Shown in pieces: positions 1 through 64,000 of a stretch of 64,000 nucleotides of DNA. The stretch covers positions 6,076,001-6,140,000 of the forward strand of contig OZ210885.1 in assembly GCA_964658305.1 (NCBI GenBank), read 5' to 3'. How positions within the stretch are numbered: the stretch's first letter is position 1; each line of letters opens with the position of its first letter. The DNA comes from Leptogorgia sarmentosa (taxonomy: Eukaryota). The notes under the pieces were generated by a model, which made no database searches, had not been told where the DNA came from, and worked only from the letters and a program-made list of their open reading frames with translations. The position numbers and the translations under genes were made by a program.

Positions 1-59
1 CACAAATTTCATTACCCCATATCTCATTCAATAAAGAAAAAAAGAGAGAAACCTGAAAA

Positions 60-330
60 GAGAAACCCTGCACAACCATTGCCCCCAGAGCGTCCTGAGA
101 GCTGGTGTCAGTATAAGCAAGCCCTTGCAAACAATACAAGGTTATAAAAGCAGGACCGGGTCTTCCTGACAACATTATTGCCCTAATCAAGTCTACCTGT
201 CTCAGACTAAGTAATGATGACCTGCTAATGAATGGTATTGGCAAATATTTTGAAGTTGTAATAGAATACTGGAGGAAGCGCACACGGAAAAAGAGTGAAG
301 CCAATAACATGACAGCAAATACTCCGTCCT
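60..330 (+). pseudogene. DNA transposase C-terminal remnant (Kolobok/'Mutator-like' type)
   Basis: Translation ..PESWCQYKQALAN..GPGLPDNIIALIK..RLSNDDLL resembles the SWC..LP..IK..LS..LL segment of these transposases; contains stops. Confidence 0.35.
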
Positions 331-3300
331 CATGGTAGGCACCACTGACCAACCGCGATCCTGAGCATCCAAGGATGGAAATCACCCCCGTGGTTATTGC
401 CGCCGTTAATAGCCTGTTGACATGCTTGTTTAGTTTTTTTTATCGTCAAACTGCCAGTAGCAAACCTTTGCAGTCGACAATTTTCTACAAAAATGCCTTG
501 TTTTTGCCTTTTTCGTGAATGCAAGAACTTTCAAAAGAAAAATGTTTCTTCTCACCAGTAAGAATTTCAATTTATTTTGTCAATAAACAGAAAATTACAA
601 TGTTATCAATCCAAAAGTTTCATTCACACACAAGCGGCAACTGCGAACATGGCGGTGTAACATGGAAAACGAATGGAGGCTTGAAGCTGCCGTCACTCGG
701 GCTAATTAAAATGTGTGAGAAAACCGAGAAGTGCATTATGAGGATGCTGAATGCAAATGGGGAAGATGAGAAATGCAACAATGCATGATAAGGCAGTACG
801 TAAACAGTTTTCAAAACTTGTACTATTCAAACACCAGTAGTTTTCTGTGAAGCCTAGGCACATTGGTGCTTTCAATGACAAGGTCCTATTAATACAATGT
901 TATCACTGGTTCGAACCGTGAAATCTATACAAAGATTTTTATTATGCAAAGTATTTTTATTTCTTTCAAACTGAATCAATGATTTCATTTAACACGTTTA
1001 CCCAAAGTGTATTCGATAATTGATATCATTCTCATTAAAAAAAGTTAAAAAACACCAGTCGTATTTGAGTTTAAAAACACCAGTTATATAGATATACATA
1101 TATATATATTGTATTTTTGAGAACAACGCCTGGCAACTTTTGTTGTGTTTCGAGATGTAAAGTGAGTGCATTACTAACAATGCACCGAGTTGTCAATGAG
1201 ACCTGCACATTTCATATGTGTTCGAGGATTGACAAAGAAATGAATGGTGTTTGTTTATACTAAAGGCTGCGTGCACAATGACATTTTTGTGATGCATGAG
1301 ATGTGTGCATTATATCAATTATTATGAACTTGCATTTATATGTGTTTATTGAATATATGTTTAACTGGCGTTGTACAGAATATGTACTTATATAACCAAC
1401 TGAATGTCCTTAAAAGCTCCCATATTCCTGTGACGTTCGGATTTTGTACTACTGATAAGTACTATTATAGACTGGATACTATGAATAAATGATGTCATTT
1501 CCATAGTTGCTGGAGCGACAAAGAAAAAATACTTCTCAGATAATTTTTTAAAAGCTAATACCTAATTAAAAATTTTCAGCTAGTAACTGATTTTAAAAAG
1601 GTCCAAAATTTGACACATTTGTTTATCCAATCTCATTAGTCTCATTTATAACAGTCCAGCTTCAAAATTGGATTACATGCAAAAACCACAGGTTCCAGTC
1701 TTAGTATATATCAGTGTTTTCTACCTGCAGGGGTAGAAAAATCCTGGATTATGGGACGAATATCAACAGAATTGATATCATTTGCAAAAAAATTATGTAT
1801 ATATTTTGTTATTATGTATTTTGTATGTATATAGGTGTTGATAAAGTAGTTGAAACAGATACATGAAATGTACAGCCATGTAATTATATAGGATGAGTTA
1901 CAGTTAATATTTATATAGAGGCCAGCCAGGCATTCTTTCTTCAATGAAAACTATCAACTCTAAAAGTTGGATTCCCCTAATGCCGAGTAAGTGTTCGACA
2001 TATCCAAGTACGCACGATCACGTTAGTAGCTGATCATGTGCCTGATAAATTATTGTTTTTTATATATAGTTCCAAGGCCGTGAAATTTTGCAGAACCATG
2101 AACATGTGAAACACACTTATCAAATCCTGGTTGTTGTTGTTTTGTTTCTGTACGATGGATGCATGGAAAAAGGTTAAAGTCTCAAGACAGATTTACATGC
2201 ATTGTGATCCATACAATCCACCATTATGATGCTATACCATCACGATACATATTGCCATTATGGACTGTAGCTATATATGCTATCATGTCAAGAGAAGGGA
2301 AAAGTACCCTCATTTTCAATTCATGGATACACGAAAGGAATTCAAGAGAGAGCTCCGCCGTGATCCATACAATCCACCATTATGATACCTATTACAGATT
2401 ATAAGGAGTTCCAAAAGAGAGCTCCAGAATCTACCGATCATTGTGCTACGCTTTTCATGAAAGGACAAAGGTGTTCACAGCATGTCCGTCTATTACGACA
2501 TGAATATCCGGAGCAAATTTCATGGTACTTGGATCGTCACGTAAAATTATTTTATAACGCTTCGCACCTAACTGAGTATATAGTAATTGCAAAAGACTTA
2601 ATTCTAACTTCTGTTTTATCTAATTAATTAAGCAGTTTTTCTTTATTTACTTCTAATGAACTCCAAATAGAGGTACGAAGTTTTTTGAGTTAGGGGATGA
2701 CTTTATTCATTGTATAAATCAATAGTACACTATTCATTGTATGAGTAATTAGAACCAATATATACCTTTGTTTTTTTCGATTTCATTTTTATATTTTCAT
2801 GGTTTTCCTTCCTAGGTATACACAAGTGTTCATTATGAACCAAAATGGGCTGCCCTCGTGCAGCTAGCTTTGCTTTCAACAACTATCATGGTGGTGATTC
2901 TGTTCAGTTTATTTTCAAAGTGCGACTGACAGAGTACTGAAGTGTTGAGGGATTACACGAGAGTTAACGTTTACATTTTACTTTTATTCTGTAGATATAT
3001 TCAATGTTAAACCAGTATTTTACATGTATTTTGAGCACATTATGACCCAGTGGAACCAAGTTACAGATCGAACATTGGTGAGGCTGGTGCAACTACTGTA
3101 GAAGGTAAAATGCTGTAATACCATTATTGTCCATCAAAAGTCTTAACATGATCAAATACAATAAGTATATGCTTTTTACTCATTCAAAGTATGCACCTAC
3201 TATGGCATCCACATCAGAATTAGTTGCAGTTGCTTTCAAGAGTATATAGCATGCGCCACAGAGCTATAAATTTCAATCTAGTGGGAAGTAACAGTTCGGC

Positions 3301-4876
3301 CTCAAATTGCACACTTCGTTTCGCGCTCTTTTTCATTTTTAAAAACACTTGCAAAACTAAATAAACAAAACATAAGTGTTTATATATATAAAACATATTA
3401 AATGAATAATATTAAGGTATTTTACAGCAGTTATGTCTTTTCTTAACAATGAAGGAGTTGGTAACTTAATAAACATATAATATGTATTTTATATATTGTT
3501 TGCTTCTTTATCCTTTATAGATGTCAAAAAACAATATGGAAAAATTGATAATGGAAAAAAATGGTATGTCCCCACTCTGTCAATATGTATTTCTATATTT
3601 TCTGAGTTAAAATAAGAAATATTTGGTAATTTCGATAAAGAAATTGTGATAGCTATATATGAAGGTTTTAAAATATTTATTTCGTTCTCATATGTGTTTG
3701 CAGAGGCGAAGGATGGCAATGTAGTGGTTGAAGACGATATAACTGAAACGAAACAAGGTTAATTTATAGAGCAGGTTCATCTGCGAATTAGTTGTGTACA
3801 ACTGGTCTTTTGCTCTGTGCTGAACTGAAGAAAATAGACAATATGACTTTTTTATACTGCAAATGCTTGTGTTGAAAAGAAAACAAAAATGCCTGTCAAC
3901 ACCTTGCAGAATTAAACCCCAATATTAATAGTGTTGTTTTCCATTTCTCAGCGCAAACATTTAATAAACCCTACTGCCCACTTAGTACATAAAGGGTAAA
4001 TTCCATTGTCTCAGGGTCTGAACAGTTCATAATTTTGATTTCTATTGTATTTTTTTTGCTCATGAATTCCAGTGCTTGAAACCCCATTTTTCACAGCTTA
4101 CTCTATATAAACGTTATCTTATTTCACTCTTTTCTGCATATTTTTAGATGCAAAGTCAGGCACAGAGCAAAGTATGTTTACATGGCAGCTTTATGTATCT
4201 AGGATAATAACATATATTATATAAAGTGTTTACTAATTGGGTTCTGGTTCACAAGTTGAAACAGTAATGACAAGTGCTGCATGTTTCGTGACCTATGCTT
4301 TGGTTGTGTTTATTTAGATCAGGAACAGAAGAAACCCTCCTCCCCCCCCCCCCCCCCCCCCCCCCCACCATTTAAAGGTACTTTTGCAAGTATATAGAAT
4401 GATGCAAAAAGAAAATTTGAAAATTCTGTTACCTTTGTTCACAATTTTATTCAAAATTTTATAAACTGCTTCATTTAGGAAAATGCCACAAAACATTTTG
4501 GCTTTATTCTTCAATTTTCGTCATTATAATAAACTTTCCTGTATTAATTTTACAGCATACGATCATGACAGAAACAGTAAGTTCAGAGATTGTTTGTATT
4601 GTACTAAGAACATATAAATCATAAAGTGACTTTATATGCTTCTTACTTTATTGTTTATCATTCTGTCTTGTAGGGAAGATGCTATGTGTGTAACAAGCCA
4701 GGCCATATTGCCAAACAATGCTGGCAACAGAAAAAGAAAGAAGGGCCTTAAACCTAAACAACTGCACAGGTTGCATGTTTACGTTTGGAACCAATATAAC
4801 CAATGAAAACTAGACAAATTCATGCACCAACAAGATGTGCACAACCTGGTTGAACATGCACTTAGGTAAATTGGTT

Positions 4877-7652
4877 TTACGCAACGCTAAAGGCATGTAA
4901 CTCCGTCTTTAGTGGACGTATGTGTAACAGATAGTAACATCTAGAGATTCTGACAGCGTTCAATGATGGTAGTTCATTCACGATTGTGTTCCAGTCCTTC
5001 AGCAAATCGCCATGTAGAGGTTCATCCCAATCCTTCTCTACTCGACAAATAACTTGGAACAAATACTTCACATCTTCACCACAAACGGAGATAGCATTCC
5101 AAGGGGTTTAAAAATTTTTGCAGTCAGTTTCAATAACGATCGTTTGGTTATTGGGAGGTCCTTGGCGAAGTTAATAAGATCTGAAATGTTAAAACACAGA
5201 TCATTGGATTCACAGTTCCAACTAACCCCAAGTAACTTGACAGTTTTCGCATCGTTAGTCTCATTCGCCCGACCAATCGTTGACTTCGTATAGGTTTCGT
5301 CTTCTTCCTGTATTGTATCAGCTTTTTCTTCGCGATTACTCCTTTTGCATTCGTTCTTGGCACTGACTTCTGTTTCTGCAATCTTATTCATAAATTCTGC
5401 CGAGTTCGACTGCCACTTCCTCATGTTGAAATTTCCTTCCGCCATCACTTTCTTTGCTACCTTGTACAGCCAAATCTGTTATCGAGATCCTCTGCACCTG
5501 ATATCAAATTGTCAACATAAAGAGAGTCTCTGACATGTTGCACAATAGTTGGATAGACATCCTTGTATTTGTTTAAATGCTCACGGATCATTGAATTTAG
5601 AATCGCGGGTGATGGACGCAGTCCAAAGACCAATCTGGTAAATCGGAGATGAATAACTTCACTGTTTGGATTAGGGGGCTCTTCAAATCAGAGGAAGCGC
5701 AGCATATCTCGATCACCTTCGTGGACGTTTATTAAAAACGCCTTCTCGATATCCGCTGACAATCCCACGGGATGATTTCAAAACTGTACCAATACATCTA
5801 GTAACTTTGGGATAAGAGGACCAAAATTAGGACCAGGGTACAAGCAATCAATGATGGACAATTCCCCTTCACCAGGCATTGCTGAACCATTGTAGACCAC
5901 TCTCAATTTTGTAGTTTGTTCATCCTTACGCACCACTCCGTGATGAGGCATATAGTGGACATTTTCCGAGCGATTTATCTCTTGTTGAGGGATTTTCTCA
6001 ATTATACCTGCATCTAATTGATCCTTGATTATCTTGTCGTACTCCGTCAATAGGTCACGGTCGTGTAGTAATCTTCGCTGCAGAGCTAATACACACCTAT
6101 AAGTGAGATTGTAGTGATCTGAAGGCCGGTTTTCCTTCCATGGCAAAGTGATCTTGTACCGACCGCCCTTGTATGACACGTTCGTGACGAAGCATTCGTT
6201 GTTATCTGGACAAGTAGCCTCTTGAATCCCAATTGATTCCATGTCCCAGAACCTTTCGATGGTTTTAACCAAGTTGGTCTCATCAGTATCAATGCTGTAT
6301 GCTTCAGCGGGTCGTGAAATTATCAGATTAGAATGAGTATCCAGGTTATTTGACGCCCCATTGGCGGTGGCTCATTTCCCTGGTGACAATATCCCAGTAA
6401 TGGTCGGACCCAATCAACAGAGCCATCTGTTTGCTCCCAGTCGTCGGCAAGTGCTAACCCTTCTAAATGTCGACAGTCAATGTTGAACACAAGACAGGGA
6501 AACTGAGAGCATTGATAGTGACAGTTTTATCAAAACCCGGCTTTTTCAGACTAAACTCCACCACTTCACAGTTCTGCGTTTTATATTTTGATTTGCCAAA
6601 GGTGTTCAACTTTTCTTTACTCTGAGATGCCAAGCCTAATTTCGCACGAACGTTGTCAGTGACATATGATCTCTGACTCCCATTGTCAAACAGCACTCTA
6701 ACAGGGATCGACCGACTATTTTCTTCATTATACACAACGGCTCGAGCTGTTTGTAAAAGAACTGTTCTCAACTTATTGTTCAAGCTACTAGTTGTGACAC
6801 TTGTCGTAGTTACTCGATTGCTGTCGTCTATGCGTTCCTTGGTGGATCCCTTTGGTAGGTCGGGGGTGGAGGTTTTCGCATTGGGGGCTCGATCACAAAT
6901 GGATTGATGATGTTTACCACTACAGTGTCGACAGTTCTTTGCTGAGTTGCATTCTCTTGATTTGTGGTTGGTTTTCAGACAAACGAAACAACGACCCGCC
7001 TTTGCAGTATTTCCTTGCGATCCTTTGCTTGAGGAATATCCGTGCATGATGGTGAGTAATGTTCGGAATTGCAATAGACACAATGTGGCTTGTAATCACC
7101 AGTGAATAGTGAGTTCGCTGTCAGAATTTCAGGTTTTGGGCGAAATTTTCCATTGGACTGTCTGTTCACCTGACTAAGCTCGCTTGATTCTCTGGCTGCT
7201 ACTTCTCTTTCGATTACTTCCAACAATTCATCAATCTTCCACACTTCGCTAGTAGCCTTCCTTGCCACATGCAATCGAATCTCAGTGGGTGATTTTCCAT
7301 TATGACCGGTATTAATAGGCTCCCATACTGATCAGCGGAGACTCCCAGCGATGCCGGTCCGCGAATGTGCACACTGATCTTGTCATAGACATAACGAAGC
7401 GATGATATACGATCATTCGTGCAAGCGGGTAACTTTAAAAGCTCATCCATATGACTTGTTATAACTTGCTGAGTTCTCCCAAATCGTTTGCACAATATCT
7501 CAACTGCCGAATTGTAGTTGTAAGCAGTCAGAGATAGGCCCTGTATTGATCTGGCTGCCACACCCTCAAGCAGGGAATTTAAATAGTTGAACTTGTCAAT
7601 AGTAGATAGGACAGGGTTTTCATGCACGGCAGTTTTGCATGAGTCCCAAAAT
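4877..7652 (-). mobile_element. Degraded BEL/Pao LTR retrotransposon gag-pol (gag, zinc knuckles, protease, RT, start of RNase H)
   Basis: DKFNYLNSLL gag segment; CFVCLKTNHKSREC / CRHCSGKHHQSIC knuckles; VLFDNGSQRSY protease; YMPHHGVVRKDEQTTKLRVVY RT; NMRKWQSNS, WDEPL, ELHAFS; multiple frameshifts. Confidence 0.92.
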
Positions 7653-8862
7653 GATGCTATTCATTTGCAGACGGCTCAGGCGATGTTGGTTGGACAGAAA
7701 AGTGGGAGAGTATTGTTCGACTTGGGGAGTCAGAGATCTTTTGTTACTGTTAAAACGGCTAGAGCATTGGGTTGTACGGTTATACGAAGGGAGGTTTTGC
7801 ATGTTGGGACGTTTGGGCAAAGAGGTTTAAATTCGGAGATGAGAGAGGTTGTGAGGTTGGATTTGAAGTCTTTGTATGGCAGTGAGGTTGTGTCGGTGGG
7901 AGCGTATGTAGTGCCAGAAATTTCGTTCATCAGGAATCAACATTTGGAGGTTGTAAGGGATAATTATGCACATCTGAAGAGTCTTTGGTTGTCTGATGTT
8001 TGTATGTCAAGTGAGGAGTTGGAAGTTGATGTCCCCGTAGGTGCTGATTATATCTGTGGTTGTTTCAAAGGGATCGCATTTTGCGTGGTGGTCCTGGCAA
8101 CCCTGTGGCGATTGAGACTGTGTTAGGTTGGGTGGTATCAGGGCCCGTTGGCGACAGCAAGGTGGATGAGGTGAAAAGTGCTCAAGTGAATCTTGTGACT
8201 GGTGAAGTTGATGGCTCAGGTATGGCTGCTGTGGACCGGTTTTGGGATTTGGAAAGTATAGGTATCAAGGCTGACAGTACTGATGTGCATGAAACTGTAA
8301 TAAGTGATTTGAAATTTAACGGTCAACGTTATTCAGTTGGGTTACCCTGGAAGGAGGGGTCAGATAAAGCGACTTAGTAAGGACCCAGGGTTATTAGGTG
8401 AGTATGACTCAATAATCAAGGCTCAAGAAGAAGCAGGTATCATCGAAAGAGTAGGTTCGTCAAAACTTGTAAGCCCTGTATCTAAGGTTCATTATATTCC
8501 TCATCAAGCCGTTGTTCGTAAAGATGCAAAAACCACGAAAGTTAGGATTGTTTACGACGCAAGTGCCGAAACGCAAAAGTCTGGTGTTTCCTTAAATGAT
8601 TGCCTGCATGCTGGGCCCTCTCTTAATCCTCTTTTGTTTGATATTCTACTCAGTTTTCAAGAGCAAAAGATAGCTCTAGTTGCGGATATAGATAAAGCAT
8701 TTTTGAACATAGAAGTGCACGAGAGCGACCAAGATTTTTACGGGTTCACCAGGGTTGTATTTGGGGTAAATTCATCGCCATTGTTGCTAAATGCCACATT
8801 GAGGCATCACATCAATAAGTATGCACCGAATGACGCCAAATTTTGTGATAAAATGGTACGAA
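7653..8862 (+). mobile_element. Second, different BEL/Pao fragment (protease-RT) in opposite orientation
   Basis: LQTA..VLFDLGSQRSF, FWDLESIGI, YIPHQAVVRKDAKTTKVRIVYDAS, ADIDKAFL, FTRVVFGVNSSP; frameshifts and deletions. Confidence 0.9.
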
Positions 8863-9000
8863 GTTCACCCGTTTCGTCCATTCTAAATGGGTAATAGGCA
8901 CACTTCTAAAATTTAGAATGCAGGATATAACCATCTCAGGTTGTTACCTAAGCTACCGGTGCCGCTAATTGCAGTCCCATGTTTTGAATGAAAAGTAAAA

Positions 9001-9635
9001 ATGGCGTCTAGAAGGGGTGGATATCGTGTGAAACACTACGACTGGAAAACTCTATTTCCTCAAATAGGGTAGGTTTATTTCAGGAAGAAACATCTCTTCG
9101 TGTCAGTAATTTTTTGCCGAATAATAGCGAAGAGTTTGAGGCAGACGGTGATCATCGTATAGAATCTATAGACGAAGAAGAAGAGTTAAGGTCGAGATAT
9201 GAAAGGAGGATAAATGAAGGCGAGTGTTGGAAGTCTTTACAAGATAAGCTTGTTAAAACCTATATTGAAGTTCCTGCTATGCTACCCGACCAATGTTGTG
9301 TAAAATGTGTTGAAGAGAGACGGTCACAGGCGCAAATAGCAATTCGTCTCTCTAGACAAATTACCAAGGTCACTAACAAAATGAAGCTTACCATAGAGAA
9401 ATGCAATGCAACAACATTCTCTTGGCATTACATTAATGGATTGCCAGAACGCATGACGTTTGATCAGGTTAATGATCCGCAGTCTGAACTGTTTTCCTAT
9501 CTCGACTCAGATGAAATCTGTGACCCAGTTGAGGCTTCAATTCAAATACCAATGTACAGCAAGCGAAAAGCCATTGATCTACATCTTTTTTTGAAACGGT
9601 GTGAGGAGGAGGAACAGCTTTTAGCTGTTCCGTGA
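9001..9635 (+). pseudogene. Internally deleted transposase-like ORF, possibly KDZ/CxC type
   Basis: N-terminal YERR..W..L segment joined to QIAIRLSRQITK C-terminal segment; upstream near-palindrome TTCTAAAATTTAGAA (8904-8918). Confidence 0.3.
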
Positions 9636-9818
9636 CCCATTTGCCATAAGCTACCTCTAAATACAGGCATACCGTGCCCTTGCTGCTGAGCCTGGTAATA
9701 CGATACGTAAGGATTATGCATTATGTAAAATAAGTGTGCTTTCTAAAGTGAAGTGTCACCACCACCTTTCCGCTCTCAAATGGCACGGGATTGCCTGTGT
9801 CAATCCTTAAAAGAATTT

Positions 9819-10067
9819 CTACATTCTCAAAGGACTTTGCTTGCACCGGAACGTGTCATCTTGCTTGATTATTGGTTCATCTTCAGCGGGTTGTGGCTCG
9901 ACGGTTATAATTTGATCATAGTTTTTAATGGTTTTACTGTTATAGCCCATCTGTGAATGTCCCTCCAAATTAAGATCATTTCGACCGAAACTTATACCAA
10001 TTTTAAACATTTCCAGTCTGTTGTGATTTTTGTCGATTTTCGGATTCTTACTAGCAGAGTGACCCAT
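9819..10067 (-). CDS. Small Polinton-associated protein with N-myristoylation consensus (copy 1)
   Basis: MGHSASK..MFKIGISFGRNDLNLEGHSQMGYNSKTIKNY; homologs at 24296 and 31250. Confidence 0.55.
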   Translation of the reverse strand: MGHSASKNPKIDKNHNRLEMFKIGISFGRNDLNLEGHSQMGYNSKTIKNYDQIITVEPQPAEDEPIIKQDDTFRCKQSPLRM

Positions 10068-10321
10068 TTGATACTCGGACATGAGCAGGTTTGCTCTCAA
10101 ACACCTTTTGGTATTTGACAAGCAAAGATGTCCTCCTTTATAGACATTGACAATCTAGAATTAGTTTTACATCATCATCAGCAAGATTTGATTAAAAAAC
10201 ATTTAAAACTTTCCGCACAGGAAATTGCGCCATTTATAACTCAAATAACCACCAAAAAATGTGTGTTGTAAAAGTGGACATTTGTCTTAAACGCATCATG
10301 ACTGCATTACAATGAAAAGGA

Positions 10322-11091
10322 ATGAACGGTTATATCGCTACTTTGACCTTGCCTTGGAAAGGGCGTCACCAATAAAAATCAAGGATGCTTACGTTCAGAT
10401 TGATGTAAACATCGAAAATTGGAAAACTGTGTTTTGTACAGAACAAAGATGGTTGTTGATGGAAAAATGAGAAGTTTTTCATTTGCTTTGAATGATGGAT
10501 TATTCTATCGTTGCAATAGAGTTTGAAGCTGAAGAGGTACCGTTTTGGGGAAATGATCTTTCCGTAAGGGAGATGATTGAAAAAATTACAGTTTATCAAA
10601 CCAAGTATCGATCAAGATTCACACGGATTGTTAGACATCTGTTTAATAAAAAATGTGCATAAATTAATTCTTAATTCAAACGATGCGGGTAAATTTAGCA
10701 AAAAGGACTAAATTACCTGTTTTAAAGGGGAACTTTACACGTATGCTGAACCTCAGGGTTTAGAAGCAAAAGTACAGTTATTAATACAATGATTTACTGA
10801 GTTGTTCTGTTAAAAAGGACAATTATAAATTGTTTAAGGCATGTGGTTTTTTGGTGTTCGAACTTTTGGACTTGCATCCTTTTAGCGACGGTAATGGTAG
10901 ATTATGTCGACTACTGGCCAATCACATTTTATCAACTGTAACTCCATTTCCAACATCAATTTATATTGGTGATTCAAATGAATTCATACAGCGTTTGATA
11001 AATGCAAGAGCCGACATCCTAAAGATTTAACAAGAATGATCATTGAATGTAATTACTATGAATGGAAACGGTTTTTGGAATTAAAAATGTA
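10322..11091 (+). pseudogene. Fic-domain protein, frameshifted
   Basis: Canonical Fic motif HPFSDGNGRLCR in ORF 10830-11030. Confidence 0.8.
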
Positions 11092-11200
11092 ATTAAAACA
11101 CTTGCCTAATAATTAACTTTTATCCCCTGTATTTGAGACCACCTCATGACATAGGTTTATGCGGGAAAGTCTGTAAGAAGTATATATTTGTGCAAAATGT

Positions 11201-11810
11201 TTGTCCTCCAAGTATATTTGTGTCAAATGTTCATCCTGTTTAATCATTGGTGGCTCCTTTGGCCATCAATGTCTCGAAAGACGTGAATTCAGCTTACTTG
11301 ATTGTGACAGAACGGATTTGTCAGTATTCCCCGAGTTTGCTACTGTGCAACGATGGGTAAAGGACATCGACGTATCACACAACAACATCACCGCCATCAA
11401 CATATCCGTGATTCTGAAAACATTTCCGAACCTGGTAGCGATCAATCTCCGTTATAACCCTATAACATGCATCACTGGTCCACCCCCGATAATAATAGAC
11501 AGCGACTGTCCCTTTTCATCAACAGTTTCTTTTACAACACACCAGAAATCAATACCCAAAACCACTAGTTCCTCGACTACTTCAACCTCCATCCCCACAA
11601 CAGTCCCCATTGGTAGTAATAAATCAACTTGTTTGGTGTTCATTATCGTCCCTGTGTGAGTCATTTGTGTCCTGTTTGTTTATCGCGCAAAACGCCGCCC
11701 AGCTCGTCCACCCAACTCATTCGCATTGGTAAACCTCAACGGATCCTCCGAGACTTTCGGCTCATTCTCATCCAGCGATAGTGAAAACACTTCGTATACT
11801 CGCAATTTAT
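11201..11810 (+). pseudogene. LRR / Thr-rich stalk / transmembrane protein (copy 1)
   Basis: LDC..VKDIDVSHNNI..FPNLVAINLRYNPITC, Thr/Ser/Pro stalk, hydrophobic LVFIIVPV*VICVLFVY followed by RAKRR; the stop is TGC in the copy near 31775. Confidence 0.7.
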
Positions 11811-11853
11811 AACTTTTTTTTATATAAGGTTGATACGGTTCTACATGATTTAT

Positions 11854-11975
11854 CAACATTGTATTGGGGGTAAGAGGGGGAAAAGTGTTTTGGTTGGATT
11901 AATTCATTAAAAACGCATCTGATTTTGCTTTGCACACGCGGTGTCCACGATAATTTTTGCCAGGATTGTCTGAAA
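11854..11975. repeat. Bipartite repeat arm A (CAACATTGTATTGGGG ... TTTTTGCCAGGATTGT-CTGAAA)
   Basis: Near-identical direct copy at 16231-16346; imperfect inverted copy at 15479-16188. Confidence 0.85.
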
Positions 11976-12251
11976 TTATCGCATATGATTAACGGATCGA
12001 TTTTGTGAATTTCATGGCTCGTAGTAAGGATAAAATGATTAAAATCGGTTCTCTGTTTATCAAAGGATGCAGTTAATCAGTTTAATGTAGCTTTTTACTA
12101 TTTGATGTATGGTGTCACCACTCACTTATCACATCAAAGGTGGTTTGATTGGTTTCTTATGATATTACATTTCATTCAGTTGTCTGGATTTATCGAACTT
12201 AGACGGCAACTTGTCAGGGCAATATTCTGGCATAACAAATTATTGAACAGT

Positions 12252-13631
12252 ATGGAGAACGATGATGCCTTGCAAATTATCGAAACAGTGAGAAATGTTC
12301 AGCCGAGAAATGCGAGATTTGTTTATCTCATAACTTAAAGCCAAGCGGATCTATCTTTAGTTCCTGAGCGTGGGGCATTCGTGCTATTGGTTACACATGC
12401 TTTTCAAATTGCAGATCCTTCATTAGTTTGTAACATTTTGAACTGGGTCTGCAGCATGGAGCATCATAGTGATGGCGGAATTCACTATCATATGGCTGTC
12501 AAGCTTGAATCTCGGCGACGTTGGTTGAAATTTAGAAATTACCTCGACTCTAACCATGGTATCAAGGTAAATTTCAGCGGAGTTCATGTAGATTATTATT
12601 CTGCTTGGCTTTATGCTACAAAAGACGACAAAGAATATATACAGTCTCAGGAATCATCCTGATTTAACAAATTGCGATTTCCCAGTCACAACGAATGCTG
12701 GTTTGTGCGTGCAAAATAACGCTGTAGACAATGAATCTACTCCTGTTGCAGAATCCGCAGATGGCCGCAAACGAAAATGCAAGAGGATGAGCATTTTTGA
12801 TGTGTCACAGCTCGCAGTTTCCAAAATACGAACCTGGCTCGAACTTGTTGCCCTGGCGAATGAGCAAAAGAGAGAAGGAAAAAGCGATTTGGCCCAGTTC
12901 ATTGCAAATCGAGGATCAGAAGCAGTAGAGGAAGCTTTAACCGTTGCCTGGGAGTTGGAAGAGGCGAAGAAAAGGCTGGAAAGGCCCAAACTTACCTGAA
13001 TCGAGGTTCTGGGCAAAAAGTTGGAAGAGGAATGTGTGGATGGGTGGGTGCCTAGGTAAATGGTTAGTGATGGCCATTGACATCCTGAACAGAAACGGTA
13101 TCGATGTTACGGTATTTGCGGAGGCAGTACGCATATTGTTAGAGAAAGGTCGTGGAAAATACCACAACATTTATCTCAAGGGCCCAACAAATTGCGGTAA
13201 GACATTTCTGCTAGACCCACTTAACGTAATTTACAACACATTCAGCAATCTGCAATCCTGCTACCACTACTTTTGCCTGGGTTGGAGCTGAAGCTGCACA
13301 CGTCATTTTCCTGAATGATTTCAGATGGTCCAAGCAAATTATACCATGGCATGATCTTTTACTCATGCTAGAGAGTCAGTTAGTTCATTTACCAGCCCCT
13401 AAAAGTCATTATAGCAAGGACGCGACTCTGTCCAGTGATGTGCCACTATTTTGTACAGCGAAAGAAGAAATCAGTTTCGTGCAAGGAGGTGTTTTGGATG
13501 CTAGGGAGACGGAGATGATGAGAGTCCGGTGGAATGCTTTCAGTCTTCACTGGGAAATTCCTAGGGAAGAGCAAGTAGAGGTTGCGCCATGCCCCAGATG
13601 CTTCGCTGAACTAATTTTGCAGGCGCAATAG
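12252..13631 (+). pseudogene. rep: Rolling-circle Rep (HUH endonuclease + SF3 helicase), CRESS/parvovirus NS1-like, frameshifted
   Basis: Motif I VYLIT*SQAD, motif II HYHM, motif III YATK, Walker A GPTNCGKT, Walker B VIFLNDF, C-terminal MMRVRW. Confidence 0.85.
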
Positions 13632-14028
13632 GACGAATTTGGAACAAATAAACTTTGCTAGTACATAACCAATTTCTACTTAAATATTATAGGCTAGCGA
13701 GATTGTATTGTCTACATTTTTATCCAAAGCACTCGCTGTTGTCAAATCTTATTACAAATATGTGTATAAAATGGTTGCGGCTCTGTGCCATTGTCTGTGC
13801 GAAATAAATACAACGAGAATACAACGTGAGGGAAGTTGACGTCACACGGTACACACTTGTGCATCAAGGAGTGAAAGAATACACAGCTTAAATATTTTCA
13901 TTGCTACGGTACACAGCTGTGTACCGTTTTAAATTACTGAACTTACAAAATAAGATTACTCGAACACTTGAACAGTTTTATTAGATTATGTTAAATTTAA
14001 CGATTAGACGGCAGTTAAAAGCAGCGGA

Positions 14029-15175
14029 CTATAGTGGAGTAAAATCGATTATAATATAATTACAGTATTTGGTATTTGGATCTGATTCCTTTTTGCTTAG
14101 TATAGCGTTGATGCGATTAGGCATACTTTCAAGTGTCCGATCAACAAGTTCAACACTTAAGTTATCTAAACACCAACATACTCGGTCATGAAAGTTCTGA
14201 AAAGATTCTTTGGTCAATCGCGTATTTATGGCTTCTTGTTCTAGCTGTTTCTTTACTATGTGAAAAATATTTTCAATTGGGTTTAAATCTGGAGACCTTG
14301 CAGGTATTTTATGCCATGTGCATTCAATACTATCGAGAGCTGATAACGCTACTCTGCTATTTTGGCAGGGGCAATTGTCCATCACAAATTTTGCGTTGCC
14401 TACTCCTCTTTGGACCAGCTTTGGCAAGGCATAGATTTAGGTTCCCTTTCACAAAGCGAGCACAAAAAAGGGACCGTCCATTTTTTCATATGCCTTTCTT
14501 AAAATTACTCCTTTACCATACGCAACAGCGACCATGAGATGCAAGCATCTACCTCCGGGCAACTCTTTACTCCCTTTACTTGTTATCTTTAGTCCTTCCC
14601 CTCGCTTTCTCCAGACACGTGATTTCGGTTGCAAGGCAGTTTTAAGTGGGTTGTATTTGTGAACGAATGAAACGCCGTCCAGATAGAACAAGATGTCATG
14701 CGTGTAGAACTTAGGAAAGTCTTTAAGTAATTTCTCAGCACTACGTGCATACTTTGTTCGAATTTTCTTGTCAGACTCACTTAATAATCCTTTCTTTCTT
14801 GCTTGTAAATGTTGGTAGCCAGCACGGTTAAGATACAAGGAAATCGTTCTTCGCTTTGCAATGCTCTCATCCAGGCCACTTTCATGTATAACAATGTATA
14901 ACATCTTTCACCGAAAAGTTTACGGTGGTCTTTCGTAGCGTCTTCACAGTACGCAGTAATACTCTTTCATCTCTTTTGTTGAGACGTTTCGGTCGTCCAA
15001 CTTTTCGATTGGAATTCTTGCTCACCATCTTTCCATGCATATTTGTGTTGCATATTTTATGAACAACTGACTTAGACACTCCACATCGCGTAGCAATTTT
15101 TCTATAACGCAGGTCAGTTTCATTTTTGTAGAAACGAATAAGGGCACTTGTTTCAGGACTAAGCTTACTCACCAT
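14029..15175 (-). pseudogene. Tc1-family DD34E transposase, frameshifted
   Basis: HTH + GRPKRL; FYLDGVSF; second D (MDNCPCQNS) to E (SPDLNPIE) spacing counted as 34 residues. Confidence 0.9.
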
Positions 15176-15478
15176 CTTTTTCGGTAATTAACTGATAATT
15201 GCTGTTTAAATAAATGTTGCGTCTATGACGAATGTAATTAATAAATTATCCAGCTGTAAATCATTTAAAACTAAAATAATAATATAAGACTTTTAATGCA
15301 AAATGGTCGCCCATATCTCGACGAGAAAACCGCTCACCCCCAAAATAATAAATGCTTTATAAAAACAGTTTAACCGGTTCAAATCATATATCTGTCATAC
15401 TTAAGTGATCACAATGTTCAAAATTTATAGTAGAAAGCTTGGTTTACTTGTAAATTGTCGATAATTTTTAAAGGTCAT

Positions 15479-16346
15479 TTTCAGACAATCGTGGCAAAAT
15501 TATGTTGACACCCAGCATTTCTACACCAAATAGTAATGTACAGGGTGTCTCAAAAAAAAGGTAATCGAACTTTGGCATGCCATTGTGCGTTAATTACTGG
15601 GTGTACGAACGTGATTTTTGCATGGTCATAAAGTTTAGGTCTTAGCAGTTGAATGACATATTTCTTGTAAGATATGGAAGAAAATCAGGCAAATGCGAGC
15701 GTGTTGAAAAATCTCGGTGAAAAACGCATTCTTTTACCTCTGAGAATTGCAGCTAAACTTATTCAAAATTAACTCCCTCTGGGACTCGAAGATGACGACC
15801 TTCCCTTCAACAATCGACCTGATTATGCATAATTATTAATAATCCTGATAAAATCTTTGTTACCATGACACATTCGTGATGAATTGCATTTTTCTTTTGT
15901 TATGCACTGCTTTAATTAGGCACAGAGGTGAAAGAATGCGTTTTTCACAGAGATTTTTCAACACGCTCGCATTTGCCTGATTTTCTTCCATATCGTACAA
16001 GAAACATGTCATTCAACTGCTAAGACCTTGATCTTTATGACCATGCAAAAATCACGTTCGTACACCCAGTAATTAACGAACAATGGCATGCCAAAGTTCG
16101 ACTACCTTTTTTTTGAGACACCCTGTATAGCGTTTTCCCATCATATTTTGTGCGCCACTCTCCCCCCATTCTCCCCTATACAATGTTGTTATTTGCAACT
16201 ATACTTTATAAGCATGTCTATATGATTTATCAACATTGTATTGGGGGTAAGAGGGGGGAAAGTGTTTTGGTTGGATTAATTCATTAAAAACGCATCTGAT
16301 TTTGCTTTGCACACGCGGTGTTCACGATAATTTTTGCCAGGATTGT
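15479..16346. repeat. Repeat arms B (inverted) and C (direct), possibly an ACAATC...GATTGT MITE flanked by AG
   Basis: tcAG|ACAATCGTGGCAAAATTATG..CCCCTATACAATGTTG then CAACATTGTATTGGGG..TTTTTGCCAGGATTGT|AG. Confidence 0.7.
15541..16125. mobile_element. Tc1/mariner-type MITE, CAGGGTGT ends, ~200-bp TIRs, TA TSD
   Basis: TA|CAGGGTGTCTCAAAAAAAAGGTAATCGAAC ... GTTCGACTACCTTTTTTTTGAGACACCCTG|TA. Confidence 0.92.
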
Positions 16347-16879
16347 AGCGCCGTACCTTCAGCAATAGCTCAAAATACAAGTTTGCTCGCAGTTTTACTT
16401 AATCAAATCATACTGCAAACATTGAAAGACTTGAACGTGCCAGAATTTCCAAGAGAACCTCTTGTGTTTTTCGATCCTTACAATGGCTGGATAAAAAAGT
16501 ATGAAAACAAAAAGTATGATTTTATTAACTTCCTGGAGGATGAAACCGGTGTAAATTTGATACATTATCGTACAGCGTTAGCGTATTTGGGTAAATATAA
16601 ATCCACATCACATGAAAACGTTAACAGTTTGCCTAACTCGTCAACATGACAAAAAGGTTAAACGATCGAGCAAACTCTCGATAACGTTCACAAGCTCCAA
16701 AGTTATTATTAAAAAGGCAGCCGGGTGTAAAAGAATCAAGAAAAAACTTTTCATACTGAACAAGCAACAGCAGTGATGACTATCGACATACTTTTTCGGA
16801 GTAAAGGCACGCTAGTACTCAAAGTGAACATGACAGCCTCCAACGAAGAACAAAACGCACTTGATCGTGACATGAGTAC

Positions 16880-17353
16880 GATTTGTTGATCCAACAAATT
16901 TTGAAACATCTCGTGCAGTCCACCGTGGTACTGGGAAAGTTCCATATCCGCAAACGAATTCGTAAACTGTACATGGTAGTCCATGCTCGTAGTGTTAAAC
17001 TTTTTCACGTTGACTTGTCGCGTACTCTACAGATGAAACCCGTCGTCATCCTGCCCATAACCAATTTGTGGTTCGTCATCAATTTCATCATAGAATCGTT
17101 TTTCCCCTTGCGTTACCATCTCATCGTCTTGCCATTCACCTAAGAAATTGTCGCGTTGCTCTGGTGTCCACATATCCGTAAGATCAGGCAGTAATCCCAG
17201 TTGTTCGTTCTCCAAATGCCATTGGGAAATTCTATTAAAAATCTCCAACTTCCTTGTAAATACCATGTGCCGTTGTAACTCTGTTAAAGAGTTCTCGTTT
17301 TCCAAAGCCGTAAGCTCAGCAATCGTTTCACACTGTTTAATTTGAACATCCAT
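16880..17353 (-). pseudogene. N-terminal remnant of Polinton-type PolB ORF
   Basis: PQIGYG..VNVKKFNTTSMDYHVQF..LHEMFQNLLD recalled from Polinton PolB N-termini; second remnant at 46560-46705. Confidence 0.5.
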
Positions 17354-17482
17354 CTCGCAACAAATCTAAACAGTAAATAAACTTTAGGGTAAAACCTCTT
17401 CAGTTTTTATCTAAAACATGTATGAGATACGTAATAACACATATAAAACCGGTATAAAACAGAGTCATTTCAACATTATAAA

Positions 17483-17923
17483 TTGGTGGTCATCAAAAAG
17501 CTAAAGGTTGATGAAATGGTACCGTGGGAAATAAGAAAGCTTTGTGAGTTAATGAACGTTATCTTTACCGATGTTGTCAACGAAAGAGTTGAAACATTAA
17601 AAAAAGAAAAGTGTTATGGATGTGAAGTAGATCATCCTAGTCAACGTCACCACGATTGTTTAATGATGAGTGAAGACGAAGCTTGGATGATCTACGGAGC
17701 CGAAGCCATGCAGTTAATCATTGAAGAACAACTAATATCGAAATTGTTTACAGAAGCCATATGTGTCATGAAGTTGGATCCGCACGATGAAGTTATCAGA
17801 CATTTGGAAAACTTAGTTAAAGATGCAGAAACTACAGCAGAATTTCTGAAAAGTAAAAGAACAGACCTTTCCGAGTATCAAGACATTTTGGGCTATCTTT
17901 ATTATTGCAACAAAGAACATTGA
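17483..17923 (+). CDS. Small Cys/His protein (CYGCEVDHPSQRHHDCL family), Polinton-associated
   Basis: Homologs at 29004-29460 (-) and 41245-41667 (+). Confidence 0.6.
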   Translation: MVVIKKLKVDEMVPWEIRKLCELMNVIFTDVVNERVETLKKEKCYGCEVDHPSQRHHDCLMMSEDEAWMIYGAEAMQLIIEEQLISKLFTEAICVMKLDPHDEVIRHLENLVKDAETTAEFLKSKRTDLSEYQDILGYLYYCNKEH

Positions 17924-18040
17924 ACGTTAAACATTTCAAAACATTATGCACGTATTTGGACAGGTATTTGGACACGTATCCCTGTAAATATAAATCACAA
18001 ACACATTCAGAACATTTATTTTATACCTAATCTTTGCGAG

Positions 18041-18582
18041 ATGAAGTGCTTACACGGGGAACCAGCTGCTCAATCCACTACACAAACGGAACCTTTTGGT
18101 ATTGTAATCAAAATCCAAGCTGTCAATTTTTGTTCTGCAGCCGAAAGTTACTTGTTCGAAAAAGCCATAGCCGCCTGGAAGTCCACCAAACAACCTCATC
18201 CTTCATGCGACGGACATTGTAAACCTGCGAAAATGTGAGTGGTTAAAGATCTGATGAAACCCAGTTATGGAAGACCATTTTTCGTTTGCTCAGGAAGCGC
18301 GCAGCCGTGTCGTTTTTGGCAGTGGGGTGACATGGAATTCCAAAAGAAACCCGAATGTCGTCATGGACTTACCTGCAAAGTGTGTAAAGTGAAAAAAGAT
18401 GGTTTGAAGAAGGATCGGAAGTTCTTCTGCTGTCCTCTGGATAAGGAAAATTCATGAAAATACTTTGAATGGTTACCCGACGAACCATACTACAATACCA
18501 GTCTCATCGAACCAGCAAACAAGCCAGCAAATTACTATTTGGAGAACATTTTTATCAATGACTTTGCTAATTTGAACATTTA
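18041..18582 (+). pseudogene. Tandem GRF-type zinc-finger protein
   Basis: CLHGEP..; GRPFFVC..CRFWQW; CRHG..DRKFFCC..YFEW; internal stops. Confidence 0.75.
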
Positions 18583-18681
18583 AGATTTTGTATCCTTTTT
18601 CAAAATTTAAGATTTTGTATACTTTTGTATAACGTTAATAAACTGTTCCTTGTTTCAATATGTGTCATTTTGCTTTTCACC

Positions 18682-19085
18682 ATGAACAAAACAACACGTC
18701 TCATGCGTGTTCTATACGGTCAAGTTATAGCACAAATGATTGAAAACAAATTCAACAATTTTGTTGCAGGTGTAAAATATATAATCAAGATTGTTTAATG
18801 ATGGATGAGTTTGAAAAATGGGAAATGTATGGTCTTGATGCTATACAAAATGCAAATCAAACCGTTTGGGAAAAATTCATACATATTATTGAAATCCTAA
18901 ATATTCCCTACCAAAATGAATTTGGTGAATACTTACTTCAAATGAAACAAAAATCCGATCTTCTTTTGGTCGAATCATTATTTCAAGAAACTATAGACAA
19001 TCCAACACTAGTCTATGTCCTAAACGAAATGGATCTTGGATCATTCAACAAGGATTATCCCAAATTACTTTATGATCAATTGTAA
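18682..19085 (+). pseudogene. Paralog of the CxGC family (DCLMMDEFEKWEMYG)
   Basis: Homologous to 45010-45261 (-) and 41829-42369 (-). Confidence 0.5.
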
Positions 19086-21929
19086 ATTTTTAAAATAAAT
19101 TATGATGCCATTCTGCATTGTCTCTGCAAAAATTAAACGCTAACTGCTACCTGCATAAATTAACTCTGCATAAATTAAACGCACAGGGACTACAACACGT
19201 TTCCGCAGAAAAGAACTTGAAAGTGGTTAACGATTTTGTTATGAATGCTAAGGCCGCTGGAGCCGTTTACGACTCTAATAACATACATATATGTTATTTA
19301 CCGGCCGCAAGGTCCGGATAAGGGAAAACCGGGCCGAGGTCATGCAATGACCAGCATAAAAAAGATTGTGCCTGTCACACAATAAAATGTACCAGACTAA
19401 TGTAGTGTATAGCAAAATATGGGTTGACAACTTGATAGATGAAATATTTATATGATCCTAATTTATACAATTACAAAAGCAACATACTGTTAACTTAGTA
19501 ATCCTGTCCATGACTATGACTGTCCATGACTACTGTTTAATCCCGCGAGGAATGCGCGATTACCGAAGCACGTGTGGAGCACGATTGCAAAATATTTGTG
19601 AAACTTGTGAAATACGTGTTGTCAACAAGCTCGATTTGCATTTTTTGCAATTAAATGATTTTGAAATTTCTTATGAAAACGAGCTAAGTAAGAGACAATT
19701 GATTTAAGACTCACTGTCCCAAAATTAATTTGTTTTGAAAATTGTGTACCAGACAAAGTGACCGACACAATCGAAATAACACCTGTCAACACGGTCAAAA
19801 TTGTGAATTTGTACCGGACAATGTCCATGACCAGCCGCTAATATTCAGGCTTGCTCGACAGTGATTGGTTCTTTTCAGTGCAGTTAATCCCAAATCACAG
19901 TGCAATTTTTTGTAATCACAGTGCAATTTTGTGTTATCATGCACTTTGAACCAATCAAATTAGAACTCAAGCCACGGATTGCTCTAAAACAAAACAAACA
20001 TGGCGGCCGCTCTAAACAAAGCAATAATTGTTTTCGAGTTGAAAATATAGCTTTTATCTTTTTCTTATGAAAGAAAATACTTTATCTCAAACAAGGCTAA
20101 CAAAAGTTATGTGCTTGGGTGAATTTGTGAAAACGTTACTGCTGTAAAATGTGAAATAAACTAAGCAAGAAAACTCTCAAATTTTGCTTTGAGACATAAG
20201 TTAACACTACAATTGCCTTGAATACTTTTATGCAAATGTCAGTTTACTATTTTGTTGACCAGATCACTATTTTGTTGCTGTGGATCGAGCCATTACATCT
20301 TTAATGTTGAACATGCAGCTCTGCTGATCAATTTTGGCAATTCATCGCATGGAGTGATCAAACCATCTGCGACCGTTCCGTCTGTCCGAGCTCCTGGCTC
20401 TTCATGCCAAGACTTTATTTTATGACCATATGAAGTTATGTTTTATCAATCTCTGTAACGTTTCGCTATAATGTTTTCTTTCATCAAAAGAACCATCTAC
20501 TAATGCACATTTCAAACACATCCAACTAGCACATGTACAATATCCAATGCTATCATATACAATGACGTCATGACATGTACCAATATAATACCTAAGATAT
20601 ACCAATTGCTCATTTGCTCTCGCATACGCGAACATTTAACACAACACCAAACGTTGTACTTCAACTGTGAATTAGTTTTACATCTAACTGACATTATGGC
20701 TGGAAGATATGGGCTACCATGCAATACATCATTCTGTCAGTTTTTTTTCCCTATATATTTTTTAAAATTTTTTATTTAATTTTTTTCGTAAACTGGTTAA
20801 TCCATAACACACCCACCATCTTCATATACACAAAACAAAAAGAACAACAACCAACAGAAAAGCCCCTCCTGATCAAGGTCTTAGGACCGAAACGAGTTGA
20901 GGGCCAAAAAATTACATTACCAAATAAAGCTCATCCGCGAGTGATTATATTCATAATCTCACCAATATTCTTCAAAAGTAAGGTCTATTCTTCCCAGACT
21001 CTTTGAATTATATGATGGCCTCAACATACATAGATATTTCACATCTGACCTATAATACAACCATATCCACTATCCCTTCCTCTCACCTTTTACAGTTTTT
21101 AATGCATTGATTCTAGCTTTATTTTTCATATTTCACGTTTTTAATTGTGTGCACGTGGAATGTGTGTAATATGTGTGTATTCGTGCTATATGTGTGTCTT
21201 CCTATAAAACACCTCACAGTACGGTCTTATAATATAGACCCTGCGCGAATATTGTGTTTTGCCATTCAACAGCTATACAACAGATGAGATCAAACAAATA
21301 CCTACAACATCAGTTAAAGGAAAGTCCAATAGGACCCTTTGAATTTCAGTTCAGCAATGAACATTCCCTAGGGACCCTATGAGTACCATATTAACCACCA
21401 AAAACGCCCCGTGGAGGTCCAATTACCTATCTTTATAATACAAAAAACAACGAAAAGATAGATCAGAAGTTATCATAAACCACACATTTTAGTTTAATAA
21501 TTTTATTTCACACAAATGTTTTCGCTGTTAAGCTCTACAGGTGTGAGTTACAAATGAGTGGGGGTTGATTTAAAATGATATTCTGTTATTGTATTATGCT
21601 AATTAATTATGCTATTTGCATGTATTGGGTTACTAATGTTACTTTATGTATTGAGGTCGGGTTTTAGTTTTATGTTATGGCATGACTTCCTTCCTTCTCA
21701 TGCCATACCGGCTATGTGTGCAAAACATATTGGCAGACCAGATATCTAAAGACAAGCGTGCCTTTGAGCTGCTGAAGAAAATGTTTCAAGAATCCAACGT
21801 CGCCATACAAACTAAAGTGCGTGATAAATTTAAAACAGAAAGAAATTACAAGAACTATATATATTAGCCGGTATGGCATGACTTCCTTCCTTCTCTGCCT
21901 ATATACTTGTAAATGTATGTGTCCCTAGG

Positions 21930-23665
21930 AATGAATGAATTAAGTTCCAAATATACTGGCAAAACAAATAGAGTGTCAGAATTAAATTTTAATAATCAAG
22001 AAATAATGGCACCTATGGATATTGCTGAAGCTTTTATTGACTATTTTTTTAGTGTTGGTGACGACCTGGCTGCATCTATACCAACCCTTGACCATGATCC
22101 GAGCTTTTATCTTAAAGCAATGGATAAGACATTTTCATTGCAATCTCCTACCTTTGAAACTGTTTTATAAACTTTTAAGTTAAATTGACGAGAAAAAATC
22201 TGTTGGGTTGGATGATATACCCAACAAATTACTGAAAATGGCTGCACAGGTGGTTGCACCTTCATTGACGGGAATATTTTCTGCATCAATACGTACAGGA
22301 ATATTCCCAAGTGAATGGAAGGCAAGCAGGGTGACACCAATATTCAAAAGTGGTCCTAAGAGTAATCCAAACAATTACCGACCAATTTCCATTATTCCTG
22401 CTATTGCAAAAATTTTTGAGAAAATTATTTCTGACCAATTACATGAATACCTAAACACTAATGAGATTTTAACTTCCTGCAAATCTGGTTTTAGATCTAT
22501 ACACAGTACGGTAACTGCAATGCTTGAAGCCACAAGTGACTGGTCCATGAATATTGACAATGGTTTAATCAATGGAGTAGTTTTTATTGATTTAAAAAAA
22601 GCATTTGACACTATTGATCACCAAATTATGTTACAAAAGCTAAGAAACTATAGTATTGATCAAATGAGTCTAACTTGGTTTGAATCTTATCTTACCAATC
22701 GAACTCAAAAGTGCAGTATTAACGACCAATTGTCAAATTCTGCCCCGGTGACTTGTGGTGTTCCCTAAGGTAGTAACCTGGAGCCCATACTTTTTCTGAT
22801 CTATATAAATGACCTTCCAAATTGCTTGAATCATGCTATACCTAGAATTTTTGCTGATGACACAAGTATAAGTTATTCGGCAAACACAACAGATGAGCTC
22901 CAAAATGTAATAAACTCTGAGTTAAAAAAGCTTAGTAGCTGGCCTATTACTAATAGATTAAGTCTAAATATTGTTAAAACGGAATTTATGGTAATAGGAT
23001 CTCAGCAAAAATTAAGTCCATAGATAGCGAAATAAACATTAGAATCAACGAAAATGAAATCACTAGGGTTGAATCGGTGAAATCCTTGGGAGTTTATATT
23101 GATAAACATCTTACTTGGCATGATCATATTTATAAACTATGTAAGAAAGTTGCATCTGCTATTGGTGCACTAAAGCGTGTTAGATCGTTTATACTATAGA
23201 CACATCCATACAAATATACCAAGCGATCATTCAGCCTTATTTCGACTATTGCTGCACAGTATGGGATGGCCTTGGGGAAACACTCGGTACTAAATTGCAA
23301 AACCGAGCAGCAAGAGTCATCATGAGATCAAGTTATGATACCGACGCAAGTGTATTATTAGATAATCTGCGTTGGGATCATTTGTCTTTAAGATGACAAA
23401 AGCTTAAACTTGGTTTTATGTTTAAAACACTTAAGAGTAATGCTCCCAGTTATTTACAATAATTCTTTTCCATTCGCGGAACTGGGTATAACCTAAGAAA
23501 TTCTGAAATGAAGCTGAATCTGCCTAAGCCATGAACAAATTACTTAAAACGAAGCTTTTGTTATAGTGGAGCACTATTGTGGAACAACCTTCTGCAAGAA
23601 ATAAGAAAGCTTCAAACACAGGCTAAATTTCAAAAAGCTGTTAATAAGTATTTTGATGAATAACT
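21930..23665 (+). mobile_element. 5'-truncated CR1/L2-clade LINE reverse transcriptase, degraded
   Basis: NYRPISIIP, FIDLKKAFDTIDH, GVP*GS, IYINDLP, FADDT, C-terminal KRSFCYSGALLWNNL. Confidence 0.92.
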
Positions 23666-24295
23666 TAAAAAAAGTTTTACACCATACCTTGCCGATACAG
23701 CCCTTCGAAATTTTCGACATATGTCGGGTGGAGCCTAGTGACATAGCGCTCCAACGCCCTGAGTCGTTCCGACTTTTTCTTGTCTTTGACTCTATTCCTT
23801 CAGGCCCTTTCGGCCCCTCTCGTTATACCTTGTTGTTGTGTAGTCTCTGGGACCACACAAAGGTATGATTCACCAAACTCGGTGATTATTGAAGGGTCTA
23901 GAGCGATAATATATCGCTCTAGAGCCCTTAGTCGCTCTATCGCTCTTTTGGCCTTAAGCCTATTATGTTGTGATCTCTCCGCTGCTTTATTCTTTTTTTT
24001 CTATGGTATTCATATTGAATGTTCACTTACCCCTTAGGCCAGAGTTTATATCATATTGCCCATGAACATGTGACCTATTGTGATTTTCTAACGCCTGCTG
24101 AAATTACCTGCTTGAAGTATCCGTTTAATTAAATGTGTGTGTGTGGTAAGATTACTATTGTGTATTGAAGTTAAAAACCGCCTTTTGTGCGAGTTCGCTT
24201 GATCACGATATCAAATTTAATAGTTCCAAAAGCCTATACATACCCGTGCATGTTGTTCGCAACGCTTATTAGCAAAGTGTGCACGGTCAGAGATA

Positions 24296-24550
24296 ATGGG
24301 TCAACTCATTAGCAAGCGACAAAGCCCAAAGATCAACAAAAATCATCACAGACAAAAAATGTTTCGAATAGGTATAAGTTTTGGTCGTAACAACCTCAAT
24401 CTTGAGGGACATTTGCAAATGGGTTATAATAGCAAAACTCTTAAGAATTATGTGCCGATTGAAAATATGCATGCTTTAAAATCGATTGACAGCAAGACAG
24501 TTGACACTGTGCACGTTGACAATGAAAGCGCTGAAAATGTCGAAGGATAA
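24296..24550 (+). CDS. Small MGxxxSK protein (copy 2)
   Basis: MGQLISK..MFRIGISFGRNNLNLEGHLQMGYNSKTLKNY. Confidence 0.6.
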   Translation: MGQLISKRQSPKINKNHHRQKMFRIGISFGRNNLNLEGHLQMGYNSKTLKNYVPIENMHALKSIDSKTVDTVHVDNESAENVEG

Positions 24551-24648
24551 AGAAACAAACTATTGGATATTTTCTCCATTTCATATGCGACGGTGTTAGA
24601 TGAACATGGATAGCGTAGACAGTTATCTATTGAGTGTTTATTACGATG

Positions 24649-24780
24649 TCAAACGATCAGGAGGTTTTGGCCTTTTTGTATCATGCTGCTAACAATCGGA
24701 GGAGTCTCCAGTTTCTGTTTTTGCTCGAATCTGTTCAACGTATCCTCAGGGATAAGAATCATTCGTTTAGCGCTTTTCAT
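24649..24780 (-). pseudogene. N-terminus of conserved Polinton ORF (MKSAKRMILIPE)
   Basis: Starts 5 nt after the pX-like gene on the same strand; truncated. Confidence 0.4.
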
Positions 24781-24784
24781 TTTT

Positions 24785-25111
24785 TTACAATAAGCTACTC
24801 AATATGCTTAAAACAGGCGGTAAAAGGGCTGTTAACAGATTACCACCACCTTTTTGCTGAGTCAGTAAACGACGTTTTCTTACGCGTGAAATCTTTTTGC
24901 TTGCCAAACCTCTGAGATGTTTCTTGTGCCGCGACAAATGTTGTTTCTGCCTTTTTGTCAAGGGCGTCCCTTTTAACACGTTGTAACAGCATTCACAAAT
25001 GCTCAAAATGAGATCACTCGGTCCATGTTCTATAAGGACTTTTCGGACTTTTGGTTTACACTTTGCAAGTATTTGCAAGTAAGGCAGACTATCTCTCATC
25101 CTCTTCGACAT
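24785..25111 (-). CDS. Polinton/adintovirus basic core protein with GGG site and hydrophobic C-terminal helix (pX-like)
   Basis: ICECCYNVLKG..LSRHKKHLRGLA..KRRLLTQQKGGGNLLTALLPPVLSILSSLL. Confidence 0.7.
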   Translation of the reverse strand: MSKRMRDSLPYLQILAKCKPKVRKVLIEHGPSDLILSICECCYNVLKGTPLTKRQKQHLSRHKKHLRGLASKKISRVRKRRLLTQQKGGGNLLTALLPPVLSILSSLL

Positions 25112-25290
25112 CGTGAGATAAATAAACCGCATTTTACAAAAGTACAGTTTTATATACATTAATGACGAAGTAACGGAAAAATAAATGTCACGTGTCACAC
25201 ACACACTTCAGTTTCAATGAACTTAAAACATCTTTTGAATTCTTTTCTGTATATACACATTTACAAATCGTACGAACACTAACCGAAATC

Positions 25291-26092
25291 ATGGTTGCGT
25301 TACTTTTACTTGTTTTATTACATGGCTTCTTGGTCTGTGGAAAGCAGCAAGGGTGTAAATTGGTACGATTTGTGGGCGTACTAGATTGCGTCAATGTGGG
25401 TCTTCAAAATGTACTCATAATACAAAAAGATCGCGATGCCGTAAAGGTTTTGGACTTGGGGCAAAATAATATCACAAAATTGGATAGCAAGATCATGGCA
25501 GCATACCCAAACTTAAAGTTAATCGACGTGCGTGAAAATCCACGTATTTGCGGTGGCGTATTCCTAAGCGTAACAGTGAAGAGTGATTGCAAAATGAACA
25601 AAAGTTACCTCCCCTCATCGAATACCCCATCGCCATCTACCATCTTAACACGCACAATTCAAACCACTCTTCGACCATCGCCCACCAAGCCTTTCAACCC
25701 GACAGTACCATCGCCCCCAAAGACATCCGCAAACCCTAGTACGCATATTCCTCCCAATCCTTACACCCTAACAGAGTCAGAATACTCCGCAACCCTCTAA
25801 ATTCAGGTCAAGTTCTTTCTCCCTCCCCTCACCCTCATCATTCGTAAAACCCAAAAACCCTGTAACGGAGCATCGACGTGGCGATTATCCACAACTTGCG
25901 GTGTATCTGTCATCAGTAATTGCAACGTTGTTCTTCATAATTTTCTGCGTGAAATGTAAGCTGTGCATGCGTTGTCGCCGTCGAACCCATGAAAATGAGA
26001 ACGTGGTGATGGCGACAGTAAACTCTGTGAGGAACATTAGTGAAAGCTCCTCAGGTTCAAGTAACGAAATCTATAATGTTACAAGCGTGTAA
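25291..26092 (+). pseudogene. LRR / Pro-Thr stalk / TM protein (diverged copy 2)
   Basis: Signal-like MVALLLLVLLHGFLVCG; VLDLGQNNI, PNLKLIDVRENP; P/T stalk; TM VIATLFFIIFCV followed by RCRRR; stop at 25798. Confidence 0.7.
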
Positions 26093-26103
26093 TTATAAAA
26101 AAA

Positions 26104-27393
26104 CTAGGGATCCAAGGATAGTGCAAAGTTTCTAGGGCCTAGGTCGAACGTCGAACTTCTCATGCGCTGAACCTAATGCAAATGAGCTCAAACAAAGAAC
26201 TTGGCTCATTAACATTAGGTTCGGCACATGAAAAGTTCGACGTTTGACCTAGGCCTTAGAAGGCATTAAAATCATATTTTTTAAAAGAAAACTAAGGAAA
26301 CATTGTTGACGTGATACGAGAAAATAATCACTATTTTATTGTCTGGAAGCAACTGCCATCGCAGCAGCGCGCGTGTAAAGCAAATCAGATAAATCTCTGA
26401 CCTCTGACCTTTTTGAAATTATATACACATCGTACTGAACAAATGATCTTAAATGAGTTAAATCACAATGTGGCACGCTACTTCTGCGTCTTAATAATAT
26501 ATCCAGTTTATTCACAGTATCAGCCAACGTTAAATTTACTTTTGTATGCCTATATGTGGTTTAGTTCATTCTGTAAATCCCCGGTATTTTCGGGCAAACA
26601 AACAGCCCAAGCTTAGTGATGCCGTCGACCAGTGTTGTCGAGTCGGAGACGGCAAAAACAAACACGAAAGCTATAAATGTGAAAGCTCGCAAATATGTTG
26701 CCTATCATCAACCAATTTAAAATATGTGATGAGTTCTACTGTGTTACAGATCTTAGTTTGCCCGCAATGTTGGCCAACTAAATTTTTAATATAAATACGC
26801 ACGGCGGCTGTTAACAGTACTAAATTGTCCATGACAAATACAAGTTTTCTACAGAAATGATAATAAATTCAAATCTCTAGATTCATTGCTGATATAAAAA
26901 GAACATTTTAACTGCTTTATCAACGTATTCAAACATGTTGGTCACATTATATTATCATCATACTGGATTACTGATTCACGGCCCCACTCTTAGCGTCCGC
27001 CATATTGTGTAATTTCATTCCCCAGAAGTGCTGAGTTGCAATTTTTGCAAAAACTGAAATTCCGGAGGGGCGTCCGCCATTGTGTACTGTATTTCTGCGC
27101 GCTTCTTTAATCACATTTCACTTCTAACAAACTTTCATATCAATGAGAACAACTGCAAATAATGATGAGCAACGATATATAACTGCAATCGAATATTTTT
27201 TGTTCAAACATTTCAAGGATATCAGTCAAATACCGAGTTTCGCATGTCAGGAGAATTTGGGACGCTCCCCCCGGAGTTTACACTATGAATGACTGAATGA
27301 CTACATGACTACATGACTACATGACTGATGTGAATTTTCGCCACTCATCACAATACTGCAAAGTTTCTTTGAAACTTTGCACTAAAAACAAAA
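26104..27393 (-). mobile_element. Helentron-associated non-autonomous element (HINE/DINE-like), copy 1
   Basis: SubTIRs TAGTGCAAAGTTTC / GAAACTTTGCACTA, inner partial palindrome, (ATGACTAC)n microsatellite, CTAG end in a T-run; homologous to 42786-44072. Confidence 0.65.
26136..26255. mobile_element. Palindromic PIF/Harbinger-type MITE
   Basis: GGCCTAGGTCGAACGTCGAACTT...AAGTTCGACGTTTGACCTAGGCC, flanks TAG/TTA. Confidence 0.65.
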
Positions 27394-27507
27394 CGCATAG
27401 TATAGATTAATATTAAGATTTATATATTTTTTAGAACTTTTACATTTTGTTGGGAATATAAAATTATGCTGGGGTAAAAACTTAACATTGAATTCTGTGT
27501 CTCAGAG

Positions 27508-28062
27508 TCAGTTTCGTTTAACGTAAACAATCTGTCTTTCGTTAGGTAAAATATTTGTTCGTAATCTTAAGTCCTCCGGCATTAATTGATGAAGATCCAA
27601 TAGAAGATAGCCATAGGGTCTTTTTGTAGCATCGTTAAATGATTCTAGCAAATAACCGACATTGTTGGGATACATTTGACGTGCCAATGTCGTAATACCA
27701 AGTGAATCTCGAGGGTTTCGGAATATCAGCATGTAGTGAGAATTTAAGCTGATTGTCCTCGAAAGCTTACCAGGAGGAAATAGGTTTTGAGTAAGGAATA
27801 AAACAGATATTCCACGATGATCCACTGTAAAAAGGTCAGCTACGCGTTGATCATTAGAGCACTGCGACATTAGGTCGTCCAAAATCACCAGCGAATTGTC
27901 ATGCGCCTCTGTCATGTCATACAAGTTGTTTGGAAATCCCTGAACGAACTGTATGTTCGGTAAAGCCTCCGATAATTCGTCAAATTCTTTTTGAAACTCT
28001 CCAAAGCAATATATTACTTTAGAAGGTACAGAAAAAAACAGTTCCTCCAGGTTTCGTAACAT
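27508..28062 (-). pseudogene. Polinton/adintovirus A32/FtsK-like packaging ATPase lacking its Walker A N-terminus
   Basis: LVILDDLM (Walker B), HRGISVLFLTQNLF, RTISLNSHY, FRNPRD, PYGYLLLD, RLRTNI. Confidence 0.85.
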
Positions 28063-28360
28063 TGAGCGTTAAATAACAAGGGTTAAATAAGCCATAGCTC
28101 GACCAAAATTAACTACATTGATCTCGTAAAAAACTGTCGCGATATCTGGAGAACATGCAAGTATTGACCGATACATAGATTCGTGCTCGTCAAGTAAATA
28201 GTTTATATAATACGATAACATTCTCATATCAATGTCCACGTTATTTTTTTGAAGTTCATCCAACATTACCTCCATTCTACACTCAAACATAGACAAAAAT
28301 GAATGCATAAAAGTAAAAACGTGTTTATTTAAAATATGAAATACATAAGCAATAAGCCGA

Positions 28361-28900
28361 CTACTTAATGTTCATGGCTTGAAAACTTTGTGCTACATTA
28401 TCAACACAGTCATTATAATAGTTCCGTTTCTCTCTGCTCATCTTACAATGTTGCTCGGACATGGAAAAGTTGACCGGCTGTAGCGACCCGCATCCATCCT
28501 CGGGTACCCATTCGAAATATCGACACGAGTTCTCCTTCCCGTTTGGAAAGGTGAAGAACATACGACCCTTGTTGACGCCCTTTTTCTTAACCTTGAGAGT
28601 TGCACATGGAAACCCATGGTTACAGCTCGGCCGCATCACTGGTTGTACATCGCCCCACACCCAAAAGGAACACGGATTCCTCTTATCGGAACACACGAAA
28701 TACGGTCTTCCATAGCTCTCTTTCATCAGATCTTTAACCATGTGCATCTTTGCAAGTTTACCGTGTCCACCACACATCGGCTGTGGTTGATTCGTGGATC
28801 TCCAGGCATCAATCGCTTTTTCAAACATATATCCCTCGTCTTCCGAGCAGAAGAAATGACATGCTCTCAAGCAGGCTCTCCGTGCAAACACTTCATCGTT
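28361..28900 (-). pseudogene. GRF zinc-finger protein (copy 2)
   Basis: FEKAIDAW..CGGHGKLAKM..YGRPYFVC..CSFWVW..NKGRMFF..CRYFEW. Confidence 0.75.
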
Positions 28901-29003
28901 CAGGACAAATGTAACTAATATTTTCAAAAACCATGCACACTTATATACTTTTTTTTTCTCACTTATATGTCACTTCCGATCACGTGTTCATAAATCCAGC
29001 TAA

Positions 29004-29460
29004 TCAGCAACCTCTATTTTCTTTCCAGTACGATAAATAGTTCAAAACGGAATCGAACATGGTATTGTCAGGGTCAAGGTGAAGTTCCATTAAGGAATGC
29101 ACCAGTGAAGAGTCAGGATCGCGTTCGAGATCCCTTAAATGATCGACAATACTATTATGGTAGTTTAGTTTCAAGATCCTTAACGCTTCTAAAAAAAGCC
29201 GCCATATTATACGCTTGCTGTTCACTCACTCTATTGCCTCCAAGCCGTACGTTAACCATTTTTCTTCCATCGTCAACATAAGACAATCATGCCTTCGTTG
29301 ACTGGGATGATCAACCTCACACCCACAGCATCTCTCTCTACTAAGTTTGTGAACTTCATCAGAAACACTCCAAGCGAAAATCGTCTCTAACAAATTACAT
29401 AGTTTCTTGTAGTTTGCAGAAGAAACTTCATCAACAAAAACTTTGCTTGCAAACGTCGGC
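29004..29460 (-). pseudogene. CxGC..HPSQ protein (copy 2)
   Basis: Minus strand reads RERCCGCEVDHPSQRRHDCLML..WLTYGLEAIE. Confidence 0.65.
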
Positions 29461-29914
29461 TTTAGAAAAACTCATTTTTCGCGTTTCGAAAATCTCAGTA
29501 TAATAAAAAACAGTATCCAAACGGCTCTACTTATAGTTTACCGAGTATGCAAATGAATGAATTAAAATATCGTACACCAATCAATCATTGGCGTCAACAT
29601 TTGAATTGGGTGGGCGTAGCGTACGTTCGCCTCAACTCATTAAATCAGCGTACACTAAACAATGCCGTAACGCCTCAGCAATCTCAGTATCATACATTAG
29701 CGTTGAAACATAGAAGCGTGCAAGCATTTATACTTCAACTCGCTCACAGTGAACAAGTCATATAGAGGTTTAATAATGGAACATCTTTTCAACCAAATAT
29801 ACTTGGACGACATTAAAAATCTTAAACACCTCAGCGAAACAAAACTAGTGGAAGTTATAACAACTGAATTTATACTGGTAAAAAAGTAAAGTTAAAGGAT
29901 AACACTAATTTCAT

Positions 29915-31035
29915 TTAGGTATCTATATATTTGATTAAAAACCTCTCTCTCAAGACTTTGCTTATTACCGGCAGAATGGATATTGGTCGATAATTTTCAC
30001 ATTTACTTCTATTTTCGGATTTATAAATAGGGATTACTCTAGCCAATTTCCATTCATCTATATATATGCCAGATTTCAGAGACATGTCAAAAAAGGCTGT
30101 AAGTGATGGTGCAATTATGTACGATGACATTTTTAGAATTTTGGCAGGTATATTATCCATTTCAGTTGCCTTAGAAACTTTTAAATCACTTAAACTTGTG
30201 GCAACATTGTTTACATTAATATCGGCAAATTTAAAACATATGTCAGGGTAGCGTTCGATGTTTGCTTCAGGCATTTGGTCGTCACTCGAAATGTTATATA
30301 ATTGTTCTGATTCAGTTGCAATGTTGATTCCAACATTTATGAAATAATCATTGAAGGATTCAGCAATAGATTTATCGTCCGAAATGATATCATCATCGAT
30401 AATAAGCTGTTTAACGCTGGTTTGTTTTCCCTTTCGGCCTAATAAAGTATTTATCAGGGACCAACTTTTTTTAACATCTTTAGAGGAGTCCTGAATTTTT
30501 TCGCAGAAATATTTTGATTTTGCCTGCCGCATCTGTATATTCACTTTATTTCGTTCAGATTTGTATAATTCCCATTGGGCATGTGAATCATGTTTAACTG
30601 CCTGTTTTTTATGGAAGTCTCTCTTTCTCATAAGCTGTTTGATATTAGGAGTAATCCACGGAACAGGATTATCCTTTAACCTCTTACTTCGAAGAGGGGC
30701 ATGTCTGTCAAGAGCTTCGAGAAAGAGCGATTTCCACAATTGCCAGCAAATATTCGGATTCTCAGATTGAGTTACAATATGCCAGGGAAGCAGTGATATG
30801 TCTTGAATAAAATCGATTTCAACGAAATTTTTGAAATTGCGGACTTCCCTGGCAATTTTTCTAGACTTCGGTAGAATAAATTTTCTTACAAAGTAGACCA
30901 AACTGTGGTCAGATATTCCAAGGTGAATAACACCGGATTCTGAAATATATTCCGGTCTATTTGTCAAGATCAGATCAATTAAAGTTGCTGATGTTGGTGT
31001 TACTCTCGTTGGCTCAGTTATTAGTTGCCGGAGGC
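29915..31035 (-). mobile_element. CR1/L2 LINE fragment (end of endonuclease to start of RT)
   Basis: QLITEPTRVT..TLIDLILTN..ISDHSLV..PWIT..EWKLARVIPIYK..NYRPISILP. Confidence 0.9.
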
Positions 31036-31079
31036 GGTCCTTCCGTGGATATGGAGATGGTCGCATGGGAGCACGCTGC

Positions 31080-31210
31080 ATCTTTCGACTTATTTTAAAC
31101 TTTCCTTCTTCTTTAACATCTTGATACAGCCGCTCTACTCCACCAAGTCCTCCCGCACATTTCGAATCGTAATAAACACTCGATAAGTACTCATGTCCAT
31201 GATGACACAT
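31080..31210 (-). pseudogene. N-terminus of Polinton retroviral-like integrase
   Basis: YLSSVYYDSKCAGGLGGVERLY resembles the YY.P....FGG...LY start of Polinton integrases. Confidence 0.6.
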
Positions 31211-31245
31211 AAAATGAAAAGTATGTTAAGCAATGTTACCCTTTT

Positions 31246-31410
31246 TATTCATCATTGGGTTCAACAGGTTGTGGTTCAACAGGTGTAATTTTCGCATAGT
31301 TTTTAATGGTTTTACTGTTATAGCCCATTTGTAAATGTCCCTCTAAATTAAGATCATTTCGACCAACGCTTAAACCAATTTTAAACATTTTCAGTTTATT
31401 ATGGTTTTCC
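31246..31410 (-). pseudogene. MGxxxSK-family protein (copy 3, 5'-truncated)
   Basis: NHNKLKMFKIGLSVGRNDLNLEGHLQMGYNSKTIKNY..VEPQP. Confidence 0.65.
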
Positions 31411-31935
31411 AGTATTCCCCCAGTTTGTTACAGCACAAGGATGGGTAACGGGCATCGACGCGTCACGCAATAACATCGCCGCCATCAACATACAAGCGAT
31501 TCTGGAATCATTTCCGAACGTGACAGCAATTAACCTCCATTATAACCCCATTACATGCATCACTGGACCACCCCTGATAATCATAGGTAGCGACTGTCCT
31601 CTCTGATCAACGGTTCCCTCCACATCTCAGATATATAATGTCACTACATATTCTACAATCCAACCCTCTATACCCAAAACCACTACTTCCCCGACTACTT
31701 CAACCATCATCCCCACAACAGTCCCCATTGGCAGCAATACATCAACTTCTTTGTTATTCATCATCGTCCCTGTGTGCCTCGTTTGTGTCCTGTGTGTTTA
31801 TCGCGCACTGAAACGCCGCCCAGCTCGTCCATCCAACTGGTCCACCCAACTCGTTCCAACTGGTAAACCTCCACGGATCCACCGAAACTTTCAATTCATT
31901 TTCATCCGACGATAGTGAAAACATTTGGTACACTC
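31410..31935 (+). pseudogene. LRR-stalk-TM gene (copy 3, 5'-truncated)
   Basis: Close nucleotide similarity to 11321-11790. Confidence 0.75.
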
Positions 31936-32886
31936 ATGACTTAACATTTTTACTTGTTGTATTTCGGGTCGAGTCGCTAGGTCTATGGTAGGGTTTACTT
32001 GTTGTAATTCGAGGTCGAGTCGCTAGGTCTATGGTTGAAACTAAAGTCTTGAGTGATAACGAGGATTGAGGGGTGATTAGAAACTTAGAAACTAGAAATA
32101 CATATATGCAGCAATCCCTCGCCTTACTGACCAATTAATGCAACTATATTTTTGGAACATGAAGTACTTCGAATGCCGCCTGAGGTTGTTGTCATGGCAA
32201 CACGATCGGAAATTCATATTTCTGTATTTTTCTTAAAACAATTAAAATATCAGCTTTATCTTTGTTTTATTGGCTTTTTTTATAATTTGGAGATCCATTT
32301 GTTAACCGTACGTTATTAGGAGTAATATAAACTTGAATTTGGTGCAAAATACTACATTTATTTGCATAAAACGGTTTAATTAAGTCAGTCTTTGATATGA
32401 AACAATTTCCAACCAATGTTCGCTCGTGTTCTTTTGGGGTAAAGTTTGTAAATATTTTGTGAAGTCCTGCCTTTAAAATGATAAACTTATACTCTGGAAT
32501 TGAGCCGTGAATAGATTAAATGCGGCTACGGCGACGTTTCATACAAATAGTAGACTGTAGATAGTATTAAATACGCAAAACAAATGTTCACTGCTGACAA
32601 CATATTGACGAACTTATCTTGTGTTTCAATCCGTAGTCGCTTGTTCCCTTTTCTCAGCGTTTTATATCTTCTGAGAAGGCTTTTCAAGTCTTACAGCGTA
32701 GATCTTGTCTTTGTTTTTGCCTTTCCAAAGGACCAAAAGCTTAAAAAGCTTCGGCTCTTCATGATAGTCCACCATAATTTTGAGATCAGTGATGACCACC
32801 CTTACACATTTTGCTCTTACACCTTGACCCAAAATGGCCGCCAAATCGAGCAACTTTGGATCCGCCATGCATAATTATTACCCTCG

Positions 32887-33362
32887 CCCATTACATGCAT
32901 CACTGGACCACCCCTGATAATCATAGGTAGCGACTGTCCTCTCTGATCAACGGTTCCCTCCACATCTCAGATATATAATGTCACTACATATTCTACAATC
33001 CAACCCTCTATACCCAAAACCACTACTTCCCCGACTACTTCAACCATCATCGTTTGTGTCCTGTGTGTTTATCGCGCACTGAAACGCCGCCCAGCTCGTC
33101 CATCCAACTGGTCCACCCAACTCGTTCCAACTGGTAAACCTCCACGGATCCACCGAAACTTTCAATTCATTTTCATCCGACGATAGTGAAAACATTTGGT
33201 ACACTCATGACTTAACATTTTTACTTGTTGTATTTCGGGTCGAGTCGCTAGGTCTATGGTAGGGTTTACTTGTTGTAATTCGAGGTCGAGTCGCTAGGTC
33301 TATGGTTGAAACTAAAGTCTTGAGTGATAACGAGGATTGAGGGGTGATTAGAAACTTAGAAA
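32887..33362 (+). repeat. Near-identical duplicate of 31547-32092 with a ~70-bp deletion
   Basis: Direct sequence comparison. Confidence 0.9.
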
Positions 33363-34874
33363 TTACAGCATGGGGGTGGTCACAATCTTTGATGGGGATT
33401 AAGATTGTTATGTAAATTTACTGAACGTAAATTAGGAAACCACAAAGACAGCTCCGTGCCATTTACACGCATGATGTTGTTCCTTTCAAAAATGATAACA
33501 CGAACCCAATATAATTTTGTAGATGGATAAATGCGGTTGATGCTCGTAACGCTTTGTCGCTACAATCCATGAGACCAAAAAATTTTAGCTCTCAACATGA
33601 CATAGCACACGCAAGAACAAAAAGAAGTGTGGTCACAGCGAAAAGAAACATTGTCAAAGTTTTCATACTACAATCTAACTAAGAAAGGTTAAGTTCCTTG
33701 TTTTATACAAGTGATATTTAATAGTTTAATTTTCTGTCAAACCAAAACATATGTTGAGCTATGCATATAAGTATGAGAAAATTCATTTGTTTGTGTTTAT
33801 TAACAAAAACAAAATTCTACCACTATGCATAATTATGAGAAAATTCATTTGTTTGTGTGTATTAACAAAAACAAAATTCTACCGCACGTCAATATTTATT
33901 ATTTTTGCAAAATAATTTGTAAATAACATGTTAAAAACTCTGTGTGCATGCTGTGTAATCATTTCAATTGAACATTTGTGGTGTAAACATGGAATGGGAA
34001 GACATTGTTAAAGATTGGTTATCAAAAAATCAAGGGACTCTTGCATTACAGAGTTAATAGATAATTTAGTGAAAGCTAGCGCCATAGACCAATTGCGAAA
34101 CTTAGTGACCGCACCTCCGCAAATCACGAAAGGGAGGCTTATTATGCAAACAACAATAAATCTATTGTTCACTTTGTCTCAAAGTTTCGTAGCGTTTCAT
34201 TGAGTCTCTCGCAGTTTTCTCTGGTTTCCGCAGTTTTCTAGATACTTTTTTAGCTTTTTTCAATCAATTATCTTAGTTAGTAGAATAGGTTAGTCTTGTT
34301 TTCAATTTGCGGTATCAGCAATTGTTTTGGCGGCGTGTGCCAGTGAAAATATCATGGAGAAAGTCCACACAAAGTCGGGTGAGTCAACTTTTTTTGCAAA
34401 TAAATTTTTATGAATCTTTTCCACCATTGTCTGGACATTACATCATTATTTTGAAACAATTTGTGAATTTTTTCCGCGATAATTACATAATTTCCGGTGT
34501 AAATATTTACGTTTTTTGCTACTCAAAAATGAAGGTCAACGGTCAAACATCGCCGCCATTGTGCATACTTTTAAAATGGCATAATTTTTGTACTTTATCC
34601 AGCAGAAATGACAATATTTTATAACTCAACAACACGACAATGAGTCGAAGTTTTAGTTTGTACCTAGGAGATGAAATATCTTGTAGATTTTGTGTTTAAT
34701 TTTCGTTGTTGTACTTGTACTGACGTCCGATGACGACGCCAGCGCAAAGAAAATTTTATATCTTCATGGTTGACTTGCACTTGTCAACCACCTAGTCATA
34801 CTCGTAAATTTATCTATCACTTGTTTAATTTTTATCTTGTATTTTTTCACAGTGTATTTTGTTTGTCTTTTTCT

Positions 34875-36435
34875 ATAAAGGTGGCCAGGACGAGAGCGAA
34901 CACATTCTTCCTGAAGATATACCTGGGAGTGAATTGGATTTATCGCGCCTGGCATCCTATCGAGTCGAGCAGTTGAAATTTTGGCTTTCTTGTCGAGGAG
35001 ATTCCCTGAAGAATTTACCAACTAAAGCTGCTTGTGTTCAAAGGTACAGCAAAACTTGTTTGTGTATAGTTACTTTACAGTAATTCAATTTAAATAGTCA
35101 AATACTGTATTGTACGAATAGTTTGTAACATAAGCGAAGTTTTTTACCTACTAAGGTATTTGTTTACAGTGTTTAGGGTCTGATTTGAGTAAAAATTCTG
35201 TCATTGCAGAATCAATAACTATGTGGAGCATGGCCAAGAAAATAAACTGATTGATCCTAGTGCTGATAAAGTGTATATTCAAGGGAAAGTGCTGAGACAA
35301 GAGAAAGCTCCAATTCTGCAAACGAACTTAACTACTGTCCCCAACTCAGTTGGGTGTATGAAGGGTGAGAGTGAAATATTTTATTTTAATTAAACATGTG
35401 ATGCCATGTATTCAATCGTATCTTTACTTTAATTTTTGTTGTTGTTAATGTATGTAAGAGATAAAGCCAGGAAAAGAGCAGGGTATATGTCATAAACGGC
35501 CCTGACGTACGCCCCTGATGACCCACAGCAACCAAGGCCTTATATGAGATAAACCCAGACAGTTTACTGCCTCTTTATTAACTAAGTAACATCCACAGGC
35601 TGTCAAGCTGTATGTAATATACAATCCATGGTACATCAAAGAATACCAACTTTTTCTTGATTTTTCTTTCTTTCTTTACTCATGTAGGTAATTATTGGAA
35701 AAGTACAAATATGTTACAGTGGTCAAAATCTCTTTTGGAACTCCCTGTATTAACCATCAATGAAATAGAAGATTACTTCAAATATTCGGGGAAAACAGGG
35801 AAAACTCAAAAATGAGCTGACAACCTTCTACTTGACAATTTCTTGGATAGTGTTTCATGTGCTCATGATAGTAACTTTTTCTACATCAAAGCAGTTTGCA
35901 GTGCTTCCTACACCAAGAGTCAATACCATTAATGAAGTTGCTCCTTCTCACTGTCAAATGCCCAAGTGAAGTATGCCTATTGTACATGTAAAGCTGGACA
36001 AGGTGGATTTTGCAATCATGTTTATGCCCTATTAAAATTGACAGCTCAATTTGTTCTTGACAAATTAGATGAAATTCCATCACAGCTTCCATGCACATCA
36101 AGACCCTGTGGTTGGACAGTTCCGAAAGTTGAAAGATGGATGTCAGGAAGGAGACCGTAATGGAAACAATAATTAAAAAACCTAAATTGGAAAAAAAAAA
36201 GCACAAGCTGGGGTGAAATGTACTCTTTATGAGGCAAGTTCCAGTGAACAACAACAATTCAATATCAATGGCATTTTTGAGATGAAAGAGACTTTGAAAC
36301 GAGAAAATCAAAACATTCCAATTGTAAATGCATTGCAAAACTCAGTTCCCCTAGATGGATGGTGTGAAACAAAATTTGGAAAGGTTCCTGTATTTTCTCC
36401 ACTCGCTTACCAGTGTAGTAAACTTGGCAATAGAT
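34875..36435 (+). pseudogene. Spliced SAP-like + SWIM zinc-finger gene, probably a transposon accessory ORF (ISL2EU/Kolobok type), truncated
   Basis: VEQLKFWLSCRG; YCTCKAGQGGFCNHVYALL; LPCTSRPCGWTVPK; GT-AG introns. Confidence 0.55.
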
Positions 36436-36436
36436 T

Positions 36437-38368
36437 GCAGTTGGGGGAATCCTCAAATGCTGACGGGTGTACATCGCCCCACATCCAGAATGAACACAGT
36501 TCCGATTTACGGGAGCATACGAAAAACGGTCTTCCATAACTTAGTTAAGTCAAATCTTTCACAACCCTCATTTTGGCTGGTTCACCATGTCCAGTGCAAC
36601 ATGGTTGGGCGCTCTTCAAAGCATGCCACGCTTTGATCGCTTTTTCGTATAAAAACTCTTCATCTTGTCTACATACACTGCGACCCACGGTATTAGTTTG
36701 GTATGATATTAGTGCATTGTACATTACATATTAGGAGGATTAGACATAATACAGGTGAATTTTGTTTGGTTCATGGTAGAAACAATGTTGCAATGATTAC
36801 ATTTCATATTAGTCACGTGACAACAAAATCCAGGTGTTCCTCCGTAAAAGAGGTGGTCCACGCTATTAGTTTCATAAATTGCCGAGCAATATGGGAAGCA
36901 GAAAAGAACTAACCTAAGCCAGGAACGCAATTATTATAAAAGAAACAGCAATAGGCAACACAACAAAAGCAATTTTTGAAAGATTTAATCGTGGTATTGC
37001 GACAGTGACAAGATTTTCGCAAAATCCATATTTCAAGAGGAAACTTTATGCTGATCGTGGCTATTAAAGCCAGTGTCAAAGCGGGATACAAGTTGAGTAA
37101 CGAGTAAGTTGCGTAGAATGTCTCCACAGCAAGTGGAAAATTTTCAAAGAAAGTTGGTCTGCTCGATGTTGCAAAAACCGCTCGCAATCGTGGACCTGCC
37201 AAGATAGGTTCCATCGAGTATATGAAGAAATGCTTTACTTTGACTGCTAGACACAACAATGTCAGGATGGAATGGGCAAGAAAATATATGAGGACGGACG
37301 CAATGTTTGTTCTTTTTACTGACAAATCAAGGGCGACACTAGATGGTCCAGATGGCTGGAGTAAAGGATGCAATGAGGAATGCCCTAGGGGGTGAGACGC
37401 CAACATGGTGTTGGAGGAATATAAATAGGCGTGGAATCATCGGATATACGCTCACTAGTCCCTTCTGTGTGCCTGATGGTCTGAAGTTGTCTTCTGCTAC
37501 GTATTGTCCTTTCCTGAAGAAATCCCTTGAGTCACGATTGGACAAACTTCCTTTAGCGACAAATGAAGAAGATTACCTTAACGCATGATAATAGCAAAGG
37601 CAACAACGCAATTTCTTCAGTCATTTGGAATTGTGAACGAAATCGTAATGGTTCAGCAACTAAACTCGCCAGAGTTGAACCCAATTGAGAACTTGTGGTC
37701 GATAAGAAAACATCATGTTTATATCGTCTCGATGGAACCTATCTTAGCAGGTCCACCATTGCGAGTGGTTTTTGCAACATTGAGCAGTCCAGCTTTCTTG
37801 GAAATTTTTCCACTTGCTGCTGGAGGCATTTTATGCAACTTACTCGCTACTTTAACTCGTATCCCGCTTTGACACTGGCTTTAATAGCCACGATCAGCAT
37901 GAAGTTTCCCCTTGAAACATGGATATTGAAAAATCTTGTCACTGTCGCCTAACGTGACGATTAAATCTTTCAAAAATTGCTTTTGTTGTGTTGCCTATTG
38001 CTGTTTCTTTTATAATAATCGCTTTCCTGGCTTAGGTTAGTTCTTTTCTACTTCCCATATTGCTCGGCAATTTATGAAACTAATAGCGTGGACCACCTCT
38101 TTTATGGAGGAACACCTGGATTTTGTTGTCACATGACTAATATGAAATGTAATCATTGCAACAACGTTTCTACCATTAACCAAACAAAATTTACCTGTAT
38201 ATTATGTCTAATCCTCCTAATATGTAATGTACAATGCACTAATATCATACCAAACTAATACCGTGGGTCGCAGTGTATAAAATTACAGCTAGGAATCTGC
38301 TTGCAAAACCAAAATGATCGCTTTTGTGTTACTGTGTGATTGGCCGGTTCCCCGTGTAAGCACTTTAT
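36437..38368 (-). pseudogene. GRF zinc-finger gene (copy 3) split by a Tc1 insertion
   Basis: KCLHGEPAN..SFWFCKQIPSCNF (38276-38368) continues as CRQDEEFLYEKAIKAW..YGRPFFVC..CSFWMWGD (36437-36673). Confidence 0.75.
36676..38275 (+). mobile_element. Tc1-like element with ~545-bp TIRs and an internally deleted transposase
   Basis: TA|CACTGCGACCCACGG ... CCGTGGGTCGCAGTG|TA; core LFTDKSRATLDGPDGW and NSPELNPIENLWS. Confidence 0.9.
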
Positions 38369-38505
38369 CTTTCTAACAGTCTCTAATTACGAAAACAGCT
38401 ACCCACTCCTTTTATAACCCCCTTATGGCGTGTATGCGGTCAAAAGCGGTATGCGGTCGACTAGACAGTGATCATAATGACGTTTGCACACAATCACCCA
38501 TTATA

Positions 38506-41203
38506 CAGGGTGTATAAAAAAAAAGTATACTCGCAAAAAATGTCTTTTAGGCCGAAGCGCACGCACCCCATTGCAAACCATTGGTATATCTAAGTAGTTT
38601 GAGCCCTTCGGATACATCCTACACTAAAAGTTTGCACAAAACGACCATTTTATGACTACGAAAAGTGTTATAAAAAGCCATAGTAAAAATGGTTTGCGCG
38701 AAAAAATGTGAGGCGGAAAATGCAATTTGATTTGACAGCCTAAATCTATGGAACAAGTTTCATTAGTTATTCAAGTTTGAGAGCATTTCGTGCACACAAA
38801 CGCAAACGCGCGACGTTTGAAATTTCGGAATTTTAGCCTTTCAATTTCCGAACCTGATTTTGTGGTGACTTGTAGCTCATTAATGCGTTGCAAACAATTT
38901 GCATAAATTAAATTTTACAAACTGACAGGGTGTTGGAATTCCCAAATGACATCGAAGATGATAGTCGAGGTTACAAACCAGTGTTATTCTTCAAAATTTC
39001 CGCTATTTTGTTCTAAACGAAGCCCAACTCTGTTCATGATAACATGCAAGTAAGGCAAAACAAAGTAAACATGTATATGCGCGCATGGTGACGGTTTCGT
39101 AAAATAGGTATTCGAATACTTGCGTTATTCCCAGGTGGTTAGAACATGAGTGTGGCTGCATGCATTGCGATTAACCTTCTCATTCATTGTAATCATGGCT
39201 ATGCCACAGTTCACACCTCAGCAAAGATCATTTTTAGTGAGAGAATACCACCAAAATAACAATGAGGTTAGGAGAGTTCTCCAAAGGTTCCGTGAAGTTT
39301 ACCCTGGTGTTCGATGCCCGTCGCGAGCTACAGTTCATAAAAATGTAAGAAAGTACAGCATGCATGGCACAAGTTTCAATTTGAATAAGGGCAGGTCTGG
39401 TCGTCGGAGGACAGCAAGATGTCCGGAAAATATCGCGCCAGTAACACACGTGCTGGCTAATCAAGAAGCAGGTGAACAAAGGATAAGCGCCCGTCGTAGT
39501 GGTCTTGGTTTATCCTCAGCGACATTCAATCGCATTACCCGACTGGATTTGCAGCTGTTGATCCAAATGATCAAACGTCATCAGCTGTTCGATGGAGATT
39601 ACCAGCGACGGGTGAACTTCTGTCAGTGGCTGCTTTGTCAAAATCAACGTTTTCTTGAAAATGTAATTGTCGGCGACGAGGCAGGATTTGCCCTAAATGC
39701 TAGCGTAAACACCCATAACGTATTGTCCACATGGTGAACCGCCTTTAAACTTCGATTACCAACAAAACGATGATTGCCACAAGCTAACAGTATGGGTTGG
39801 TTTAATGGGTAACGGCAGCATCATTGGTCCCTTCTTTTTTCGCAATAATTTGGACGGCGAGGGCTACCTTCAGATGATAAACGAGCAAGTGCATCCCAGG
39901 TTAGGCAGAATGCATCGTTTTGGACCAAACAGGAATGGCCAATTCGGACGTCTTTGGTGGATACAAGACGGTGCAGCACCTCATAGGAGACGTATCGTTA
40001 CTGAGCGCTTGCAACAGCTGTTTGGTGAGCAAGTTGTAGCGTTAAATCACCAAATCGAATGGCCACCAAGATCCCCAGATTTAACACCATTAGATTGTTT
40101 TCTTTGGGGTTATTTGAAGTCGAAGGTTTACTTAACGCCACCTGCAAACCTAGACGAAATGAGAATCCGCCGTGAGATGGACGCCCTTAAGCGAAACAGA
40201 GGGATGGTTCGACGTGCTGTCAACGCCATGTTAACCAGAGCTGAGCTCTGCGTAGAAAGAAACGGGGGTCATGTAGAGGACTAACACTATCTGAATGTTC
40301 AATGATTAAAAAATGTAAATAGGTCAACATAAAGCTTTCTTGAAATAAAGTATAAATAAACGTTAATGTGAATAACTCAAGGTTGAACATGAGAAAATAC
40401 AAGTAGTTAAATCAAACGCAATTGCAGTATCATTAAAGTCATAAAACAACCAGAGAATACTGCAAGTAAAGCCTACATTTTATGAGACCGTGCATGCATA
40501 CACACATCCCGTTCCTCACTTGCATGTTATGAGCAGAGCTGGGCTCTGTTTAGAACAAGATAGGTGCCCTGTTGAAGAATAGCACTTTTTTCGAACTGAA
40601 GCCGAGTTTCAATAAGTCCTTAGCGGTCGCTCGTGGTTTCCGAGTGAACTCGTAGTGACCAAAAATAACAGTGTCGTTGAAATAGACTTTGTTCTTATCC
40701 CAGCGACATTTCTGTTTCTCCCTTACGGTCGCAAAACCTTTGCTCAAAAACAACGACCGAAAGCTAGAGATCTGTCTGTCAACACCCTGTCAGTTTGTAA
40801 AATTTAATTTATGCAAATTGTTTGCAACGCATTAATGAGCTACAAGTCACCACAAAATCAGGTTCGGAAATTGAAACGCTGAAATTTCGAAATTTCAAAC
40901 GTTGCGCATTTGCATGCACCAAATGCTCTCAAACTTGAATAACTTATGAAACTTGTTCCATAGATTTAGGCTGTCAAAACAAATTGCATTTTCCGCCTCA
41001 CATTGTTTCGCGCAAGCCATTTTTACTACAGCTTTTTATAACACTTTTCGTAGTCGTAAAATGGTCGTTTTCTGCAAACTTTTAGTGTAGGATGTATCCG
41101 AAGGGCTCAAACTACTTAGATATACCAATGGTTTGCAATGGGGTGCGTGCGCTTCGGCCTAAAAGACATTTTTCGCGAGTATACTTTTTTTTTATACACC
41201 CTG
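38506..41203 (+). mobile_element. Full-length DD41D (rosa/Visitor-type) Tc1/mariner element, ~430-bp TIRs, frameshifted transposase (about 39195-40284)
   Basis: TA|CAGGGTGTAT ... ATACACCCTG|TA; VGDEAGF, IQDGAAPH, WPPRSPDLTPLD with 41 residues between the 2nd and 3rd D. Confidence 0.92.
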
Positions 41204-41244
41204 TATAATCACAGGCGTTATTAGACACGCACATTACTACAACC

Positions 41245-41667
41245 ATGAACTCGTGTGAGCAGGTATTCTGGGCACAGAATCTAGTAGTGGACGAAGTAGT
41301 TCCGTGGGAAATTAAAACGCAGTGAAATTTAATGAACGCTATTTTTCAACATGCAGTAAATACCCAGCTTCAAATAATTCGAAAAAAAAAATGTCGTGGT
41401 TGAGAGGTAAATCATCCCAGTCAGCGAAGGCACGAGTGTATCACAATGTCTGAAGACGAAAACTGGATATTGTACAGAGCAGAAGCAGTGAAACGCGTGA
41501 TTGCAAATCAGACAATATCGAAACACTTTAGGGAAGCCGTGCGCGTTATGAAACTAGAATCTTACGGCAAAGTTATTGAGCACTTTAAAAAACTGACTGA
41601 AGATCCCGAAACAACCGCTAATGATCTCTCCTCGTACTCCGCTCGGTTTCCGAATGTTACCGAATAA
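41245..41667 (+). pseudogene. CxGC..HPSQ protein (copy 3)
   Basis: VDEVVPWEIK..KKCRG*EVNHPSQRRHECITMSEDENWILY. Confidence 0.65.
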
Positions 41668-41828
41668 CAACACTCGTTGCTACGCAACCACAAACAAAAA
41701 CATTCTAAAACAGATTTTTTCTTCATATTTTATTTCATGAAAAATCAACAATAAAAGACATCAATAAAAGACAACAGTGAATACACAACCATCTCTACAA
41801 ATACAGATTACAGTAATTCATATTGTTC

Positions 41829-42369
41829 TCAAAGCTGCCTCTCCAAATACTGCTGGTACGCCTTCTTATGATCTGCCTTGTAAGACCTAAATGTCTTTTC
41901 TGTCCCCTCGATAAAGTACTTGAACAATGGTGGCATACTGAAATAACGCACCGCAACATTTGACAAAGGATCCCTTTCCCGATCCCAACTGAACAAATCA
42001 TTCAAAGCACCCAACAACGCTTGGTTATCTTTCTTCCGATACACATCGTATAGTAAAGACTCAACAAACACCCAATCTGGATCCGTCTCCAATAACGGTA
42101 AGTGATCAGTAAACTTTTTTGAACTTCCATCTTTAATACAGCCAACACATTCACAAACTCATGCCAAATCTCACAATCGCCTCTAATCATCTCAATCGCT
42201 CCTATTCCATGCATCGCCATGTCTCACGCTCATCCATCATTAGACAATCCTGATCTCTCACTTTACAACCACAACACACCTCGCCATATCTCTTCTGAAT
42301 CTCGCGTGCAACACACCTCGCATATACTATCTCTAAAAGACGGAGCGTTTTATCAGGTCCACTCATCAT
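41829..42369 (-). pseudogene. CCGCKVRDQDCLM paralog
   Basis: Minus-strand translation homologous to the 18682 and 45010 ORFs. Confidence 0.5.
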
Positions 42370-42785
42370 GAAATCATTCCATGTAATTCACCCCAACACC
42401 TCCCATCCTTTTTATATACACATTCACGCAACGCTATCCACACTAACAACACCATCCCTCGCTATCAAAACCATAGTAACACTCACCATACTCACCCCAA
42501 ACAAAAAACCCACATGCCTCTGAAAATAACTCAATATTTTTCCACTACGTCGGAAACATTAAAAACTCTGTCCACCAAAAACTATCTGGCATTTAATAAA
42601 ACATCCCACAAGCCATTACTACGGTCGATCGCCAACGTCATCCGTCGCCATCACCTCAAACAAGAAGACAAGTTTTTTCAAACAAAAAAAGTCCCAGCCT
42701 CTTTGTTTTTTTCACAATTATGGCCACTGTAAACGCACAAGAGTTTCACACCAAAGAAATACAACGGATGCGTAATAGGCGTAAA

Positions 42786-44072
42786 CTAGGGATCCAAGGA
42801 TAGTGCAAAGTTTCTAAGGCCCGTTTCAAACGTGGAATTTTGGTCGCATCGAATGGCGAATGCAATTCAAACAATGGATAATGACTGAGTTAGTCATCTC
42901 ATTATCAATTGTTTGAAATGCATTCGATGCGACCAAAATTCCACGTTTGAAACGGGCCTAAGAAGACATTAAAATCATATTTTGAAAATAATCACTATTT
43001 TATTGTCATAAAGCAACTGGCAATCGCAGCAGCGCGCGTGTTAAAAGCAAATCAGATAAATCTCTGACCTCTGACCGTTTTAAATTACATACACATCGTA
43101 CTGATACTTCTGCGTCGTAATAAAATATCCAGTTTATTCACCGTATCAGGCCAACGTTAAATTTACTTTTGTATCCCTGTATATGGTTTAGTTCTTTTAG
43201 TATCGAAAATTCTGTAAATCCCCGGTATGTCTGGTAAACAAACAACCGCGAGGCCGGATCCGCCGCAAGACGGGAAGAGTCGAAGACGGCAAAAACAAAC
43301 ACGAAAGCTATAAATGCGAAAGCTCGCAAATATGTTGCCTATCATCAACCATATTAACTAAATACGATTTAAAATTATGGCTATCTTGTTGTGACGAGTT
43401 CTACTGTGTTACACATCTCAGTTTGCCCACTATTTGCGAATTGCGATGGCAATGTCGGCCAACTAAATGTTTTAATATAATACGCACGGCGGCAGTTAAC
43501 AGTAGCTATTTCAAATTGTGCATGACGAGCCAAATACAAGTTTTCTACTAATAATGATAATAAATTCAAATCTCTAGATTCATTGCTGATATATAAAGAA
43601 CATTTTAACTGCTTTATCAACGTATTCAAACATGTTGGCCGCATTATATTATCACCATAGTGAATTACTGATTCATGGTCTCACTCTTAGCGTCCGCCAT
43701 ATTGTGTAATTTCATCCCCCAGAATTGTGCTGAGTTGCAATTTTTGCAAAAACTGAAATTCCGGAGGGGCCTCCGCCATTATGTACTGCATTTGAGCGCT
43801 TCTTTGATCACATTTCTCATCGAACTAACTTTCGTATCAATAACAACAACTGCAAATAATGACGAGCAATGATATATAACTGCAATCGAATCATTTCTGT
43901 TCAAACATTCGAAGGATATCAGTCAACTACGGAACTTCGCATATCAGGAGAATTTGGGAGGCTCCCCCCGGAGTTTACACTATGAATGAATCGCTGAATA
44001 GCTGAATCGCTGATGTGAATTTTCGCCCCTCATCACAATACTGCTAAGTTAAACTTTGCACTAAAAACAAAA
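42786..44072 (-). mobile_element. HINE/DINE-like element, copy 2
   Basis: Same ends and body as 26104-27393; (GCTGAATC)-type microsatellite. Confidence 0.65.
42818..42958. mobile_element. PIF/Harbinger-type MITE with TAA TSD
   Basis: TAA|GGCCCGTTTCAAACGTGG...CCACGTTTGAAACGGGCC|TAA. Confidence 0.8.
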
Positions 44073-44899
44073 GGCCGAGATAGAACGCTCGTGACGACAG
44101 TGCCTTTCTACAGGAACAATGCCCAGACATCATGATGGAGTTTGAAGCAGAACAGGCCTTCCTAACCCAACGCACTCAAGACGACATTCGAATAACACCA
44201 TCCGTCAACATAAACAACCCTACCCAATGCAGGAACATTGAAACAACACCACCCGCCAACACAAACAACAACAACCCCACCCAAAGTTAGTCTGACATCA
44301 CAGAATCAACAAACAATCGCAACACCAGCCAGGAAGACCTCATCACCGAAATGTGTCACACATATAACGTACATCTGAAAGAATTTGACACCGAACTCTT
44401 TGACAATTTATAAATGTTATTGTATCGCAAACGTTAACATCTATGTTCACCTTAATATTTTTTCATCTAAAACATTTTCATGTCATCCTTTTTTATATTT
44501 CAAACAAATGTTTATATCTCAATATGTACAAATGATTTACTCATTAATATATTTGTTCTTAAAAACAAATTACTCTTATGTCTCAAATAACAATCTGTTC
44601 CACACAAATACTTTTATTCCATTAATCTCCCCACTACATTCACTTATATTTGAACACCACTACTAACTTTAGGGTAAACATTTTTATAATCATTCACAAC
44701 TTTTTTCGTCAACATCATATAACCCTTTTCACAAAAACATTTTTTATACGCCTCTTATATTATCATCAACAATATTATTCTAAAAATGTCTCAAATACCA
44801 CCATTCTTTCTCTCTCGCGTACATCGCGCATTAAACCAATTATACACCTTCTTCCTCGTCAAACCATACCGCTCAACCAATTGGACTTTCCACCTTCCT

Positions 44900-45261
44900 T
44901 AGGGTCTTAATCAGGTCCTCATTATCGAAGTACTCTTGAAATAACGATTCTATTAACATAAGATCTGGATCGGTTATATGCTCAATTACATATGACTGAA
45001 CAGGAATGTTCAAATGTTCAAAAGTTTAGCGACCTTACTAAACTCATTCCACGCAAAGTGATTCCTCTTAAGCTCTTCCATAGCATTACGACCGTATATC
45101 TCCCATTTTTCAAACTCGTCAGGCATTAAACAATTCTCATCTCGCACTTTACAGCCACAGCAAAACAAACTAAAATCTCTTTCAACAATTCGATTAATAG
45201 CCTTTGCATATGTTATTTCAGCAAGACGAAGAACTCTGTTCGTCAAAGCACAAATAAACAC
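44900..45261 (-). pseudogene. CCGCKVRDENCLM paralog
   Basis: FCCGCKVRDENCLMPDEFEKWEIYG. Confidence 0.5.
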
Positions 45262-45502
45262 TTCACAACGACACGCACGACTATATTTATATTACTCGCA
45301 TATCTTTTTTCAAATAACTTTTCTGTTATCCTTTTTGAAAACATTTTCCGTTTTTAAAAAACACCGTCAGCAAACATGACGAAGCGGTCGACCGCTACTT
45401 ATATTTTCCACTACTAAAACAAAATACATCATCTCTATACTATAAAAAACAAAAAATATAAAGCACAAATTCCTACATCCTCTACAATAATCTCTCTTTA
45501 CA

Positions 45503-45826
45503 ATGGACTCAAACAAGATATACAGCGCAAAACAGGAAAAGATGGCTTGGGTCTGAAAGGGGCAAAGAAAACGCCGTCTAGAGTTGACAGGGTTAAGACG
45601 ATTCAAAGCCTTTATACAAGAGGTCGCTCCAGAGAGGGTCGTGGAGTTCTATACGGCCGAAACAGCCCACCTCAATGAAACCGCTCCGCAAAACCATAGC
45701 TGTATTGAACCACTAACCAGCGTCCAACCGGCGGAACATGTTAATGAAATCATCGAGGAAATGTACGAAACGTATAATGTCCATCTCAACCAATTTGACT
45801 TCGAACTGTTTGAGAACCTCTGTTAA
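45503..45826 (+). pseudogene. Small unknown Polinton-associated ORF; paralog remnant at about 44085-44413
   Basis: Both end in I.EM..TYNVHL..FD.ELF.NL. Confidence 0.45.
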
Positions 45827-46559
45827 ACAATAATTATATGTAAACATCATTTGACGATATGTTATTCAGAACAGTTAAACCATTTATGGTAACATTATTT
45901 ATTCATCTGATTTACACTAATACAATTTTATCAATAATATCATTGTTGTCAATATCCTGGACGCTGATTGGCTAAAAAGCTTCGACAACTGTGCAAATTA
46001 AACTTTATTGCGCAGTTTCGAGCCCGCGATACATTATAAAAACAAATAAATAAACGCTTAAATCAACGCTAAAATTCTTGTTTTTTTTTCCATTTATTGT
46101 CAACTTTGGACAAAAAAGGCTAGCGAATGTGTACTACAATGATATTAATACGAAATTACACTTGTTCTCGAAGTATTAATGAAAAATTGCAAAAAAATTT
46201 TTCATTAATACTTCTCGAACCGTGTAATTTCCTATACTAATTTTTTAAAAATCTATGTATATTCAACATTTATGTAAATATGAAATGCAATTTTTTTAAA
46301 ACTATGTATATATCAAATGCAATTTTAAAAATATTCCAAATAATACAATTCCTTAAAAATATATTCTTATGTTACAAATTGTGTCCATATTATTCTTCAA
46401 TAACAACAGTTTCATTGTTCAAAGTACTTAAGCCTTTCTACGGGAATGAAACCAGTTGTAAATCTTCTTCTCCATATACCCGAAACGCGCTGCCAACTCC
46501 AGCCTTTCCCACCTTCATGGGTAGCCACTTGATCGCACAAACAAATCTCTCATTTCCTC

Positions 46560-46705
46560 TTCCTGCTCTCTGGTAAATTCAATCTCTTATTCGCATATAA
46601 ATCTCCAACTTTCTCTCGGACACCAAACGTCTCTCTTCCAGACTACGGGTCTCTAACGCCACAAGCTCAGCTATCGTTTGACAATGACTAATTACGGACT
46701 CCATC
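46560..46705 (-). pseudogene. Second remnant of the PolB-ORF N-terminus
   Basis: MESVISHCQTIAELVALE..RKLEIY matches 17353 MDVQIKQCETIAELTALE..RKLEIF. Confidence 0.5.
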
Positions 46706-47753
46706 TCAATTCACTTTAAAAAGTTTAAACACATTTTTATACCCTATTATGACAACTGCGGTCGACCACTATGACGTATGCGGACGACCGCTATGACATA
46801 CACATTTTTACATCAAAAAATCATCTTCAGAAACCGTCAGAACGTCTTCAGAAATTTCCGAGTGTCTCCAAACAGACCCACTAGACTACTCTCATGGTAC
46901 TTATTTATACCTACTGTATTGTCAATAAATATACAGGAAAATCTCTAAACACAACTACAATATCAGTCTATAAAACAGAAAAAGACCAGAGTTCGTTCTA
47001 TATCGGTCCAACTGTGCATGTTAAGAACTATAACTGTTGAAATGACATATAGCATTAATCTTGAAGACGTGAAGTTTTGAAGACCTACAACTTACTTTAT
47101 TTGTTTCCTTTCGTTCCCGTGCACAATGTTTTGAAACATTTAGGACATTTCCACAACGCCGCTTAGGGATTCTTCGTCAACACTGCCATCAGAATATTCA
47201 CTGGCGCGTTCACCTTCATGACTAACCATGTCAGAATTGTCGGATGAAGCCATTGCCAAAAATGTATTTCTGAATGCAGACAAATGAATAAAAAAGCTAT
47301 CTATTGACACCTGTTTCGCCTGTTCGAAAAAGATTGGTGCTATTTTATCAAGAGATATGGTCATTTCTGAGCAAGATTTGGAGGTCACTGTTGATTTGCT
47401 GCCAAGTGAATTCTGCCCTCTGGTCACTGATTTAAACCATTGTTTGCAGAGGGTTTGCACAATGCGCGAGCCAGCGAGCCACGCGAGTTATGCGAGCCAC
47501 GCGAGTCATGCGAGTCATGCGAGTCACCGTCACAGAGGTCACCGTGTTACCGCGTGCTTCTCAGACCTCAGTTCTGAACACTATAAAGTTTCCTCTTACC
47601 CTCTGCTGCGGAATCTCTATCCATCTCACTCAACAGTAGTACTTTCTCAATGTAAGTATCGATTCTGTCAATGACATTGCTTCATTACAAAAAAATGTTT
47701 TATTAATGAGCGCTCGATCTGTTTATGATTTTGCTATGTAAAACGTAAAACAG

Positions 47754-50700
47754 ATGGCAGATAGGCGTCTTCAATGTCTGCTCCAGGCGAACAAGAGAGG
47801 CTTTTCCCTATCCTTCGATCCATCAGGGGATCAAAACAGATGCTTCTATCAGTGTATTGCAAAGAATATGAATACTGGAGAAGAAAACGTCGTGGACATG
47901 ATCCAGTCCTACATGACAGCGAACCAATTTGTCACTACAAAAAGCGAGGTACTGCACACTTATTTATTTATATTTCTTTATTTATGTATTATTTATTTAT
48001 GTATGTAGTCTTAATATTCATTTATTCATTTATTCATTTATTCATTTATTCATTTATTCATTTATTCATTTATTCATTTATTCATTTATTCATTTATTCA
48101 TTTATTCATTTATTCATTTATTCATTTATTCATTTATTCATTTATTCATTTATTCATTTATTCATTTATTCATTTATTCATTTATTCATTTATTCAGGAT
48201 GGAGTAGTTAAAAGACAAGACTTGTGGGCATTTCTTTCCGATATCGACTTTCCGACCCTTGGATATAGGCCTTGTTCATGGGATGAATCGGTTAAAGCGC
48301 TTAAGAATGAAATGGCTAATCATGTTGTGATACAGTGTGCTGCATCACTCTTTTGCCTGAACATTAACATTATTGACTGGCAAGGGGTAAGCTATTTATT
48401 GCTTTTCAGCCAAGCTGCATGGCCAATTATCTTGTTACATGTATGTGTAACATATGTGTATATGAGTCACACATTACATTATGAACACATCTTGTATCAG
48501 TTGACAAATTGTAGAAATGCCTTCACAAAATTATGCATACATGTAGCAATAAATTAAGAATAAGTGGCATACATATGCATACAAACTCAGAAATATGTAC
48601 TAGTATTGAGATCCACATCAAAATACCTTGGTATACTCATTTGAATGGTGAATAAGACAAAAATGTGGGTTAATCCCTTTATCACTCTGAGTTGTTAAAT
48701 CATCTGGTGTTAGACAGAGTAGCTATAGAATAGTTATATGTAGAGGCAGATTTGGGCTGCTTGACAACTAGGGTTTGGGCTAATTATGACCACTTTAAAT
48801 TCTCTTACAGAGAATGACTGTGACAAATCCATTTCTTTGGCAAGGAATGCACAATGTTTATCTTGCATATACAGGGTCTCATTATATGCTATTAACACCA
48901 CAATTATGTGGTGTGGCCAAAGATAGAAAAGAACATGTTACAGGCCCAGGTAATTTTAACTGACAAGTGTAATTTCTAATTCATATACAGTACATACAGT
49001 AGTTAAATGTAATTACCCTGTTTTATATTTTTAGGGATAAAGGTTGAGAAACACAAAGGAGCTAAACAATTTCAGCAAAGTGGCCCTGAACAGTTTAATC
49101 CTGGCATAAGTGTGTTTAAAGGCCGCCCATTAAAGGTAGGAATGTATAGTTACCTAATTTCTATAGGCAAAGATTAACCTCAGTGTATGCATTGCTCATA
49201 GATGTATTGGCTTAAAACTGAGGATTACTGTAGATTCAATATACCAATTTTATGCCAAATTGAACCAGCTGTCAATGCCAACACTTTAAAGGAACAAGGA
49301 TAAACCAACAGCAAAAAGCTTTAGCATGATAGATAAATAAAATAAAATAAAATAATCATCTTGCATTATCTGATATTTCCACATTAGATATTTAGTTCTC
49401 TTGTGTTCCTATATGCAAACAATATTATAGTATATTTTGACATTTCATAGCTTCATGATTGTCAGGATCCAGTGATTGTCATTTCTGATGACGACAGTGA
49501 TGTCAAAACAGCTGTTGTTGACATATCTAGCACAGTAAGTTGGATTAAATTGTGTATATATGGACAATTGTGAAGTAGTATACACTTATTAATAACATTG
49601 CATGGCCTTCCATTAATTAATGTTTATATCCGTTTTATAAAATAAAATAAAAATACATGGTTAAATAATTTTTCATTTTTTGTCATGGATTATTAAGTGA
49701 TAAGTGTTGCATTATATAAAGGCTGTACAGTGTTTACAGTATTTAGCTTTTAGATATAATAGCCTTAACTTACTGTATTTTTTACTATACAAAGGGTTCT
49801 CAGTCTGATGAAGAAATAATATCGACTAAGAGTTCTGACAGTGACATAATTGTTGGAAAGAAGAGATCAAGAAAACGAAAAAGATGCAGAACTACCAATG
49901 TAAGTGAAATGCTTAATGCATTCCATCTTGGTTTCTTGGTAATTGTGGAGCAAAATTAAGTAAAGTATTTACTGTATGTACATTTTCCCCCATTTAATGT
50001 ATCCACTGTTAGTTGAATATTACACTATATCATCTGAGTTTACTACCTTTGATATACAGTACGTATGTGCAATTTGGTAACCCTGTGGCCCTCATAGTTT
50101 CCTTGTCCAATAATTTTTGCTTTAACATAGGATGATAGTTCTATGGAACGGCTTATTACGGTGTTGAGTGGCATGAGTTCTAATGACACCACCCCAGTTA
50201 AGGATGTGAAACCTGAACGATGCAGTGGCCCATGCACAAAAAAGTTGTTTGCAGGAGATGAGTAAGTCTACAGGGTGTATCAAAAAAAGGAGACCTTTAG
50301 AAATCGGTCTTATTGTTGTGATTTGAATGGTTGAGCGCGACCGAGGCACAGAAGCGTCAAATATTGACAGGATGTATTGTTTGGTGTACATGCAAATTTC
50401 TTGCCAAGCGCTGTGTGGCAAGCATCTCAGTGTGCGTTCGATCAATGAGCATTGATTTTATTATGTTCATGTACCCATGGGATTAACATGCATATGAGCA
50501 TTCAGATCACAACAATAAGACATGATTTCTAAAGGTCTCTTTTTTTGATACACCCTGTATGGAGGTGCACTAACTTGCAACCTAGATGAGATCAACATAG
50601 ATATTATAGATACTGTCATGTGCATTCTATTGATTTTCCATCAAGCTTTCAGACCATGTACTCACTGCTCCGTTGACTATATGCATGCGTGCAGTAATAT

Positions 50701-53236
50701 TGCAAACTTTAGTTTACATTAATTTATACTTTTCCGTAGATTATTTCCACATTAGGTTGTACTGATGCAGATCTGTGTATCTTCTCTTAGGGACACTACC
50801 TTTTTGAAACGAGGCAGTCGCCTGTACCTCAATCAAGATGATGTTGACGCCATGGAGACCTTGACTGTGACAAAGGTGCCCCCAACTCCGGTTGGCCCGG
50901 CTAGGTATGCTGTGGAGTATAATGACAAAGATCCCTTGGCATCAGTTACTGACCACTGGAACTGGAACCGTGCACAACCATGCAAAAGAAAAGGTTTTTG
51001 CAAAGAGGGAAGACGCACTTTACAAACTTGTCGTGGCTCATTAGAATGTTCTAATCAACAGTGTCCATACCGAAAAATTTACCAGCGTTCTAATCAGGTG
51101 GATTTTAGCATAAAGAAAAAATGTACACACTGCAAAGAAACTCCTACAACTATTTCCTGTTCAGCAAGAAAATACGTGGAGAATGATCGCTGTCACAAGC
51201 GAATGACAGTTATTTATATTGGCGAGCATGACTGTACTCCAAGACAAATAGAGAAAAAGCCAGACAAGCATGATGTTGAGAACATTCTTCGCACAAGACC
51301 AACAATCACCACAAGCCAACTTCAGATTGATACAGTGAGAGAAGCACTACTTAGCGGCAAGGATGCACAGGAGGTACAAGATGTGGCAATGACGTACAGC
51401 AATACAAGACATCTGTTGCATCTTCGCACCTGTGTCAACAACAAAACTAAGCCGGGAGGTTCGGATGTAGCCGCTGTCAATCTTTTGCAACAGGATTTCC
51501 AAAAACGAAATCTAGACGAGAACCTCATTTTAAAAGTTGGCGAGGATTTTGTAATTTTGTCTTCAGCACAAAAAATACGCCTGGGAGCTCTTATAACTTT
51601 GGGTTATGTGGATGAGCCTGTTAGCCTGGACGGCTGCGAGAGTCACTCAAAAGACTTCACCGAATTAGAGCTGACAACCTACTATCCAGTTCTGCGACGA
51701 AACGTTAAACTTGTAAGCATGTTTGCCCCAAAGCCAGGCGAAAACTCCGAAAACGTGGAAATTATGGTGAACACCTTTGATGAGGCGGTAAACAAAATCC
51801 TCCCATCCGTTGCCCGCGAGTACGGGATTGATCCAACTCCATTTGCTGGGAAAGGACTTGATCCCCAGTCATATGTTGGAGATGAAGGTGGGGCCCTTTG
51901 GTGTGGTCTTGCTAAAGCTAAAGGGGTCAGCGTGAAGAGTAAAACAATTTCAGACGTTTTCCACATAAAGCAAGATATTCGGCGCCACCTAAAATATTTC
52001 AAGGTAAAAAAGGATCAAGAAAACTTTCAAACCCTTATGTCTGCTGCGTGCAATGCCCCTACCTCAATCCAGGCAGATGAAGCGGAAAAGGCGCTGGAAA
52101 GGTTAATTGAAAAAAAATCTTCCAACCCTGCCAAAATGAAAAACTTTAAAAATTGGTGGTGGCGAAGACGATGTAGGTGGCAGCAGTGGTGTAAAACTGA
52201 ATCTTCAACCTCTGCATCATCTGCAGAAGTTGCCAATGCCAAGTCGCTTAGTGCCTCGGGCTTTAGGAAACGCCTGTTGGATGTGGTTACTACTGAGTGT
52301 TCAGCTGCTATCCTTGAAGCAGCTGAGATCAGAAGGCAAAGCGAAGGGTTGAAAACTGTTGGGCGAGGACCATCATCAGCTGATCGTGCACAAAATCGGG
52401 CGACAAAATTATTGTCTAGTGAAGATGCCTGTGCTACTGCTGTACAAAACATTGCCGAAAATGCCGATTTGATGACAGCAAGATCGGTTTCTTTAACTGA
52501 CATTGAAAGTGCCCACATGGATTATCGTGTGAATACTAGAGACAGTCACCGGTCAGATAAAACCAAACGCTTGTCAGGACAAGTTAAAAAAAGATCTTCA
52601 CATTCAGTGACCAAACATCAACTACGCTATTTTGAAAAAAATGTCGAAAATGTTCATATGGATCTCTTGAAATGCGATAGCAGTATGACAGAATTTAAAT
52701 TTAAATTACTGGACACCATGGGTTACCTCGAAGATATAATTCTTTCCAAAGATACAACTAGCTGTTCGTCTTCATGGTGTTCAAGCAAATGCCATCATTT
52801 ACTTTGGATCCTTCACCGAGTATTTAATTTTGATAAAAATAATCCAGTTATTTATAAGCAGAAATTTTCCAAATCTGATTGGAGTAACATTATCACGGCC
52901 TTTCCAGAAAATTTGCCTCTCGCAAACATCCCGGAAATAAATCATCAGGGGTATATTGTCAATGTTCGTAATTCAAGTATCGATGCCAAATGTGCTGTGT
53001 GCAAAAAAGAGCTGGTCAACGGGGATGTCCAGGTTGTAACTGAAGGGCCTTACAGAACAATACACCGAAAGTGGATTAAACGTACATTTTTTTTCTGCCC
53101 AACAATAAAATGCATAACAAAGGTTCCACGAAACTCGTTCATCCAACCGTATTGTCCATCAAATATGGAAATCCAATACGATGACCGTTTGACGTTAGAA
53201 CAAAGAAACTTAATCAACATTTTTAGCAAAGGATAA
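47754..53236 (+). CDS. 8-exon OTU / GCM-like Zn / MULE transposase / SWIM / PARP-like Zn-finger protein, predicted 1129 aa
   Basis: Exons 47754-47948, 48198-48386, 48811-48949, 49035-49135, 49451-49534, 49795-49899, 50131-50261, 50791-53236; all GT-AG, phase-compatible, no stops (3390 nt); GDQNRCFY..GSHY, SLDGCESH, VGDEGG, DVFH, CSSSWCSSKCHH. Confidence 0.8.
48015..48196. repeat. (TTTATTCA)n octamer microsatellite in intron 1
   Basis: About 22 perfect units ending at the splice acceptor. Confidence 0.95.
50271..50557. mobile_element. CAGGGTGT-ended MITE in intron 7, TA TSD
   Basis: TA|CAGGGTGTATCAAAAAAAGGAGACCTTTAGAAATC...GATTTCTAAAGGTCTCTTTTTTTGATACACCCTG|TA. Confidence 0.9.
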
Positions 53237-54234
53237 ATAATTGGAAAAAAAGGTTTCACTTGATCTTCATTAGAGACATATAATGGATCTATGATGTGTT
53301 GTTGTTCCTACTAACAATGTATATATAATATATAGACCGGGTCATTGCTTTCTATTTTGTTTCGTCAGATTGATGAAGATATTTTTAGATGTTTTCGATG
53401 ACAATTACAACGTTATGCCTCGTAGATTATTTAGGCTCGCCTGAAAGCATAACTTATTGTGCATGGTTACATAAGGTTTCTTGAAAAGTGGATATCATGC
53501 TCTAGATCATTTTTTCATATTAATGATATCAAAAAGTGAACAAAAACACCTAAAATTAGTTTTGTGTTATGAAATTGGTCACATAAAATCATTTTTCATG
53601 GCTCACACGCTTGGCTCGCATGACTCGCATGGCTCGCACAGTCGCACGCTTGGCTCGCATGACTCGCATGGCTCGCACGCTTGGCTCGCATGACTCGCTG
53701 GCTCGCACTATGTTAATACTCGTTTGCAGAGGGATGCCATGATATCCCTTATTTCGAACTACCAAAGTGGGTTGAGCCATAAAGGTTACACTTTACCTAT
53801 TTATACAGACGCAGAAGAGGAAAATTGGCTATTCTACTTTCCTGGTAGCTCATGTGACATTGAGAAACTGCACTTGCATGATGAAATACGCGGATACTGG
53901 TTGGACAAGAGTCAGAAAACCTCATCAGAATCAGAATTAAAGTACAAGCTTCTTGGTGTCAATTCATGCATTAAATGTTGTGTGCTGGGATGGGGAACTG
54001 CGATCTTTGAGGTTTAAGAACAACCACCCGCTATCTGATGGTGCTACAGTTATTCTGCCAACACAGTTTCATTCGTCTGTTTTAAGATGCTTAAATGAAC
54101 AAGGGTTTCTTTAATTACGAACTTTCATCATTGTCCAGATTGTATTTTTGGATAATGAAGTTGAAGTACTCTTTGAAGAACAATTACTATGTTCCCCATA
54201 GTTAGGAATAAGAGGTATAATGTAACATATTGAC

Positions 54235-54932
54235 TAGCCTGTGTCCCAGTCCACTACACCCCATTGTGAGTGGACTGTGCAATAATCTCAAATTTCCCGT
54301 CCAGCGACTTTACATAAAAGTTGTCAAATTTATGCGACGTCATCAACACGTGAGAGCATTAGTAAATTTATGCTAATAATTATATAATAAACATGGCGAC
54401 CGCCGAAATGCTCATGAATATTAAAGATACGAAGAAGCCTTTGATGTCGTTAAACATGTGTTCCAAGTAGATCAACTTTATGACGACCAGATCAGTTTGA
54501 TAAAAGCATTTTTTAATGGCTCGAATATATATTTCAATGCTCCAACAGGCTACGGAAAATCTATCGTACTATATCAATCTCTTCCATGGGTATGCGATAT
54601 ACTTCATGACGTTCGAAACTCTCGAAATGGGTCGAATACATCCAAATCCTCAGCGAATATATATCGCCGACGCTTTCATATACGATCGTTGCACAATGAA
54701 ATTGTAACACATGTTTAACGACATCAAAGGCTTCTTCGTATCTTTTATTCGTGAGCATTTCGGCGGTCGCCATGTTTCTTATATAATTATTAGCATAAAT
54801 TTACTAATGCGCTCACGTGTTGATGATGTGCGCATAAATTTAACAACTTTTATGTAAAGTCGCCGGACGGGAAATTTGAGATTTTTGCACAGTCCACTCA
54901 CAATGGGGTGTAGTGGACTGGGACACAGGCTA
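54235..54932. mobile_element. Non-autonomous AcademH-type element, ~225-bp TIRs, 9-bp TSD CATATTGAC, RecQ-like helicase remnant
   Basis: TAGCCTGTGTCCCAG...CTGGGACACAGGCTA; TSD at 54226-54234 and 54933-54941; APTGYGKS Walker A. Confidence 0.8.
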
Positions 54933-56049
54933 CATATTGACTAACTTGTTTCGTTTCACTTTATCTACAACTAAGTATGTGAGAAAAAATACAAGCAACT
55001 TATCAAAATGTCTCTGTTGTTGTCAAGGTCCAAGACAGTTATTACTATGGTCCTACATAGTTATTATAATGGTGCTAAATACTTATTACTATGATCCCAG
55101 GTAGTCATTATTATGGTGATCCTAGGTAGTCATATACATATATTTGACAAATTCTCATATTTATTCCTTCCATGACCCATACACCTTTTCCCTTCGTTTT
55201 TGATAAGGAGTTATTCCTTCATCATCGGTACAAACTTGCGAGTTATCTTCGTCGTGCTCAGTGGTGACTGCTTTTGTTGTTGCTTTTTGGCTCATATTTT
55301 GTTTATTTGCCGTCTCGCGCAAGAAAACCTTTAACGGTGTGGTACTTATAATTTTTTTGCCCGATGTAGACACACATTTAACACGAATGTTACAACGTTT
55401 AAAACGTTTCACCGGTCGTGAGATGACTGCTCCTGTACGAGTAGCCATCTTAGAAATTGCTCGGTCGAACAATCAGTGACCTGAGAACGACTTTGAGAGA
55501 TATTTAGATTAGTTAGATTATAATCTGGTTACGCTTCACTGCGACGTTCTAAAATTTAGAACGTTTGCTTCATGCGTTCCTGTTTTGTTGTTTCCTAATT
55601 GGCTATCTGTAAAACCCGGAACAGGGAATCGGGGAACGGAACGAGGAACAGGAAAACCCGGAACATGAAAAGCCGGAATCTGTAAAACCCAGAACGAGGT
55701 TTTATGGCAAAATGAGCATGTTTACTGTAACACAGTTTCTCATGTAAAATGAACTTTTGACTAAACTTGTTATGCAATTTACCATGCAGATACAGATAGA
55801 TAAAAAATTGAAACATTTTCACAACGTTCACAACGAAACCAAGACATTTATCTTTCATTTATGTACGAGTGCACTATAGCTAAAACTTCTAATTTATCCG
55901 GTTTTCGTGCTCTATGATATTTTATGCACTGCAATAAAAATCTGTCATACTTGCCGGATTAGCCATACACTTTCGATTTAGGTACAAACGATAATACTAT
56001 GATATGAATCATATATGACTTGTTAATATATATACGTATATGTTATACT

Positions 56050-56460
56050 TGTTGAAAGTATACACTCGTAAACTTTATATAGGATAAACATTGCGGACTT
56101 CAGGTTTGTTTTTTATCAGTTAAGAGTCACATGTTGGTTGGCGACCATGCTGGTTGTTGTGAACTCTCCTGAATGATAATTGTTTTGTTAACAAATAGTT
56201 TGTTTTTATATTCTTTTAAAATTATATCATTTCAAAAGGTTATGGGCCCAGGGACGTATGCGTAGGAGGTAAACAACGAACCAAAATAAAGAGGTAAAAC
56301 AAAGTTCTTCGTGATAGAAAGTTGGAAATATATTTGGTAATTGTAAATATGGCGTCAGGTTTCGATGTAAAAACGACAAGTATAATTCCGTTGAATGGCA
56401 AAAATTTCCCTACTTGGAAAGTTCAATGTCGAATGGCACTTATGAGAGATATGTCGCCAG
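56050..56460 (+). mobile_element. Copia 5' LTR + PBS + gag start
   Basis: LTR TGTTGAAA..TTTCAAAA (56050-56237), copia-type PBS GGTTATGGGCCCAG, IIPLNGKNFPTWKVQCRMAL. Confidence 0.75.
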
Positions 56461-56749
56461 ATCCAGATAAAGCCGAAGATTTAGCGAAGTTAACACTGAA
56501 TGATGTTTTTCCGCAAAAGGTGTGCAAAGAATGGTGATTCGGCTGGCCTTGTGTTAAAAGAAAAACCATGTGAACAAAAAGGTAGTACTTCTCATCTTCG
56601 GATATGCTGTCAAGCATGTGGATGTGTTTATACATTCTACACCTCAAAAACGTCCAGCATTCATTTGAAGAGAACAAGAGGTTTGTTTATACCATGAGGA
56701 GTACAGGACAAGGACATGCATCAATGGAGAGTTTTTGTGGCTTCATGAA

Positions 56750-56870
56750 CATGGTATCCAGGTTACAACTAACCTAAAATGGAACCATCATGTGGCAGCT
56801 GTATCCGCCAAAACCAATAAGATGTTGGGGTTCGTTAAGAGGTCCTGCCATGGTATTCAGGACATACCTG
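56750..56870 (+). mobile_element. Short LINE RT C-terminal fragment
   Basis: GIQVTTNLKWNHHV..KTNKMLGFVKR. Confidence 0.6.
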
Positions 56871-57851
56871 TCCGTTACACACGTTACATTTGTTTACACA
56901 ATCTATTTGAGTACAAGTTTACTCAAATAGATTGCGTAAAACTTATGTTTTACTCAACCTGAGTAACGTATAGCTTTTACGCACGTTTTAGGTGTCACTG
57001 TGAACGCATTTCGTTTTACTGAAATTTTGAGTAAATTTTACCCAACCATTAGCGGTAAAGTTACTCAGATATTGTGGGTGACTGTGAACGCATTTTCAAT
57101 CAATAATTATATGTAAACATCATTCGACGATATATTATTCAGAACAGTTAAACCATTTATGGTAACATTATTTATTCAGAACAATTTGTTAAACCATTTA
57201 TGGTAACATTATTTATTCATTTATGGGCGAAAAAATGTCTTTATCTCGAACAAAACTAGCAAGACCTATGTGGTGGGGTGAATTTTTCAAACCATTTTCA
57301 CTGTAAAATGCGAAATAACAAAGCAACGAAACTCTGCTGGTGAAATTTTGTGTTGAGATAAGTTTTGTTTATTGTAATTTTTGGGATCTTTTCCAAATGG
57401 GACATTCAGACTATCAATTCAATGTTTTCTGGCATGATAGTCAATGAGCCTATTTCAAAAGTTGGAATGAAAAAAAACAGTGTTCCACAAGCCGAGATGG
57501 TGAAAAGCTACTTGATCCATTTGACGGTAAATCAGTTAGTAAAGTGCATAAAGTATGCCAGGAGAAGGGAAGAAGCTAACTGACTAAACTAATATTCACA
57601 TGATTTTTTGTACCTGCTTTGAATTTCCAAATTAAAAATTAAGCACAATTGGAATGCCTGTTGCTATTTGATGCTGCATTTAGCAGAATTCGATATGTAA
57701 CAGAACCTGTTTTAGTAGGCAGGATTTTACCCCAAGCCATGTCTCCTATACGATAGATTTTTTTGGAATAAGAGAAACAGAAACAGAAACAAAACCGGCT
57801 CCAGTTTGAAAAATATTTTTTGACCCGGAATTTTAAATGAAATTTCACATA

Positions 57852-58290
57852 GCACTAAAAATAATGCCAGTACAACAAGTTCCAGCAGAAGCAACAACAA
57901 TGAAGCTGGCTCTAATGCTTCAGACGCTAGTATCAGTAACATCACTAATTCTAATGCTCGCACTAGCACTAGTAGTAACACTAATACCAATGCAGGGGCT
58001 AACACTAGCAGTAACACTGATGCCAATCCAGGCACTAACACTAATGGTAATGCAGGCACTAGTACTAACACTAGCAGTAACACTAATGCTAGTGCGGGCA
58101 GTAACCGTAACAGTAACACTAATGTCAATGCAAGCACTAACACTCACAATGACACTAATGCCATTACGAGCACTAAAACAAGCAGTAAAACTAATTCCAA
58201 TACAAACATGAGCAATAATAGTATCATGAACCCTAACACACCTGTGAGTACTTTGAGTTCTGGTACGCCCGAACGCGCCAACAAAGGCAC
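57852..58290 (+). other. Asn/Ser/Thr-rich low-complexity coding-like repeat (probable exon)
   Basis: ACTAAC/AGTAAC/AATGCA degenerate repeats; open frame NNASTTSSS..NTNTNAG after an AG acceptor. Confidence 0.4.
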
Positions 58291-58959
58291 AAGAATTTTC
58301 TTAATAAATGAAGGTATTAGGCTTCCCACCCATAGAGATTATAAAATGTATTCACCAGCATGAGTTTTTATACAACCAATATTTCTTTTCGAAGTGTTTT
58401 GCAATTTAGACTGTTTAATGTAGCTTAATATGTTGGGATAAACCTAGGGCAATTCGCGCGACTGGCAACTTAGCAAGGCAACCAATGCATACCAAAACAC
58501 GCATTCATATGAGAAAGCGAGCTGACCAGCTTACCGAGATCTCACTTGAATTTGTCAAGATCAGGGAAGCGGGATTAAATTTTTCCCATCATATTAACAG
58601 ACCCTATGTATACTATGACGTGTAGTTGCGGCGAGTCTCTTAGTTTGTGGCGGTACAGTGAAAAACGTTATTTTCACGCCATAAGTTCCGTTTACACTTG
58701 CAATTTTTGCTACGATTTCCAGTGGGATTTTTTTCTTTCGACAGCAGGAAAGTGGATTAATAACGAATGTTCTGAGTATATGTTTCCTCACCTGATTTAC
58801 ACCTTCACATCCATCAAAAGGAGAAAATCGCACTTGAAATTGAAGCGAAAGTTAAAACAGGTGTAAACGGTCCTGTATAGCCAGTTATAGAACTATTGTT
58901 TATTCATTGTGTTGTTGTTGAGTATTTCTGGTCCAAAGAAATGTCCCAGATTTCAACAC

Positions 58960-59485
58960 TACTGCGTCCCGCGTTTTCTGAGCTCGATACTTCAATTGCC
59001 TTCACATTGGCTTTCTTGGGATTCCTGCGCGTCAGGGAGTTTACCTACTCCAGTGCAAAGACCTTCCTTGCTGTTCATTGACATCACATTCGTCCCTAAC
59101 ATCGCCACTCCAACATCCACTCAAGTTCGCATAAAACAATCAAAGACCGATCCATGCCGCCACAGAACTACGCTCATTATCGCTCAGAGTCACTCGCCTG
59201 TATGGGCCGTCACCGCCCTACGAGAATATCTACTGAAACGAAGCCCAGCTAATCCCGATGAACCATTGTTTATGCTCTTAAACAAGGAAACTCTTATGAG
59301 AACTCTACTTAATGGTAATCTCAGAGAACTCTTAAAAACTTTAGGTTATAACGAGACAGAGTACGCCCACATAGTTTTAGAATAGGTGCAAGCTACTACA
59401 GCTGCTGCTGCTGCAAACCTATCGCCTTGGCTTATAAACTCTTGGTAGATGGCGCTCGGACTGTTATGAACTATACATCCGCACA
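58960..59485 (+). pseudogene. Tyrosine recombinase (DIRS-type), frameshifted
   Basis: AFLGFLRVREF, IKQSKTDP, HSFRIGA, LGRWRSDCYELYIR. Confidence 0.85.
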
Positions 59486-59494
59486 CATCACAGT

Positions 59495-59831
59495 GGAAAA
59501 ATCATTCAATTGCAAGGAAGAAAAGAATCAACCCTATGCCACATCCATACATTTCGACCTCAGCTTGGAATGGAACAAGCTGAATGAAAAAGGCAAAAAA
59601 TCTGCATGTTTCCTCGAGAAATATAACCACAAGATCCTGTTTAACTCCCCCTCAACCGTCCCAGTATCCAACCTACCTCAAATCGTAAGAAGATATTTCA
59701 GCGAACCAGCAACTTTGGTGGCTTATAAGGGAGGACAGTTTGAAAAAAACCTCCTGGATCAACTAGGAATTCCATCCATCAATCTGGAAAACTTTGGATG
59801 CCCAAAAGCTGAACAACTCTTCCAAAAATAG
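59495..59831 (+). pseudogene. Fragment of a Polinton-associated nuclease-like ORF
   Basis: VAYKGGQFEKNLLDQLGIPSINLENFGCPK motif recalled from Polinton-linked ORFs. Confidence 0.4.
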
Positions 59832-60982
59832 GTACACAAAGTGTATATGTATCTGCGCCTATGTATCAAATTGCATAAGGAATTGAAACTTGACGACATA
59901 TGATATCGCATTTCATGTTATTGTCTCGGGCTTAATAAACGCACAAACCCGTTTTATTACAAGATACAAAATCTGTTTTCCTGGGATTGAATGTTTCAAC
60001 CATTCTGTATGACGAAGCGTCAACATATAGTAGATATTCTGTGATCACAAATTCACAATGACACCGCGGGTCCGCGGGAATTCCAAACATGTACGGCACG
60101 CTTGAGAATCGTTGGGAAAATATACGCGCAATTTTGTCAAGACATGAACCTCTTTCATAATGTTAAATATTCGCTGTGTTCAAGATAATACAATGTATAA
60201 TTTGCGTCATGATATTTTTTCTTTGATGATCGAAATTCTATAGCAGACCTCTTTAATATATCTTTAAAAGCAATGCCAATGTATAATTTGCGTCATAATA
60301 TTTTTGTGTATAAATATCCTTAGTAAATGGTGTTCTAAACGGCGTAAACGCTTATAAATTAACCTCTATTTCTGTCAAAATACTCGTCGCTGCGGCCATT
60401 ACATTTTATTTTTATCTGGCTATTCATGCGAAATAAAATCCACGATCAAACACATCACCACTCTTTACCTCGCGCCTATATCAGCCGCCATTTTGTAATA
60501 TTTAGCCCGCAAGAACTTGCTTTGCCCTAGTGTCTAACATTTCCACATACACACAAACACACACACGGACCCGATAGCAATATATCTGCGTCACTGCGTG
60601 TGCAGATACAAAAACTTGGATGGTTGGAGACCTGTGGACACCACCTCACCCCCGACGCATAACACCATTGCAATGTGGCTAAGGTAAAAAACAAACAAAA
60701 ACGGTTCTTTTAACTCTACTTCTCCAACAAGATTTGCAACAGTTTTACATTAGAATGATTCAGATCTCCATATCTCAGGAAATATTCATTTTCTTGGAAC
60801 GGGAAATGTGTCATTGAATAGAGAATTAATTTGTCTTCAATTTGACATGCTATTTGTTGTGTTCGGATATTTAGTATATTTTTAATATGCATAAATTTGC
60901 AAAATTATCTTTTAAGCAATTAGATTAGCATTTCAAAAATTATTTAGCAATTATTTATGAAAACTTTCTGGATAGTGTTACT

Positions 60983-61426
60983 ATGGTAGGTGAACCAACA
61001 GCGCAGGATGTTAAAACATTCCTAAAACAAATGTTGAGTGAAGATGAATCCATCAGCGGTTTCTTCGAGGAAATGATGCAGTTTGGCGGTGCCATGTACT
61101 TACTTGGTAGCCATTTTACCTTCATCAAAACGATGCTCAATAATCCGGAAGCCTACGCCACCAAGGGACTGGAAACATTCTGCCCCGAAATGACCCAGTT
61201 CAAAGCGGACCCCAGTGTAAAGGGTATGAAAACGCTCCTGACAAAGACCTGCACTCGAAGTGTAGAAGCACCACGTCACGATGGAAGTGGCGTAAAAAGG
61301 AACTTAGCCGCACTGTTGGAGTCCTCGGATGAAGAGGAAGAACAAACAGCAACAGTCATTTCCACACCAGTCCTGACAAAGCCTATGAAAGGCAAGAAAA
61401 TGAAAAACAACGATGAAAATCTATAA
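60983..61426 (+). CDS. Unknown ORF, probably mobile-element derived
   Basis: 147-aa open frame with acidic/basic tail; no recognised domain. Confidence 0.3.
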   Translation: MVGEPTAQDVKTFLKQMLSEDESISGFFEEMMQFGGAMYLLGSHFTFIKTMLNNPEAYATKGLETFCPEMTQFKADPSVKGMKTLLTKTCTRSVEAPRHDGSGVKRNLAALLESSDEEEEQTATVISTPVLTKPMKGKKMKNNDENL

Positions 61427-62280
61427 AAAAACATTGACGTGAGTAAGTCAAGTTCATACAACACCACTCTTTTATCACTTATACATGGTAGACTGTTATA
61501 CTGTACCCGTAGCTATGTGTCACTATAATAATCCATATACTGTATGTTTACTTATTTTTTAGTGGCAGATGACCATGACCTGCATGGCAAGTAACTTCCA
61601 TTTTTTATGTCCTTGGTTTTAATACCAGGAGTGTCTGTGTGAATGATAGTAGTAATTACCTTGATATTAAAAGATCACATAATAGGATATACATTAATAA
61701 ATTTTTTCCATTTTAGATGCCCATGTTGACGAGGAACGAGATGGTAATAATTTAAATGGAAAATCAATCTTAATTACATCTGAAACATGTCAGCAGAGCT
61801 GTTATGAATGGTTGCCCTGACATAACAGTACATTGACAAGAACTGAAATCATATCTTTCACTTTAGATGAAGTTGCCTGGGCTAAAATGATGGAAAAAGA
61901 AGAAGGTTAACATTGGTATGCATGTCATGTACTATGAAACTAAAAATCCCAGTAGTTAGTGGATAATTGCATGCATTTAATATATTATGTTGTATCAATT
62001 TGTTATTATTAATCATTCTGATTCATGACCATGAAGATCGTTGGGGAGACCATGAAGACTGAGGCGGCCAAGGTCGTGGTGGTGACCGAGGCCGTGGCGG
62101 ATTTCATGGTATGTTAGATGCTTTATGTAGAATTAACATTGTTAGTCACATGACAAAAACCAATAAATTAAATGTCACAATATTTAACTTTAGGACAGTG
62201 TTGTAATTGTGGCCACAGAGGCCATCGTGCCAGTCACTGCACTGCAAGACACAAGCTGGCCCGGTTCACAGCTTCACTAA

Positions 62281-62363
62281 CTGCAAATTTGAAAAGTGTA
62301 ACATTTGATGTTACACTTTTCAAATTAGTGTAACATTTGATGTTACACTTTTCAAATTTGCAG
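62281..62363. repeat. Nested palindrome / hairpin
   Basis: CTGCAAATTTGAAAAGTGTAACAT..ATGTTACACTTTTCAAATTTGCAG with an internal duplicate. Confidence 0.8.
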
Positions 62364-64000
62364 TATATTTTTATACATATTAAATATTAGATATTTTTAT
62401 CATAATAAATTATCATCAATAAAATATTAATCAATGTTATCGTAAAATTTCCCTCGATTTGAAAACATATTTCCATTATATTGTGATGTTAAAAATAGCA
62501 GTGGCAAAGCCAGCCTGATAATTTGGTGATGCTATGCAAATATCGAATATTTTTGTGTTCATGCACTTCCTTTGAAGCTATATGTTCCTGCAAAGTGCAC
62601 CTTGGATGATTGGAAGACAGATGTAAGTCATTAAGTATTCATCAGAGATCTGTTTGAAATAAAAACAATGAGGTACTGACCACAGTCCAGGTAGTACACA
62701 GGGACAATTGTACTGGAAGATATTTCGCTAATCCGGCCATCCAAGACTTATTTTAGTATTAAATAAAAAACATCGAAGATCCCAGTAATAAGTGTATATT
62801 AAAATTATATTGTTGTCGCAGTATCAGTACAGTAGCACTAGATCTTTACCTGTCTGTTGATTTTGATACGATCTTCACTTTTTCACTTGTTGTATTTCAT
62901 GTACACAGTCACATATCTTTTGACGAAAAGATTTAAAGCAAGACAGAAACAACCAGAAATAAAAACTCCGAAATAAGAGTTTTGCTCTGGGAGAGACCTG
63001 TTAGGGTTGTTAGGGATATGCTGGTTTTGAGGGCTGGTGGTGGTGGCGGTGGTGTGGACGTTGAAATTGGTGGTGGTGGTGGAGCTGGGGTTGAGGTCGA
63101 TGGTGGTATGCCTGTTGTTGACATTGGCGATAAACATGTCGAGCGCAATGCTGATCACGATGCTGATGGCAGCAGCTGCGGTGGGCCAGCCTGTTGCTGA
63201 CCAGCTGTTGCACTTCAGAACCATCGAAGAGCAGTTCAGTCTCCTTTCAGCATCTCTCGTCTTGGCAATGATGTGATGCTCCTCTGGTACGTGTTCTGAA
63301 TGCCTTGTCTTACCTTGCTGAAAACCGGGTACTCCTCAGCGTGCCGTTCTGGTGACTTGAAAGACATCGTGCGTTCATGCAAAGAGAGTCGGCCGTGGCG
63401 AACCGTTACCCATCCCCATCATCAATGCACAGAAGGAACTTACACAAGTAAATATATCAGCTCAATCGCTTGATTGGTTAATTATGATCCAAGATATGAT
63501 TTTATCGTGCTTATTAAGACATTTATAATTTTATAATTTTGAATTTTCGACCAGGCTATAATTTAATTTCGCGTGTGTTATTAATTTCGCGGGGATTTTT
63601 ATTCGCGATTTTTTTCCAATCGCGAAAATCCCGAAATTTAAGTCGCGCGAAATTAAGTACGAATATTAAAGGTACTATTATTACGGTTTTTTAATAAACT
63701 CTTCTTATGTTTCTATTCGTGTGCAATGGTAAGAATATTTTCATTCGGTGAAAGATAGAATGTTCTATTCAACGAGGCAATATTACATGAAACTGATATT
63801 AATTCTTACCATTACGCTCATAAACGTTCATTATTCGTTTGACTGTCAAAACAGCGTCCCCCCACACTTCATAATTCACAAAACATCACTGGGTTCAACA
63901 GAATTTATTTCGCATAAAGCCCGAATCCACTGACGACGCTAATATGCCACTGATGTCAAGCACAAAGTGTACGTTGCAACCATACCCTCATGAAATGTTC

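Follow-up and report, generated by a model that had tools for sequence, protein, structure and literature searches.

Remains of a mobile element pairing a Rep gene with a Tc1 transposase gene in Leptogorgia sarmentosa

The window, a 64,000-nucleotide stretch of Leptogorgia sarmentosa DNA, contains the remains of a widespread kind of mobile element with two genes, confirming what the first-pass annotation had observed. A Rep gene and a Tc1 DD34E transposase gene, both now pseudogenes, converge across 397 nt from stop to stop and lie between inverted arms of about 125 nt (Table 1). The copy spans 11840–16345; its left end module, here called P, is without its left half, and its right end lies at a TA dinucleotide.

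Table 1. Features of the window copy (positions of the window)
Feature	Position	Strand	Remarks
Left end module P, right half only	11840–11968	+	Loop remnant and arm A1, closing on the gene-side tip ...GCCAGGATTG; 98% direct copy of 16217–16345
Leader, P to Rep start	11969–12251	+	Opens with a conserved TCTGA just after the gene-side tip; read directly
Rep pseudogene: HUH endonuclease, oligomerisation helices, SF3 helicase	12252–13631	+	One in-frame TAA, three frame changes
3' intergenic spacer with ACGGT/ACCGT inverted iterons	13632–14028		Iterons at 13846, 13906 and 13923; 22-nt perfect palindrome at 13906–13927
Tc1 DD34E transposase pseudogene	14029–15175	−	Three frame changes
Right end module P, complete	15486–16345		273 nt long after removal of the MITE and one TA; same module and same tips in relatives
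Nested high-copy Tc1-type MITE, unrelated, ends CAGGGTG...	15541–16125		TA at 15539–15540 and 16126–16127; 95- and 106-nt inverted ends
TA target dinucleotide, right outer junction GATTG/TA/GCGCC	16346–16347		Paralogous flank contigs alike from exactly 16346 in all four runs

All the HUH and SF3 motifs attributed to the Rep in the first-pass annotation can be read in the sequence, namely motif I (FVYLIT*SQAD), HYHMAVKL, YATKDD, Walker A (GPTNCGKT) and Walker B (IFLNDF). Measured against an intact relative (P0004), the damage consists of a TAA at 12336–12338 and frame changes near 12652–12683, 13040–13044 and 13242–13249. Across 83 Reps there is no variation in the HUH His, in Y121, in K316 of Walker A or in D353 of Walker B, nor in HYHMAVKL and Y..K, and GPANCGKT and FLNDFRW are found in the relatives. 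The structure predicted for another intact relative (P0001) has a pLDDT of 89.4, with 87–97 in the N-terminal domain (residues 21–140); a 10-sequence alignment gave a helicase core below 50, and the final model comes from an 83-row alignment. This model matches AAV2 Rep68 with an E value of 2.6e-13, its N-terminal domain aligning to full-length Rep68, and further Foldseek matches comprise Rep40, papillomavirus E1, SV40 large T and B19 NS1 (E values of 1e-7 to 1e-13). By its predicted fold, the Rep is an HUH endonuclease joined to an SF3 helicase, of the AAV Rep68 type. Judged by this modelled fold match and by its neighbours in the protein atlas, which are Parvo_NS1 clusters, it is nearer to parvovirus NS1 and AAV Rep68 than to CRESS Reps. 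By sequence, the Rep scores below the Pfam cut-offs for Parvo_NS1 (15.7–17 bits against 20) and PPV_E1_C (19.3 against 26.5), and a search of the PDB returned zero matches. A Rep profile run over the 2.9 million viral contigs of IMG/VR gave 25 pattern matches, none of which encodes a relative.

The opposing gene matches Pfam DDE_3 (E 3.7e-9) and HTH_Tnp_Tc3_2 (E 8.5e-6), which bears out its earlier identification as a convergent Tc1 transposase. DDE_3 scores above its cut-off both in the window piece (37 bits) and in the relative at locus L019 (46 bits); HTH_Tnp_Tc3_2 reaches 26–29 bits against a cut-off of 31.5, and the HTH_23 and HTH_32 matches are weak. Thirty-four residues separate the second D from the E, as counted in the window's own sequence, and the L019 protein can be laid on SB100X with no gap between DNDP and NxIE (E 5.6e-8), in an alignment read against the catalytic residues of Sleeping Beauty. 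The reading frame of the window gene shifts near 14893 and at about 14467 and 14393, and the gene product is 92% identical over 152 aa to an intact 364-aa relative (P0121).

The ends of the element differ from those first assigned to it. The two inverted arms are indeed matched: 11851–11975 agrees with the reverse complement of 15479–15538 plus 16128–16191 at 89 of 131 aligned columns, with a score of 37, whereas 300 shuffles averaged −16.5 and reached 0 at most. As termini, however, they were rejected, being the gene-side halves of two Ps; in L013, L058, L059 and the window the real boundaries are the arms' other ends. Each window arm is half of a P, and the Tc1-type tips (CAAYC...) face away from the genes. 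A third arm at 16217–16346, missed in the first-pass annotation, is a direct copy (98%) of 11840–11969, and the element, which had been ended at 16188, reaches 16345 and is truncated on the left, with Tc1-type tips at the far ends of its modules. The right P runs from tip CAATCGTGGCAAAA... through arm A2, a C-run, CAATGTTG and a 42-nt spacer to CAACATTG, a G-run, arm A3 and tip ...GCCAGGATTG. The MITE had rightly been seen as splitting an arm: it has TA on both sides and is missing from contigs of three runs (X1, X5 and X6), in which 15532/15536 connects directly with 16124/16126.

In assembled Logan contigs from runs of the window's species, further right ends of P are followed by TA and by differing flanks, and element-free paralogs of the window's right flank break at 16346. 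The sequence that precedes 16346 in these paralogs occurs once in the window, at 34055–34076, and does not adjoin 11840, which implies that the left junction was lost through rearrangement. The DNA to the left of 11801 belongs to an LRR-type gene family of the host, paralogous members of which lie at 31410–31935 and 33050–33206. The window is crowded with other transposons. Polinton-like genes had been proposed as possible helpers, a suggestion for which we see no support: the ORFs lie more than 11 kb away, the one at 27511–28068 has no Pfam match and that at 28364–28969 matches a GRF zinc finger alone.

Comparison with relatives defines the unit, 3.3–4.5 kb in size, as a body between two direct copies of the palindromic module P (75–330 nt), the body consisting of Rep (+), an iteron-bearing spacer and the Tc1 transposase (−) in that order. 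P has a Tc1-type tip, CAAYCnnGGnCAAAA, at each end and a conserved core made up of a C-run, CAATGTTG, a loop, CAACATTG and a G-run. Core palindromes number 56 against 4.8 in shuffles, and the C and G runs are found in 24 loci as well as in the window. Tip-to-tip folding of the module gives z values between −5.4 and −11.8, and in several lineages it makes a hairpin of 145–150 nt. The ACGGT iteron arrangement of the window spacer also recurs, in L001, L002, L005, L006, L016, L049, L058 and L059. Chromosomal copies take the form P-body-P, with direct Ps in the window (98%), L013, L058, L059, L065/66, L019, L020 and L049, and a TA is duplicated at their outermost tips, mostly inside C-TA-G: the left outer flank reads C-TA in 9 of 10 distinct junctions and the right outer flank TA-G in five of seven. 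These outermost tips are mutually inverted (CAAYC... and ...GRTTG). At L013, a P-body-P of 4280 nt sits in phase within a 26-nt satellite, with one TA duplicated, and at L010 another module, of 249 nt, stands in inverted copies on either side of the gene pair. The 52 tip-motif matches in relatives are flanked by TA in 15 cases, by C(A/G)G(A/C), the TCTGA/CCGA type, in 28 and by other sequences in nine. With the arms taken as termini, a TA adjoining (T/A)CAACATTG fits the window and fails in L049 and L019. Protection of internal tips for want of a TA was rejected, being contradicted by L005, L016 and L070, which carry TA at internal tips.

The linkage of the two genes was counted from 79 Rep-anchored metagenome loci, 33 of which contain a Tc1 match. 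At least 1500 nt follow the Rep in 29 loci, of which 21 have the Tc1 clade downstream of it in opposite orientation, together with the same end modules, and a Tc1 is present in 9 of 10 loci whose Rep is intact. The recurring convergent pairs are 40–90% identical, and those in which both genes are intact (L003, L005, L006, L016, L019, L020 and L025) span lineages only 40–60% identical. The colinearity of L001 with the window extends over 12411–15511 (76%), and relatives of the element lie in unrelated flanks. Rep and Tc1 distances rise together (Mantel r 0.756 for 215 pairs drawn from 23 rows that include the near-duplicates L018–20; 0 of 999 permutations as high), and maximum-likelihood trees of nine Rep/Tc1 pairs have all supported clades in common, (L019,L025) and (L005,(L006,L059)). 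The first-pass annotation had read the two genes as a candidate hybrid element and had pointed to convergent recurrence and to a comparison of the two trees as the places to look. Because of this recurrence, co-divergence and sharing of end modules across dozens of diverged loci, the comparisons support a single mobile unit rather than a chance neighbourhood.

The association has exceptions. Tc1 is absent from 8 of the 29 loci with enough flank (L036, L037, L044, L048, L052, L061, L062 and L073), in which the Reps are mostly decayed, that of L036 being intact, and it lies on the same strand as the Rep in L056, L060 and L067. The similarity of L018–20 to the window is higher for Tc1 (62%) than for Rep (51%), a hint that modules were exchanged. 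The dN/dS values for L006 against L059, a decaying copy, are near neutral (0.59 for Rep, 0.81 for Tc1). As the first-pass annotation had remarked of the window, there is no capsid gene: among nine units, no third conserved ORF of at least 70 aa was found outside Rep and Tc1. Pairing the lists of Rep and Tc1 matches by the lengths of their contigs, as a proxy for co-location, recovered just L005 and L025, which were already known.

Two contigs close on themselves, that of L003 within the Tc1 gene, where its two ends are identical over 110 nt, and that of L006, with one P per unit, through a 99-nt exact overlap inside P. They would be either circles or perfect tandems, which leave the same signature in assembled contigs. 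L018 and L019 are diverged tandems or 1.x-mers (84–91%) and fit chromosomal arrays equally well.

Taken together, we favour, with a probability of about 0.68, the reading that the window holds a dead, left-truncated copy from a family that is likely a Rep-replicated episome pasted into chromosomes by its Tc1 transposase. In the cycle that we envisage, the HUH-SF3 Rep would copy one-P circles by rolling-circle amplification and yield multimers. Cuts by the transposase at two outer tips, either of such a multimer or of a copy already integrated, would then free P-body-P for insertion at a TA. A one-P monomer by itself could donate only P, and the end modules would be built so that pasting needs a product of more than unit length. 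Circles might be shed again from an integrated copy, either when its two Ps recombine or, for an origin within P, when Rep starts at one P and ends at the other; the candidate origins are the P core and the intergenic iterons, the latter as a putative Rep-binding origin. A more ambitious formulation, which we hold tentatively and at rather less than even odds, is that of a new class of eukaryotic mobile DNA, widespread in cnidarians, in which Rep makes a rolling-circle episome, Tc1 pastes products of more than unit length into CTAG sites, the palindromic P doubles as origin, and the integrated P-body-P is a built-in partial dimer that releases circles via Rep without excision.

Rep catalytic residues are invariant in 83 sequences, Rep is kept intact beside intact Tc1 over lineages only 40–60% identical, the conserved iteron palindromes and P core are without known use for a Tc1 transposase, and the points at which contigs close are arbitrary, each unit having one P. 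These observations make it unlikely that we are dealing with an ordinary composite Tc1-type transposon, moved by cut-and-paste only, whose Rep is cargo with another role or none and whose self-closing and 1.x contigs are tandem arrays or recombination by-products. Such a transposon would need nothing beyond P-body-P and the TA duplication, and would fit the diverged tandem units of L018 and L019, an episome signature that rests on assembled contigs, and a family not found among 2.9 million viral contigs. Less probable again is a parvovirus-like linear replicon that uses the Ps as hairpin telomeres, like AAV ITRs, replicates by rolling hairpin and relies on the transposase for integration. The best fold matches, to both domains of AAV2 Rep68 and to B19 NS1, would suit it, as would the Parvo_NS1 atlas neighbours, the tip-to-tip hairpins and the unit size, yet the flip/flop hairpin orientations of Parvoviridae, which would mix orientations, were not seen at any locus with two canonical Ps, these always being direct copies, and one-P self-closing contigs are present and a capsid gene is not. 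Chance nesting of an endogenous Rep fossil beside an unrelated Tc1, in this window only, is scarcely credible: two dead genes in a window full of other transposons would suit it, against which stand the 21 of 29 testable loci with the same co-diverging pair and end modules, and the colinearity of L001.

For a Rep-replicated episome pasted by a Tc1 enzyme, the pairing would be of wider consequence. Cut-and-paste transposons alone do not raise copy number, and small Rep replicons alone do not enter chromosomes in an orderly way; a family that keeps both enzymes together over deep divergence would naturally connect DNA transposons with replicons of the plasmid or virus kind. The window copy itself is a fossil, and its interest lies in the family that it exposes, which accounts for many proteins left unannotated as 'hypothetical' in the genomes of cnidarians and in metagenomes of coral type, with 234 matches to Rep and 150 to Tc1, and supplies intact natural gene pairs for testing.

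Among known systems, the Tc1 DD34E transposons, such as Sleeping Beauty (PDB 5cr4), share with the element the DDE_3 domain and the 34 residues from second D to E. Their paired N-terminal helix-turn-helix may have a counterpart here, where HTH_Tnp_Tc3_2 scores 26–29 bits, below its cut-off of 31.5. The TA target duplication, ends that start with CA and inverted tips bounding the transposase-bearing unit are also common to both. So too are conserved outer and inner boxes in each arm, which we presume to be akin to IR/DR ends. Unlike those transposons, the element has its transposase gene outside the nearest tip pair, is bounded by two direct palindromic modules instead of one simple inverted-repeat pair, and always carries a second enzyme, the Rep. 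With AAV Rep68/78 and parvovirus NS1 it shares, on the predicted structure, an HUH nuclease, oligomerisation helices and an SF3 helicase in one chain, and with their replicons a genome of about 4 kb and terminal palindromes of the 145-nt class. It differs from them in sequence similarity that stays under Pfam cut-offs, in having no capsid gene, in end palindromes that are direct copies, in the existence of circular or tandem forms, and in integration junctions of Tc1 type (TA) rather than Rep type.

In the literature searched we found no description of a Rep-plus-Tc1 element, nor of this two-enzyme way of life, and the nearest precedent is the geminivirus-like transposon of the truffle Tuber melanosporum. 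There, a Rep-like ORF likewise lies with transposase ORFs between terminal inverted repeats, and an origin from an ssDNA virus has been proposed (Liu et al. 2011, PMC3198968). That transposon differs in its fungal host, its geminivirus-type Rep and its 37-bp TIRs, for which no target duplication was seen; it is one young family known from a consensus, and end modules, circles and cross-lineage conservation go unmentioned in the parts of that account available to us (PMC3198968). The Rep-Tc1 family would add a case to the debate on module exchange between ssDNA-virus Reps and transposons. A Rep-class HUH endonuclease and a proposed circular intermediate also recall the Helitrons and Replitrons. 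In these eukaryotic transposons the HUH protein is itself the transposase, with no DDE enzyme, TIRs or TA duplication; the Helitron helicase is SF1 (Pif1-like) in a RepHel fusion, and Replitrons are without a helicase. The element described here, in contrast to Helitrons, has a helicase of SF3 fold together with TIR tips, TA duplication and a DDE enzyme. A last parallel is found in bacterial composite transposons and IS-mediated replicon fusion (Tn10/Tn5, cointegrates from plasmid dimers), in which a segment lies between two copies of a small element and is mobilised in one piece by the outermost ends, and plasmids come to lie in the chromosome between direct copies. The element is likewise a segment between two copies of a small element with ends of its own, but its host is eukaryotic, its bounding module is noncoding, and both the transposase and the replication initiator are carried inside the segment.

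Comparison across loci shows the convergent Rep and Tc1 transposase genes of this element to be paired as a family trait and not by accident. A 133-aa piece of the Rep retrieved 234 proteins of about 440–490 aa in a protein search, with named matches from the cnidarians Actinostola, Exaiptasia and Paramuricea. A profile built from ten Rep proteins fetched 79 metagenome loci (L numbers below); a Rep profile search of 2.9 million viral contigs fetched nothing. When Tc1 was sought in the 79 loci, with the pieces of the window's transposase and then with profiles, it was matched in 33, including 9 of the 10 with an intact Rep, and it lies downstream on the opposite strand in 21 of the 29 loci having at least 1500 nt after Rep. 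The eight of these 29 in which Tc1 was not found (L036, L037, L044, L048, L052, L061, L062 and L073) mostly carry truncated or decayed Reps, the exception being L036, whose Rep is intact. A minus-strand Tc1 upstream of a plus-strand Rep (L023, L027, L030, L038 and L033/34/47) is the arrangement expected from tandem or circular permutation, and in L056, L060 and L067 both genes share a strand. These three same-strand loci, like the Tc1-less L036, sit awkwardly with the model.

Between loci, identity in Rep tracks identity in Tc1 (r 0.756, 215 pairs, a set including the near-duplicates L018–20; none of 999 label permutations reached this value), and in maximum-likelihood trees built from nine intact, non-redundant pairs, with L018 and L020 excluded, every supported clade is common to both genes. 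A discordant case is L018–20, which match the window at 62% in Tc1 and at just 51% in Rep. The dN/dS values for L006 vs L059, 0.59 (Rep) and 0.81 (Tc1), are near neutral and fit the model less neatly; L059 is decaying, and pairs further apart are saturated. What the first-pass annotation observed is confirmed, and its reading holds in part: the hybrid unit it proposed is borne out by convergent co-occurrence, with directly repeated ends at several loci, by the correlation and by the comparison of trees that it had suggested; the contrary case it had named, adjacency only here, does not hold, as the pair recurs in the loci of relatives.

The matched inverted arms described earlier are real (11851–11975 against the reverse complement of 15479–15538 plus 16128–16191; 89 of 131 columns identical, far above 300 shuffles), although their ends had been wrongly assigned, the tips lying at the far ends of a palindromic module, P. 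Because another left arm recurs 23–42 nt after the right arm in the window, L001, L019 and L059, the arms make up the two halves of P, whose core reads C-run, CAATGTTG, loop, CAACATTG, G-run. Such cores number 56, compared with 4.8 in shuffles, with the C and G runs also present in 24 loci and the window. A Tc1-like tip, CAAYCnnGGnCAAAA, stands at both far ends, and P is predicted to fold tip to tip as one extended hairpin, with z between −5.4 and −11.8. Among 52 tip-motif matches, 15 are TA-flanked, 28 have a conserved C(A/G)G(A/C) leading into the body (the genes between two Ps) and 9 are other, five of these being chance hits in other sequence.

Larger contigs show the unit as P-body-P, its two Ps being direct repeats. 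In the window (GATTG/TA) and L059 (GGTTG/TG) the repeat stops at the same homologous base; the left boundary of L059 is the mirror image, TA/CAACC. The clearest insertion is L013: there, a P-body-P of 4280 nt is set exactly in register into a 26-nt satellite, and one TA is duplicated. The left outer flank is C-TA in 9 of 10 distinct junctions and the right TA-G in 5 of 7, which therefore indicates a CTAG-like target. L010 is at odds with the P-body-P rule: its Rep-Tc1 pair lies between inverted copies, 97–100% identical, of another module of 249 nt (L010:228–476 and L010:4576–4789), which has 32-nt perfect terminal repeats; next to the body, each copy is bordered by the same nine letters, CACGGGATA.

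Other contigs close on themselves. The two ends of L003 overlap exactly for 110 nt inside the Tc1 gene, and those of L006 for 99 nt inside P, the latter giving a 3722-nt unit with one P; exact overlaps at such arbitrary places indicate either a circle or a perfect tandem. In L016 and L005 the contig is one unit whose break falls in the P core. L018 and L019 contain more than one unit, and since their repeated parts are 84–91% identical, they are true tandems or 1.x-mers.

Coordinates and repeats of the element, its relatives and neighbouring features (window positions unless a locus is named)
Feature	Position or locus	Strand	Detail
Rep	12252-13631	+	ORF map and sequence
Tc1 transposase	15175-14029	-	ORF map and sequence, Pfam
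Third arm	16217-16346		98% direct copy of 11840-11969; 36 nt past right arm
Nested Tc1-type MITE	15541-16125		TA both sides; 95+106-nt inverted ends, ends CAGGGTGTCTC...; inside right end module
Direct P repeat	window		130 nt, 98%
Direct P repeat	L013		188 nt, 91%
Direct P repeat	L058		142 nt, 92%
Direct P repeat	L059		148 nt, 89%
Direct P repeat	L065/66		110 nt, 93%
Direct P repeat	L019, L020, L049		also P-body-P
26-nt satellite	L013:3476-3990, L013:8276-8860		GTCACACAGACGCGAAAACTAAACTT-like; insertion target
Iteron arrays	L006:2063-2192, L016:1776-1934, L002:3163-3564, L021:2499-2677		~10 nt, TTTACAACGG and relatives, inverted; between Rep and Tc1 3' ends
LRR-plus-transmembrane type paralogs	11322-11801, 31410-31935, 33050-33206		77-83%; one abuts element's left side
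'Polinton-like' ORFs	27511-28969	-	GRF zinc finger in one (Pfam E 1.8e-15); VILDDLM motif, no Pfam match in other
LINE-type reverse-transcriptase ORFs	22184-22768, 29915-31225		around 'Polinton-like' ORFs
Mariner-like ORFs	39150-40284	+	two, adjoining
24-nt tandem repeat	47900-48200		one frame reads FIHLFIYS repeatedly
826-aa open frame	50756-53236	+	cysteine-rich stretches; no Pfam match at E 0.001

The right end of the window copy had been set at 16188, a third arm having been missed; read from sequence, the element spans 11840–16345 and is followed by TA at 16346–16347. Contigs resembling its right flank turn alike exactly at 16346 in four runs of the species, where further P right ends are followed by TA and then at least three different flanks. 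The right P (15486–16345) is complete save for the MITE, whose earlier recognition was correct, MITE-free joins bridging its site in the contigs of three runs. The summed contig depth of this MITE is hundreds of times that of neighbouring sequence in the species' runs, and its ends are breakpoints in many contigs. The left P has lost its outer half and the expected left target half is not present at that side; left of 11801 lies host LRR-type gene family sequence. ORF 25174–25800 resembles the LRR-plus-transmembrane pieces by eye. The right flank (16346–16650) is itself repeated, coding-like sequence, with paralogs reading ...AATTTAGTGAAAGC/TAGCGCC; one left half of a paralog lies at 34055–34076 (region 34055–34080) and continues differently.

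Both genes lie where the first-pass annotation had placed them, the transposase pieces matching DDE_3 (E 3.7e-9) and HTH_Tnp_Tc3_2 (E 8.5e-6) in Pfam, and the Rep motifs FVYLIT*SQAD, HYHMAVKL, YATKDD, GPTNCGKT and IFLNDF are readable. Read against the intact relative proteins P0004 and P0121, Rep carries TAA within motif I (12336–12338) and frame changes near 12652–12683, 13040–13044 and 13242–13249, and the transposase is out of frame from near 14893 and again at about 14467 and 14393. Judged by these frames, both genes are dead and the window copy a fossil; the family behind it is of high interest. Over window positions 12411–15511, L001 is colinear at 76%. Contigs of X1 and X6, two Logan sets from the species, hold an internally deleted derivative (13042 joined to 15305; ~90% like the window) without the helicase half of Rep and the entire Tc1 gene. 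The suggestion that Polinton-like genes act as helper is without support, the ORFs concerned lying 11 kb from the element. The mariner-like ORFs, assigned by eye (WIQDGAPPH...PPRSPDLTPLD), have a frame change between them, and the second piece has no Pfam match at E 0.001.

The Rep model (pLDDT 89.4, 83-row alignment) matched full-length AAV2 Rep68 first in Foldseek (E 2.6e-13), then SV40 large T, papillomavirus E1, Rep40 and B19 NS1; by sequence, the family scores below Pfam cut-offs and matched no PDB chain. The proposed HUH plus SF3 class is supported by this fold, and the choice left between CRESS viruses and parvoviruses narrows to NS1-like. In the protein atlas the family falls in a cnidarian Rep cluster adjoining Parvo_NS1 clusters, and the HUH histidines, Y121, K316 and D353 are invariant over the 83 rows. 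The transposase aligns to the Sleeping Beauty structure SB100X (E 5.6e-8), gap-free from the second D to E. No conserved third ORF was found among nine units, in agreement with the earlier remark that no capsid gene is visible. Inverted ACGGT/ACCGT iterons lie in the 3′ intergenic spacer of the window copy and of most relatives, and in L006 they are predicted to form a strong hairpin (z −7.3). L021 also has a 74-nt inverted pair within the Rep region, which may be a separate insertion.

The unit, with its end modules, integrates as P-body-P with TA duplication and also occurs as self-closing one-P contigs. The likeliest mechanism is that Rep replicates one-P circles. Since nothing but P itself lies between the tips of a lone P, a monomer circle could donate P alone; the body would be mobile only when flanked by two Ps, in a multimer or an integrated copy, with the transposase acting at the outermost tips of the two-P form. 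If the origin is the P core, an integrated P-body-P would allow Rep to begin at one P and end at the second; if it is the iteron palindrome, circles would arise via recombination between Ps. In bacteria, composite transposons and plasmids integrating from dimers follow the same outermost-ends logic, and in geminivirus partial dimers Rep starts at one origin copy and stops at the other.

No description of a Rep-plus-Tc1 element was found in full-text literature searches. The nearest precedent is the 'geminivirus-like transposon' of Tuber melanosporum (Liu et al. 2011, PMC3198968), which is described with transposase ORFs beside a Rep ORF, TIRs of 37 bp and no TSD seen. A transposon with a virus-type Rep is a known kind, to which we liken the present element; on a bolder reading, the family would be a distinct two-enzyme class.

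What the first reader, a model, noticed from the sequence alone, without database searches (positions are those of the whole stretch)
47451..53721. Apparently intact Mutator-like transposon encoding a spliced OTU-protease / transposase fusion
The ORF track shows only the last exon (823 aa), but seven upstream GT-AG exons join in phase into 1129 aa. The product has an OTU-like catalytic set (GDQNRC...GSHY), a SUMO-interaction-like VIVISDDDSD, an NLS-like KKRSRKRKR, a GCM/WRKY-like Cys/His domain, a MULE-like core (D..D, DVFH), a SWIM-like finger and a PARP-type finger. The perfect 9-bp TSD and absence of stops suggest recent activity in an otherwise decayed region. Inference: a deubiquitinase/SUMO-reading module that counters silencing or degradation, analogous to Ulp1-carrying plant MULEs.
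Basis: partly seen in the sequence, partly recalled or inferred. Interest (0 to 1): 0.75.

Follow-up and report, generated by a model that had tools for sequence, protein, structure and literature searches.

The report
Active Mutator transposon carrying OTU protease
This is an intact Mutator-family jumping gene that sits at different genome positions in different samples of its host, and its transposase is predicted to be fused to a ubiquitin-protease-fold domain that likely shields it from the host's ubiquitin/SUMO disposal system.

Summary
Observation confirmed. The 6271-bp element (47451-53721) has a 9-bp TSD and foldback-type TIRs; eight GT-AG exons give 1129 aa without stops. Mobility: the empty site is in 4 of 4 runs laid, the right end has three other flanks, and one second site has its own 9-bp TSD. 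One run splices two junctions outright, two more indirectly. Coral and crinoid homologs carry the same fusion. A homolog's predicted N-terminus is an OTU fold (Z 12.0; 50 of 50 rows OTU). The core has MULE D-D-(C/D)xxH-E residues, though Pfam MULE misses it and the fold match is weak. GCM/WRKY, SWIM and PARP-finger domains hold up. In the wider clade (788 clusters) 8 of 36 long relatives examined have an N-terminal OTU. SIM-like motifs follow OTU in 8 of 12 carriers versus 3 of 18 non-carriers. Protease activity and role are untested, and the usual third catalytic residue is Met. OTU-bearing MULEs are in print (Medicago, Hydra MuDR-6_HM), so this is a new variant, not a new kind. The scan earlier noted fungal GCM-MULEs with a different (USP-like) protease.

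The parts
47442..47450 (.). left copy of 9-bp target site duplication GTTTGCAGA
   Evidence: single copy at the empty site in 4 of 4 runs
47451..47527 (+). left TIR: 15-bp terminal segment plus 7 subterminal GCGAG-core repeats (about 9-bp period)
   Evidence: same end with another flank in run X1
47754..47948 (+). exon 1 (aa 1-65): OTU-fold N-half, putative catalytic Cys30 at 47841-47843
   Evidence: fold from homolog
48015..48196 (.). (TATTCATT)n microsatellite, 22.8 copies, in intron 1
48198..48386 (+). exon 2 (aa 66-128): OTU-fold middle
   Evidence: spliced to exon 3 in X8
48811..48949 (+). exon 3 (aa 129-175): putative catalytic His152 at 48880-48882; His+2 is Met
49035..49135 (+). exon 4: conserved 30-aa motif of unknown role (17 and 21 of 30 identical in a coral and a crinoid homolog)
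49451..49534 (+). exon 5: SIM-like motifs VIVISDDDSD and VVDISS (acceptor 49451 or 49466)
49795..49899 (+). exon 6: acidic linker and basic NLS-like KKRSRKRKR (49861-49887)
   Evidence: spliced in X8
50131..50261 (+). exon 7: linker
   Evidence: spliced on both sides in X8
50271..50557 (.). nested Tc1/mariner-type MITE (TA-flanked) in intron 7, present unchanged in the X7 copy and removed by splicing
50791..53236 (+). exon 8 (aa 315-1129, stop at 53234-53236)
50834..51244 (+). WRKY-GCM DNA-binding domain with core C395, C438, H461, C463 and a four-Cys insert C401, C406, C426, C429
51599..52336 (+). MULE-type catalytic core: D595 (51629), D679 (51881), D703xxH706 (51953-51964), W778, E794 (52226)
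52649..52906 (+). SWIM-type finger (C973, C978, C982, H984) and following helices, resembling MEKK1 and giant-virus SWIM proteins
52940..53233 (+). PARP-type zinc-finger fold (C1049, C1052, C1084, C1089; third ligand His in 2 of 7 distant relatives)
53594..53721 (-). right TIR with 9 GCGAG-core repeats
   Evidence: same end with three other flanks in X1, X2, X7; similar end in locus L003
53722..53730 (.). right copy of the 9-bp TSD

Best explanation
This is an intact Mutator-superfamily (MULE) DNA transposon found at different sites in different samples, whose spliced gene is predicted to make one 1129-aa transposase with an N-terminal OTU-fold domain that likely works as a SUMO-guided deubiquitinase protecting the transposase and its DNA complex from ubiquitin-dependent removal. 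Shown: ends, 9-bp TSD at two sites, empty site, two spliced junctions, fusion in homologs, conserved Cys and His. Inferred from MULE biochemistry (Muta1, PMC5499845): the WRKY-GCM domain binds the GCGAG subterminal repeats, the D595/D679/E794 core with DxxH cuts the ends and inserts them with a 9-bp stagger. Inferred from folds only: the PARP-type finger contacts broken or nicked DNA. Most speculative: the acidic SIM-like motifs dock on SUMOylated proteins (the transposase itself or repair/silencing factors at the site) and the OTU trims ubiquitin there. My odds by step: mobile MULE 0.97; one fused protein 0.9; OTU is an active ubiquitin-family protease 0.65; SUMO-guided, self-protective use 0.4.
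For: Ends and mobility; X7's copy differs at 1 listed position over the pieces laid inside the element. Fusion: four independently annotated homologs from two Porites species, Paramuricea and the crinoid Anneissia; exon-sized genomic fragments from other genomes break off at the positions of introns 1-3. OTU fold: Foldseek best hits OTUD3 E 1e-4, DUBA, OTUD1; VIA Z 12.0, rmsd 2.7, 127 aligned, 50 of 50 rows OTU proteases; Atlas first hit PF02338, 0.92. Cys30 in 13 of 16 aligned rows; His152 in 6 of 9 rows covering it, the other 3 being misaligned or intronic. OTU kept at 82 of 158 and 83 of 157 identical residues versus coral and crinoid. Wider clade: Pfam OTU in 8 of 36 long relatives, 4 above the cut-off. 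SIM-like motif after OTU in 8 of 12 carriers (1.6 expected by shuffling) versus 3 of 18 non-carriers (3.0 expected), six copies in the crinoid protein. Core: D 35 of 36, D 34 of 34, CxxH 31 and DxxH 2 of 34, E 27 of 29 in distant relatives; Atlas neighbours are MULE clusters.
Against: No enzyme or transposition assay. His+2 is Met in all properly aligned close homologs, and the Cys motif (G-[DE]-[QR]-N-R-C) departs from G-D-G-N-C; a profile of this OTU barely detects the distant relatives' OTUs (best correct-place E 0.34). Pfam OTU and MULE hit neither the window's exons nor the 20 close homologs. The OTU fold was modelled on homolog P0053, not on the window's protein. The core fold match is weak (Z 5.8, rmsd 13.6 to ISCth4; model pTM 0.32). 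The SIM pattern was written after seeing the sequences, carriers are kin, and among the 8 distant carriers only 4 have it. 28 of 36 distant relatives showed no Pfam OTU and 2 carry a kinase instead, so OTU is not required across the clade. X8 is one run, not on record as RNA, and also holds an unspliced contig near the 5' end. 3 of 16 rows have Tyr for Cys30.
Confidence: 0.5

Rival explanations
1. The OTU is an active deubiquitinase but acts in trans on host chromatin or repair proteins (silencing marks, repair-pathway choice at the excision site) rather than on the transposase itself.
For: Proposed for Ginger1 OTU/Ulp1 domains as activators of DNA repair (PMC2836005); NLS-like and SIM-like motifs flank the OTU; PARP-type finger suggests break-site work.
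Against: Fusion to the transposase in one chain favours local action; no substrate data of any kind.
Confidence: 0.2
2. The OTU is a self-processing protease that cuts the long disordered linker and releases the mature transposase.
For: Suggested for Medicago MULE-OTU fusions (PMC1702500); 100-900 aa low-complexity linkers separate OTU and GCM domains; loss of the His+2 Asp/Asn could mean changed specificity.
Against: I did not look for, and did not notice, a conserved cleavage motif in the linker; SIM-like motifs are not needed for self-cleavage.
Confidence: 0.13
3. The OTU is a weak or non-catalytic ubiquitin-binding or scaffold domain.
For: Non-canonical Cys loop and His+2 Met; no Pfam OTU hit for the close family.
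Against: Cys and His are both kept from corals to a crinoid; A20-type OTUs work without an acidic His+2 (recalled, no call); distant relatives keep canonical motifs.
Confidence: 0.14
4. A domesticated, immobile host gene derived from a MULE.
For: Seven introns, spliced transcript, high protein conservation across phyla.
Against: Empty site in 4 of 4 runs, three other insertion flanks, second 9-bp TSD, TIRs shared with a 63%-identical relative.
Confidence: 0.02

Closest known systems
MULE transposases with OTU: Medicago truncatula group (PMC1702500) and Hydra MuDR-6_HM (PMC6446971, Table 1, 'Ovarian Tumour Gene')
   Same: MULE transposase fused to an OTU papain-like domain; MuDR-6_HM is also cnidarian
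   Different: Medicago OTU is C-terminal, here N-terminal and spread over three exons; MuDR-6_HM is listed as 5227 bp without TIRs or Zn finger. I could not obtain its sequence, so it may or may not belong to this clade.
Muta1 (Aedes aegypti) and other foldback MULEs (PMC5499845)
   Same: 8-10-bp TSD, short terminal motif plus subterminal tandem repeats, (C/D)xxH 15-45 aa after the second D (here 24), W before the E
   Different: No protease mentioned in the passages read; here GCM-type two-zinc domain, SWIM, PARP-type finger, seven introns, asymmetric terminal 14 bp
Ginger1 transposons with OTU or Ulp1; OTU in animal Helitrons; Ulp1 in hydra, lancelet and plant Mutators (PMC2836005)
   Same: Transposase fused to a ubiquitin/SUMO-family cysteine protease, with introns, in cnidarians
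   Different: Ginger1 has a Gypsy-integrase core and C-terminal protease; Ulp1 is a SUMO protease, not OTU
GCM1 transcription-factor domain (PDB 1odh; PMC1702500)
   Same: WRKY-GCM fold with a four-Cys insert between the core cysteines; best Foldseek hit (E 3.9e-4), 127 of 157 residues aligned
   Different: HxC rather than HxH end (GCM ligands recalled); 14-16% identity, no sequence-profile hit; WRKY domains score as high by Z (8.8 vs 7.9) over fewer residues
IS256-family ISCth4 TnpA (PMC7780238)
   Same: D-D-(C/D)xxH-E with helical insertion: 66/21/107 spacing there, 84/24/115 here
   Different: Bacterial copy-out/paste-in element without the zinc domains; fold match weak

Membership tests
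Mutator/MULE superfamily | 8-10-bp target site duplication | tested here: met
   9 bp at the window site and at a second site in X1; single copy at the empty site
Mutator/MULE superfamily | TIRs, in foldback members with subterminal tandem repeats | tested here: met
   conserved in L003
Mutator/MULE superfamily | DDE triad with (C/D)xxH 15-45 aa after the second D and W before E | tested here: met
   D595 19/20, D679 18/20, D703 20/20, H706 19/20, W778 20/20, E794 20/20; CxxH 31 of 34 in distant relatives; definition from PMC5499845
Mutator/MULE superfamily | RNase H-like fold with helical insertion domain | tested here: inconclusive
   ISCth4 Z 5.8 (rmsd 13.6, 211 aligned), Hermes 5.5, RAG1 5.3, intasome 4.7; secondary-structure order fits; below the tool's trust level
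Mutator/MULE superfamily | Match to the MULE sequence family (PF10551/PF00872) | tested here: inconclusive
   no Pfam hit in 20 close or 36 distant members; Atlas features place the core next to MULE clusters, 0.96 and 0.92
Mutator/MULE superfamily | WRKY-GCM-fold DNA-binding domain N-terminal and SWIM C-terminal to the core | tested here: met
   Pfam SWIM in 6 of 36 distant relatives; architecture per PMC1702500
Mutator/MULE superfamily | Cut-and-paste with hairpins on flanking DNA | not testable with these tools
   needs in vitro cleavage assay
OTU cysteine proteases | OTU papain-like fold | tested here: met
   on homolog P0053: Z 12.0, rmsd 2.7, 127 aligned; Atlas TM 0.69 on P0033
OTU cysteine proteases | Catalytic Cys and His | tested here: met
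   Cys30 13 of 16; His152 in all 6 properly aligned rows; geometry in the model not inspected
OTU cysteine proteases | Third catalytic Asp/Asn two residues after His (usual, not universal; recalled) | tested here: not met
   Met in the window and close homologs; Asp in 3 of 8 distant OTUs. An invariant Asp22 (16 of 16) might substitute; untested
OTU cysteine proteases | Cleaves ubiquitin or a ubiquitin-like modifier | not testable with these tools
   needs assay
GCM1-type domain | Zn-ribbon insert between the two core cysteines of the WRKY-GCM fold | tested here: met
   four insert cysteines invariant in 15 of 15 close and 36-37 rows of distant relatives; definition from PMC1702500
GCM1-type domain | Sequence homology to animal GCM factors | tested here: inconclusive
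   profile search of PDB sequences did not list 1odh; no Pfam GCM hit; fold match only
MuDR-6_HM group (Repbase) | Transposase sequence kinship | not testable with these tools
   four family motifs absent from the 3 supplementary files held, which appear to be tables and tree files, not the alignment

The most novel reading that the evidence does not exclude
An undescribed, still-active animal MULE lineage, missed by the Pfam MULE model, that carries a SUMO-targeted deubiquitinase (OTU plus SIM, swapped for a kinase in some branches) and a two-zinc GCM-type DNA-binding domain: the transposon-borne form from which Babu et al. 2006 proposed the animal gcm transcription factors arose, and one that has moved between corals and crinoids.
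Probability: 0.25. Interest if true: 0.82.

Novelty: new variant of a known kind. Interest (0 to 1): 0.58.

Why it matters
Ubiquitin/SUMO proteases recur on several transposon superfamilies, and their role has been guessed at since 2006-2010 (processing, repair activation, anti-silencing); the papers I read report no test. Here is a complete copy with defined ends, a partly confirmed splice form and insertion polymorphism, so one Cys-to-Ala or SIM mutation in a transposition assay would test the question. The clade's GCM-like two-zinc domain bears on where gcm transcription factors came from, and an active element could serve as a marker or genetic tool in corals and relatives.

Tried and rejected
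No whole genome is held, so copy number was not measured; contig depths in X1 (two junctions at 65 and 70, element end 137) fit two copies but depth is no copy number. No RNA holder listed; 7 of 15 listed runs held next to none of the element's words, which proves no absence. A 5' non-coding exon with donor 47652 is not supported: an X8 contig runs through it. A 12-bp TSD (the GGG after the right copy equals the element's first bases) is rejected by the second site. Pfam on the window's exons and close homologs gave nothing usable. A search for fused homologs with the crinoid N-terminus found only itself among 499 candidates, a sensitivity limit since others turned up. PDB sequence search with the N-terminal alignment: 0 hits. 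No relative in viral contigs, plasmids (2 chance-level hits); a 15-mer TIR scan of viral contigs gave 91 single matches, not followed. An IS256 transposase for a profile-profile test could not be obtained. The wide VIA search listed no transposase in its top 50. The tree is the quick version, midpoint-rooted, 26 rows, most without host names: horizontal transfer is not tested. The open frames either side of the insertion match nothing in Pfam, PHROGs or PDB. No complex prediction was run. Papers not held: Phantom, Yuan and Wessler 2011, AcademH; Repbase could not be searched, so prior naming of this family is not excluded.
Full report
Ends. The element runs 47451-53721 (6271 bp) between two copies of GTTTGCAGA. 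Each end has about 15 bp of loosely matched terminal sequence, then GCGAG-core repeats in register (7 left, 9 right; about 0.17 expected per 150 bp from the window's density). A metagenome relative with a 63%-identical transposase (L003) ends in the same way, with repeats starting at positions 16 and 24. This is the foldback layout described for Muta1 (PMC5499845, passages).

Mobility. Contigs of four runs were laid on the parts either side of the intron-1 microsatellite. All 4 hold the empty site: left flank, one copy of the 9-mer, right flank. That contig differs from the window's flanks at several positions, so it is another haplotype or a paralogous copy, and since Muta1 excises precisely in over 90% of events it could also be an excision product. 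The right end 53721 is followed by three other sequences in X1, X2 and X7. In X1 the left end is preceded by, and the right end followed by, the same 9-mer GCACAAATG: a second, independent TSD with identical termini (that both junctions belong to one copy is inferred). X1 also holds the window's own junctions and may be the source sample. X7's interior pieces show one difference from the window. The element is therefore recently or currently mobile.

Gene. Eight exons join to 1129 aa with no stop. Run X8 (kind not on record) has one contig spanning 49899>50131 and 50261>50791 at GT..AG, a loose end matching the start of exon 3, and 18 further bases that by depth arithmetic lie at the end of exon 5. 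Annotated proteins from Porites evermanni, P. lobata, Paramuricea clavata and Anneissia japonica carry the same N-terminus fused to the same transposase; UniRef names the two Porites ones OTU domain-containing. 37 exon-sized fragments from other genomes lose similarity at the positions of introns 1-3. The exon 5 acceptor is ambiguous (1129 or 1124 aa).

OTU domain. A model of homolog P0053 (residues 1-160 mostly pLDDT 60-85) matches only OTU proteases: OTUD1 Z 12.0, rmsd 2.7, 127 aligned, 50 of 50 rows OTU; Foldseek agrees. The window's domain is 52% identical to the near-identical P0051. Cys30 and His152 are conserved, but His+2 is Met and the Cys loop is atypical, so activity is likely, not shown.

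Transposase. Exon 8 has 36 homologs at 47-100% identity. Its model (mean pLDDT 68.5, pTM 0.32) matches GCM (E 3.9e-4), WRKY (Z 8.8) and PARP-1 zinc fingers (Z 8.7, rmsd 3.1, 88 aligned). The SWIM region resembles MEKK1 SWIM (E 0.0054) and giant-virus SWIM proteins. The core matches ISCth4, Hermes and RAG1 only weakly (Z 5.3-5.8), but its residues are clear: D595, D679, D703xxH706, W778, E794 are kept in 18-20 of 20 homologs, and the Atlas places it beside MULE clusters.

Wider clade. A profile search found 788 clusters at E<=0.001. I examined 36 of the 150 listed, chosen by length (528-2001 aa). They keep the eight zinc ligands of the GCM-type domain almost without exception and show the usual MULE pattern with CxxH in 31 of 34. 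Pfam finds OTU at the N-terminus of 8, a protein kinase in 2, SWIM in 6, MULE in none. Their OTUs have canonical Cys loops, so the window's OTU is either a fast-diverged version or a separate capture. A SIM-like motif lies between OTU and GCM domain in 8 of 12 OTU carriers (1.6 expected) and in the N-terminal extension of 3 of 18 non-carriers (3.0 expected); the crinoid protein has six copies. The pattern was set after seeing the data and the rows are related, so this is a lead. That such motifs bind SUMO is recalled from Daxx/PML-type SIMs and comes from no call.

Mechanism. Transposition is inferred from Muta1: binding to terminal motif and subterminal repeats, cleavage, strand transfer with a 9-bp stagger. 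I think it most likely that OTU plus SIM form a SUMO-guided deubiquitinase that keeps the DNA-bound transposase from being removed; action on host repair or silencing factors, self-processing and a non-catalytic role remain open.

Hosts. The nearest named relative is from the octocoral Paramuricea (79% over the aligned part); crinoid proteins are 56-67% identical to coral ones, about as much as coral lineages are to each other (58-69%). The host is probably an anthozoan. Transfer between phyla is possible but untested.

Prior knowledge. MULE-OTU fusions are in print: C-terminal in Medicago (PMC1702500, passages) and Hydra MuDR-6_HM (PMC6446971, section 3 parts 2-3 and supplement search). OTU or Ulp1 on Ginger1, Helitrons and Mutators is discussed in PMC2836005 (passages), and OTU is a routine accessory-domain filter in PMC5751038 (one passage). 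PMC1702500 describes the Zn-ribbon insert as specific to GCM1 and proposes it entered a MULE-associated domain; this clade has that configuration on a transposase. Earlier scan notes report GCM-MULEs in fungi (unchecked), which makes the GCM link less unique. PMC7780238 (passages) gave the IS256 spacing; PMC13359780 and PMC10027918 had no OTU or GCM mention in term searches. Ten literature searches showed no description of an N-terminal OTU-SIM-GCM-MULE-SWIM-PARP-finger element; Repbase and most subscription papers were not searchable, and the Dupeyron alignment file was not among the supplements I saw.

Verdict. Real, intact, recently active; a new variant of a known kind. Interest 0.58.

Noticed in passing
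window 54235-54932: 698-bp foldback element with 233-bp arms at 95% identity, ends TAG...CTA, perfect 9-bp TSD CATATTGAC and an internal helicase motif-I remnant (Pfam DEAD E 0.006); looks like a non-autonomous AcademH-type element (family features recalled; paper not held).
   Followed up: partly
window 38506-41203: TA-flanked Tc1/mariner-type element with about 436-bp inverted arms and a transposase split over two frames; its terminal sequence is shared with the MITE in intron 7 of the MULE.
   Followed up: partly
window 47288-47441 and 53722-54017: Open frames either side of the insertion are in the same phase; no family match. Run X8 has a contig across the empty site. Other haplotypes have more than 1 kb extra between 47307 and 47326.
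   Followed up: partly
P0249, P0261: Relatives of this transposase with an N-terminal Ser/Thr protein kinase domain (E 6e-29, 2e-35) in place of OTU.
   Followed up: no
P0023 residues about 220-560: Crinoid homolog has a tandem array of acidic/basic repeats each with a SIM-like core, a possible poly-SUMO reader.
   Followed up: partly
window 49046-49135: 30-aa motif after the OTU, better conserved than the OTU itself (17-21 of 30), unmodelled and of unknown role.
   Followed up: no
window 24785-28068, 12941-13631, 11177-11659, 25174-25800: Fragmentary frames that by eye resemble Polinton/adintovirus-type packaging ATPase and SF3 helicase genes (recalled; no Pfam or PHROGs hit) and duplicated LRR frames.
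   Followed up: no
window 5068-8894, 14029-14907, 22184-22768, 28361-28969, 29915-31225: Decayed BEL/Pao retroelement pieces, a second Tc1-like transposase remnant, reverse-transcriptase fragments and a GRF zinc-finger frame.
   Followed up: no
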